Positions 1 through 64,000 of a stretch of DNA of 64,000 nt are shown one piece after another. The stretch's first letter is position 1, and every line of letters begins with the position of its first letter. The notes under the pieces were generated by a model. The model was not told the DNA's origin and searched no databases. It saw only the letters and a list, made by a program, of their open reading frames with translations. The stretch is from assembly GCA_964016885.1 (NCBI GenBank), contig OZ024741.1, positions 147,994,001-148,058,000 on the forward strand, written 5' to 3'. Position numbers and translations under genes: made by a program. Origin of the DNA: Eledone cirrhosa. Its lineage: Eukaryota.

Positions 1-741
1 CTCATGCGTTATACTGTTGGTCTAATGGTAATCACTTCAGCATTTATTGTATTGGTTATAGCACTTAATAGATACTCACTTGTGTGTCGACCTCTTAAAA
101 AACAAATTTCTCAAAAGCAGTCAAAGATAATCATACTATGTTTACCAATCCTCGCCGGTATAATGAACCTGCCAATACCTTTTACATACAGCGCACAAAA
201 TGTGGAGGTAACAGGCTGTGGAAATATTGGAAGTAGGTGTAGCCTCACTGACAATTTGCGCGGTTCACCCTTTGTAGTATTCTATTATGGTTTATTGTTG
301 TTTATTTTTATTTCTCTGTTTGTTTTTCTCATGATAATTTATATCATAATTTCAATACGTATTCAGACGTTTTCCATCAGGATGGAAAATAGAACCATAG
401 AATCAGAAACTGAAAGTACTATTGCTTCTGGAACTAATACAGGTATTAAACGACTGAGGAAGCGTTCATTGAACCCATCTAAAACCAATAAACTTTTGTT
501 CACCATCACTTTCATCTGGATTATGAGTTATTTACCTCACCTATTTACCGCAATATTCTGGAAGAAGGACGAAAAAACTTTCATTGAGACCCAACCAGCT
601 GAAGATATTGTAATTTATAGGTTATTAATGTATTCTGTTTACTTTAATTGTGCTTTAAACCCATTTTTTTATGGAATTTTTAATACGAGGTTTCGTAGTG
701 AACTACTGCAAATATTACACGTTAATACATTAATAACATAG
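1..741 (+). CDS. Intronless class A (rhodopsin-like) orphan GPCR, copy A, 5'-truncated by window edge
   Basis: TM3-TM7 with NRY (DRY variant), TM6 FIWIMSYLP and TM7 NPFFY. Appears identical to 8363-9103. Confidence 0.88.
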   Translation, partial: LMRYTVGLMVITSAFIVLVIALNRYSLVCRPLKKQISQKQSKIIILCLPILAGIMNLPIPFTYSAQNVEVTGCGNIGSRCSLTDNLRGSPFVVFYYGLLLFIFISLFVFLMIIYIIISIRIQTFSIRMENRTIESETESTIASGTNTGIKRLRKRSLNPSKTNKLLFTITFIWIMSYLPHLFTAIFWKKDEKTFIETQPAEDIVIYRLLMYSVYFNCALNPFFYGIFNTRFRSELLQILHVNTLIT

Positions 742-1865
742 TGAATTTCTTGAAAATAACTACAAAAGATCTCAGAATGTACTGTAACAAAAGTAAGCAA
801 AAAGGGTTGTTGGTTATATGAGAGAATGTATGAATTACAAGTGAATTATGTAAGGTTAGTCTTCGAAAAAATTATAGAAAGAAAGAGTTGTGTATGAATG
901 CGATGTGTGTGTGTTTTGTTCGTGTGTATGAATGCGATGTGAGTGGGTTTTTTTTTTTTTTGCTTTTGTTTTTTCGTGTGTATGAATGCGAGACTAACGG
1001 AGGATACGGATGTTATCCTACCACCCTGCTCGATTGGCTTTACCCGTAAAATCTCTCCTGTAATTATTTCCTTAACTTTCTAACCACATTACCCAAATGG
1101 CAAATATCCTTTGGATGGTTGCTTGTTTCCTGCATTTGTACAAAGTCTGCACTGGCTAATTCCCAGGATACGCTATATCTAACATGAGCAGAATAACATC
1201 AAACAAAAGGGGAGTAAACTTGCCACAAACAAACAAAACGTAAATATATACCCGTAAAATCTCAGGTTTTTCACACATCTATCTCGACAAACACTCGTAA
1301 TAAGGAGCCAATGCAACATATGCTAAGATACTAGAAAATGAAATCAACAATGAGAAGTAGTCTCTTCTGTATGAATGAGAGCTACTTTTCATCACATACA
1401 TAGCCAGAAATTTACTACGGGTTGTAGTAAATTCTATTAAAAATATGTATCTGATATGATGAAGCAATAAAGAAGTTTTGATTTATTTTTCTAATGAAGA
1501 AAAAATCGGTTCGGTACAATGTTATTTTCACACTTGTCTTGTTGATTGGTTTTGTTAGAATTTTGAAGGTGAGATTTGCTTTTACTATGATTTAAAAAAT
1601 GTAATTTATACGAATATGGACTTGAAAACCATCGTAAATTATTCGTTTTCTGTGGTTTCACGTCGAAGAATTCCATCTAAGAGACGGTGTAATAATGAAG
1701 ATTTGCCTAAAATCTTTCATTGCATTTGACAATTTTTGCGAGGAATTGCCAAAAGGTTTAAATATGTCCTATTTTAGCCATTGTGTTCTCATTGTTACTA
1801 TATGTACATCAAATCTTCAATTATTTCTCAAATTATCAATACAAGTGTTTTGCAAAACAAACTAT

Positions 1866-2853
1866 CATAAACCAATCTTCTCCAACCAGATCTACTCTCT
1901 GCCTCATCTTCCCAATCCTCAACACTAGTACTAAGTGTCTTCAGGGTGCCTTTGACAACATCCGTGAAACATTTCTTGGGTTTCTGTCTGGGACGTTGAT
2001 CAAGAGTTCACCCTTCTTCGCTCACTTATTCCAACGGGTCCTGTCAGAAGCAACCGTTTCTAAATGATCTGGCTGGATCCCCAAGCGTGAGCAGCCAAGC
2101 TCATGGATGTTATCCAACCATCTTGCTCTGGATCTACCCCTGCGTAACCTGCCGATTGGTTTTGCCCGTAAAATCTGTCCAGCGAATCTTTCCTGAGACA
2201 TTCTAACCACATGCCCATAGTATTGGAGCTGTGATCTCTCAATTCGGAGAAGTAGCAGTTCTACCTAGAGTGACTATCTGATTTCCGAGCTACGCACCCT
2301 ATTGAGTAACTCCAAAGACCCTTCGGAGGAACCCCATTTCGGCTGTTTGGATTCACAATCGTATTCTTTCGGTCTTTGATTCTGAGCTGGATATTTGTGT
2401 TAAGAGAGGAGCTGAACTGTCAATCGATCACAATCTAGTTATCTACAACTTGAGACTAACTAAAGCCAAGGAAGCCCACAAACCTGCCAGGTCCAGGGCA
2501 ACCGACAGGATAAAGTGGGAAGCGTTGGTGAATAAAGATGTGAAGACCAGGTATGCAAATTCTATTGCATACAAATTCAGAGAATTCCCTGAGAAAACTG
2601 AGAATGTTGAGACAGATGTTGAGAGCACTACCGAGGTAGACAAATGTATCAACAACCTTCTACCTCTGACCCTGAACAAAGATGTTGGGCTCGGCGTAAT
2701 GTTGCTCAGGAGGTGGGGTGTACAGGACCTTCGTCTTTTCTGTGTTGATAGAAAGCCCCAAAGCAGTCCATGCCCCAGGTCCATGATTGCCTGCAAGTCC
2801 TACTCGGTATAAGTAATAAGGTCTGCGCCATCATCATAGAGAAATTCTCTGAT
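1866..2853. mobile_element. Rearranged RTE-clade LINE fragments: 3' end on minus, endonuclease-adjacent piece on plus, RT piece on minus
   Basis: Minus: GHVVRMSQERFAGQIL..RGRSRARWLDNI. Plus: RGAELSIDHNLVI..RIKWEAL. Minus: FLYDD..DLQAIMD. Confidence 0.7.
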
Positions 2854-3549
2854 CTGACACCTGATCAAATGCTCACCAGGCTGATCACATCACAGGGAAA
2901 ATCTGGTATAGTTTGAGGCAGACACAGCTGGTTTCCTTTAATGTTACCTAACCTAGGGTCAGTGTTGGATTCATCACTTTGAGCTAGAGAAAAAGAGATA
3001 ATCCATGCACTAGAAACACTCCTCCTCCACCTGCTCCAAAGAAGGCCAAGGTCGTTTCATCTGCAGAAAAGGTGAGGGCCCCACGATCAAAGGAGAGTAT
3101 GATGCCAACTTGTTAAGGAAGTTACGAAAGGCTATCAAGACCAAATACCCAGGAAAACTAAAGAAAGGGGTCTTGTTTCAGCAAGACAATGCTCCAGCAC
3201 ACAAATCCTTGGTTTCAATGCTCTGCATGACTGTGGCTTTGAAGTAGTTGAACACCCTCCCTATTCTCCTTAGTTGTCCCCATCTGACTATAATCTGTTA
3301 TCCAACATGAAACAACACTAGGCAGGGAACCAGTATTGCAGTGATGATGACATCAACATCATATTTGCTGTTGATGACTTTTTTTACCAACAGGATGAAA
3401 GCTTCTTCACTAATGGAATCCAAGCACTGCTACATTGATGGAAGAGCAGTGTAGACCTCAAGGGAACTATTTTGAAAAATAAACCTTATTTGGTGATATT
3501 TTATGAGAGTGTCTTGGTTATCCTATGAACTGTTCACCTAACCCTCATA
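2854..3549 (+). mobile_element. Degenerate mariner (Tc1/mariner) transposon, 3' part
   Basis: Remnants QQDNAPAH and HPPYSP.L.PSDY, ending in a TIR-like ...aaccctcata. Confidence 0.75.
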
Positions 3550-4360
3550 ATATAGCAAAATTGCAAATGAAAATGAAATACATGGAGTGAGGGAGGTAAA
3601 AAGCATCCACCTTCCACTTCATCTAACCACGGCCAATGCAATTTTGTGCATAAACATGGTATTGCAGAACATTGAATCCAGGTTGTACAATAGCTTAGAA
3701 CAAGCTGCCAGAAAGATGCATATACAACAATACAACAGTATAGATACAGGAGTCAACATGTGAGGGTCTTTTGACTAGGACAAAACGAGTTTGTAAACAA
3801 ATTATAAAGTCTTACAACTGGAAATATGGCAGGATATGGTGCAAATTGTGCATATATATATTGATCAACAACATCATCTCACATCTATTTTCCATGCTTG
3901 CATAGATTAGAAGGGTTGTTACATTCTGAGACTAGGCAGGTCAGATAACTGTCTTACGCGTACACTCCATTTTGACATGGTTGCAATTCCTAATGCCAAC
4001 CATTTCATGGCGTATGCATTTATACACACACATGTATGTATAATGGGCAGTCTCACATATATGCTGCAGAATACCTACCCTATCAATACTCATCCAACCC
4101 ATGCAAGCATAGAAAAGCAACTGTAAAAAGGATGATGAAGGATAGTAAGAAAAATTACATTTTTCGGCAAAGTAGCCGTTAGCCTTTTGGGCTCCATGAC
4201 AAGCTTCATACTCATCATGGGGTCCTTTTTGTTACCTTTCCTGGTACTGAACACAAGAAGTGGTTCAAGGTCATTTCTTCTGCAAAGCAGCTGTTAGCCT
4301 CTTGTGCCCCATGAGAGGCTTCATACCCATAGGGTCCTTTTTGATTGATACTCTTTCTGT

Positions 4361-4588
4361 CTAAGGCCACCCTGACCACTAGCGCAAGCACCCTCTCTCT
4401 GTTCTCCCACTCCTCAGTCTACAGGCGCATATTCAGAACGGGCTCGTTCACTTGGACCAGATTCGCCACTTTCACCCGCCGTTCAACAAACTTAGTAGAA
4501 GACAGCTGTCCGTCTTCAATCCTTTCAACCTTGTCCACCATACAATCTCTTTCACCATGGCCACAAGGCAGAGGAAAACTGCCTGCAC
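4361..4588 (-). mobile_element. Tx1-clade 3'-end fragment fused to a CRE-like element
   Basis: AVFLCLVAMVKEIVWWTRLKGLKTD and SSTKFVER..VNEPVLNMRL match the ORF2 C-terminus of the Tx1 copy at 46743-52867. Confidence 0.8.
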
Positions 4589-6250
4589 TTGACCTGGAGG
4601 CCGATTCCGCCAGGGCAGGAACCACTGATTGAAGGTCATGGCAGACAGTCTCCACGGGCCTGCCCAGCGTAGCATCATCCAAGTACCAAAGGTTTAGAGG
4701 GGCTGTGTTACTCCGGGCAATGCGGTCTATACCAAGGGCAAACAGAAGGGGGCCCAAAGGTCGCCCTTTTGGACCCCAGCGGCCGAAGGTATGACCGTGT
4801 CAGCAGCAAGGAGCATGCTCGGGGCTCAATATGACAAGTAGGCCAGCGGGTAGTGGAGGGGGCTCGGCTGAGGCAGGCATCGAGTAGATGGTCCAGGCTT
4901 ATGCAGTTAAAGGCATTCCTCATGTCAAGCTTGACAATGAGGTGCCTGAAGTCCCTGGACCACGGTTCCGAGGGCAGCTATTGAAGAACTGGCTGGTTGC
5001 ATGTGCGGCCCCCTCATAGCCACCGGACACGCCGACACCCAGTTGCACCGGACTGAACTCCTCACCCAATTCAGGTGTTATGGACCTGCAGACCATCTTA
5101 GCAACCAGCGAAAGACATTGCCCACAGCGACGGGGCGTGTGCCAGCCTCTTTCTTCCTGAGAGCGGTCATCCTAGCCGAAAAAAAGAGGCCTCGGGCGTG
5201 AGGATCCAGGACGCCATGGATAGGTGAGTGCCACAATTTCACTCAGAAGGCGACGCCCGGCCTCAGCGGAGAGTGGGGATAGCAACTATTTGAGGTGGCC
5301 TGGTCGGAGACCAGCAGCGCCTTCCGCTGCCGCTAGCTGGGAAGGACTTGATTGCAGGCATGATGTCTGCGTCGGAAGCCACAAGGAGCAGGTGGGGATC
5401 CGGTGGGGGTATGGGTCTGAGGTCAGCGGGTGGCTCTGGGTGCTTGAGTCGGAGGGCAGCCAGGACCTCCTCGGTGGGTTGGAGGACAGTGTCCTCTGAG
5501 GCAACCACTCTCACTGCGGCCCAGACATCACCCTGTGGTCACGCAAACGCTTGGTGCTTGCCCAAAGGACGAAAGATTGGCCTTGACAAAGGGTGCTGTC
5601 GACAGGCCGCCTCGGTCAGCGCCAGAGCTGGGGAGGCCGAGGGCGAGTGGGACGAAATAGAATAGGCGCTCTCAGTCGCTGGCTCGATTGGAGTCCGGAG
5701 CACTCTCGATCGAGAAAGCAAGGGCATCACTACTGGCACCCGGGCCGCTCTCGAGATACTGAGCGGAATCTTCTGGAGCCGCCTGAGCCGAGCGATGTTG
5801 ACCAGCGAGGCTTGGACATCAGGTAAGCTCTCTGTCTCATCTGGTGGAGTGCCAGATGGCCGTGGCTGGACAGACGAGGGGACGAGACAGGTTCTGCAAC
5901 TCCACGCTGCGTGGGCACTGGAAGCCTGACGCGTCAAGCCAACACAGGTGAGGTCGTGGGAGCAGCCGCACCCCGAACAGTTCCGGCTTCTCTCCCGTCT
6001 TTTCGTGGTGCTGCAAGTGCTGCAGATGTCGACTGTTGCGGCTGGAGGATGGGGCGTGGAGCAGGGGACTGGGGCCCCAAGCAGCATCAAAGGTGAGTGG
6101 CTGGTTGTCACCAGCCTAGGTGCTAGGCACAACTGCACGTGGGTGGAAGGGAAAGTGTTGGTATGAGTGAGGCCTCATAGCTCACCTACATCAGATATGG
6201 AGGCGATAGAAGACAAGATAAAAGAGAAGGTGGGTACATGGAGGGGGACA
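4589..6250 (-). mobile_element. CRE-like RLE non-LTR retrotransposon family A, 5' half (PHD finger plus partial RT), degenerate
   Basis: C4-H-C3 PHD (CSTC..CSGC..HDLTC..WSCRTC). RT motifs QLGVGVSGG, VKLDMRNAFN, LGPLLF, WYLDD. Confidence 0.75.
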
Positions 6251-7019
6251 CACACGAAAGTAGAAAGTTAGCAAATAAATAAATGAAAGAATGGAGGGAT
6301 GTACAAAAAGAAAACAGGGGGTTGTTCCCAGCGGAAATACCGAAAGGTTGTTATTGTCACTGATGCTGGAGTTGGCTTCCTCTTGTTAATGGTGGTGGTA
6401 GTGACTGCTTGTAAGATGTTGGTGTATACACATATAGTTGTTGTTGTTGTCACTGCCACTACCGTATCCTTCCTCTTGTTAATGGTAGTGGTAGTTGATA
6501 CCGATACCTATTTCGGTTGCCCGGCTGGTTGCTGGGGTTCGAATGCCTTCTTTTACCCAAGATGCGGGGTCGTTGTTATTGTCACTGTTGCTGTCGATGC
6601 CTTCCTCTTGTTAATGGCAGTAATAATTGTTGGTGCTACCTATTTCGGCTGTCAAGCTGGCTGCTGAATCAGCTTCTGTTTACATTTTCGCATACATACG
6701 ATATTCTCAATGGACGCCCTTACAATATTTGAACATAACTGAACCGTCGTTGCCTTCCTCTTGGTAATAGTAGTGAAAATCCACCGGCAGACAATTATAT
6801 AAAAGAGTATATAGAAATAAAAACTAACATTTCTGTCTCGGATATAAATATTTGTTTACGTAGCGTTATTTACTGTCACTTTGAAAATATTGAAGTTAAT
6901 GAACTCTGTAAGTATCGTTGCTGGGAAGAAGTTAAAGAAACATATCAATATCATACAAATTCCTTAAATATTATCTAGATAGTGGGTTGTAGCGTTATTT
7001 ACTGTCTATTTGCTACTAA

Positions 7020-7735
7020 TTGAGCATGCCTTATATACACACTCTATCCATTCTTCGCCCCTTCCACACTTCAATCCTCATATTCTTCCCACACCATACC
7101 CCTTTCTACTTCTCCTTCACTCCATTCTCCTACACACCTACCAACCACCCCACACACTTTCCATTTTCAATTTTCCGCCTCCATCACCAACACCCTTGAA
7201 TTAAATGCCCGCCTCACCTCAGCCTTCCACCCTACAGGAAGTCAATCAGTGCCACTCGTGCTACACGCGCAACAGGCGCAAGAAAGGAAAGAACTGCTCC
7301 AACTGTAGCAGCTTTTTCCACCTCTCTTGCGTCAAACAGACCCGATGCGCGTTGGAATCCTTGCACCGGTGGCACTGCCCGCCATACCTATCCACCTGTC
7401 AGTTTCGACAGTGCCGGCTGGAACAGGCGAAGCTCCCAGTGAGGTTCGGTAGCCTCGGTTTCTGACCCGCTTCAGATCTGACTCTACCGGCCTATCTCTC
7501 CTCAATCTCCTCCAGTAGCGTTCTCGTCAGCGAAGTCCTCGGCCAGAGAGGTCGAACAAGACGTTGCTTGTCGCTGGCAATTGTCTGTGGGAAAGCTCTT
7601 GCGGTCTTGTCCGTGGGGCGCAACTCCAACACCGCCACGCCCTGCGCCCAGAGCCCATCATCTTCCTCTTCCCTCTTCCATTTTCTTTTACCCTAGAGCC
7701 CTTGCTTTTCCCTTCCTTTTCCGTTTTTAAATATT
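7020..7735 (+). mobile_element. Heavily internally deleted CRE-like element, family B
   Basis: PHD-like CHSC..CSNC..FHLSC..WHC joined directly to QAKLPVRFGSLG and the C-terminal RLE helix, followed by a pyrimidine-rich 3' UTR. Boundaries approximate. Confidence 0.6.
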
Positions 7736-7766
7736 CTAAAGTTATTTTCACTGAAGAAGAAAGTAA

Positions 7767-7887
7767 AAATAATTGTTTCTACTTTTGGCACAAGGCCAGC
7801 AATTACCCAGTACATTACTGGTACTTTATTTTATCGACCCCGTTAGGATGAAAGGCAAAGTTAACCTCGACTGGATTTGAACTCAGA
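7767..7887 (-). mobile_element. tRNA-derived SINE fragment
   Basis: B-box-like GAGTTCAAATCC on minus. Reverse-complement homolog at 42330-42420. Resembles cephalopod SINE cores (from memory). Confidence 0.6.
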
Positions 7888-8068
7888 CCAAAAAAAGTAA
7901 AAATAGTCATGTGTTAACTATATTGACGTAATCTGCGAGAGTAATGCGTAAAGTTTCAAACAGATTCTTTCATTAAAAAGTTGATACACAGCGTTCTCTA
8001 TTTGTGATTCAACCAGATATTTTCGAAGCTGCAAGAACTAATTCAAAAATTTGGAGAAAGAAAAAAAA

Positions 8069-9103
8069 ATGGATGAAAACCTTAATCCCCTCTACTGTGA
8101 TAAGAGATTAGAGGAGTTAAATGCTGGACATGTGAATGTTTTGTTTCCAGTATTAATGTATCTGGTAATTATTATGATGCTGGGATCAGTTGGAAATATC
8201 ATAGTAGCTTATATATACTATTTTAAATTTGAGAAAAATACCACAAATTTGTTCATTGTAGCGCTTTCGATGTGTGATTTTTTTACTTGTACAATATGCA
8301 TTACATCGGAAATTGTGTATCTACATTATTCATATACATTTTTCAGTAATGCTGCTTGCCGCCTCATGCGTTATACTGTTGGTCTAATGGTAATCACTTC
8401 AGCATTTATTGTATTGGTTATAGCACTTAATAGATACTCACTTGTGTGTCGACCTCTTAAAAAACAAATTTCTCAAAAGCAGTCAAAGATAATCATACTA
8501 TGTTTACCAATCCTCGCCGGTATAATGAACCTGCCAATACCTTTTACATACAGCGCACAAAATGTGGAGGTAACAGGCTGTGGAAATATTGGAAGTAGGT
8601 GTAGCCTCACTGACAATTTGCGCGGTTCACCCTTTGTAGTATTCTATTATGGTTTATTGTTGTTTATTTTTATTTCTCTGTTTGTTTTTCTCATGATAAT
8701 TTATATCATAATTTCAATACGTATTCAGACGTTTTCCATCAGGATGGAAAATAGAACCATAGAATCAGAAACTGAAAGTACTATTGCTTCTGGAACTAAT
8801 ACAGGTATTAAACGACTGAGGAAGCGTTCATTGAACCCATCTAAAACCAATAAACTTTTGTTCACCATCACTTTCATCTGGATTATGAGTTATTTACCTC
8901 ACCTATTTACCGCAATATTCTGGAAGAAGGACGAAAAAACTTTCATTGAGACCCAACCAGCTGAAGATATTGTAATTTATAGGTTATTAATGTATTCTGT
9001 TTACTTTAATTGTGCTTTAAACCCATTTTTTTATGGAATTTTTAATACGAGGTTTCGTAGTGAACTACTGCAAATATTACACGTTAATACATTAATAACA
9101 TAG
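8069..9103 (+). CDS. Intronless class A orphan GPCR, copy B (344 aa)
   Basis: First ATG at 8069 (track start at 8051 is TTG). Seven hydrophobic segments, TM1 GSVGN, TM2 LSMCD, ECL1/ECL2 Cys, NRY, NPFFY. Confidence 0.92.
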   Translation: MDENLNPLYCDKRLEELNAGHVNVLFPVLMYLVIIMMLGSVGNIIVAYIYYFKFEKNTTNLFIVALSMCDFFTCTICITSEIVYLHYSYTFFSNAACRLMRYTVGLMVITSAFIVLVIALNRYSLVCRPLKKQISQKQSKIIILCLPILAGIMNLPIPFTYSAQNVEVTGCGNIGSRCSLTDNLRGSPFVVFYYGLLLFIFISLFVFLMIIYIIISIRIQTFSIRMENRTIESETESTIASGTNTGIKRLRKRSLNPSKTNKLLFTITFIWIMSYLPHLFTAIFWKKDEKTFIETQPAEDIVIYRLLMYSVYFNCALNPFFYGIFNTRFRSELLQILHVNTLIT

Positions 9104-10227
9104 TGAATTTCTTGAAAATAACTACAAAAGATCTCAGAATGTACTGTAACAAAAGTAAGCAAAAAGGGTTGTTGGTTATATGAGAGAATGTATGAATTAC
9201 AAGTGAATTATGTAAGGTTAGTCTTCGAAAAAATTATAGAAAGAAAGAGTTGTGTATGAATGCGATGTGTGTGTGTTTTGTTCGTGTGTATGAATGCGAT
9301 GTGAGTGGGTTTTTTTTTTTTTTGCTTTTGTTTTTTCGTGTGTATGAATGCGAGACTAACGGAGGATACGGATGTTATCCTACCACCCTGCTCGATTGGC
9401 TTTACCCGTAAAATCTCTCCTGTAATTATTTCCTTAACTTTCTAACCACATTACCCAAATGGCAAATATCCTTTGGATGGTTGCTTGTTTCCTGCATTTG
9501 TACAAAGTCTGCACTGGCTAATTCCCAGGATACGCTATATCTAACATGAGCAGAATAACATCAAACAAAAGGGGAGTAAACTTGCCACAAACAAACAAAA
9601 CGTAAATATATACCCGTAAAATCTCAGGTTTTTCACACATCTATCTCGACAAACACTCGTAATAAGGAGCCAATGCAACATATGCTAAGATACTAGAAAA
9701 TGAAATCAACAATGAGAAGTAGTCTCTTCTGTATGAATGAGAGCTACTTTTCATCACATACATAGCCAGAAATTTACTACGGGTTGTAGTAAATTCTATT
9801 AAAAATATGTATCTGATATGATGAAGCAATAAAGAAGTTTTGATTTATTTTTCTAATGAAGAAAAAATCGGTTCGGTACAATGTTATTTTCACACTTGTC
9901 TTGTTGATTGGTTTTGTTAGAATTTTGAAGGTGAGATTTGCTTTTACTATGATTTAAAAAATGTAATTTATACGAATATGGACTTGAAAACCATCGTAAA
10001 TTATTCGTTTTCTGTGGTTTCACGTCGAAGAATTCCATCTAAGAGACGGTGTAATAATGAAGATTTGCCTAAAATCTTTCATTGCATTTGACAATTTTTG
10101 CGAGGAATTGCCAAAAGGTTTAAATATGTCCTATTTTAGCCATTGTGTTCTCATTGTTACTATATGTACATCAAATCTTCAATTATTTCTCAAATTATCA
10201 ATACAAGTGTTTTGCAAAACAAACTAT

Positions 10228-11215
10228 CATAAACCAATCTTCTCCAACCAGATCTACTCTCTGCCTCATCTTCCCAATCCTCAACACTAGTACTAAGTGT
10301 CTTCAGGGTGCCTTTGACAACATCCGTGAAACATTTCTTGGGTTTCTGTCTGGGACGTTGATCAAGAGTTCACCCTTCTTCGCTCACTTATTCCAACGGG
10401 TCCTGTCAGAAGCAACCGTTTCTAAATGATCTGGCTGGATCCCCAAGCGTGAGCAGCCAAGCTCATGGATGTTATCCAACCATCTTGCTCTGGATCTACC
10501 CCTGCGTAACCTGCCGATTGGTTTTGCCCGTAAAATCTGTCCAGCGAATCTTTCCTGAGACATTCTAACCACATGCCCATAGTATTGGAGCTGTGATCTC
10601 TCAATTCGGAGAAGTAGCAGTTCTACCTAGAGTGACTATCTGATTTCCGAGCTACGCACCCTATTGAGTAACTCCAAAGACCCTTCGGAGGAACCCCATT
10701 TCGGCTGTTTGGATTCACAATCGTATTCTTTCGGTCTTTGATTCTGAGCTGGATATTTGTGTTAAGAGAGGAGCTGAACTGTCAATCGATCACAATCTAG
10801 TTATCTACAACTTGAGACTAACTAAAGCCAAGGAAGCCCACAAACCTGCCAGGTCCAGGGCAACCGACAGGATAAAGTGGGAAGCGTTGGTGAATAAAGA
10901 TGTGAAGACCAGGTATGCAAATTCTATTGCATACAAATTCAGAGAATTCCCTGAGAAAACTGAGAATGTTGAGACAGATGTTGAGAGCACTACCGAGGTA
11001 GACAAATGTATCAACAACCTTCTACCTCTGACCCTGAACAAAGATGTTGGGCTCGGCGTAATGTTGCTCAGGAGGTGGGGTGTACAGGACCTTCGTCTTT
11101 TCTGTGTTGATAGAAAGCCCCAAAGCAGTCCATGCCCCAGGTCCATGATTGCCTGCAAGTCCTACTCGGTATAAGTAATAAGGTCTGCGCCATCATCATA
11201 GAGAAATTCTCTGAT
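10228..11215. mobile_element. RTE-clade LINE fragments (duplicate of 1866-2853)
   Basis: Same sequence at +8362. Confidence 0.7.
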
Positions 11216-11911
11216 CTGACACCTGATCAAATGCTCACCAGGCTGATCACATCACAGGGAAAATCTGGTATAGTTTGAGGCAGACACAGCTGGTTTCCTT
11301 TAATGTTACCTAACCTAGGGTCAGTGTTGGATTCATCACTTTGAGCTAGAGAAAAAGAGATAATCCATGCACTAGAAACACTCCTCCTCCACCTGCTCCA
11401 AAGAAGGCCAAGGTCGTTTCATCTGCAGAAAAGGTGAGGGCCCCACGATCAAAGGAGAGTATGATGCCAACTTGTTAAGGAAGTTACGAAAGGCTATCAA
11501 GACCAAATACCCAGGAAAACTAAAGAAAGGGGTCTTGTTTCAGCAAGACAATGCTCCAGCACACAAATCCTTGGTTTCAATGCTCTGCATGACTGTGGCT
11601 TTGAAGTAGTTGAACACCCTCCCTATTCTCCTTAGTTGTCCCCATCTGACTATAATCTGTTATCCAACATGAAACAACACTAGGCAGGGAACCAGTATTG
11701 CAGTGATGATGACATCAACATCATATTTGCTGTTGATGACTTTTTTTACCAACAGGATGAAAGCTTCTTCACTAATGGAATCCAAGCACTGCTACATTGA
11801 TGGAAGAGCAGTGTAGACCTCAAGGGAACTATTTTGAAAAATAAACCTTATTTGGTGATATTTTATGAGAGTGTCTTGGTTATCCTATGAACTGTTCACC
11901 TAACCCTCATA
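11216..11911 (+). mobile_element. Degenerate mariner 3' part (duplicate of 2854-3549)
   Basis: Same sequence at +8362. Confidence 0.75.
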
Positions 11912-12839
11912 ATATAGCAAAATTGCAAATGAAAATGAAATACATGGAGTGAGGGAGGTAAAAAGCATCCACCTTCCACTTCATCTAACCACGGCCAATG
12001 CAATTTTGTGCATAAACATGGTATTGCAGAACATTGAATCCAGGTTGTACAATAGCTTAGAACAAGCTGCCAGAAAGATGCATATACAACAATACAACAG
12101 TATAGATACAGGAGTCAACATGTGAGGGTCTTTTGACTAGGACAAAACGAGTTTGTAAACAAATTATAAAGTCTTACAACTGGAAATATGGCAGGATATG
12201 GTGCAAATTGTGCATATATATATTGATCAACAACATCATCTCACATCTATTTTCCATGCTTGCATAGATTAGAAGGGTTGTTACATTCTGAGACTAGGCA
12301 GGTCAGATAACTGTCTTACGCGTACACTCCATTTTGACATGGTTGCAATTCCTAATGCCAACCATTTCATGGCGTATGCATTTATACACACACATGTATG
12401 TATAATGGGCAGTCTCACATATATGCTGCAGAATACCTACCCTATCAATACTCATCCAACCCATGCAAGCATAGAAAAGCAACTGTAAAAAGGATGATGA
12501 AGGATAGTAAGAAAAATTACATTTTTCGGCAAAGTAGCCGTTAGCCTTTTGGGCTCCATGACAAGCTTCATACTCATCATGGGGTCCTTTTTGTTACCTT
12601 TCCTGGTACTGAACACAAGAAGTGGTTCAAGGTCATTTCTTCTGCAAAGCAGCTGTTAGCCTCTTGTGCCCCATGAGAGGCTTCATACCCATAGGGTCCT
12701 TTTTGATTGATACTCTTTCTGGTGCCAAACCTTTTCATCGTCTCTTAAGACATGATTATATGATTGTATGGTGGTGTGATAAGATGAAGGCCATGTAAAT
12801 GGATATATTTCATTTTTGTGCTCCTTTTTGTTTTGGTAG

Positions 12840-13011
12840 GAAAATATAAATCATTACAGACTGTTTATCGGGGTATGTAATGAAATACTTTCCACCAGCA
12901 AACTCAGTCATTCTTCGTCCATTGAGCCGAGTTCTGAATAAACTTGATCTAAATAAAGACAGGTTTACCATGTTAAAGGATCTACAAACATTAATGTCCC
13001 AAATTCTCTCG
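12840..13011 (+). pseudogene. Probable pseudo-exon of a condensin subunit CAP-G (NCAPG)-like gene
   Basis: Polypyrimidine+TAG acceptor (AG 12838-39) and GTGAGT donor (13012). With one frameshift it reads ENINHYRLFIGVCNEILS/PANSVILRPLSRVLNKLDLNKDRFTMLKDLQTLMSQILS, resembling the CAP-G C-terminal segment H.NL..KICNEIL..P...R...KAL..L.L....KDL..L...IL as I recall it. Confidence 0.55.
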
Positions 13012-13643
13012 GTGAGTACATTGTTTTTTCAATTCTTTTGTTGAAGGCATGAGGCCTTGTAGTTAGGGTGTTGAGCTCAAAATCATAAAAACATGGATTT
13101 GCTTCCTGGACCAAGTGACATATTCTTCAGCCATATACTTTATTTCCACATTGCTCCTTCTGCAATTAATATCAGCAATGGAAGAACTAATAGAAAAATT
13201 ATTTCTTTGGTCCAATTTAATGATTGGCTCTTTTCCTTTCATTGTCATATTTCTAATGAAAGACACCTCCTTTGATTTTGAAAATAATCAAGAATTTGGA
13301 GGGATTTAGTAATTATAATTGTCTCATTACTAATCTGGTGTTTGGAAACGAATATAACAATGGTTCTTTCATCATCATTTTATAGCTGTGTTTCATGCTG
13401 GCATGGGTTGAACAGGTTGTCACTGTTTGAGACTAGATGGGTCTGAGAAACCTCATCTTGCTCATATATTCCATATTTGGCATAGTTTCTATAGCTGGAT
13501 ACCCTTCCTGACATCAATCACCTTACAGAGTACACTGAGTGTATTTTATTGTTGCACCAGTAGTAAAATGTTATATGCTCAGCCAGACTGCAGTGTCCTC
13601 TCTACTCTATTTTGTCTCTGTTTGATCACTAATCACTTTACAG

Positions 13644-13834
13644 AGTTTACTGGGTAAATTTTAAGATGACTCTTATTTCCATTGGATTGACCAGTTGATG
13701 GAAGCAGTGTAATGTCCGAGAGTCAGACAGCTGTTGATGGAAGCAGTGTAATGTCCGAGAGCCGGATAATAGTTGATGGAAGCAGTGTAATGTCCGAGTG
13801 TGAAACTGCTGATGGACTACAAATGTAAATGAAG
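13644..13834 (+). pseudogene. Putative downstream pseudo-exon containing 3 units of the 39-bp repeat
   Basis: CTAAT branch-like site, TTTACAG acceptor and AG|GTAAGC donor. Repeat 13694-13816 encodes VDGSSVMSESQTA-like units. Paralog at 33222-37000. Confidence 0.45.
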
Positions 13835-14483
13835 GTAAGCTGATTGACATCTAATCAACTAAATCTGGTGATGAATACCATAACCTATTAGTTCTTTAAC
13901 CCATTTGTTACCATATTTCTTGTAGTGGTGGTGTGGGGCTTAGTGGTTTGGATGTTTGGTTCAGTCTTGTGTTCAATTCCTGGTGGTGCATTGTTCTTGA
14001 GCAGGACATTTCATGTTGTTCCAGTCTGCTCAGCTGCAAAAATTCAAAAGGCCCAGCCTTGACACACAGTGTCATGTTGAATTAGGTTATGGGTACACAT
14101 GTCTGCAGAATGTTCAGCCACTTGCATGTTAATTTCACGAACAGATGGCTCAATTGATCATGGAGTCTCAACACACGCTCACACCATCTTAACTATAATA
14201 GAGGAGTGCGGGACAGCATCCAGAATATATTTTTTATCCCGTTAGTAAAATAAGTTGGATTACTTTCAATAAATAATGAATGAATATTACATAATTTATG
14301 TACTAAATAACGTAACACATGATTAAAGATAAATAATGTTATTGCATATTTCAATATTCACTTCTTTTAAAAGATTCAAATTTCAATACATCCGGTATAT
14401 CACCACCACCATGTATATATAGTGAGAGAGAGAGAGACAGAGCGAGAAAGAAAGAGAATGTGTGTGAAGAGAGAGATACAAAG

Positions 14484-15292
14484 TGACTATTAGCAGCGGA
14501 AGTGGGTGTTCGGAAAGTACAATAACTAGGGTAAGATCGGGATGGAAGAAGTTTAGGGAGGTACTGCCACTGCTAGCTGCAAAAGGCTTTTCCCTCAAAA
14601 TGAAAGACAGACTGTATAATGCGTGCATATGAACAGCAATGTTACATGGAAGTGAGACCTGTGCGCTGTCTGTAGAAGACTTACGTAGATTAGAGAGAAA
14701 CGAAGCCTGCATGCTCCGATGGATGTGTAATAGTAATATACGCGAACGGCAAAGCATAAATGAATTGAGAGAGAGACTGAGCATAAGAGGAATCAAATGC
14801 TGTGTGCAGGAGAGGCGGTTGTGTTTGTATGGACATGTGAGGCGTATGAAGGATGACAGCTGCATAAAAAGGTGCAGAGCACTAGAAGTCGATGGAAGCC
14901 GCGAAGTGGGGAGACCCAAGAAGACCTGGGATGTGGTGATAAAAGCCGACCTTATCTAATTGCACCTCTCAAAGGCGATGACACAGGACCGTGACCTCTG
15001 GTGTCACACAGTAATACAGAAGACCCAACTTCCCATGGGTACAAGCTGAAGCTGAAGCATATAGACAATATGCCCCACACTCTCCCACTGCAAAGTGGTT
15101 GTGGAGGTGCCACGGAAAAAAGCACCCAGCACTCACTGTAAATGAGGTTGGTGTTAGGAAGGGCGTCCAGCCGTAGAAATCAAGCCAGAATCAGTTCCCA
15201 CATGAGCAAGACGAGGTCAGCCGACCGGACACTGCCCACAATAGGACAACCCGTCTAACCCATGCTAGCGTGGAATAATGGACGTAAAACGG

Positions 15293-15335
<43 letters not shown>
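14484..15335 (+). mobile_element. 5'-truncated RTE-clade LINE with (GAT)n tail
   Basis: RVRSGWKKFREVLPLL..MLHGSETCAL..MLRWMC..RRLCLYGHVRR..GRPKKTW. Ends in (GAT)n at 15293-15335. Confidence 0.85.
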
Positions 15336-15413
15336 ATAATTAGATAGTGAAATAGCTCTTACGCTGTTTGTAAACAAATTTAATTTTCAAACCAACGCTA
15401 AGCTATAAACCTT

Positions 15414-15421
<8 letters not shown>

Positions 15422-15494
<73 letters not shown>
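15422..15494. repeat. (TG)n microsatellite
   Basis: Uninterrupted TG run. Confidence 0.97.
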
Positions 15495-15496
<2 letters not shown>

Positions 15497-15779
15497 CGGA
15501 ATTCTTCTCTGTTTTACCTGGCGAACTTTCTCATTATTTAGTCGATGTTTGGAACATAACTTAAAAAATGTTCTTACATGGAATTATTACCAAAGTCATG
15601 TAGAGTGGGAATTCAAGAGTGATGACACTCTGGGGAAGAAACGTTGTGACTATTGGTTCAATGTGGGGCTTGAGACATTGGGCACAACATGGTCAATGGA
15701 AGGAGGAGAGACTAATGCAAGGCCAACCAGCTCTAAAGAGCAGATGCCATTGTAGAAGTGATAAAAAGGATAGAGAGCA

Positions 15780-16060
15780 GACAGTAATCTGTGAGCTAGA
15801 CTGAAGTATGTCCAGTGGCCTTTCAATGTGGTCTTGGATGCCTCCGTGTCTATATTAGCAGCAAAGTTGTAAAACTGGAAGTGTAATTCCATTGTGGGTC
15901 TCATCTGAGCATTGTAGACAGTCAGAAATTATTGGAAACTGAAGTATCTTCTGGCTCTGAAGAGAATGACCGGTCTTTATGTTGTTGTCTTTACTATGTT
16001 ATGGATGTGTGGTGATCGGGAGAGATCCTCACTGATAATAAGGCCTAGTATTTGGGGTGA
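15780..16060 (-). mobile_element. Old LINE RT C-terminal fragment (CR1/L2-like group)
   Basis: LGLIISEDLS...RARRYFS..LTVYNAQMRPTME. Confidence 0.45.
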
Positions 16061-17129
16061 ATGCGTTAATTTTTTAGTGGGGTGAAGTTTAATGTTTTCT
16101 TGTTATGTGTAATAAGTGTCTCTGGTTAGAGGATTTTTTCCTTCCACCCTCCCACCAGTCTCGGAGGCTCTGATAAAATAAAGGGTCATGGATCCTGCCT
16201 TTCTCTCCTTGACTAAACAATAAAAAAATTCGTTGACATTAGGAAGTTCTTTTAGCTGTAGAAACTATGCCAAATATGGAGCATATAAACAAGACGTGGC
16301 TATCTGACCTGCTGTCCATGACAATGACCATAAAAATCATGTGATAGCCCTTAACTTTTCCTGCCTTTTTCTTATTCTGGTTATGTTTCGAGAACATTCA
16401 TCATCATTTAACATCCGTTTCCCCAGCTAGCAAAGGTTTGATGGGTTGTCACAGTCCAAGTCAGTACTTAATCAGAGCCACTGATTTCTCAGATGGGCCA
16501 GGGCCTCATTTTGCTTAAATACATTCCTGCACTCTACATTCTGATATATTTTGTTTGTTTCAGAGACTGAAGCTGAATGATCAATACCAACAACTCCATC
16601 CAATCAAGTTTCTTAACCTCCAACTGCTCATAACTGAAGTAGAATGTCACTTGCTGTCATATTATAACCTATCAATTTATCATCATCATCGCTTTTACGT
16701 CCGTTTTTCCACTCTTGCATGGGTTGGATGGGTCCTTTTTAGCACTTGTTGCGTTCCTTCCACATATCCTCTGTGAGTTTCAACATTTGAGATCAGCACT
16801 CATCACCTCAACCCAGGTCATCCCTGGTCTTCTACTGTGGCTTACTTCTATTGGGATGCAAATGTAGAAAAGTTAATGTAAAAACAATGATGATGATGAG
16901 TCGATAGCTTATAATATGACTGCAAGTAATATTCTAGGTAGCAGAAGCTCTCAACTACTTTTATGGATCCTTCATATGATAGGACAAGGTTTATATCACT
17001 GACACTCTACCCCTGTGCATCTATTACATGTAATGCACACATTTGCATTGTGTACATCTTATAGAGTTTCCGCTGACTCCTTTTCTGTGTATAGAACAGG
17101 CCCATTTATTGATGGGATCAGGATCGTGT

Positions 17130-17480
17130 CTTATTTCTTATTTACTAACACTTGAGTTTTTTCTAGGCTTACTCTCAGCCCTTTTGATTCTGTTTCCACA
17201 TTTAGAACTTCTTCATCTGTTGTTCTCCACCCTGGAATAAAATGAAACTGCATTTCATCTAATTTTAACTCTTTCCCTAATTAGATACTCTAAACCTCTT
17301 TCTGTCACTTTTATAACTTGGTCCATTAGTTTTATGGATCCGAAGTTACTCCTTTTCAGGGCATAATTTTATCCATTGTAACAATTAATGGGTATACTGC
17401 TGTGCCAATTATTGAGTATGACCTCATCCTGTATTATATCATTGACTATGCAGTTGACAAGTTTGTTTCCTACTTCCTTT
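17130..17480 (-). mobile_element. Old RTE-like RT fragment
   Basis: Degenerate LVNCIV..W.SS.PI.CY.G...SNF.SIKLMDQVIKVTER..IRERVKI. Confidence 0.45.
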
Positions 17481-18561
17481 CATTTTCAACATCTCTGTAA
17501 CTGCATCTGGTGGTCCAGTGGCTTTCCCATTCTTATTCTCCTTGATTACATTTTGTCTCTATAACTGTTGATTTCAATAGCTGGTCCCTCTTCGGTGTTG
17601 GCTGGGGGTAGTCTCTCTTCCTCCCATTTATTCTCCACATTCATCAGCCTTTCAAAGTATCATTTCCAGGCACTTTTTTTGAGCATCAGTGGTGCTAAGT
17701 GCACCAGTGTCATTTCTAACACACTGTTCCCCAACAACATCCCTATTCACAATGCTTTGCAATGCAGAACGCTTTATGTCTCTGATCCTCACGTTACAAG
17801 ACATTGACAAACCTCCTTTCATCCTCTTTCCATGCTATGTATACTTGTCTAGCTTCTCTCTTAATTACCTGGTACTGGTCTCTGCTACCCTTATTTTTCC
17901 TGTCTTTCCATGCCTGTCTCTTGACTTTAATTACTCTATACACTGTGCTGCCACCAGCAGGGCAAGCTCTGTCTGGCTGGTGCTTTCCTCAATGTCAGAA
18001 AAAAAACTAATTCTTGAATCAAGCTTTTTTTCATAACACCAACTAGTGTTTCAACAAAAACAAATATTTAAAAAATAAGTTTGTTAATTCAAATATATAT
18101 ACTATCTTTACTGGTGGACATATTTTTGTGAAAATGTGCAGTATTAGTTAGTGTAAACACTTGAATTTTTAATGTGATGCACTCAGTGTTGTTTTGTTCT
18201 TTTCAAAACTCTTGCTAATACATTTCATGTGGTAAAAGATATTAAGGGATGATATATTCACCAGCATTTGTTTTCTTTTTCAAACCAGATTTTAATAAGG
18301 TAGACTATAGAGCTGATCATTCATATTTCCAGTTTCAAATCCTGTTAAATATTATGTATTTTTATTTATTTTGTTACACTTGTGAAATCTCGTTTAAAGA
18401 ATGACTTTGAGAATAATCAGGATTTTGGACAGATTTAGAAATGCAACTTTCTGGTTATTTATCTGCTATTTAGAACATAACTTAACAAAAGTTCTTGCAT
18501 AAAATTACAATGGTTAGATTTTACATAAATATAAACACCTTTATAGCCAGGGTCAGTTTCA

Positions 18562-18844
18562 GGGGGGGGGGGGGGTCACCTCCGAGGTTGACTCGTGGTG
18601 AAAACCACACAAAAGACTAAGGCCACCCTGACCACTAGCGCAAGCACCCTCTCTCTGTTCTCCCACTCCTCAGTCTACAGGCGCATATGCAGAACGGGCT
18701 CGTTCACTTGGACCAGATTCGCCACTTTCACCCGCCGTTCAACAAACTTAGTAGAAGACAGCTGTCCGTCTTCAATCCTTTCAACCTTGTCCACCATACA
18801 ATCTCTTTCACCATGGCCACAAGGCAGAGGAAAACTGCCTGCAC
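18562..18844 (-). mobile_element. Tx1-clade 3' fragment including part of the 3' UTR; paralog of 4361-4588
   Basis: Matches the Tx1-B 3' UTR and ORF2 end at ~46930-47280. Confidence 0.8.
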
Positions 18845-20110
18845 TTGACCTGGAGGCCGATTCCGCCAGGGCAGGAACCACTGATTGAAGGTCATGGCAG
18901 ACAGTCTCCACGGGCCTGCCCAGCGTAGCATCATCCAAGTACCAAAGGTTTAGAGGGGCTGTGTTACTCCGGGCAATGCGGTCTATACCAAGGGCAAACA
19001 GGAGGGGGCCCAAAGGTCGCCCTGTTGGACCCCAGCAGCCGAAGGTATGACCGTGTCAGCAGCAAGGAGCATGCTCGGGGCTCAACATGACAAGCACTCA
19101 GAAGGCGACGCCCGGCCTCAGTGAAGAGTGGGGATAGCAACTCTTTGAGGTGGTCTGGTCGAAGACCATCAGCACCTCCGCTGCCGCTAGCTGGGAAGGA
19201 CTTGATTGCAGACATGATGTCTGCGTCGGAAGCCAGGTGTGGATCCAGTGGGGATATGGGTCTGAGGTCAGCGGGTGGCCCAGGGTGCTTCAGTCGCAGG
19301 GAAGCCAGGACCTCCTCGGTGGGTTGGTAGACAGTGTCCTCTGAGGCTACCACTCTCATTGCGGCCCAGACATCACCCTGATAAGTTTAGCGTTTACGTG
19401 GTCACGCAAACGCTCGGCGCTTGCCCAAAGGACGAAAGATTGGCCTTGACAAAGGGTGCTGTCGACAGGCCGCCTCGGTCAGCGCCAGAGCTGGGGAGGC
19501 CGAGGGTGAGTGGGGCGAAATAGAAGAGGTGAGCCCAGTCGCTGGCTCGATTGGAGTCCAGAGCACTCTCGATCGAGGAAGCGAGGGCATCACTACCCGG
19601 GCCGCTCTCGGGATCCTGAGCGGAATCTTCTGGAGCCGCCTGAGCCGAGCGATGTTGACCAGCGAGGCTTGGACATCAGGTAAGCTCTCCGTCTCATCTG
19701 GTGGAGTGCCAGACCGCCGTGGCTGGACAGACGAGGGGAAGAGACAGTTTCTGCAACTCCACGATGCGTGGGCACTGGAAGCCTGACGCGTCAAGCCAAC
19801 ACATGTGAGGTGGTGGAAGCAGCCGCACCCCGAACAGTTGCGGCCTCTCTCCCGTCTGTTCGTGGTGCTGCAAGTGCTGCAGATGTCGACTGTTGCGGCT
19901 GGAGGATGGGGCGTGGAGCAGGGGACTGGGGCACCAAGCAGCATCAGGGGTGACTGGCTGGTTGTCACCAGCCTAGGTGCTAGGCACAACTGCACATGGG
20001 TGAAAGGGAAAGTGTTGGTATGAGTGAGGCCGCATAACTCACCTACATCAGATATGGAGGCGATAGAAGACAAGATAAAAGAGAAGGGTGGTACATGGAG
20101 GGGGACACAC
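18845..20110 (-). mobile_element. CRE-like family A 5' half; paralog of 4589-6250
   Basis: PHD finger CSTC..CSGC..HHLTC..WSCRNC, SGGADGLRPDHLK, WYLDD. Different internal deletion from the 4.6-6.2 kb copy. Confidence 0.75.
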
Positions 20111-20875
20111 ACAAAAGTAGAAAGTTAGCAAATAAATAAATGAAAGAATGGAGGAATGTACAAAAAGAAAACAGGGGTTGTTCCCAGCGGAAATACCGAA
20201 AGGTTGTTATTGTCACTGATGCTGGAGTTGGCTTCCTCTTGTTAATGGTGGTGGTAGTGATTGCTTGTAAGATGTTGGTGTATACACATATAGTTGTTGT
20301 TGTTGTCACTGCCACTATCGTATCCTTCCTCTTGTTAATGGTAGTGGTAGTTGATACCGATACCTATTTCGGTTGCCCGGCTGGTTGCTGGGGTTCGAAT
20401 ACCTTCTTTCACCCAAGATGCGGGGTCGTTGTTATTGTCACTATTGCTGTCGTTGCCTGCCTCTCGTTAATGGCAGTAATAATTGTTGGTGCTACCTATT
20501 TCGGCTGTCAAGCTGGCTGCTGAATCAGCTTCTGTTTACATTTTCGCATACATACGATATTCTCAATGGACGCCCTTACAATATTTGAACATAACTGAAC
20601 CGTCGTTGCCTTCCTCTTGGTAATAGTAGTGAAAATCCACCGGCAGACAATTATATAAAAGAGTATATAGAAATAAAAACTAACATTTCTGTCTGGGATA
20701 TAAATATTTGTTTACATAGCGTTATTTACTGTCACTTTGAAAATATTGAAGTTAATGAACTCTGTAAGTATCGTTGCTGGGAAGAAGTTAAAGAAACATA
20801 TCAATGTCATACAAATTCCTTAAATATTATCTAGATAGTGGGTTGTAGCGTTATTTACTGTCTATTTGCTACTAA

Positions 20876-21610
20876 TTGAGCATGCCTTATCTACACACTC
20901 TATCCATTCTTCGCCCCTTCCACACTTCAATCCTCATATTCTTCCCACATCATACCCCTTTCTACTTCTCCTTCACTCCATTCTCCTACACACCTACCAA
21001 CCACCCCACACACTTTCCATTTTCAATTTTCCGCCTCCATCCTCAACACCCCTGAATTAAATGCCCGCCTCTCCTCAGCCTTCCACCCTACGGGAAGTCA
21101 ATCAGTGCCACTCGTGCTATACGCGCAACTGGCGCAAGAAAGGAAAGCTTTTTCCACCTCTTGCGTCAAACTCACCCGATGCGCGTTGGAATCCTTGCAC
21201 CGGTGGCACTGCCCGCCATACCTATCCACCTGTCAGTTTCGACAGTGCCGGCTGGCAACAGGCGAAGCTCCCAGTGAGGTTCGGTAGCCTCGGTTTCTGA
21301 CCCGCTTCAGATCCGACTCTACCGGCCTATCTCTCCTCAATCTCCTCCGGTAGCGTTCTCGTCAGCGAGGTCCTCGGCCAGAGAGGTCGAACATGACGTT
21401 GCCCGTCTGAGGAAGGAGCCCCGCGAGTTGGGGTGGCTGTTGCAGCGAGTGTCGCTGGCAATTGCTTGTAGAAAAGCTCATGCGGTCTTGTCCGTGGGGC
21501 GCAGCTCCAACACCGCCACGCCCTAGGCCCAGAGCCCATCATTTTCCTCTTCTCTTCCATTTTCTTTTACCCTAGAAGCCCTTGCTTTTCCCTTCCTTTT
21601 CCGTTTTTAA
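20876..21610 (+). mobile_element. Internally deleted CRE-like family B; paralog of 7020-7735
   Basis: WQQAKLPVRFGSLG and C-terminal LQRVSLAIA motif. Boundaries approximate. Confidence 0.6.
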
Positions 21611-21856
21611 ATATTGATAAAGTTATTTTCACTGAAAAAAAAAGTAAAAATAATTGTTTCTACTTTAGGCACAAGGCCAGCAAATTAAAAATAATAATGT
21701 GTTAACTATATTGACGTAATCTGCGAGAGTAATGCGTAAGATTTCAAACAGATTCTTTCACTAAAAAGTTGATACACAGCGTTCTCTATTTGTGATTCAA
21801 CCAGATATTTTCGAAGCTGCAAGAACTAATTCAAAAATTTGAAAGAAAGAAAAAAA

Positions 21857-22867
21857 ATGGATGAAAAACATCACTTCCGCTGTGATAGAACTTTACAGAG
21901 GTTAAATGCTGAACAGGTGAATGTTTTGTTTCCAGTAATAATGTATCTGACAATTATTATGACGTTCGGATCAGTCGGAAATCTCTTAGTAGCTTATATA
22001 TACTATTATAAATTAGACAAAACTACCACAAATGTGTTCATTGTAGCGCTTTCGATGTGCGATTTTTTTACTTGTACAATATGCATTCCAATGGAAATTA
22101 CGATTTTACATTATTCACACAACTTTTTCAGTGATCATGCTTGCCGTTTCATGCGTTTTATTGTTAGTGTAATAATTGTCACTTCAGCATTTATTGTTTT
22201 CGTTATAGCAGTTGATAGATACTCACGTGTGTGTCGACCTCTTGAAACACATATTTCTCGTAAGCAATCAAAGATAATCATATTATGTGTACCAATCGTC
22301 GCCGGCACAGTGAACCTGCCAATAATGTTTATATACGGCGCACAAAAACTGAATATAATCGACTGTGGATATATTGGAAGAACGTGTGCATTTTCTGAGA
22401 CTTTGCGCGGTACAACCTATGTAGTACTCTATTATGCTATAATGTTGTTTATTTTTATGTCTCTGTTTATTTTTATCATGATACTTTATATCATAATTGC
22501 AATACGTATTCAAAAAATTTCCAATAGACGCCTGGGAGAATCTAAAAGTGTTTGTAATAGTACAGGTATTAGACGACAGAAGAAACATTTATTGAACCCA
22601 TCTAAAACCAATAAACTTTTGTTCACCATCACTTTCATCTGGATTAGCAGTTATTTACCTCATCTATTTACCGCAATATTCTGGAGGGTGAACGAAACAA
22701 CTAGTATTAACACCGAACCAGCTGAAAAAATTGTAATTCATATGTTATTAATGTTTTCTTTTTACTTTAATTGTGCTATAAACCCATTTTTTTATGGAAT
22801 TTTTTGTAAGAGGTTTCGTGTTGAACTACGAGGTTTGTTTTACGCTATCCCAACAATAACAGAGTGA
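21857..22867 (+). CDS. Intronless class A orphan GPCR, copy C (336 aa), diverged paralog
   Basis: ATG at 21857. Seven TM, canonical DRY (22214-22222), NPFFY. Roughly two-thirds amino acid identity to copy B by eye. Confidence 0.92.
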   Translation: MDEKHHFRCDRTLQRLNAEQVNVLFPVIMYLTIIMTFGSVGNLLVAYIYYYKLDKTTTNVFIVALSMCDFFTCTICIPMEITILHYSHNFFSDHACRFMRFIVSVIIVTSAFIVFVIAVDRYSRVCRPLETHISRKQSKIIILCVPIVAGTVNLPIMFIYGAQKLNIIDCGYIGRTCAFSETLRGTTYVVLYYAIMLFIFMSLFIFIMILYIIIAIRIQKISNRRLGESKSVCNSTGIRRQKKHLLNPSKTNKLLFTITFIWISSYLPHLFTAIFWRVNETTSINTEPAEKIVIHMLLMFSFYFNCAINPFFYGIFCKRFRVELRGLFYAIPTITE

Positions 22868-23158
22868 ATTTCTTGAAAATAAATACAAAAGTACGGAATT
22901 CTTAACTTTACAGATCTCACCAATTTGACGATTATAGAATATCTAGCTCGTACATTGAATCAAATACTAAACTTTGTTGGTTCTTTAAGCGAGATGTTTG
23001 CAAGCAATATGTAAAGATATCGTTGGCAAACGACACTTGGTTATAATATACTTTAACAAAAGTAATCAAAAAAGGTTGTAGGTTATATGAGAGAATGTAT
23101 GAATTACAAGTGAATTATGTAAGGATAGTCTTTGGAAAAATTATAGAAAGAAAGAGTT

Positions 23159-23310
23159 GTGTATGGATGCGATGTGCGTGTGTTTTGTTCGTGTGTATGG
23201 ATGCGATGTGCGTGTATTTTGTTCGTGTGTATGGATGCGATATGCATGTGTTTTGTTCGTGTGTATGGATGCGATGTGCGTGTATTTTGTTCATGCGATG
23301 TGCGTGTCTT
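23159..23310. repeat. 34-bp minisatellite, about 4 copies plus partials (about 2 copies in units A and B)
   Basis: gtatggatgcgat recurs at 23161, 23195, 23229 and 23263. Paralogous units at 892 and 926. Confidence 0.85.
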
Positions 23311-23885
23311 TTATTTGTTTTGTTTTTCGTGTGTATGAATGCGAGACTAGCGGAGGATACGGATGTTATCCTACCACCCTGCTCGATTGGCTTTACCCGT
23401 AAAATCTCTCCTGTGATTATTTCCTTAACTTTCTAACCACATTACCCAAATGGCAAATATCCTTTGGATGGTTGCTTGCTTTCTGCATTTGTACAAAGTC
23501 TGCACTGGGTAATTCCCAGGATACGCTATATCTAACATGAGCAGAATAACATCAAACAAAAGGCAGTAAACTTGTCACAAACAAACAAAACGTAAATATA
23601 TACCCGTAAAATCTCAGTCTTTTCATACATCTATCTCGACGAACACTCGGAATAAGGAGACAATGCAACATATGCTAAGATACTAGAAAATGAAATCAAC
23701 ATTAAGAAGTAGTCTCTTCTGTATGACTGAGAGCTACTTCTCATCATATACATAGCCAGAAATTTACTACGGGTTGTAGTAAATTCTATTAAAAATATGT
23801 ATCTAATATGATGACGCAATAAAGAAGTTTTGATTTATTTTTCTAATGAAAAAAAATCGGTTCGGTACAATGTTATTTTCACACT

Positions 23886-25263
23886 GTATAAAGAATTTAC
23901 AAATTTTTATTATACAGAGCATATAAATAAATTTACAGTAGAACAACATAACAAATATGTTTTAAATAATTACATAAATAACATTACAATTGCTTAGATA
24001 ACATTATAAATTGCTCGCGATTCTTTCAGAAAGATATATTCTTTTAATGTTACAATATTAAAGAAAATGTAAAGGAAGAGGTGAACACCCGAGCCAACAC
24101 CAGAGCAAAAGACAGCAACGTCGCGAGGAGTACCGGGCAACCTCTCTAATGATTTTTGAAGCAAGCCAGCACACTCGCAGCGTTGGCTCGGGTGAGGGCG
24201 AAGCTAATGCGCTGGAATAATCAAGCGCCCTTGCGAGATTCGCCAGTTACCTCTATTAGGCGGGCCGCCGGTGAAGAGAGGAACCTCGCAGTCAGCGGCC
24301 CGATTCACTCAAATGTCTCGAAAGCCACAAGGTAGTCGAAGCGTTGGAGTCAGATACTGAAGCTTAGAAATAGACAGGTAGTTCCTGAGTATGAAGAAAC
24401 CTTGATGGGGTTCGATAACTTCAATATTCTTCAGCAGCTGCTCAAGGCCAACCATCTTCGATTGGAAGGTTGACTCGAAGGCCAGGTCTGTGATTGGGGC
24501 TCCTAAGGAGCACCAAGTCGACGGGGGAGAGACCGCGATGGAAGGGAAGGACTCTGCAAACAAGTCGATTAGCTGTTGGTGTTGAGAAGCCGGGTGGTTG
24601 AGGATCCAGAGCTCACATTTGGAGCTATTGACCTGGAGCTCCGGCAGCCAAGCTCCTAAACCATTTTGTTGGCAGTGATGAGAACCATATCCGGAGTTCC
24701 CCCCAAGCAAGCGTTGTCGAGGTACCAGACATTGAGGTTCAACTCAACTCCCATCTTGGTGACGTCATCAATGCCCAGTGCAAACAGAGCGGGCCCGAGT
24801 TGGTCACCCTGTTGGACTCCTGTGGCAGAGGTGATGATTTGGTTACCGAAAGAATAGGTAGGAGCGCTCCCGATAAGCCTGCCATGCAAAGTGGTAGAGT
24901 TGTGGGACCCTCTCTCTTACTGAGCCGAGGACGACATCGCGGCTGACGGTGTTAAAAGCGTTCCTGAGGTCAAGTTTGACGTTGAGGTTGAGGGACGAGG
25001 AGGGCAAGTTGCTAACGGCTCTGGTAGTGTGGACAGCAGCCTCACATCCCAACTTGGTACCCACCCCCAGCTGGATGGGGGAAAATTCCTCCTCCAGTGA
25101 GTCGGAGACCAACAGCAAACACGCCTTTGCAGTGAGGCGGCGAAGGGTGCAGCCAACCGCAATGTGGCGCAGGTCTCCGTTGGGCTTGGTGAAACCAAAT
25201 AGCTTCGCACCGAAGAACAGTGGGCGGATGAACGAGAGAACGTTCTCTGAAAAGAACTGATTC
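23886..25263 (-). mobile_element. CRE-like RLE retrotransposon family C, 5'-truncated and internally deleted
   Basis: QLGVGTKLGCEAAVH, VKLDLRNAFN, GVQQGDQLGPALF, WYLDN, LFQRISFALTRANAASVL, AT-rich 3' UTR. Empty site in unit A at ~1534 (cacact|tgtcttg). Confidence 0.8.
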
Positions 25264-25689
25264 GTCTTGTTGATAGGTTTTGTTAGAATTTTGAAGGTGA
25301 AATTTGCTTTTACTATGAGTTTAGAAAATGTGATTTATACGAATATGGACTTGAAATCCATCGGAAATTATTCGTTTTCTGTGGTTTCACATCCAAGAAT
25401 TCCATCTTAGAGACGGTGAAGATTTGCCTAAAATCTTTCATTCCATTTGACAATTTTTGCCAAAAGGTCTAAATGTGTTCTGAAGAGTAACGTATTTTAG
25501 CCATTGTGTTGTCGTTGTTACTATATTTACATCAAATCTTTAATTATTTCTCAAATTATCAATTCAACAAGCGTTTTGAAAAACAGTAAATGATTACTTT
25601 TCTGAAGGTTAAAAATCATTTTGAAAGAATGAAAACAATTTATGACAAAGAATTGAATGTTCCATCCTTTTGACCTCAAAAGTCGCAAC

Positions 25690-27085
25690 CATCATAAACC
25701 AGTCTTCTCCAACCAGATCTACTCTCTGCCTCATCTTCCCAATCCTCAACACTGGTACTAAGTGTCTTCAGGTTGCCTTTGACAACATCCATGAAACATT
25801 TCTTGGGTTTCTGTCTGGGGCGTTGATCAAGAGTTCACCCTTCTTCGCTCACTTATTCCAACGGGTCCTGTCAGAAGCAACCGTTTCTAAATGATCTGGC
25901 TAGATCCCCAAGCGAGAGCAGCCAAGCTCATGGATGTTATCCAACCATCTTGCTCGGGATCTACCCCTGGGTAACCTGCCGATTGGTTTTGCCCGTAAAA
26001 TCTGTCCAGCGAATCTTTCCTGAGACATTCTAACCACATGCCCATAGTATTGGAGCTGTGATCTCTCAATTCGGAGAAGTAGCAGTTCTACCTGGAGTGA
26101 CTATCTGATTTCCGAGCTACGCACCCTATTGAGTAACTCCAAAGACCCTTCGGAGGAACCCCATTTCGGCTGTTTGGATTCACAATCGTATTCTTTCGGT
26201 CTTTGATTCTGAGCTGGGTATTTGTGTTAAGAGAGGAGCTGAACTGTCAATCGATCACAATCTAGTTATCTGCAACTTGAGACTAACTAAAGCCAAGGAA
26301 GCCCACAAACCTGCCAGGTCCAGGGCAACCAACAGGATAAAGTGGGAAGCGTTGGTGAATAAAGATGTGAAGACCAGGTATGCAAATTCTATTGCATACA
26401 AATTCAGAGAATTCCCTGAGAAAACTGAGAATGTTGAGACAGATGTTGAGAGCACTACCGAGGTAGACAAATGTATCAACAACCTTCTACCTCTGACCCT
26501 GAACAAAGATGTTGGGCTCGGCGTAATGTTGCTCAGGAGGTGGTGTGTACAGGACCTTGGTCTTTTCTGTGTTGATAGAAAGCCCCAAAGCAGTCCATGC
26601 CCCAGGTCCATGATTGCCTGCAAGTCCTACTCGGTATGAGTAATAAGGTGTGCATCATCAGCATAGAGGAACTCTCTGATGAGAGACTGGAAAGTCTGCC
26701 AAGGTGAAAACCCTAACCGCGGTCCTGAAACACAGATACACACCAACATTGCAATTCTGAAACGCATACGTGAGAGTCACTGCAAAGAATATAGAGAACA
26801 GAGTTGGTGCTAGGATGTTCCCTTGCTTAACTCCATTGTCGATGGAAATGGGTTCAGGCAGAGAACCATTGAAATTAAGCCTCTCTTTCATACTTCAATG
26901 TAGCTGTTTGAACAAACTCATGAAACCTGGAGGGCATCCCACCTTACCAAGAATGGTAAGGTCAACAAAGCCTTGCGAAGTTCTAGACATTTCTCCTGCA
27001 GCTGGCGAAGTTCAGGTCTGTTGTTCCCCTGCTCGAGCTAAAGCAACATTGTGTCTCTGGAATCACTCAAGGGCAAATCGCCTTG
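25690..27085. mobile_element. RTE-clade LINE fragments; longer paralog of 1866-2853
   Basis: Adds NGVKQGNILAPTLFSIFF and FLYADD on minus. Confidence 0.75.
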
Positions 27086-28153
27086 GTAAGCCTATTACGA
27101 ATTTCTGCAAAAACTTTACCCACTCTTGAAAATGGACAAAATTTGGCATTGTGGTGTTATCAAGTATTCATATTGACATGGTTGCTACATTATGGGGAGA
27201 CACTCCGGCATTTTCAACAGTGCAAAAGGGGGAAGCTGAATTTAGGAGGGGAAAGGAGTGTCTTCAAGATGACCTCAGGTCTGAACGCCCTGCAACTGCC
27301 ACCGCCAAGGGAAACATTGATTGTGTTTATCATATGGAGGTGGATGCCTATAAATCAAATAGGTAATGCTATTGGCATATCTCGTGAGAGAGTCGAGAAT
27401 ATTGTGCATAATGAACTTGGTATGATGAAGGTTTTTGCTTGGTGGGTGCCACGTCTTCTGACACCTGATCAAAAGCACACCAGGCTGATCACATCACAGG
27501 GAAAATCTGGTATAGTTTGAGGCAGACACAGCTGGTTTCCTTTAATGTTACCTAACCTAGGGTCAGTGTTGGATTCATCACTTTGAGCTAGAGAAAAATA
27601 GATAATCCATGCACTGGAAACACTCCTCCTCCACCTGCTCCAAAGAAGGCCAGGGTCGTTTCATCTGCAGAAAAGGTGAGGGCCCCACGATCAAAGGAGA
27701 GTATGATGCTAACTTGTTAAGGAAGTTACGAAAGGCTATCAAGACCAAATGCCCAGGAAAACTAAAGAAAGGGGTTTTGTTTCAGCAAGACAATGCTCCA
27801 GCACACAAATCCTTGGTTTCAATGCTCTGCATGACTGTGGCTTTGAAGTAGTTGATCACCCTCCCTATTCTCCTTAGTTGGCCCCATCTGACTATAATCT
27901 GTTATCCAACATGAAACAACACTAGGCAGGGAACCAGTATTGCAGTGATGATGACATCAACATCATATTTGCTGTTGATGACTTTTTTTACCAACAGGAT
28001 GAAAGCTTCTTCACTAATGGAATCCAAGCACTGCTACATTGATGGAAGAGCAGTGTAGACCTCAAGGGAACTATTTTGAAAAATAAACCTTATTTGGTGA
28101 TATTTTATGAGAGTGTCTTGGTTATCCTATGAACTGTTCACCTAACCCTCATA
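27086..28153 (+). mobile_element. Degenerate mariner transposon, near full length
   Basis: MDKIWHCGVIKY start, WVPRLL motif, QQDNAPAH, HPPYSP.LAPSDY. Many stops and frameshifts. Confidence 0.8.
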
Positions 28154-29849
28154 ATATAGCAAAATTGCAAATGAAAATGAAATACATGGAGTGAGGGAGG
28201 TAAAAAGCATCCACCTTCCACTTCATCTAACCACGGCCAATGCAATTTTGTGTATAAACATGGTATTGCAGAACATTGAATCCAGGTTGTACAATAGCTT
28301 AGAACAAGCTGCCAGAAAGATGCATATACAACAATACAACAGTATAGATACAAGGGTCAACATGTGAGGGTCTTTTGACTAGGACAAAACGAGTTTGTAA
28401 ACAAATGATAAAGTCTTACAACTGGAAATATGGCAGGATATGGTGCCAGTTGTGCATATATATATATTCATCATCCTCATCTCACATCTATTTTCCATGC
28501 TTGCATAGGTTAGAAAGTTTGTTACATTCTGAGACTAGGCAGGTCAGATAACTGTCTTACTCACACACTCCATTTTGGCATGGTTGGCAATTCCTAATGC
28601 CAACCATTTCATGGCGTATGCAGAATCTGCAGAATACCTACGCTATCAATACTCATCCAACGCATGCAAGCATAGAAAAGGCAACTGTAAAAATGATGAT
28701 GAAGGATAGTAAGAAAAATTACATTTTTCGGCAAAGTAGCTGTTAGCCTTTTGGTCTCCATGACAAGCTTCATACTCATCATGGATCCTTTTTGTTACCC
28801 TTCCTGGTACTGAACACAAGAAGTGGTTTAAGGTCATTTGTTCTGCAAACCAGCTGTTAGCTGTGTCGCATGAGAGGCTTCATAACCAGGGTCCTTTTTG
28901 AAGAACTAATAGAAAAATTGTTTCCTTGGTCCAATTTAATGATTGGTTCCTTTCCTTTCTTTGTCATATTTCTAATGAAAGAGGGATTTAGTATTTAGCG
29001 AGAGAAGGTCGTGTTTATTTTTCTCCCTATCACATAACCACATACATGTGTCATCCTTTAGATATCAATACACAAGAGAAAGAAAAAAATTGAGAATATC
29101 AGTCTTTTAAAAGTAACATTAATTATATTACAGCAAAATCTTGAATTAACGATAGAAGGAAGGGGGTGATTTGAAAAAAGATTTGTATGCCAGCTCTCAG
29201 GAAATCAGGAAAATTAATATAAACACTAAACCAATATTGCAAATACCAAAACAACACAAACAAGGAGGTAGTCAATCCTTTTTAAAAAATAGAATTTAAA
29301 AAAAAAAGGGATTGACACGACACTTCAAATTCACTTTATTCTCCTTTTACTTTACTCCACTTTTCAAATTAAATGATAAGACGGTTCAGTTATATTCAAA
29401 TATTGTAAGGGCGTCCATTGAGAATATCGTTAAGATGTTTGCTAAAATGTAAACAGAAGCTGATTCAGCACCAACAATTATCACTACCATTAACAAGAGG
29501 AAGGCAACGACAGCAACAGTGACAATAACAACGACCCCGCATCTTGGGTGAAAGAAGGCATTCGAGCCCCAGCAACCGGCCGGGCAACCGAAATAGGTAT
29601 CGGTATCAACTACCACTACCATTAACAAGAGGAAGGATACGACAGCGGCAGTGACAATAACAACAACATATATGTGTATACACCAACATCTTACCAGCAG
29701 TCACTACCACCACCATTAACAAGAGGAAGCCAACTCCAGCATCAGTGACAATAACAACCTTTCGGTATTTCCGCTGGGAACAACCCCCTGTTTTCTTTTT
29801 GTACATTCCTCCATTCTTTCATTTATTTATTTGCTAACTTTCTACTTTC

Positions 29850-32830
29850 GTGTGTGTCCCCCTCCATGTACCCCCTTCTCTTTTATCTTGTCTTCTATCG
29901 CCTCCATATCTGATGTAGGTGAGCTATGAGGCCTCACTCATACCAACACTTTCCCTTCCACCCACGTGCAGTTGTGTCTAGCACCTAGGCTGGTGACAAC
30001 CAGCCAGTCACCCCTGATGCTGCTTGGTGCCCCAGTCCCCTGCTCCACGCCCCATCCTCCATCCCCACCAGTCGACATCTGCAGCACTTGCAGCACCACG
30101 AACAGACGGAAGAGTGGCTGTTCGAGGTTCGGCTGCTTCCACCACCTCACCTGTGGTGACTTAACGCGTCGGGCTTCCAGTGCCCACGCAGCGTGGAGAT
30201 GTAGAAACTGTCTCTTACCCTCGTCTGCCTAGCCACGACCGTCTGGCACTCCACCAGATGAGACAGCGAGCTTGCCTGATATCCAAGCCTCGCGAGTCAA
30301 CATCGCTCGGCTCAGGCGGCTCCGGAAGATTCTGCTCAGGATCCCGAGAGCGGCCCGGATGCTGGTAGCAGATGCCCTTGCTTTCTCGATCGAGAGTGCT
30401 CCGGACTCCAATCGAGCCAGCGACTGAGAGCGCCTATTCTATTTCGTCCCACTCGCCCTCGGCCTCCCCAGCTCTGGCGCTGACCGAGGCGGCCGGTCGG
30501 CAGCAGCCTTTGTCAAGGCCAATGTTTCGTCCTTTGGGCAAGCGCCACCACCCCTGCTCTTGAATGCCTCCAATCCTCCACCCCTGAGGCCAGCATCAAT
30601 CGTTTGTGTGACCGCGTAAACGCTAAACTTATCATGGGTGATGTCTCGGTCGCAGTCAGAGTGGTTTCCTCAGGGGACACTGTCCTCCAACCCACCGAGG
30701 ATGTCCTGGCTGCCCTACGACTCAAGTACCCTAAGCCACTCGCTGACCTCAGACCCATACCCCCACCCGATTCACACCCGATCCCCACCTGCTCCTTGTG
30801 GCTTCCGACGCAGACATCATGTCTGCAATCAAGTCCTTCCCAGCTAGCGGCAGCGGAGGTGCTGATGGTCTCCGATCAGGCCACCTCAAGGAGTTGCTAT
30901 CCCCACTCTTCACTGAGGCCGGGCGTCACCTTCTGAGTGCAATTGTGGCACTCATCTATCCATGGCGTCCTGGATCCTCACGCCCGAGGCCTCTTTTTTT
31001 CGGCTAGCTTGACCGCTCTCAGGAAGAAAGAGGATGGCATACGCCCCCATCGCTGTGGGCAATGTCTTCTGGAGGCTGGTTGCTAAGATGGTCTGCAGGT
31101 CCATAACACCTGAACTGGGTGAGGAGTTCATTCTGGTGCAACTGGGTGTAGGCGTGTCCGGTGGCTGTGAAGGGGCCGCACATGCAACATGCAACATAAC
31201 TGCCCACCGGAACCGTCATCCAGGGACTCCAGGCACCTCATTGTCAAGCTTGACATGAGGAATGCCTTTAACTGCATACGCCGGAACCATTTGCTCAATG
31301 CCTGCCACTTCGGTCCAACAGGCCGACCCTCTGGCCCCCCTCCTGTTTTCCCTTGGTAAACACCACATTTCCCGGAGTATCACGGCCCCTCTCAACCTTT
31401 GCTATCTGGACGATGCTACGCTGGGCGTGCCCGTGGAGACTGTCTGCCATGACCTTCAATCGGTGGTTGCTGCCCTGGCGGGAATCGGCATCCAGGTCAA
31501 ATCGTCCAAGTCGGAGGTGGTGAATGTCAGATATGATGCTCAGAGCATTGCAGCCTCCGTCTTGGACGTGCGATCCATTCTCCACCAGGTACAGGTGACC
31601 CCAAAGAGGATGTCCTCAGCCTCGGGTCACCGATACACTCGCCGGCCATCTTCTCCACCATCAGGTCTAAGCTCCAACAACTCCAGACCCTCACGAGTCA
31701 ACTGGGCTTGATCGACAGCCACACAGCTCACTTCCTGTTGAGGAACTCTTTCGCCATGCCAAAGCTCCTCTACACCCTTCGCAGCGCTCCATGCTACAGC
31801 CACGCATCTCTCCTCGCTGACCTCGATACTCCGAGCGGCAGCTGAAGAGATATGCAACGTCCAGTTTGATGACATTCGATGGCAACAGGCCACTTTACCT
31901 GTCAGATTTGGCGGCCTTGGCCTCCGATCCCAGATCTCGCTGGCTTTGCCGGCGTTTCTTTCATCGGTAACCTCATGCTGCGTCCTCGTCAGCAGGGTTC
32001 TCCAAAACACAATACAACCCTTTGTGTTCAGGGAAGTCGCCTGTGAGACGTGGGACAGGCTGGGACTTAGCCCGGCAGACGTCCCTCCTCCATCCCCCCC
32101 CCCCCCCCCTGCTGACGTCAAGTCCCCCCAAAGCGTATGGGACGCCATCCAGTGCAGCCTGGCCTCAGACAGGCTCACGCACCCGCTCGACCAGCACCAA
32201 TTTGCCTGTTTTCGCGCGGCCCCCAAACCCCACAATGGTATCTGGCTCCATGCCTTTCCATCCTTTTCCAGAGGCACGCAGCTGGATAACGATAGCCTGC
32301 GTATTGGCGTTTTCTTGAGGCTTGGACTCCGAATCTGCGAGCCAGATAAATGTCGCTGTGGATCCACCGTGGACTCTTTCGGACTCCACCCGCTTTCCTG
32401 TCGCCACAGTGCCGGCCGCCTTCCACGCCATGCTGCCCTAAATGAGGTCATTAAGCATGGCTTGGACGCTGCAGGCTTCCCCTCCCAGCTCGAGCCGGTG
32501 GGGATGGACCGAGGGGATGGCAAAGGCCAGACGGTATGACCATCTTCCCGTTCCGCAGTGGCAAACCCCTCGTCTGGGATGCCATGTGCAGCGACATTTT
32601 TTCCAGCCGCAACCTGGTGCAGTCTGCGACTAACCCAGGTACTTCTGCACGTCGGTCTGGGGCTGAGGAGGCCAAACTCTCCAAGAACCGGTCGCTCTCC
32701 GACAGGTTCCCAGTCGTGCCCTTGGCAGTGGAGACTTCGGGTGTCCTTGGCCCTAGGGCTATCATATTCACCTCCATAGGCGCTGAGCTGGCCAGACGCT
32801 GGTGTTTGCCTCGCGAGTTGGAATGGCACC
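29850..32830 (+). mobile_element. CRE-like family A, most complete copy (PHD, RT, CCHC, RLE), pseudogenised
   Basis: PIAVGNVFWRLVAK, QLGVGVSGGCEGAAHA, YLDD, QATLPVRFGGLG, CRCGSTVDSFGLHPLSC, RHAALN, (R)PDGMTIFPFRSGKPLVWD, VPLAVETSG. Confidence 0.85.
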
Positions 32831-33271
32831 CTATTTTCTCACCATACGGATTAATAGGCAAAGTTATAAACTATTGTAAATAAATGATTATTGTGGCTTG
32901 CTTTTAAAAAAGAAAATTGTCTCGTTACTAATCTGGTTTTTGGAACATAACAATGGTTCTTTCGTCATCATTTTATAGCTGTGTTTCATGCTGGCATAGG
33001 ATGAACAGGTTGTCACTGTTTGAGACTAGATGGGTCTGAGAAACCTCATCTTGCTCATATATTCCATATTTGGCATAGTTTCTATAGCTGGATACCCTTC
33101 CTGACACCAATCACCTTACAGAGTACACTGAGTGTATTTTATAGTTTTACCAGTAGTAAAGATGTTATATGCTCAGCCAGACTGCAGTGTCCTCTCTACT
33201 CTATTTTGTCTCACTTTATAGAGTTTAGTGGGTGAATTTTATTGTGGCACTTATTTCCATTTGATTTACCA

Positions 33272-36200
33272 GTTGATGGAAGCAGTGTAATGTCCGAGAG
33301 TCAGACAGCTGTTGATGGAAGCAGTGTAATGTCCGAGAGTCAGTCAAATGGTCATGGTGACAGTGTAATAACCGAGAGTCAGACAACTGTTGATGGAAGC
33401 AGTTTAATATCCGAGAGTCAGACAACTGTTGATGGAAGCAGTTTAATATCCGAGAGTCAGACAACTGTTGATGGAAGCAATGTAATGTCCGAGAGTCAGA
33501 CAGCTGTTGATGGAAGCAGTGTAATGTCCGAGAGTCAGTCAGCTGTTGATGGAAGCAGTGTAATGTCCGAGAGTCAGACAACTGTTGATGGAAGCAATGT
33601 AATGTCCGAGAGTCAGACAGCTGTTGATGGAAGCAATGTAATGTCCGAGAGTCAGACAGTTGCTGATGGAAGCAATGTAATGTCCGAGAGTCAGACAGCT
33701 GTTGATGGAAGCAATGTAATGTCCGAGAGTCAGACAGTTGCTGATGGAAGCAATGTAATGTCCGAGAGTCAGACAACTGTTGATGGAAGCAGTGTAATGT
33801 CCGAGAGTCAGACAGCTGTTGATGGAAGCAATGTAATGTCCGAGAGTCAGACAGCTGTTGATGGAAGCAATGTAATGTCCGAGAGTCAGACAGCTGTTGA
33901 TGGAAGCAATGTAATGTCCGAGAGTCAGACAGTTGCTGATGGAAGCAATCTAATGTCCGAGAGTCAGACAACTGTTGATGGAAGCAATGTAATGTCCGAG
34001 AGTCAGACAACTGTTGATGGAAGCAATGTAATGTCCGAGAGTCAGACAGTTGCTGATGGAAGCAATGTAATGTCCGAGAGTCAGACAACTGTTGATGGAA
34101 GCAATGTAATGTCCGAGAGTCAGACAGCTGTTGATGGAAGCATTGTAATGTCCGAGAGTCAGACAGCTGTTGATGGAAGCAATGTAATGTCCGAGAGTCA
34201 GACAGCTGTTGATGGAAGCAGTGTAATGTCCGAGAGTCAGACAGTTGCTGATGGAAGCAATGTAATGTCCGAGAGTCAGACAGCTGTTGATGGAAGCAGT
34301 GAAATGTCCGAGAGTCAGACAGCTGTTGATGGAAGCAATGTAATGTCCGAGAGTCAGACAGCTGTTGATGGAAGCAATGTAATGTCCGAGAGTCAGACAG
34401 CTGTTGATGGAAGCAGTTTAATATCCGAGAGTCAGACAACTGTTGATGGAAGCAGTTTAATATCCGAGAGTCAGACAACTGTTGATGGAAGCAATGTAAT
34501 GTCCGAGAGTCAGACAGCTGTTGATGGAAGCAGTGTAATGTCCGAGAGTCAGTCAGCTGTTGATGGAAGCAGTGTAATGTCCGAGAGTCAGACAACTGTT
34601 GATGGAAGCAATGTAATGTCCGAGAGTCAGACAGCTGTTGATGGAAGCAATGTAATGTCCGAGAGTCAGACAGCTGTTGATGGAAGCAGTGTAATGTCCG
34701 AGAGTCAGACAACTGTTGATGGAAGCAATGTAATGTCCGAGAGTCAGACAGCTGTTGATGGAAGCAATGTAATGTCCGAGAGTCAGACAGTTGCTGATGG
34801 AAGCAATGTAATGTCCGAGAGTCAGACAGCTGTTGATGGAAGCAATGTAATGTCCGAGAGTCAGACAGTTGCTGATGGAAGCAATGTAATGTCCGAGAGT
34901 CAGACAACTGTTGATGGAAGCAGTGTAATGTCCGAGAGTCAGACAGCTGTTGATGGAAGCAATGTAATGTCCGAGAGTCAGACAGCTGTTGATGGAAGCA
35001 ATGTAATGTCCGAGAGTCAGACAGCTGTTGATGGAAGCAATGTAATGTCCGAGAGTCAGACAGTTGCTGATGGAAGCAATCTAATGTCCGAGAGTCAGAC
35101 AACTGTTGATGGAAGCAATGTAATGTCCGAGAGTCAGACAGTTGCTGATGGAAGCAATGTAATGTCCGAGAGTCAGACAACTGTTGATGGAAGCAATGTA
35201 ATGTCCGAGAGTCAGACAGTTGCTGATGGAAGCAATGTAATGTCCGAGAGTCAGACAACTGTTGATGGAAGCAATGTAATGTCCGAGAGTCAGACAGCTG
35301 TTGATGGAAGCATTGTAATGTCCGAGAGTCAGACAGCTGTTGATGGAAGCAATGTAATGTCCGAGAGTCAGACAGCTGTTGATGGAAGCAGTGTAATGTC
35401 CGAGAGTCAGACAGTTGCTGATGGAAGCAATGTAATGTCCGAGAGTCAGACAGCTGTTGATGGAAGCAGTGAAATGTCCGAGAGTCAGACAGCTGTTGAT
35501 GGAAGCAATGTAATGTCCGAGAGTCAGACAGCTGTTGATGGAAGCAATGTAATGTCCGAGAGTCAGACAGCTGTTGATGGAAGCAGTGTAATGTCCGAGA
35601 GTCAGACAGCTGTTGATGGAAGCAATGTAATGTCCGAGAGTCAGACAGTTGCTGATGGAAGCAATGTAATGTCCGAGAGTCAGACAGCTGTTGATGGAAG
35701 CAGTGAAATGTCCGAGAGTCAGACAGCTGTTGATGGAAGCAATGTAATGTGCGAGAGTCAGACAGCTGTTGATGGAAGCAATGTAATGTCCGAGAGTCAG
35801 ACAGCTGTTGATGGAAGCAGTGTAATGTCCGAGAGTCAGACAGCTGTTGATGGAAGCAATGTAATGTCCGAGAGTCAGACAGTTGCTGATGGAAGCAATG
35901 TAATGTCCGAGAGTCAGACAGCTGTTGATGGAAGCAGTGAAATGTCCGAGAGTCAGACAGCTGTTGATGGAAGCAATGTAATGTCCGAGAGTCAGACAGC
36001 TGTTGATGGAAGCAATGTAATGTCCGAGAGTCAGACAGCTGTTGATGGAAGCAATGTAATGTCCGAGAGTCAGACAACTGTTGATGGAAGCAGTGTAATG
36101 TCCGAGAGTCAGTCAGCTGTTGATGGAAGCAATGTAATGTCCGAGAGTCAGACAGCTGTTGATGGAAGCAATGTAATGTCCGAGAGTCAGACAACTGTTG

Positions 36201-36982
36201 ATGGAAGCAATGTAATGTCCGAGAGTCAGACAGCTGTTGATGGAAGCAGTGTAATGTCCGAGAGTCAGACAGCTGTTGATGGAAGCAATGTAATGTCTGA
36301 GAGTCAGACAGTTGCTGATGGAAGCAATGTAATGTCCGAGAGTCAGACAACTGTTGATGGAAGCAATGTAATGTCCGAGAGTCAGACAGCTGTTGATGGA
36401 AGCAGTGTAATGTCCGAGAGTCAGACAGCTGTTGATGGAAGCAATGTAATGTCCGAGAGTCAGACAGCTGTTGATGGAAGCAATGTAATGTCCGAGAGTC
36501 AGACAGCTGTTGATGGAAGCAATGTAATGTCCGAGAGTCAGACAACTGTTGATGGAAGCAGTGTAATGTCCGAGAGTCAGTCAGCTGTTGATGGAAGCAA
36601 TGTAATGTCCGAGAGTCAGACAGCTGTTGATGGAAGCAATGTAATGTCCGAGAGTCAGACAGCTGTTGATGGAAGCAGTGTAATGTCCGAGAGTCAGACA
36701 GCTGTTGATGGAAGCAGTAGATTGTCTGAGAGTCAGACAGCTGTTGATGGAAGCAGTGTAATGTCCGAGAGTCAGTCAGCTGTTGATGGAAGCAGTGTAA
36801 TGTCCGAGAGTCAGACAGCTGTTGATGGCAGCAGTGTAATGTCTGAGAGTCAGACAGCTGTTGATGGAAGCAGTGTAATGTCCGAGAGTCAGACAGCTGT
36901 TGATGGCAGCAGTGTAATGTCCGAGAGTCAGACAGCTGTTGATGGAAGCAGTGTAATGTCCCTGTGTGAAACTGCTGATGGA
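33272..36982 (+). repeat. 39-bp minisatellite, about 95 units (consensus gttgatggaagcartgtaatgtccgagagtcagacagct)
   Basis: Direct tandem array with no spacers. Lies inside a putative exon 33222-37000 (AG acceptor 33220-21, GTAAGC donor 37001). Confidence 0.97.
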
Positions 36983-37036
36983 CTACAAGTGTAAATGAAG
37001 GTAAGCTGATTGACATCTAATCAACAAAATCTAGTG

Positions 37037-37038
<2 letters not shown>

Positions 37039-37125
<87 letters not shown>
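37039..37125. repeat. (AAT)29 microsatellite at the left edge of the retrotransposon array
   Basis: Perfect AAT run. Absent at the paralogous site ~13872. Confidence 0.95.
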
Positions 37126-37126
<1 letters not shown>

Positions 37127-37242
37127 CTTGGAACAGCAAGAACCCTCCGATACGTCCTGAATATCTGAGGCTGCAGGTAGTGGCTTGATATTCAATCCAA
37201 CGGACTTTCCAGTTAACCAACATCAATGACTGAGATTCAAGG
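37126..37242 (+). mobile_element. Extreme 5'-truncated Dong/R4 family A copy (last codons plus 3' UTR)
   Basis: Matches 63929-64000 (ggaacagcaagaaccctccgatacgtcctgaatatctgaggctgcagg...). Flanked by AAT/AAC repeats. Confidence 0.88.
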
Positions 37243-37279
37243 AATAACAACAATAATAATAATAATAAGAAGAAGAAGA

Positions 37280-38335
37280 TCAAAAGATCATATTCCATTA
37301 CAAAAGATGCACAAAGATACAGTAATGGACTATAAATTTCAGAAGTCCCATTTACTGCTGAAATGGAAAACACAGAAAAAGCAAAGCAGGTAAAAGTAAC
37401 TGCAAAGAAAGAACTGCTACAGAAACTGGCTAAGAAATGACAAGAAAAGCCTCTGTATGGAAAATACCCAGAGCGAGCTAACAATCCTGATGTTGACAAA
37501 ACTTTAACCCATCAGTGGTTGGCATCCTCTGGACTGAAATCGGAGACTGAAGGACTGATTATATCGGCACAAGATCAGTGTCTGCCAACAAAAAATTACC
37601 AAGCCAACATAATAAAAAAATGGGTGCAGCCCATTATGCCGTGTATGCAAAAAACAACCAGAGACCATTGACCATATAATTTCAATGTGCAGTCCTATAG
37701 CTCCAACCGAATACCTAAACAGGCATGACAGAGCTGCACAATACATACATTGGATAATTTGACCTGCCCCATCAAAAGAATTGGTGGGAGCATCAACCAC
37801 CTCCCATACTTGAAAAAGATCACATCTCAATCTTGTGGAACTTTAGCATCCAAACAGACCGAAAAATAGATGCAAATAGACCTGATATAATATTGAAGGA
37901 CTTTCAAAAGAGGGTATGCCTGCTAATTGATATGTCTGTTCCAATAGACAAGAAGGTATCTATAAAAACATTTGAAAAATTGAGCAAGTATAAGGACCTG
38001 GAGATAGAAATTGGAAAAATGTGGAAATTGAGAACTAAAACAATACCAGTGGTTGTAGGCGCTCTGGGAATGATACCTAAGGGGTCTAATGATTACTTAT
38101 CGCAAATCCCAGGAAACCCGCGTATAGGAGAAATACAAAAGATAGTACTAATGGGAACTGCCCATATACTAAGGAAGATTCTGTCAATATAAGTACATCA
38201 CAAGTCTAAACACTAAAGATGCATGTGTGAATATGTATGTTCTTTCTTGAACATGGCGGACCTTGTTGTCTCTTGAGGTCACTGGTTGTGACTTGGTGAT
38301 AACTCGTATGAACATAAAGCAAGATAAATGCAACT

Positions 38336-38337
<2 letters not shown>
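37280..38337 (+). mobile_element. 5'-truncated Dong/R4-clade RLE element, family B
   Basis: LKSETEGLIISAQDQ, CRVC..ETIDHIISMC, RHD, RPDIILKD..LIDMSVP..EKLSKYKDL, IPVVVGALG. Ends in (AAT)10. Confidence 0.88.
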
Positions 38338-38368
<31 letters not shown>

Positions 38369-41300
38369 TTTTCTTTATTAACCACAAGGGTTTACATAAA
38401 GTAGACATTAAGGATAGTCAGGACAATACAGGACGGTACAAATGGGCATTTCTGCGTGTAAAAAAAACAGAGGATGTAATAAAATAACAAAGAAAAATTC
38501 CCCAATAGGGGGGGGAGACTTCCGCGGGACATTTGTGGAGAAAGCCCATTAAAAGACCACAGTGACCCTGACCACCAGGGCAAGTGCCCTCTCCCAGTTT
38601 TCCACCTTTAATTTACAGACACATACTCAGAGTAGGCCCATTCACTCGGGCCATACTTGCTTCTCTCGCACTTCCCTCTCTACCCTGATTTTCCTTTTCA
38701 AATGAAATTTGAAAAAGTTAATCAGGGCATCACCGAAGAGGTAAGTGCTCGTCTTCAGCCATTTCAAACGTGTCCACCATACTATCTCTTTCGCCATGGC
38801 CACCAGACAGATAAAAACTGCCTGCCCTTCCCGGCTAAAGGAAGAGGGCGGGGCAATCCTCACAGTGGACTCAGCTGATAGCTGGATCCGTCCTACACGT
38901 GACAGCAGGTGTTCGACATAAACCCACACGTCAGCAATGCTCGGACACTGGACGAGTGCAGGACGGTTTCGTCGCCCTGCGCGCATCTCGGACATGCCCG
39001 GCTGACGGCACCTCCATGCCTGTAGAGTTTATCCCGAACTGGCAAACTCCTCGGTAGCACTGCCAGGCCACGGATTTCTGGAAGTTGTCCATAGGCCCCG
39101 GCCCGAAAGTCCTTCCGAAGAGATTGGCTAGTTGATTTTCGTCGACGCCTAGAGTTTCTCCAAGTACGTCGTCGCTCTTCCCCTCCACTAATCCCCTATA
39201 GAACGCCAAGGTGGAGTTTCCACCGATCACATTGCCCGATTGGTCGAGGGCTGTGAGCGCCTGAAGACATTCCAGTCTCCAAGCGCTCCCTCTCGGTCTT
39301 TGCTTGACCCAGGACTGCAGCTCCGTCAAGGAGACGAGCTGGGGAAAGACGTGTCTAGCAAACGGCGACCACACCTGATCACCGTCGAGGAAGAGGTAGA
39401 GATGTCGTAGCCTGAGCGCGTGTCTGCGCATCATCAGCCGCGGCATGCCCAGCCCTCCACGTAGCGGGTGTTGACAGCAGATGGACCTCCTGACCATCGG
39501 AGCGCGTCCCTTCCACAAAAAGCGAAAGAGCAAACGCTCCAGCGCAGTCAGGCGGGGCTTAGGACAAGGTACGACGGTCAGGCGGTAGTAGATGACGGAC
39601 GCGATGTACGCGTTAGCCACCTCCGCTCGACCTTTCAGAGATAGCTTCCTCTCCGCCCATTTCTGGGTGAGAGAAGCCACCCTGCTCGTCACCTCGTCCC
39701 AGTTTTTGTCCGTCTGGAGGTCCGGACCGAACCAGACCCCTAGCAATTTAACCGGTCCGTCCGTCCAGCGCCCGACGACGCTGTTGGACGGCATGGACCT
39801 GCCTCTCCAGGTGCTGAGCTGCAGGCCCACTGACTTTTCCTGGTTGATCATTGCTCCTGTCACCGCTTCGTATTCTCTTAGTGTAGTGCCGATCGCCTCG
39901 ATGTGTTTGGCGTTCGACACCACTACGGTGACATCGTCCGCATATGCTGACACGGATCTTCCGCATCCTAGTTCGCGCGGGACCCCCCTCAACGTCTCCA
40001 GTTTGTGCAGTAATGGCTCGAAAGTCAATACGTACAAGAGGGACGAGAGGGGACATACTTGGCGGACCGAGCGCATGATGTTGAACGGTTCCGAAAGGTG
40101 ACCGTTCACTCTCACCACAGAGCAGATGTCGCTGTGCATGGCAGCGATCCAGCCTCTGAAGACGGGCCCAAAGCCAGCCTCCCTCAGGACTGCCGCTAGG
40201 TAACGATGGTCGACCCTATCGAAAGCTTTCGACTGATCTAAATTGATCAAGGACCCACCCGTGCCAGGTTCCCTAGCTACCCTCTCTACGATGTATCGCA
40301 TGAAGTGGAGGTTGTCGTGGATGAATCTGTCGGGAATGGCGCATGTCTGCGCCTCTCCCACCAGACCACCAACGACAAGCGCCAACCTCTTTGCTAGCAC
40401 CTTGGCCAAAATCTTGAACTCTGTGTTTAGCAGAGTTATGGGCCTAAAATTATCTATGTTATCCCCCTTGTTCGGATCCTTTCTCAGCAGCGCCACCGCT
40501 CCTCGGCTCACAAAGCTGGGAATTCTCCCGTTCTGTTGCCAGTTGCAGTAGACATCCGCCAAGAGGCCTCCGAACAAATCTGGCATCTGTACATAAAGTT
40601 CATAGGGCAGACCGTCCAAACTAGTCGATTTACCCCTTGTGCAGCCAGTCATTGCCTCCCGTACTTCAGCGGCTGTTATCAGCTTTTCGCAACACTCCGG
40701 CTCAGTGGCCAAGAGCCGCGGCAGTCCTTCGAGGTATGCATTAAAGTCCATCCCTCGATCCGGCCCACCGCTGCCCCTGAACAGCTGAGCGAAGTGTCGC
40801 TGAAAAGCTTCACACATTTTCCCAGGATAGAGTAGCATGCGCCCGTCGTGGTCCACCAAAGACCGGATCGTAGAGGAAGGACGGTTTCTCCATCCTTTTC
40901 ACTGCTTGTGTCCTCCTCAGGAAGGATGTCCTTATAAATCCTCCTGGGGGTGCTTGTTGGAAGCCTCCGATGTCTTTCGGGAATTTTTGTTTTAGTGTCA
41001 TGTACGTTTTCTGTGTGATGTGAGTGATTTGTATGTGTGGAGGTGGTGTGAACTTTTGGGTTGTTGTGTAGTCTTTTTCTGTGATGCTGGTGTTGTGTTG
41101 GATGTAGTGTAATAATTGGTTGTTGTTCAAATTTAATGCTGTGTAGTTTTGGTTGCTTTGTTTTGTTTGTGTTTGTTGTGGGTTTGTTTCTGTTTCGCTT
41201 TTTGGTGACCTTTGTGGTGTAGGTCAGTGGTCGCCAACATGGGTTCCGCGGAACCTTGGGGTTCCGTAAAACAAACTCCGGGTTCCTTAAAAAAATAAAT

Positions 41301-42329
41301 ATTTACATTACCATTATTTTGGGTTTTCTGAAAAAGGTGCAAAGAAAATGCCAAAGGTGCAACGTATAAATAAACGAGTACTATTGTAGTGTACACAGGT
41401 TCTCCACTCCAATTCGTGAAAAACACTACTTTCAGTTTCTCACTTGAATTAGCAGAAAAACACTGTTCTGAGATTCGTGGAAATTGAATACTTTCAATTT
41501 CACATCAATTCTTGGAAAGACATAGTTTTCTGAATTCCGAGAATTTGACTACTACTGATAATACACTAATTGAACTTAGAAATTGACCAATCACGAACAA
41601 GTAAATGTTGGTCGATGACAGCATAACTTTAAACTGAAAACTTCAGTTCAGCGAGGTCTCTCAGCCGAGATACAGGGTCAGTTCGCTGTTCTCACAACGT
41701 AAGTTCAGTAGAATGTTTTCAATAGAGAACACGTTTTAATCTGCTGTCCTCACAAAAGCTTTAAAGTCGCCTAAAGTTTCCTCACAGAGTGAACTCGCTT
41801 ACTAGTCGTTTTCAACATGCATCCAGTTCCACAGACAATGAAGAACATGTTACATTCTGTTGTACTTTGCACAGAAAATATAACGCCTGTAAAGTTTCGA
41901 CTACTAACAGAGGTAATTTTGTATTCCATGCATACACTATAAACTTTGCCACACAATTATGTATTCATTTGATGACATCTGCATTCACAATTGAGAAATT
42001 ACTTTATACAATAAATATATATGTCCACAAACATTTGTCTAAACTTTATTTGTTCCAATCTAATATATGTTTAACGCAGCCTAAAGCCTTCTTATATTAT
42101 ATCTAACTTTGAGTCAAAATAGATAGAAGATATCTGAATTAATTTCCAATACCATCGTCACATTTTCTACACTATCAGCTGATTTGCATTTTTTGCACCT
42201 ATGGCGGATATTTAAATATATTTACATTACCAATAATATTTAATACGACCCTAAAGTAGTATATGCAGGAAGTGCTGGACTCTGAAAAAAATTTCTTCTA
42301 GTTGTTTATAAATTTTCACCTTCTTCAGT

Positions 42330-42420
42330 AACCCCTGATCCTTACGAGGTCGATAAAATAAAGTACCAGTAATGCACTGGGTAATTGCTGGCCTTGTGCC
42401 TAAAGTAGAAACAATTATTA
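42330..42420 (+). mobile_element. SINE fragment inside the hAT 5' region
   Basis: Reverse complement of ~7767-7850 (gtcgataaaataaagtaccag...gctggccttgtgcc.aaagtagaaacaatt). Confidence 0.6.
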
Positions 42421-42623
42421 TAAGACTTTAAATAATATATTTGCCATCCTAAAATGGAGAAATTTCAATTTTTTTAAATTAAAATTTTTTTTTAACTAGT
42501 TAAGTTTTTCCAAATATCTAAAATTAAAGTTAATTTAAGTACTTTTTGTAATAAAAAAAAATTAATTTCTCTTGTTTATTAATGTCATATTAAAAATGTT
42601 AACCGTAGATAAATAACATTGAT

Positions 42624-44549
42624 ATGATGTCTACTGCAAAGAAGCTGAAGTTAGATACCAGCAGTAAGGTTAGACAGTGGTGTGATGATTATGTTAGATA
42701 TGGATTTCAAAAAGCTGACACTAAAAAAGATACACCAGATCAGCTCATGTGTTTGCTATGTTCAAAAGTTCTATCAAATAGCTCTTTAAATCCTGTAAAA
42801 CTTAAAAGACACCTTGATACTAATCACACCAATGATAAAAACAAGTCACTGGAATACTTTACTTCGCTGAAAAACATCATCAAAAAATCACAAGCTAATA
42901 TGTATGACTTGTTTTGTAAAAAGTCAGATAGAAATAAAGCTTTAACAAGAACACCTTTTGAAATTTCACATTTGATTGGTAAAAATAAGAAACCATTTAC
43001 ATTAGGAGAACAGTTAATTCTGCCAAGTATAAAAATTGCTACAGAGAATCTTTTTGAAAGCTGCAGTATTAAGGACAAAGAAAATTTAAGCCAGTTACCA
43101 TTGTCAGCAAATACCGTAAAAAGAAGGATAATTGATATTTCTTCTGATATAGAAAATCAGATACTAACTGCACTAAAGAAAAGCATATGTTTTGGTCTGC
43201 AAGTGGACGAAACTACGGATATTAATAACAAGGCTCAATTAATTTGCTATGTACGGTTTGAAGACCTTGATAAAAAAGAATTAGTAGAAGAGTATTTGTT
43301 TTGTCTATATTCACAACTCTATATTCACAACTAAAGGTCAAGATATATTCAATAAAATTGAAGAGTATTTTTTTTTAAATGGTGTATCTTGGAGCAAGTT
43401 GACTTCAATAACAACAGATGGAGCAGCTGCAATGACTGGTAAAAATTCTGGTTTGATTGCAAAAATTAAAGAACAGACCCTAAATTGTATTTCAAATCAT
43501 TGTATGATTCATCGAGAGGTTTTGTGTTCAAAAGAATTCAAAGACAGAGATGCTCAAATATTAAATGACCAGCTGAAAGACATTGACAAAATTATCAATT
43601 TGATCCATGCAAGAGCAAAAAATTCTAGAATGTTTGAATCTATTTGTGAATCTTCTGGAAGTAATTATAATAGATTGTTATTGAACAATGATGTGTGTTG
43701 GCTGTCTTTTGGGGATGCTATGAAGAGAGATTTTGAACTGAGAGAAGAAATAATAGTTTTTCTAAAAAAACAGAATGATGAAAGAGCAAGTGTATTAGAA
43801 ACCAATGAATGGAATGTGCAACTCGCTTATTTAGTAGACAACTCGCTTATTTAGTAGACATTTTTGGTGAACTGAACAAACTAAATAAGTGTCTTCAGGG
43901 TAACAATGCAGATATTTTTACTTCAATCAATTTTATTACGTATTTTCAATCAAAATTAAACATCTTTATAAAAAGAATTGAATCGGACAATTACTCATTA
44001 CTTTCAAACCTTGAAATAGAGCTTAAAAGGAGAGAAGGTTTTGACTCCAGCAATCTAAAGAAGATTATTCTTTCTCATTTAAATGTGCTTTCCACAAGTT
44101 TTTCAGATTATTTTGACTTGATGGAAAAAGATATTGTTAGCGGAAATTTATGGATAAAAAACCCGTTCACCGAGATCGAGCCATTAGTGTCAGAAAATGA
44201 CGCTGGAAATTGTAAAAATGTACTACCTGCACAATGCTTACATCAGTTGATGGATTTGAATTCAAACGAAAACCTGAAAGTGATATTCGAAAGCAGAAAG
44301 AAAGAACTATGGATCGACTTATTCTTGATTGGGTAGTTTAATGAAATCAGCCAACTTGCATTGAAATATTTGACTTTATTCCCATCTAGCAACTTGTGCG
44401 AAAAAGGGTTTTCGCAGTTGGTAGAAATCAGCACAAAGAAGAGGAATAAACTGTCAGCAATTGACGAGTGTATGAGACTGGCATTAACTAGTGTTGAACC
44501 TCGATTTTCTAAACTCACTGATGAGGCGCAACAGCAGAAAAGCCACTAG
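42624..44549 (+). pseudogene. Frameshifted hAT (Buster-like) transposase
   Basis: BED finger (CLLC..LKRHLDTNH), LQVDETTD, TTDGAAAM, HCMIHRE, LCEKGFS. Split over four ORFs. Confidence 0.92.
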
Positions 44550-46471
44550 TTAATTGTGTTCGATTACATACACACGCATGAAACACTAAAATAAATAAAT
44601 ACTTTATTATTTTTTTTTGAAAAGTTTTGTATAGGTTCCGTGAAGAATTCAAAATATTTAGAGGGTTCCTCGGTTTTAGAAAGGTTGGCGACCACTGGTG
44701 TAGGTGATGGTGGTGTTGGGGTTAATGATGTTGATGGTGTTGGTGTTTGGGGTGATGGGGTTGGTGATGCTGGTGTGGATGGTGGCATATCTGTCCTAAC
44801 TTTTTTGTTTGATAGTTTATTTGTTTCCCTCTGTATTTTGTTTTTGGAGGGGGAAGGAAGAGAATTTTTTCTTTTTTGGTTTCTTTTTTTCTTTTTTCCT
44901 GATACCGTTTCCCACTCCTCGTCGTCACAATCTGTCTCCAGTTGTGATAGGCCGGGGTGTGGAAAATCCTCCACAGGCGTTAGTTTGGGTTGTGGCGTGG
45001 TGGATGGTGTAGGCGCTGGTGCTAGTTCTGGCGCGTTGGGTGGTGGTGGTGTTGGTTTTGCTACTGTTGCTGGGGTTGTTGCTGTTACAGTTGCTTCTGT
45101 TGTTGCTGCTACAGTTGTTGCTGCCATCTCTGCTGCTGGTGGTGTTGATGGTTGAGTCACTGAGGTGGCCTCAACCTTTTAGCCTGAGGGCAGAAAGCCC
45201 TTAGGTGGGTTCCTTCACCACAAACGACATACCTAGGCCTTCTTCCCTCGACAATTACGGTGAGGTGGCTGCCGTCAGTGAGGTCTATTACCTCTGGGAT
45301 CTCCTCAATGCTTTTTTGGTCCGCTTGGATCAGGAGCTCCATCCCAGATCCGGACCAGTTCTCCTGCTTTTCTTTCGCTATTTCGTTTTTCTTGGTGTTG
45401 GCTTCGATGCCGGCGAGGACGGCTGCTATTAGCCAGGGAATTTCGATGGCCGGTTGAACGTGGGTCACCCTGATCTTTACGAGTATCTGGCCACAATAGC
45501 TTGGGACGAGTGTGAAGTCGTCATTTCTTAATGGGGCCATGGAGTGTTCTCTAGCCTCCTCTGGTGTTTCAAAGAACACGTCCACGGTTCCATACTTCTG
45601 CCCACGTCTGATGTGGGTTTTTCTTGCCCACACATGTCCCAAAGCTTTTTGGATTTGGGACTCGGATGCCCGTTCCACTCGGCGCGATTTTACATTAATT
45701 GTTCGATACGACACGGTGCATAGGCGCCGATGCTCCATTTTATTAGGTGGGGGGTAAGGCTGACCCTGTACCCATCTTTCTTTACCATTTTTTTGGCATT
45801 TTCTAATTCTTCCTGAGTTACCGTAAATGCTTCGCACTGTTTTGCTACTCTGGCAAAACACAGGGTGGTTTTTTTAATGTCATTGTTGCTGTTGTTGTTA
45901 TCGTTATTTTTGTTATTATTTCAGTTGTGGTGGTGGGGACGTCAGTGGTGTTCAGTGTGGAAGAGTCCATTTTGGTTGAATTCATTTCGATATCACGAGT
46001 TAATTTATTTTTTTCTTTTGTTTCTGTTGTCGCGGTGGTGGTGGTGGTGGTGGTGGCGGCTTTAACATCTGCAGTCATTGGTAATGGCGGGAAATGAATG
46101 TCTGCCTGAGACAAATTTAAAATATTGCTACTGCTTATATTTTTTTTAGTGTTAGCAAACGTAGTAATATTTACAATGGTGGTGTCGGTGTGAGGTGTTA
46201 GTTTGTGAGAAAGGAGTGACTCTGAGTCAGCCATGATGTTTCAAAGAAAAATTTTTGTTTTATAATTATAAAAGTTTAAATTTTGGGCTCAAGGCCCCAA
46301 TCTTTTTGGGTGTCCTTTTCAGATAACAATTTATGTGCACTTATATACAGTTAACAATAAAATTTTCCATGAATGGCAATTTTGAACAACTAAAAATAAC
46401 AAACCTTTGCGGAGCTCACGATGATACGATTTACTACGTAGGTCGCCAATAATAATAATAATAATAATAAT

Positions 46472-46718
46472 GCTTTCTTTATTAACCACAAGGGTTTACA
46501 TAAAGTAGACATTAAGGACAGTACAGGACAATACAGGACGGTACAAATGGGCATTTCTGCGTGTAAAAAACAAAAACAGAGGATGTAATAAAAAATAACA
46601 ATGAAAAATTCCCCAATAGGGGGGAGACTTCGGAGGGACATTTGTGGAGAAAGCCCATTAAAAGTCCACAGTGACCCTGACGACCAGGGCAAGTGCCCTC
46701 TCCCAGTTTTCCACCTTT
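46472..46718 (-). mobile_element. Tx1 family A, 3'-UTR-only copy T2
   Basis: Matches 38368-38610 and 52931-53170. (AAT)8 on both sides. Confidence 0.88.
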
Positions 46719-47034
46719 AATAATAATAATAATAATAATAATTTTTTTATTGGCCACAAGGGCTGACATCAAGAAAAACATTACAGACGGCACAGGACGG
46801 TACGATGTGGGTTTTGTGCGTGTAAATATTTTTATTATTTATATAAGAAAAGAAAAAAAAGGACATAGAAACATATATATATATAAACAATAAAAATGAA
46901 AATTGAAACAATGAAAAATTCCCCATTAGGGGGGGAAACCTCCGAGGGTTACTCGTGGCGAAAACCACACAAAAGACCACGGCCACCCAGACCACCAGGG
47001 CAAGCGCTCTCTCTCAATTTTTCCATTTCTCAAA

Positions 47035-50000
47035 CTACAGACGTATATTCAGAGTGGTCCCGTTCACTCGGACCATTCTCGCTACATTCACCCACCTTTC
47101 AACAAACTTACTAGAAGGCAGCACTTGCTTCTCCACCCTGATTTTCCTCTACAAGTGAAACTTGAAAAAGTTAATTAGGGATTCCCCGAAGAGGAAAGTG
47201 TCTGTCTTTAACCCTTTTAACCTTGTCCACCACACAATCTCTTTCGCCATGGCCACCAGGCAGATGAAAACCGCCTGCCCTTCCTCCTCGAAGGAAGATG
47301 GCGAGACCATCTGCGCAATGGACTCAGTCGACAACCGGATCAGTCCTACACGCGACAGCAACTGTTCGACATAGCTCCACAAGTCAGCAATGCTCGGGCA
47401 CTGAACGAGTGCGTGCGCGACGGTTTCGTCGCTCTGCGCGCATCTCGGACAGGCTCGGCTGACAGCACTTCCGTGCTTGTAGAGCTTATCTCGAACCGGC
47501 AGGGCTCCCCGGTAGCACTGCCAGGCCAGGGATTTTTGGAAGTTATCCATAGGCCCCGGGCTAAAAGTTATCCGGAAGAGAGCAAACAGCTGATCTTCTT
47601 CGACGCCCAGGATCTCTCCGAGAATGTCGTCGCTCTTCCCCTCCACTAGTCCTCTATAGAACGCCGAGGTGGATGTTCCACCGATACTGGTGCCCAGCTG
47701 GCAGAGGGCAGTGAGCGCCTGGAGATATTCCAGTTTCCAAGCGCTATCCCTCGGTATTTTCTGACCCAGGACTGCAGCTCCGTCAAGGAGACGAGCTGTG
47801 GGAAAACGTGTCTGGCGAACGGCGACCACACCTGTTCACCATCAAGGAAGCACCAGAGATGTCGCAGCCTCAGCGCATGTTTGCGCATCATCAGCCATGG
47901 CATGCCCAGTCCTCCACGCAACGGGTGTTGACAGCAGATGGGTCGTCTGACCATGGAAGCGCGTCCCTTCCACAAAAAGCGGAAGAGGAGGCGCTCCATT
48001 TGGGTGAGAGTTGGGCTGGAGCAAGGGACGACGGTGAGGCGGTAGTAGATGACGGATACGATGTATGCATTCGCCACCTCCGCCCGGCCTTTCAGGGACA
48101 GCTTCCTCTCGGCCCATTTCTGGGTGAGGGAGGCCAACCTGTTCGTCACCTCGTTCCAGTTTTTCTCCATCTGGAAGTCCGGTCCGAACCAGATCCCGAG
48201 CAATTTAATCGGTCCGTCTGTCCAACGCCCCACGACGCTGTCGGACGACATGTACTTGCTTCTCCAAGTGCCGATCTGCAAGCCGACCGACTTTTCCTGG
48301 TTTATCTTTGCTCCTGTCACCGCTTCGTATTCCTTGATCGCGGTGCCGAGCATCTGGATGTGTCTGGTGCTCGACACCACCACGGTGACGTCGTCAGCGT
48401 AAGCCGACTCGGATTTCCCGTATCCTAGTTCGGGTGGGACGCCCCTCATCGCCCCCAGTTTGTGCAGTAACGGCTCGAGAGCCAATACGTACAAGAGGGA
48501 CGAGAGGGGACAACCCTGGCGGACTGAGCGCATGATGCTGAACGGCTGCGACAGGTGACCGTTCACCCTCACAACTGAGCAGATGTCGCTGTACATTGCT
48601 GCGATCCAACCCTTGAAAACGGGCCCGAAACCGGCTGCCTCGAGGACCGCCGCCAGGTACCGATGGTCGACCCTATCGAATGCTTTGGATTGATCCAAGT
48701 TGATCAGGGCCCCACCCGTGCCAGGTTCCTTAACCACCCTCTCTATGATGTATCGCATGAGGTGGAGGTTGTCGTGTATGGATCTGTCCGGAATGTCGCA
48801 TGTCTGCGCCTCTCCCACCAGACCCTTGACGACAAGCGCCAACCTCGTTGCTAACACCTTGGCCAAAATCTTGAACTCTGCGTTTAGCAGGGTTATGGGC
48901 CTGAAATTATCGATAACATCCCCCTTGTTTCGGGTCTTTTCTCAGCAACGCCACTGCTCCCCGGCTCACAAAACTAGGAATGCTCCCGTTCTGCTGCCAG
49001 TTGCAGTAGACGTCTGCCAAGAGGTCACCGAACAAGTCTGGCATAAATACATAAAGCTCGTAGGGCAAACCATCCAAACCTGGCGATTTACCCCTTGTGC
49101 AGTTAGCCATCGCTTCCCGTATTTCACCGACTGTTATTGGCTTTTCGCAACACTTTGCTGCAGTCGTCGAGAGCCGAGGCAGTCCGTCGAGGTATGCACT
49201 GAAGTCCATGCCCCGATCCGGGCCGCCGCCGCCGCTCCCGAACAGTTCAGCAAAGTGCTGCTGAAAAGCTTCACACATCCGCTCGGGTTCGAGCATCACA
49301 CACCCGTTTTGGTCAGACAAAGACCGAATTGTGGCTTTGTTGCCACGTCGCGCCTCTGCCAGCCGGGCCCATTGGACGGCTTTTGTCCCCTCGTGTTTCA
49401 GAGCACGCGCTCTAGCTCTGACAACGCAGCCTTCGTGTTTTGCGTTGAAGAATTGGTCGAGTGCCAATCTCGCCGCAAGCACGTCGGTTGCGATGCCTGT
49501 CCTAAACGCCTCTTCTAGCATTCTGACTAGCTCTCCCTCTACTCTATTTTCCTCTATCACTACTCCTTTGCTAAACCTAATCGACTCTACTTTAATTGCC
49601 CCTTTCAGGGCGAACCACCACCTGTTGTTGACGACCGCTCCCGTCAACGCCCGCTTAACTAATACGCTAATCCGGTCTCTGTAGGCTTTGCGCGCCGGGA
49701 AAAACACGTTCAGCTTCCAGTAACCAGGCCAATGTCTATGAAGTCTGTCTATGTCGATCTCACAGATCACAAATTTGTGGTCTGTGTAGTCGACTATTTT
49801 AAATTGTGGACAACTTATACTAGCCTTATCTAGTTCTCTGCAGAATATCCTATCGAGATACGATCTGGATGACCCGATACGGTTTGTCCATGTCCACATT
49901 GGCACATTCGGGTGATCCAGTCGATACCTGTCAGATAGTTCAAAACGTCTGAGCAGGTTGGTGAGGCTCTTGCACCCTCCTCCCCTATCCACTAGCCCCA

Positions 50001-50457
50001 CACGATCCCAGCGTGCATCCAATATACCGTTCCAGTGGCCCACTAACACTAAAGAGCGGGACGTTCCAAGAAAGGTCTCTAGACGTCTGAATAAATCTGG
50101 CCGTCCTGCCCTTGTTGGGGCGTAGACGGCTACTAGCCTGAAAGCATTGCCTTCGCTGCCGGTCACGTCCAGCACCACCGACTTACCTTCTGGGTCTAGG
50201 AAGATGGCCCGTATCGCGAGATCCAAGCCTCTCCGAAAAAGGACGGCGACCCCTCCCCCCGATCCTTGACGGCTGGGAAATGCGTATACATCGTAGCCGC
50301 CGAAGATCGGTGCGAAGGCTTGTGCTTCGGAGATTCTGGTTTCACTGATGGCCACCACATCTATGTTTAGTGGCCTGAGGTCGTTGAGCAGGTGACCCTG
50401 CTTCCAAGATGATCCCAGGCCACGTGCATTTATACTGCCTATTCTGAGTACGGCCAT
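47035..50457 (-). pseudogene. T3 ORF2: APE endonuclease, RT and C-terminal zinc motif, disrupted
   Basis: GSINARGL, ISETR, VYAP, SRSYLDRI, TDHK, SPGLDGLP, SVRQGCPLS, YADD, CPRC..ETVAHALVQC. Two frameshifts and a stop. Confidence 0.9.
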
Positions 50458-50489
50458 GTTGCATGAGAAACGGGGCAAGTGAGAAAGGG

Positions 50490-52706
50490 TCACTTACCTT
50501 GTTCGTGTGGTGAAGGGACAGTAGAACCGTCCCTTTCGCTGGTCATGGGTGTTTCCAAGAGGATGTCAGTGTATATCCTCTTGGTAACCGACCCTCTGAA
50601 GTCTCCAACTGCGTTGGGGAATTTTTGTTTTAAAGGTTTGTACTGTTCTATTGAGATTTCGATGATGCTTGTTTGTCGGGAGAGTTCTTGGTGTTGGTGG
50701 GGGTGTAGTAGTTTTTTTCTGTGATGTCTGTGTGCTGCTTTATATATTGTATGAGTTCTTTTTTTGCCATGTTTATGGCTGTGTACTTTTTTTTTTGGGG
50801 GGGGGGGGGATTTTGTTGCTGTTTTCTTCTTGTTGCTGTTTGGTGTGTGTGTCTTGTTGTGTTTGCGTTGTTGGTGTTTGGGTGATGCTGGTGGTGGTGT
50901 GGTTGTTGTCAGTGGTGCTTGTGGTGGTGATGGTGGTGGTGTTGCTGCAAGTTTCCTTGCTGCCTTTACCCCTCTTTGTATGCCTTCGCTTTTGGAGGGT
51001 GAATCTAAGGGTTTTTTTCTTTTTTCTTTTTTGTGGCAGACCGTTTGCCACTTCACTCCCGCCTCAACCTCCATGTCGGATTCTGTGGCGTCTGTGAGGG
51101 GTATGTGCTCCACGGCTGTTGGTGGTGGTAGTGGAGCCCTCTTCGGTAATTGTGTTGTTGGTGTAGCTACTTCAAATGTAGCTATTGGTGTTGCCGCCAC
51201 TGATGATGATGCTTTAGTTGTCCGTGGTCTCGGTACGGGTGCTACAGACGTTGCCCTCCTACTCACCGTGGAAGGGGCTTCTTCGTTTGTTGCCTTCCCT
51301 GCTCTTGGTAGCAGCGGACCAGGTATTGGAAGGAGAGGGGCCTTCTTCGCTGTCTTCTGCGGGCAACAGGCCCTGAGGTGACCCTTCGACCCACAGAGAT
51401 AGCATTTTGGCCGTCTTCCTTCTACACTTATAGGGAGTTGGAGTCCTTCCTCGATGTCTATGATATCGGGGATAGCGTCGATACATTCCTGGTCAGTTTG
51501 TATAAGTATTTGCATGCCTATACCTGACCAGTTCTCTCTCCCTATTTTCTCTACTTGCAGCATGGTCGCCCTGTTCTCGATTCCAGCGAGAACAGACGCG
51601 GCCAGCCAAGGTATGGGCACGTCGGGTGGGACCTGGGTCACTTTGACCCTCACAATTTTCTGCCCGCAGTAGGAGGGCACCAAGATTATCTCCTCACTCT
51701 TTAGGGTTTCCAAAGAGTGGGACTTTGCTTCCTGGGGGGTGGCGAAAAGTACGTCTACTGTGGCGTACTTTCTGCCTCGGGAGATGTGGGTTTTGCGTGC
51801 CCAGACGCACCCCAAGGCCTTTTGGATTTGAGCCTCCGTGGCTCTCTCCACTCGATGTGAGATTTTGTTTACTGTGCGGTAAATCACCGTCCGTAGTTGC
51901 TGGTCCTTGAAAAAATTGGGTGGAGGTTTCAGGGAAACTCTATTTGCGCTTCTTGTCACCATGGCCCTTGCGACTGCCATCTCCTCCTCTGTGACTAACA
52001 CTGTCTCGATATTTCGGGCGACACCTGCAAAAGAAGTGGTCCCTTTTTCAGCAGCACCACTATTGCTGCCGCTACTGGTCTTACTGGTGGTGCTGAGATC
52101 GCTATTACAGCTATCGGTGTCATTGTTGTTGTTTTCGTTGGTACAGTTGTTGGTGTTGTTGTTGTTGTTTTCGTTGATACTGTTGCTGCTGTTACTGTTA
52201 TTGTGGCTGTTGTTATTATTGTTGTTTTTGTTGATACTGTTCCTACTATTATTGCTGTTGTGGCTGTTGTTATTGTCATTGTTATTGTCGTTCTCGACCT
52301 TACCGCTGTTATTTTTGTTATTGTCGTTCTCGACCTTACCGCTGTTATTTTTATTATTGTCGTTCTCGACCTTACCGCTGTTATTTTTGTTATTGTCGTT
52401 CTCGACCTTACCGCTGTTATTTTTGGTGTTGTTGTTGTTATTGATGGTGTTGTTGTTGGTGTTGTTGTTGGTGTTATTGTTGGTGTTGTTTGTGTTAGAA
52501 ATATTTGTTAATTTTAAAACTGTAACAATCTTCTTTTCCTTTGTAATATTTTCGTTTATATTTACCTCCGCTGGAACGCTCTCTTGTTGACATGCTGATA
52601 AAGTCTCCCTCTCTCTGTGTTGTCTGACAGCGCTCTCTCCCTTTCTTGTGTTATCCATGTTGAAATTTTTCAAAAAAATATTTTTATATAAATACGAATA
52701 CGACAC
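50490..52706 (-). CDS. T3 ORF1 (gag-like nucleic-acid-binding protein with Asn-rich N-terminus)
   Basis: Open 738-codon frame with zinc knuckle CYLCGSKGHLRACC. Track start is not ATG; an in-frame ATG lies near 52658. Confidence 0.82.
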   Translation of the reverse strand: MSYSYLYKNIFLKNFNMDNTRKGESAVRQHRERETLSACQQESVPAEVNINENITKEKKIVTVLKLTNISNTNNTNNNTNNNTNNNTINNNNNTKNNSGKVENDNNKNNSGKVENDNNKNNSGKVENDNNKNNSGKVENDNNNDNNNSHNSNNSRNSINKNNNNNNSHNNSNSSNSINENNNNNTNNCTNENNNNDTDSCNSDLSTTSKTSSGSNSGAAEKGTTSFAGVARNIETVLVTEEEMAVARAMVTRSANRVSLKPPPNFFKDQQLRTVIYRTVNKISHRVERATEAQIQKALGCVWARKTHISRGRKYATVDVLFATPQEAKSHSLETLKSEEIILVPSYCGQKIVRVKVTQVPPDVPIPWLAASVLAGIENRATMLQVEKIGRENWSGIGMQILIQTDQECIDAIPDIIDIEEGLQLPISVEGRRPKCYLCGSKGHLRACCPQKTAKKAPLLPIPGPLLPRAGKATNEEAPSTVSRRATSVAPVPRPRTTKASSSVAATPIATFEVATPTTQLPKRAPLPPPTAVEHIPLTDATESDMEVEAGVKWQTVCHKKEKRKKPLDSPSKSEGIQRGVKAARKLAATPPPSPPQAPLTTTTPPPASPKHQQRKHNKTHTPNSNKKKTATKSPPPPKKKVHSHKHGKKRTHTIYKAAHRHHRKKLLHPHQHQELSRQTSIIEISIEQYKPLKQKFPNAVGDFRGSVTKRIYTDILLETPMTSERDGSTVPSPHEQGK
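52280..52423 (-). repeat. 36-bp coding tandem repeat x4 (NNSGKVENDNNK) in T3 ORF1
   Basis: ttctcgaccttaccgctgtt recurs with period 36. Confidence 0.88.
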
Positions 52707-52877
52707 CCCGTAAAGGGGTGCCGTATTATTTACTAGTGATCCCCTGTATTAGGTGGGTCACTTCTAAACTTTTATCAAATTTAAAACTTGAATAAAAGGT
52801 TTAGAACGGTTGAAAACGAGGTAAAACGTTGAAAAAAACTGGAGACGATAAGAAGCGTGGCTTCACCAACAACAATG

Positions 52878-52930
<53 letters not shown>

Positions 52931-52931
<1 letters not shown>

Positions 52932-55900
52932 TTTTCTTTATTAACCACAAGGGTTTACATAAAGTAGACATTAAGGACAGTACAGGACAATACAGGACGG
53001 TACAAATGGGCATTTCTGCGTGTAAAAAAACAGAGGTTGAAATAAAATAACAAAGAAAAATTCCCCAATAGGGGGGAGACTTCCAAGGGACATTTGTGGA
53101 GAAAGCCCATTAAAAGACCACAGTGGCCCTGACCACCAGGGCAAGTGCCCTCTCCCAGTTTTCCACCTTTAATTTACAGACACATACTCAGAGTAGGCCC
53201 AATCACTCGGGCCATACTTGCTTCTCTCACCCATCTTTCAACAAAATGCTGGGAAGAGAGCACTTCCCTCTCTACTCTGATTTTCCTTTTCAAATGAAAT
53301 TTGAAAAAGTTAATCAGGGTATCACCGAAGATGTAAGTGCTCGTCTCCAGCCCTTTCAAACTTGTCCCACCATACTATCTCTTTCGCCATGGCCACCAGA
53401 CAGATAAAAACTGCCTGCTCTTCCCGGCTAAAGGAAGAGGGCGGGGCAATCCTCACGATGGACTCAGCTGATAGCAGGATCCGTTCTACACGTGACAGCA
53501 GGTGTTCGACATAAACCCACAAGTCAGCAATGCTCGGACACTGGACGAGTGCTTGCAGGACGGTTTCGTCGCCCTGCGCGCATCTCGGACAAGCCCGGCT
53601 GACGGCACCTCCATGCTTGTAGAGTTTATCCCGAACTGGCAAAGCTCCTCGGTAGCACTGCCAGGCCACGGATTTCTGGAAGTTGTCCATAGGCCCCGGC
53701 CTGAAAGTCCTTCCGAAGAGATTGGCTAGTTGATTTTCGTCGACGCCTAGAGTTTCTCCAAGTACGTCGTCGCTCTTCCTCTCCACTAATCCCCTATAGA
53801 ACGCCAAGGTGGAGTTTCCACCAATCACATTGCCCGATTGGTCGAGGGCTGTGAGCGCCTGAAGACATTCCAGTCTCCAAGCGCTCCCTCTCGGTCTTTG
53901 CTTGACCCAGGACTGCAGCTCCGTCAAGGAGACGAGCTGGGGAAACGGCGACCACACCTGATCACCGTCGAGGAAGAGGTGGAGATGCCGTAGCCTGAGC
54001 GCGTGTCTGCGCATCATCAGCCACGGCATGCCCAGCCCTCCATGTAGCGGGTGTTGACAGCAGATGGACCTCCTGACCATCGGAGCGCGTCCCTTCCACA
54101 AAAAGCGAAAGAGCAAACGCTCCAGCGCAGTCAGGCGGGGCTTAGGACAAGGTACGACGGTCAGGCGGTAGTAGATGACGGACGCGATGTACGCGTTAGC
54201 CACCTCTGCTCGACCTTTCAGAGATAGCTTCCTCTCCGCCCATTTCTGGTTGAGAGAAGCCACCCTGCTCGTCACCTCGTCCCAGTTTTTGACCGTCTGG
54301 AGGTCCGGACCGAACCAGAGCCCTAGCAATTTAACCGGTCCGTCCGTCCAGCGCCTGACGACGCTGTTGGACAGCATGGACCTGCCTCTCCAGGTGCCGA
54401 GCTGCAGGCCCACTGACTTTTCCTGGTTGATCATTGCTCCTGTCACCGCTTCGTATTCTCTTAGTGTAGTGCCGATCGCCTCGATGTGTTTGGCGTTCGA
54501 CACCACTACGGTGACATCGTCCGCATATGCTGACACGGATCTTCCGCATCCTAGTTCGCGCGGGACCCCCCTCAACGTCTCCAGTTTGTGCAGTAATGGC
54601 TCGAGAGTCAATACGTACAAGAGGGGCGAGAGGGGACATACTTGGCGGACCGAGCGCATGATGTTGAACGGTTCCGAAAGGTGACCGTTCACTCTCACCA
54701 CAGAGCAGATGTCGCTGTGCATGGCAGCGATCCAGCCTCTGAAGACGGGCCCAAAGCCAGTCTCCCTCAGGACTGCCGCTAGGTAACGATGGTCGACCCT
54801 ATCGAAAGCTTTCGACTGATCTAAATTGATCAAGGACCCACCCGTGCCAGGTCCCCTAGCTACCCTCTCTACGATGTATCGCATGAGGTGCGGGTTGTCG
54901 TGGGTGGATCTGTCGGGAATGGCGCATGTCTGCGCCTCTCCCACCAGACCACCAACGACAAGCGCCAACCTCTTTGCTAGCACCTTGGCCAAAATCTTGA
55001 ACTCTGTGTTTAGCAGAGTTATGGGCCTAAAATTATCTATGTTATCCCCCTTGTTCGGATCCTTTCTCAGCAGCAGCCACCGCTATTCGGCTCACAGAGC
55101 TGGGAATTCTCCCGTTCTGTTGCCAGTTGCAGTAGACATCCGCCAAGAGGCCTCCGAACAAGTCTGGCATTTGTACGTAAAGTTCATAGGGCAGACCATC
55201 CAAACCAGGCGATTTACCCCTTGTGCAGCCAGTCATTTCTTCCCGTACTTCAGCGGCTGTTATCGGCTTTTCGCAACACTCCGCCTCAGTGGCCGAGAGC
55301 CGCGGCAGTCCGTCGAGGTAGACACTAAAGTCCCTTCCTCGATCCGGCCCGCCGCTGCCTCCGAACAGTTGAGCGAAGTGTCGCTGAAAAGCTTTACACA
55401 TTTTCCTGGGATCGAGTAGCATGCGCCCGTTGTGGTCCACCAAAGACCGGATCGTGGCTTTGTTGCCACGACGCGCCTCCGCCACTCGGGCCCATTGAAC
55501 GGCTTTCGTCCCCTCGTGTCTGAGAGTACGCACCCTAGCTCTGACAACGCAGCCTTCGTGCTTTGCATTGAAGAATTGGTCAAGGGCCAATTTCGCCGCA
55601 AGTACGTCGGTCGCGATGCCTTTGCAAAGCGCCTCGTCTAATTTTCTAACTAATTCTCCCTCTGCTCTATTTTTCTCTATTGCTAAAGCCTTACTAAACC
55701 TAATGGACTCTATTCTAATTGCTCTTTTCAGAGCAAACCACCACTTGTTGTTGACGATGGCCCCCGTCAACGCCCGCTTAACTAGTTCGCTAATCCGGTC
55801 TCTGTAGGCTTTGCGCGCTGGTAAGGACGCGTTTAGCTTCCAGTAGCTGGGTCCTCGTCTATGAAGCCTATCTAAGTCAAGCACACAGATCACGAATTTG

Positions 55901-58779
55901 TGGTCCGTGTAGCTGACTATCTTGAATTGTGGACAGCCTATGCTAGACCTATCTATTTCCCTACAAAATACTCTATCTAGATATGATCTGGATAACCCTA
56001 TGCGATTTGTCCAAGTCCACATTGGTACATTCGAGAAATCCAATCGGTACCTGTCAGACAGTTCAAAACGCCTGAGCAGGTTGGTGAGACTCTTGCACCC
56101 TCCTCTCCTATCCACTAATCCCACACAATCCCAGCGTGCATCTAAGATCCCGTTCCAGTCGCCCACTAACACTAAAGAGCGGGACGTTCCAAGAAAAATC
56201 TCCAGATGCCGGAAGAAATCAGGCCGCCCTGCTCTTGTCGGGGCATAGACGGCCACTAACCAGAAAGCTTGCCCGTCTCCGCTGGTCACGTCCAGCACCA
56301 CCAACTTACCTTCTGGGTCCAGGAAGATGGCCCGTATGGCAAGATCCAAACCTCTCCGAAAAAGCACAGCAACTCCTCCCCCCGATCCCGGACGGCTGGG
56401 AGATGCGTACACATCGTAGCCGCCGAAGATCGGTGCGAAGGCCCGTGCTTCGGAGAGTCTGGTCTCGCTGATGGCCACTACATCTATGTTTAGTGACCTG
56501 AGGTCGTTGAGCAGGTGGCCCTGCTTCCATGACGACCACAAGCCACGCGCATTTATGCTGCCTATTCTGAGTGAAGTCATGTTGAAATGGAGTGGAAAAG
56601 ATGGGAAAGACCACTTACCTTACTTCTCGTAGAGGAAGGATGGGTTTTCCATCCTTTTCACTGCTTGTGGCCTCCTCAGGAAGGATTTCCTTATAAATCC
56701 TCCTGGAGAGTGCTTGTCGGAAGTCTCCGATGTCTTTGGGGAATTTTTGTTTTAGTGTCATGTACGTTTTCTGTGTGATGCGAGTGATTTGTATGTGTGG
56801 AGGTTGGTGTGAATTTTTGGGTTGTTGTGTAGTCTTTTTCTGTGATGCTGGTGTTGTGTTGGATGTAGCGTAATAATTGGTTGTTGTTCAAATTTAATGC
56901 TGTGTAGTGTGTATCGTTTTGGTTGTTTTGTTTTGTTTGCGTTTGTTGTGGGTTTGTTTCTGTTTCGCATCTTGGTGACTTTTGTGGTGTAGGTGATGGT
57001 GGTGTTGGGGTTAATGATGGTGATGGCGTTGGTGTTTGGGGTGATGGGGTTGGTGATGGTGGTGTGGATGGTGGCATATCTGTCCTAACTTTTTTGTTTG
57101 TTAATTTATTTGTTTCCCTCTGTATTTTGTTTTTGGAGGGGGAAGGAAGAAATTTTTTTCTTTTTTGGTTTCTTTTTTTCTTTTTTCCTGATACCGTTTC
57201 CCACTCCTCGTCGTCACAATCTGTCTCCAGTTGTGATAGGCCGGGGAGTGGAAAATCCTCCACAGGCGTTAGTTTTGGTTGTGGCGTGGTGGATGGTGTA
57301 GGCGCTAGTGCTAGTTCTAGTGTGTTGGGTGGTGGTGGTGTTGGTTTTGCTACTGTTGCTGGGGTTGTTGCTGTTACAGTTGCTTCTGTTGTTGCTGCTA
57401 CAGTTGTTGCTGCCATCTCTGCTGCTGGTGGTGTTGATGGTTGAGTCACTGGGGTGGGTAGGAGAGGTGGCCTCAACCTTTTAGCCTCAGGGCAGAAAGC
57501 CCTTAGGTGGGTTCCTTCACCACAAACGACACACCTAGGCCTTCTGCCCTCGACAATTACGGTGAGGTGGCTGCCGTCAGTGAGGTCTATTACCTCTGGG
57601 ATCTCCTCAATGCTTTTTTGGTCCGCTTGGATCAGGTGCTCCATTCCAGATCCGGACCAGTTCTCCTGCTTTTCTTTTGCTATTGCTATTATCTTGGTGT
57701 TGGCTTCGATGCCGGCGAGGACGGCCGCTATTAGCCAGGGAATTTCGATGGCCGGTTGAACGTGGGTCACCCTGATCTTTACGAGTCTCTGGCCACAATA
57801 GCTTGGGACGAGTGTGAAGTCGTCACTTCTTAATGGGGCCATGGAGTGTTCTCTAGCCTCCTCTGGTGTTTCAAAGAACACGTCCACGGTTCCATACTTC
57901 TGCCCACGTCTGATGTGGGTTTTTCTTGCCCACACATGTCCCAAAGCTTTTTGGATTTGGGACTCGGATGCCCGTTCCACTCGGCGCGATTTTACATTAA
58001 TTGTTCGATACGACACGGTGCATAGGCGCCGATGCTCCATTTTATTAGGTGGGGGGTAAGGCTGACCCTGTACCCATCTTTCTTTACCATTTTTTTGGCA
58101 TTTTCTAATTCTTCCTGAGTTACCGTAAATGCTTCGCACTGTTTTGCTACTCTGGCAAAACTCAGGGTGGTTTTTTTAATGTCATTGTTGCTGTTGTTGT
58201 TATCGTTATTTTTGTTATTATTTCAGTTGTGGTGGTGGGGACGTCAGTGGTGTTCGTTGTGGAAGAGTCCATTTTGGTTGAAAACATTTCGACATCACGA
58301 GTTGATTTATTTTTTCCTTTTGTTTCTGTTGTCGCGGTGGTGGTGGGGCGGTGGTTGTCGCGGTGGTGGTGGTGGTGGTGGCGGATTAACACCTGCAGTC
58401 ATTGGTAATGGCGGGAAATGAATGTCTGCCTGAGACAAATTTATAATATTGCTACTGCTTAAATTTTTTGTGTTGGCAAACGTAGTAATATTTACAATGG
58501 TGGTGTCGGTGTGAGGTGTTAGTTTGTGAGGAAGTCTCTCAGCTGCTTGGTGCAGAGGTGAATTAGCCATTTTTTTTTCAAAGAAATTTTTTGATAATCA
58601 TAAAAGTTAAAATTTTGGGCACAAGGCCCCAATCTTTTTGGGTGTCCTTTTCGGAAAACAATGTATGTGCGCTTATAAACAGTTAACAATAAAATTTTCC
58701 ATAAATGGCAATTTTTAACAAACGGAAATAACAAACCTTTGCGGAGCTCACGATGATACGATTTACTACGTAGGTCGCC
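52931..58779 (-). mobile_element. Tx1-clade element family A, full-length copy T4
   Basis: ORF1 ~56621-58570 (zinc knuckle CVVCGEGTHLRAFC, frameshifted). ORF2 53174-56580 (APE plus RT, frameshifted). Flanked by AAT arrays. Confidence 0.93.
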
Positions 58780-58803
58780 AATAATAATAATAATAATAAT
58801 AAT

Positions 58804-59754
58804 GATTTCTTTATTGACCACAAGGGCTGATATCAAGAAAAACATTACAGACGGCACAGGACGGTACAGGACGGTACGATGTCGGTTTTGTGCGTGTAAA
58901 TATTTTTATTATTTATATAAGAAAAGATAAAAAAAAACATAGAAACATATATATATATATATAAACAATAAAAATGAAAATTGAAACAATGAAAAATTCG
59001 CCAATAGGGGGAGGAACCTCCGAGGGTTACTCGTGGCGAAAACCACACAAAAGACCACGGCGACCCTGACCACCAGGGCAAGCGCCCTCTCTCAATTTTT
59101 CCATTTCTCAAACTACAGACGTATATTCACTCGGACCATTCTCGCTACATTCGCCCATCTTTCAACAAACTTGCTAGAAGGCAGCACTTGCCTCTCCACC
59201 CTGATTTTCCTCTTCAAGTGAAACTTGAAAAAGTTAATTAGGGATTCGCCGAAGAGGAAAGTGTCTGTCTTTAACCCTTTTAACCTTGTCCACCACACAA
59301 TCTCTTTCGCCATGGCCACCAGGCAGATGAAAACCGCCTGCCCTTCCTCCTCGAAGGAAGATGGCGAGACCATCTGCACAATGAACTCAGTCGACAACCG
59401 GATCAGTCCTACACGCGACAGCAACTGTTCGACATAGCTCCACAAGTCAGCAATGCTCGGGCACTGAACGAGTGCGTGCACGACGGTTTCGTCGCTCTGC
59501 GCGCATCTCGGACAGGCTCGGCTGACAGCACTTCCGTGCCTGTAGAGCTTATCTCGAACCGGCAGGGCTCCCCGGTAGCACTGCCAGGCCAGGGATTTTT
59601 GGAAGTTATCCATAGGCCCCGGGCTGAAAGTTCTCCGAAAGAGAGCAAACAGCTGATCTTCTTCGACGCCCAGGATCTCTCCGAGAATGTCGTCGCTCTT
59701 CCCCTCCACTAGTCCTCTATAGAACGCCGAGGTGGATGTTCCACCGATACTGGT
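58804..59754 (-). mobile_element. Tx1 family B, 5'-truncated copy T5
   Basis: Matches 46743-47692. (AAT)8 on the 3' side and ataataat on the 5' side. Confidence 0.9.
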
Positions 59755-60459
59755 GATAATAATGCACATGGTGGATATATCGTTATGGAATCGCTCCCGT
59801 AAGTTTTTGATTTTTACTTATTTAAAACAACTGTGATAGAATAATTCTTATTACAAATGAAGTATAAGATTACAGTTTTAACGCTCAGCAAGCCACAACG
59901 CATCACATTACGGCATAGGGCCCCAATATTTAATTTTGGTTCAGAAATGTTATAGTCGAAAAAGAGAAAAATGACAAAATGGCTAAGTGGACAGACAAGC
60001 AAATAATTTCACCACCAACACCATCACCACTACCACGCCAAAAACTCTAGTCAAGTTACCTCAACTTCTATTTCTACTTCAACTTCAACACCATCAATAC
60101 AGTACTACGATCACATCACCACCACCACTGCCTCATTATCGCTACCGCCGCTATTCTCTCCCACTACCTACTGCTAAGACAGGAATCGTAGTATCCCCAC
60201 TAAAAGAGGAAGGCATCAAAATATATAAATAGACTGATTTGATGACCCGGTCAAAAAATCAAAAAACCAAAAATCAAAATCAAAACAGCACAGCAGCAAC
60301 GAAAAATGTAAAGAAAAGAAAAAAGAAAAGAAAAACAAACAGACAGACAGAAAAGGAAAAAAAACTAAGTTAGACATTCAAACATTACATTGCAATGAAA
60401 CTTATGCTTATTCTTTTTTGTTTTTTTTTTACCTATTTGTTTGTTTGTTTATTTATGTT

Positions 60460-63400
60460 CGTCTACAGCGTGATAGTGCCACACTAAAATCACCGAGGGT
60501 GATGAAATCACCGGTGGTTATGTAACCATACATTCACCAATCCTCGATAAGAGTGTTTAAATGTCGAACCTAAACAGTTCGAATAACGGTGAAATGGAGA
60601 CTGGAATGTCATGTGACAGACTCTCACCCAGCAGGTGCTCCCTGGCTCAGCAGCAGGGACCTGGCTGTCAACCAAATACTGCTGGTGTTGGAGGAAGAAG
60701 AAGAAGGAAAGGGACCAGAACCAACTGGACGAAAGAATTGAATAGAACTGTTATGCAATGTTACCTGAAGAGTAACCCCAAGGAGAAAGGCTATAGGAAA
60801 CGGATGCATAACATCTGGAACGAGATTGGTCTATTTAAATTAGATGAACAAAAATTGGCCGGGCAGGCTCGGTTAATAAGAACTAATGGGTGGATAAGCG
60901 AGCTGGAACTGGAGGAACTGAGCAGAGAGATTAGGTTGGAAATGGAGAGTGGAGTATGCCAGGGAAACGAGCCAGTGGGAAAGGAAGGTGAAGAGGTTGA
61001 GAGAACGGAGGAACCATCCGAAGCAGACAATGATCTGAATGCTGAAATAAATAATACCTGGAACAAAGATACGGCCATTGAGGAGATGAATGCTGACAGG
61101 CTAGGACAAGATTTGGTTGATATCCTGAACTTAGTGGTAGATGAATTGAACAATGATAGTGGGAAACCTAGGAACCTAAGATTTGTAGACCGGAAAAAGT
61201 TAAAAGAAACAACAGCTAAGGTAAACAAAGTCATCCCATACCTTGAGGCAAGGAGCCTTCACCAGTGCAACAATATCCTCAAAGCAACAGCAAATGCGGT
61301 GAGGAAATTACTTGGCATAAAAGCGAGAGGAAACAACAAACAAGAAAGATCAGAACCTTGGTGGAAGAAACGACTGAATGGTAAAATCAGGGAAATGAGA
61401 AATGACATTGGAAAGCTTGAGTCCCTACTGAATGGGACACTAAAAAACATAGACACTAAAAATAGACTGGAAATAAAGTACAAAACTAGGAGGAAAAAGC
61501 TAAATATTATCATAGAGGAACTGAAGCAACGCATTGTAGCAAAGAGTGCAAAAATTAGGCGATACGAGAGCAGAGTCAATCAGTATAGACAGAACCGCAT
61601 GTTTGACAACAACCAGAAGATGTTGTTTGGACAGCTTGAAGGGAAAGAAAGAGGCAACGACTTGATCCCTGAGGCGGAACAAACTAAAACATTCTGGAGA
61701 GGAATATGGGAGCAGGATGTTAAACATAATGACCAGGCAGTGTGGATTGAGACAGTACAGAAGGAGATCAGTGAACAGGCACGCCAACAAACTGATTTGA
61801 GTATCACAGTTGAAACTCTTAAGAGGCAGGCCAAAATACTAACCAACTGGAAATCACCTGGCCCAGATGGTGTGCAGGGGTATTGGATTAAAAACATAAC
61901 ATCCCTCCACCCGAAACTGACAACCATGTTCAATGACTGCTTGATGTCAGGTGAGGTACCAGAGTGGTTGACAAAAGGTACCACAGTTCTGGTAATGAAA
62001 GACCGAATCAAGGGTAATGATGTTACCAACTATAGACCTATCACATGTCTGTCCGTAATGTGGAAACTGTTGACAAGCATTATGTCTGAGGAAATCTACC
62101 ACACAAACAACTTGTTACCGGACGAACAGAAAGGATGCCGAAAGAAGTCCCGTGGTACAAAGGACCAGTTACTTATTGATAAGATGGTATGAGGAATTGC
62201 AAGAGGAGACACACTGGTCTTGCCATGGGATGGATAGACTACAAAAACGCATTTGACATGGTGCCCCATTCTTGGATCACCAAAAGCCTAGAGATCTTCA
62301 AGGTGGCAAATAACATCAGACAGTTGTTGGGCAAAGTATGAAGTCCTGGAAAACAGAGTTAACATCAGCTGGAGAATCCTTGGGGGGCGTGAAGATCAAG
62401 AGAGATATCTTCCAGGGAGATAGTCTGTCCCCTCTGTTGTTTGTCCTTGCCCTGATTCCCCTGACCATTATACTGCGAAAAGTGAGAGCAGGATACAAGT
62501 TGGGAAAGGGAGAGCTTACCATCAATCACCTCCTCTTCATGGACGATCTTAAGCTCTTCGGGAAGAGTGAGAAGGAGTTGGATGTGCTTGTTGACACTGT
62601 CCGTATTTTCAGCAATGATATATGTATGCAATTTGGTATTAGTAAGTGTGGAGACCTAGTGATGAAGCGGGGTAAATTGAGCAGAAGCAACGGAATCCAG
62701 GTACCAACAGGTGAGATGATAAAGGAAATTGACACTGAAGAAGGATACAAGTATTTGGGTGTTCTGGAGGCTGATGACATCAAGAACAAAAAAATGAAGG
62801 AATTGATAAGATCTGAATACATTCGGAGAGTAAGGAGCGTATTAAAGTCACATGTGAACAGTAGGAATGCCATAAGTGCAGTAAATTCCCGAGCTGTGTC
62901 TATTATTAGGTACAGTGCGGGAATTCTGAGATGGAATGTTGCTGAACAAAAAGAAATGGATAGGAAGACTAGGAAGCTATTGACTATCTACAACATGTTC
63001 CACAAGAGGAGTGATGTCGATAGACTCTACTTAAGGAGATCTGAAGGTGGAAGAGGTCTTATCAGCATAGAGGACTGTGTTCAGATAGAGAAAAACAACC
63101 TACACAAATACGTGACTGATACTAAGGAGCCAATGCTCAGAATTGTACTGAAGGAGAGGACAATAGACCAGGGGATGTCTAAGGAGGAAATAACAACAAG
63201 GAGAAAGAGCAGCCTTCATGAAAAATCCCTTCATAGTACCTTCTTTGAGAAAACTGAATTCAGAGATCCACAGACATGGAACTGGTTGAAAAGAGGAGAC
63301 CTTAAAAAGGCTACAGAAGGAATGCTAATGTCTGCGCAAGAGCAGGCTCTCAAAACGAAGTGGTTGAAACACCATATTTACAAGGAGGAGGCTAGCCCAC

Positions 63401-64000
63401 TGTGCAGGATCTGTGGAGAGAGAGAGGAAACTGTGGCTCACATTGTATCCGAGTGTAAACACCTAGCCCAGACTCACTATAAAGGCTGGAGACATGATGT
63501 GATGGGCAGGGTGATCCACTGGCACCTATGCAAAGTAAACAATTTACCACATTCTGAGAAGTGGTATGAGCATAAGCCAGAGTCGGTGATAGAAAACGAT
63601 CAGGTGAAGGTGCTGTGGGATTTTAGGATACAGACGGACAAGAAACTGGAACACAATAGACCTGACCTGGTGGTTTTGGACAAGGAAAAAAGATCGTGCC
63701 TGATTGTGGATGTGGCTTGCCCATTCGACACGAGAGTGCAAGAGAGGGAGAGGGAGAAAATTAACCGATACCAGGATTTAAAGTGGGAGGTAAAAAGGAT
63801 TTGGAACTGCCATGAAGTCAAAGTAGTCCCGATTGTCATAGGCGCACTAGGTACTATCTCAAAAGGTTTCCAGGGATGGTTAAAGAAAATTGGCCCCGCC
63901 TCGCTTTTTGGAACGCTTCAAAAGGCATGCTTGCTGGGAACAGCAAGAACCCTCCGATACGTCCTGAATATCTGAGGCTGCAGGTAGTGGCTTGATATTC
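60460..64000 (+). mobile_element. Dong/R4-clade RLE non-LTR retrotransposon family A, near full length; 3' UTR runs off the window
   Basis: Single long ORF architecture. 3' end homologous to 37126-37242. 5' boundary approximate. Confidence 0.9.
60561..63975 (+). pseudogene. Dong/R4 polyprotein (Myb-like N-terminus, RT, CCHC, PD-(D/E)xK endonuclease), frameshifted near 62100-62340
   Basis: NWTKELN..CY..GYRKRM..W, WKSPGPDG, YRPITCL, IFQGDSLSPLLF, FMDDLKL, CRIC..ETVAHIVSEC, RHD, RPDLVVLD..IVDVACP..EKINRYQDL. Confidence 0.9.

Follow-up and report, generated by a model that had tools for sequence, protein, structure and literature searches.

A cephalopod-specific expansion of class A GPCRs has been described, with branch-level positive selection in groups 1–3 and testis-biased expression of group 2; no individual selected site could be identified (Ritschard et al. 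2019, PMC6408891). In lophotrochozoans, tandem lineage-specific class A expansions are proposed as chemoreceptors in the available text of a second study (Nath et al. 2025, PMC11886862). The window analysed here (64,000 nucleotides of the Eledone cirrhosa genome) contains members of a further tandem cluster. With the group 2 cluster on Scaffold14030 of Octopus bimaculoides (A0A0L8HTK0, HTN7, HTN0 and HTP1) it has in common the clade, a neighbour gene and the tandem layout, whereas it is an independent, much younger expansion with a whole-gene dN/dS above 2 and 35 candidate sites. Like the expansions of Nath et al., as far as their available text describes them, it is tandem and species-specific, with variable outer TM halves; by contrast, the TM3–ECL2 disulfide is reported absent there and both cysteines are invariant here. 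Furthermore, the relatives of our cluster are mostly testis-specific, whereas that text never mentions codeml, nonsynonymous, testis or testes (PMC11886862).

A sequence-only reading of the window had picked out two receptor genes with intact frames, copies A and B (Table 1), and both frames are indeed open. Their PF00001 scores are 93 and 112.5 bits, respectively, against a curated cut-off of 30.5, and the motif is NRY in copy A and DRY in copy B. That reading overlooked a third copy (g13): positions 1–4359 are identical to 8363–12721. The exact 8.4-kb duplicate may be either a real duplication or an assembly duplicate, and g13 was excluded from every test. Contigs from three sequencing runs of one sample cover both genes, with zero differences over 565 bp of B. 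The depth of A-type contigs is 3.5–6.5 times that of the B-specific contig, which fits several A-like copies, although contig depth does not equal copy number.

Table 1. Receptor copies and flanking segments in the window (positions counted from its first base).
Feature	Position	Strand	Remarks
Copy A (g14A), single-exon CDS, 344-aa class A GPCR	8069–9103	+	PF00001, E 2.8e-26
Copy B (g15B), single-exon CDS, 336-aa class A GPCR	21857–22867	+	PF00001, E 3.1e-32
Third copy (g13), 3' part	1–741	+	Protein identical to copy A; start lies 293 bases upstream of position 1
8,361-bp head-to-tail duplicate of the stretch ending at 4359	4361–12721		Contains copy A; one mismatch, outside the window
Upstream flank of A	5240–8068	+	Collinear with 19095–21856; neutral yardstick
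Upstream flank of B	19095–21856	+	
Downstream flank of A	9104–12706	+	Blockwise collinear with 23045–28901
Downstream flank of B	22868–28901	+	Carries insertions relative to A

A and B are part of a species-specific tandem cluster of 12 intact and 4 broken genes spanning about 350 kb. The 12 cluster rows form one clade in our tree (support 99/99), and silent divergence among copies ranges from a few percent to about 25%. Units of at least 8 kb, each a whole gene with its flanks, were duplicated to give rise to the cluster. Its tandem, lineage-specific copies have no one-to-one orthologues that we could find in Octopus (36–46% identity); open frames are retained in the intact copies, and copies turn over through ongoing birth and death within the cluster. 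The four near-complete broken copies have no internal in-frame stops and differ from g01 by 101 replacement versus 5 silent codons. They are unusable as a neutral control, their breakage being recent and the selection signal still present. The newest changes in the cluster may be damage, because the 6 changes that separate g12 from A include the loss of P79, which is nearly invariant in 113 relatives.

We then compared coding sequence with flanking DNA, the contrast that the sequence-only reading had emphasized. Its counts were exact: over 80 aligned codons (8132–8371 versus 21917–22156), 32/240 nucleotides differ, with 20 codons changing the amino acid and 4 purely synonymous, and the upstream stretch (7910–8050 versus 21698–21838) differs at 3/141 positions. 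The 20:4 ratio alone is no proof of selection because the Nei–Gojobori dN/dS of these codons is 1.05, and the 141 bp are unexceptional compared to the rest of the flanks (p = 0.49). Faster coding change does hold for the whole CDS (dN/dS 1.65) and for the family. The collinear flanks of A and B differ at 104/2836 upstream and 118/3422 downstream sites (3.5%), from which about 22 replacement and 7 silent codons are expected; over 297 codons we observe 98 and 10. Second codon positions exceed the flank level (43/297 versus 222/6258, p = 9e-14), whereas fourfold sites match it (4/72, p = 0.33). In 200-bp bins, identity drops at the CDS, with divergence rising stepwise from 1–8% upstream to 13–20% within it; the bin over the stop codon and the first 165 bp of the 3' flank is also 14% divergent.

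Fourfold differences in other pairs are likewise close to the flank values (g10/g11, 1/82 versus 2.7%; g01/g04, 3/87 versus 3.4%; g05/g07, 5/99 versus 4.5%). Because silent sites track flank divergence, conversion of the flanks with sparing of the CDS, the alternative offered alongside the original counts, is rejected. In flank-calibrated simulations, replacement codons reach 3.2–4.7 times the expectation and lie over the maximum of 1000 runs in 8/9 pairs, while silent codons are within the 95% range in 17/18 settings. The replacement excess (3–5 times the neutral rate) persists when GC and CpG bias are modelled. Relaxed constraint offers no explanation because at most it lets replacements reach the neutral rate. 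The pace of amino-acid change is about four times what the neighbouring non-coding DNA predicts by chance.

Diversifying selection on this tandem cluster of class A GPCRs has strong support, as site models, whole-gene dN/dS and the flank-calibrated simulation all bear out what had been proposed from A and B. The one-ratio whole-gene dN/dS is 2.16 (LR 49.8 against 1), i.e. not below 1, and dN/dS exceeds 1 in 54/55 cluster pairs, with p < 0.05 in 43/55 (uncorrected, the pairs being non-independent). Selection is favoured by M1a/M2a (2dL 151.5; 113.6 with multi-hit codons) and M7/M8 (151.6). Values for TM1–TM7 only (2.32) and for the gene halves separately (1.92 and 3.18) are also above 1. The selected class of M2a has a dN/dS of about 4.4 and contains 38% of sites; constraint is weak overall because the conserved class holds only about 10% of sites. 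Such a whole-gene dN/dS (>2) is extreme; in chemoreceptor families the average usually lies well below 1. The available text of PMC13669787 gives a median gene dN/dS of 0.28 for the comparison of two sibling Octopus species.

It is very improbable that positive selection is absent and that old coding regions have flanks homogenized by conversion, or that relaxed constraint is combined with mutational bias. The ML dS of A versus B (0.12, or 0.08 with multi-hit codons) is above the flank value of 0.036, but counted silent differences match the flank level in all four pairs given above. A PHI-type test gives a weak recombination signal (p = 0.012), but the pairwise tests are independent of any tree and no identity run stays significant once all 55 pairs are corrected for (lowest uncorrected p 0.0025). 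Evolution of g05/g07 is neutral in rate (27 replacement codons versus 27.8 expected), and two very young control pairs from other parts of the genome have replacements only (3:0 and 22:0); the same code, however, returns 0.16–0.88 for 12 older pairs of paralogs, a set that is not age-matched because several of them reach the branch-length cap, and the replacement excess remains under GC and CpG bias.

Next, we mapped selection onto the receptor, using motif-anchored numbering that is approximate in TM4 and TM5. Class A signature positions (N1.50, D2.50, R3.50, C3.25, P6.50 and NPxxY; here N43, D70, C97, R122, P277, N318–P319 and Y322) show little or no variation across 113 sequences. The 35 sites that two models place above 0.95 (naive empirical Bayes posteriors from our own code rather than PAML BEB) lean to ECL2, outer TM5, ECL3 and helix 8. 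With helix 8 left out, the extracellular lean holds (23/160 versus 6/126 intracellular, p = 0.009); it disappears once helix 8, where 6/11 sites are selected, is counted (p = 0.15). Outer TM sites are selected more often than inner ones (11/96 versus 4/111, p = 0.034), some inner TM sites being selected too, and classical pocket positions show no excess over other outer TM sites (p = 0.87). Seven putative pocket-core positions (E2.61, R3.29, Y5.39, Y6.48, H6.51, M7.39 and Y7.43; approximate numbering) do not vary among the 10 cluster genes that were aligned. The core may act as a constant anchor, and specificity may be set by a rim that varies (ECL2, outer TM5 and ECL3).

Several features point to a peptide ligand: (i) C97 and C178, the TM3–ECL2 cysteine pair, are invariant across 113 sequences and may form a disulfide; (ii) the predicted model of copy A (low confidence, pLDDT 58) has seven long helices and an ECL2 hairpin; and (iii) the nearest solved structures by sequence are the orexin, CCK and NPFF receptors (7sr8, 7mby and 9jg0; best E 1e-30). 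These receptors are alike in the predicted ECL2 hairpin, although their match is far weaker than that of octopus relatives, which reaches 1e-147. In our tree, which includes few neuropeptide receptors, a fish CCK receptor and an arthropod QRFP-like receptor fall outside on long branches. Automatic names of relatives are uninformative on the ligand because they disagree (orexin, vasotocin, ghrelin and nematocin).

Best matches, tree and a common neighbour gene tie the cluster to the Scaffold14030 group 2 GPCRs and show its orthology to group 2 of O. bimaculoides. The best database match, A0A0L8HTK0, is 99.6% testis. The cluster joins it, A0A0L8HZ00 and A0A0L8HTP1 in one clade (support 97/100; 100 in a second tree), and all three are given as group 2 (PMC6408891). 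A0A0L8HZ00, on another scaffold, is 99.99% testis; cluster genes are only 36–46% identical to it and are among its top 12 matches when it is searched back. A single anchor gene, the GPCR at C2:149.01 Mb, lies 0.9 Mb from the cluster and is 80% identical to A0A0L8HTH5, itself about 0.5 Mb from the O. bimaculoides cluster on Scaffold14030. Testis expression reaches 94–99.7% in 3/4 of the clustered genes there. Tissue of expression can switch inside the clade, because A0A0L8HTP1, one of the three O. bimaculoides genes placed by sequence in the sister clade, is expressed in retina (65%), sucker (18%) and skin (16%) with 0% in testis. Testis expression is nevertheless the likelier ancestral state because it is found on both scaffolds of the clade.

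The sequence-only reading had called the locus a candidate chemosensory or recognition family. The second term remains a fair description; the first agrees poorly with testis-type relatives and peptide-receptor features. That the copies diversify to sense different external chemicals or pheromones in sucker, skin or olfactory organ is an unlikely alternative. The lophotrochozoan expansions are so interpreted in the available text of PMC11886862, although they are described there as lacking the TM3–ECL2 disulfide whose cysteines are kept here. The extracellular lean of selected sites would suit such a role, whereas the nearest solved structures are peptide receptors. A0A0L8HTP1 and A0A0L8FRL7, both group 2, are expressed in retina, sucker and skin, against the testis expression on both clade scaffolds. 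A sensory role is therefore weaker than a male-reproductive one, which is likely because the matching octopus genes are mostly testis-specific.

We consider it somewhat better than an even chance (about 0.55) that the cluster encodes male-reproductive (germ-line or testis) peptide receptors in an arms race. This young lineage-specific cluster of single-exon class A GPCRs would, judging from the O. bimaculoides relatives, be expressed in testis in E. cirrhosa, and the outer binding surface would chase a fast-changing reproductive ligand, presumably driven by sperm competition or by female choice. A different arms race, with a receptor-binding parasite or pathogen or through germ-line allele conflict in testis, and with no female ligand, has a small chance of being right: selection at helix 8 (6/11) and inner TM sites, with dN/dS above 2, is broader than ligand tuning needs and birth and death of copies is ongoing, whereas any such antagonist is hypothetical and the putative pocket core is kept.

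Under the male-reproductive reading, a more specific and rather doubtful possibility is that the copies sit on the sperm surface as receptors for attractant or storage peptides of the female tract. Each would have its own ligand variant, and sperm competition and cryptic female choice would drive turnover of both copy number and sequence. Lysin of abalone and bindin of sea urchins are gamete-recognition proteins under strong selection, with whole-gene dN/dS above 1; these adhesion proteins, secreted or at the surface, occur in one or a few copies and are compared between species. The putative male-reproductive setting is alike, whereas our cluster consists of signalling receptors diversifying between copies. 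If true, lysin and bindin would have a GPCR counterpart in this cluster, through which fertilisation bias and gametic isolation in octopods could be approached at the molecular level.

Expansion and testis bias of the family were already known; the individual selected sites are new, none having been found previously. In the mostly open-access literature that we searched, we found no paper on the cluster or on a group 2 ligand. With its twelve young natural variants, its constant core and 35 sites that are candidates for specificity, the cluster is ready material for a ligand search. The available text of PMC6712556 mentions chemotaxis of octopus sperm by female peptides and lists female-peptide bias of octopus fertilisation as an open question. 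The cluster genes are concrete candidate receptors for female peptides that bias octopus fertilisation.

The differences between receptor copies A and B, two tandem single-exon class A GPCR genes, were recounted, and the hand counts of the sequence-only reading were reproduced exactly. The 80 codons counted there yield a dN/dS of only 1.05 because about four-fifths of sites are non-synonymous. The whole coding sequence yields 1.65, with 182 of 1005 nucleotides differing (77, 58 and 47 at codon positions 1, 2 and 3), and codon likelihood gives a pairwise ratio of 1.75 (p = 0.026), or 2.27 (p = 0.008) with double and triple codon changes allowed. The A and B units are collinear: their non-coding flanks, used as a neutral yardstick, are 3.5% diverged (222 differences over 6258 sites compared), and the rise in divergence along the units coincides with the coding sequence. 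Second codon positions differ at 43 of 297 (p = 9e-14 versus the flanks), and we observed 98 replacement and 10 silent codons against ∼22 and ∼7 simulated at the neutral flank rate. An alternative proposed earlier was that gene conversion had homogenized the flanks. This would leave silent sites more diverged than the flanks, but fourfold sites match them (4 of 72; p = 0.33), which contradicts homogenization. A weak recombination signal is present (PHI-type p = 0.012), and no identity run examined as a conversion trace in the cluster genes survives correction.

We then analysed the receptor cluster with codon-likelihood code written for this work, using 11 genes (g13 and g08 excluded) and 297 of 369 codon columns (columns with gaps were dropped, as were ICL3 and the C-terminal tail). 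Of the 55 gene pairs, 54 have a dN/dS above 1 (p < 0.05 in 43), and a single tree-wide ratio is 2.16 (LR 49.8). Among site models, M2a improves on M1a by 151.5 (113.6 with multi-hit codons) and M8 on M7 by 151.6, both placing 38% of sites at dN/dS ∼4.4–4.6. The excess persists in TM1–TM7 alone and in either gene half; the ratio exceeds 1 on 18 of 19 branches, and a free-ratio model gains just ∼9 log units over one ratio. In flank-rate simulations, replacement codons reach 3.2–4.7 times the neutral expectation in eight of nine pairs, the ninth (g05/g07) lying at 1.0, and silent counts leave the simulated 95% range in one of 18 settings, that of g11/B. About 18 nonsense changes are expected across the tree without selection and none occurs in the 11 frames, which were chosen as intact. 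The same code returned 0.16–0.88 for 12 older paralog pairs elsewhere in the genome, and two very young pairs elsewhere have replacement:silent counts of 3:0 and 22:0. The proposed diversifying selection is thus borne out by the tree-wide ratio, the site-model gains and the excess replacements; the fast coding divergence is confirmed, and more strongly than the initial reading could demonstrate, and an absence of positive selection is nearly excluded. On C24, a young pair of related GPCRs (L074/L075; 6.66 and 6.67 Mb; 366 aa) has 22 differing codons. Every one is a replacement, and they are scattered over residues 131–342; this pair is possibly a second selected locus of the wider family.

Sites above 0.95 number 41 in one model and 66 in the other, with 35 in both. 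By motif-anchored numbering, these 35 occupy 6 of 28 positions in ECL2, 5 of 9 in ECL3, 11 of 96 in the outer TM halves, where the top of TM5 accounts for four, 4 of 111 in the inner halves and 6 of 11 in helix 8, with three in the N-terminus and inner loops. Extracellular enrichment is significant when helix 8 is set aside (p = 0.009) but not when it is counted (p = 0.15). E81, R101, Y193, Y275, H278, M308 and Y312 are unchanged across the 11 genes, and the first three are also the most common residues at their positions in the wider family. Read with the classical pocket positions, the numbering suggests a fixed anchor and a variable rim; the predicted structure is of low confidence (pLDDT 58).

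A search of the 3.0 Gb genome returned 84 matches, the best 14 all inside C2:147.74–148.10 Mb. The 464 kb surrounding the window contain 13 full-length frames, 12 of them intact (g08 lacks the end of TM7), two frameshifted copies, a copy that an insertion divides, and three fragments. The g13 sequence matches A exactly and comes from a head-to-tail duplicate, which reflects either duplication in the very recent past or an artefact of the assembly. Copy g12 is 98% identical to A; its six differences are all replacements. Codon 79 (window 8303–8305) encodes Thr in A and g13, and Pro in at least 90% of 113 relatives. At codon 121 of A (8429–8431), NRY in g10–g14A (g14A being A) and ARY in g16 replace DRY; DRY-motif changes can shift basal activity in other GPCRs.

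Coordinates of the features discussed (window positions unless a contig is named)
Feature	Position	Strand	Details
Copy A	8069–9103		one open frame; PF00001 match
Copy B	21857–22867		one open frame; PF00001 match
Head-to-tail duplicate	1–4359 and 4361–12721		8,361 bp, one mismatch
Inverted duplication (L060, L031–L033)	C2:147.78–147.82 Mb		∼19 kb, 99.4–99.7% identity; holds both frameshifted receptor copies
Short high-copy interspersed repeat	7740–7890		inserted upstream of A, missing at B
39-bp tandem repeat	33272–36961		94.6 copies
39-bp repeat, shorter version	13692–13798		2.7 copies
LINE-type retroelement copies and fragments	38337–63972		several
LINE endonuclease	55045–56619	-	
LINE reverse transcriptase	62314–63972	+	

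The interspersed repeat upstream of A has enormous depth in all four sequencing runs compared with it. The 39-bp repeat is open for 1234 codons on the forward strand (13-aa unit) and 1263 on the reverse; it is probably a minisatellite because its variation is mostly non-synonymous, and its Pfam Lysostaphin_N match is probably compositional.

In trees, the cluster forms a single clade (99/99) inside a larger one (97/100) that includes Octopus genes of group 2, a cephalopod class A GPCR expansion; less surely, it would be sister to all group 2 genes in that clade. The group 2 family and its branch-level selection are already published (PMC6408891); our literature searches found no report of the young expansion, effect size or site map. 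The best match is O. bimaculoides A0A0L8HTK0 (41% identity). In the rows listed in PMC6408891, where tissue values are proportions rather than absolute levels, this group 2 gene on Scaffold14030 is 99.6% testis (table S2), three of the four clustered group 2 genes on that scaffold are at 94–99.7% testis and one is in retina/sucker/skin, and five of the nine group 2 rows in the portion of the table analysed reach at least 94% testis. A gene 0.9 Mb from the Eledone cluster is 80% identical to A0A0L8HTH5, which is broadly expressed and lies 0.5 Mb from the Scaffold14030 cluster (PMC6408891), so on this one anchor the two loci correspond; against that 80% for the neighbour, cluster genes are at ∼41%, which shows how quickly they evolve. 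A second, older trio of related genes (L020, L029 and L081) lies at C2:371.9–372.05 Mb; one of them, on a long branch, groups with A0A0L8HZ00, which is testis-specific, and may match O. bimaculoides Scaffold11985.

The head-to-tail duplicates suggest that unequal crossing-over in this retroelement-rich region would duplicate gene-plus-flank units; fresh copies would retain the frame and core, while selection would fix outer-surface changes. A sensory role, to which the retina/sucker/skin relative would be congenial, seems rather unlikely beside the testis proportions of the other relatives, and we hold a conflict of another kind, which could likewise drive such divergence, to be about equally improbable. 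A male-reproductive role appears likeliest because testis expression is seen on each of the two scaffolds that carry the clade's O. bimaculoides members. Octopuses are described as polyandrous and sperm-storing, with female-released peptides affecting sperm chemotaxis (PMC6712556). Together with the testis-expressed relatives, this makes a ligand–receptor race under post-mating selection the best reading of the cluster, with a probability of roughly 0.55.
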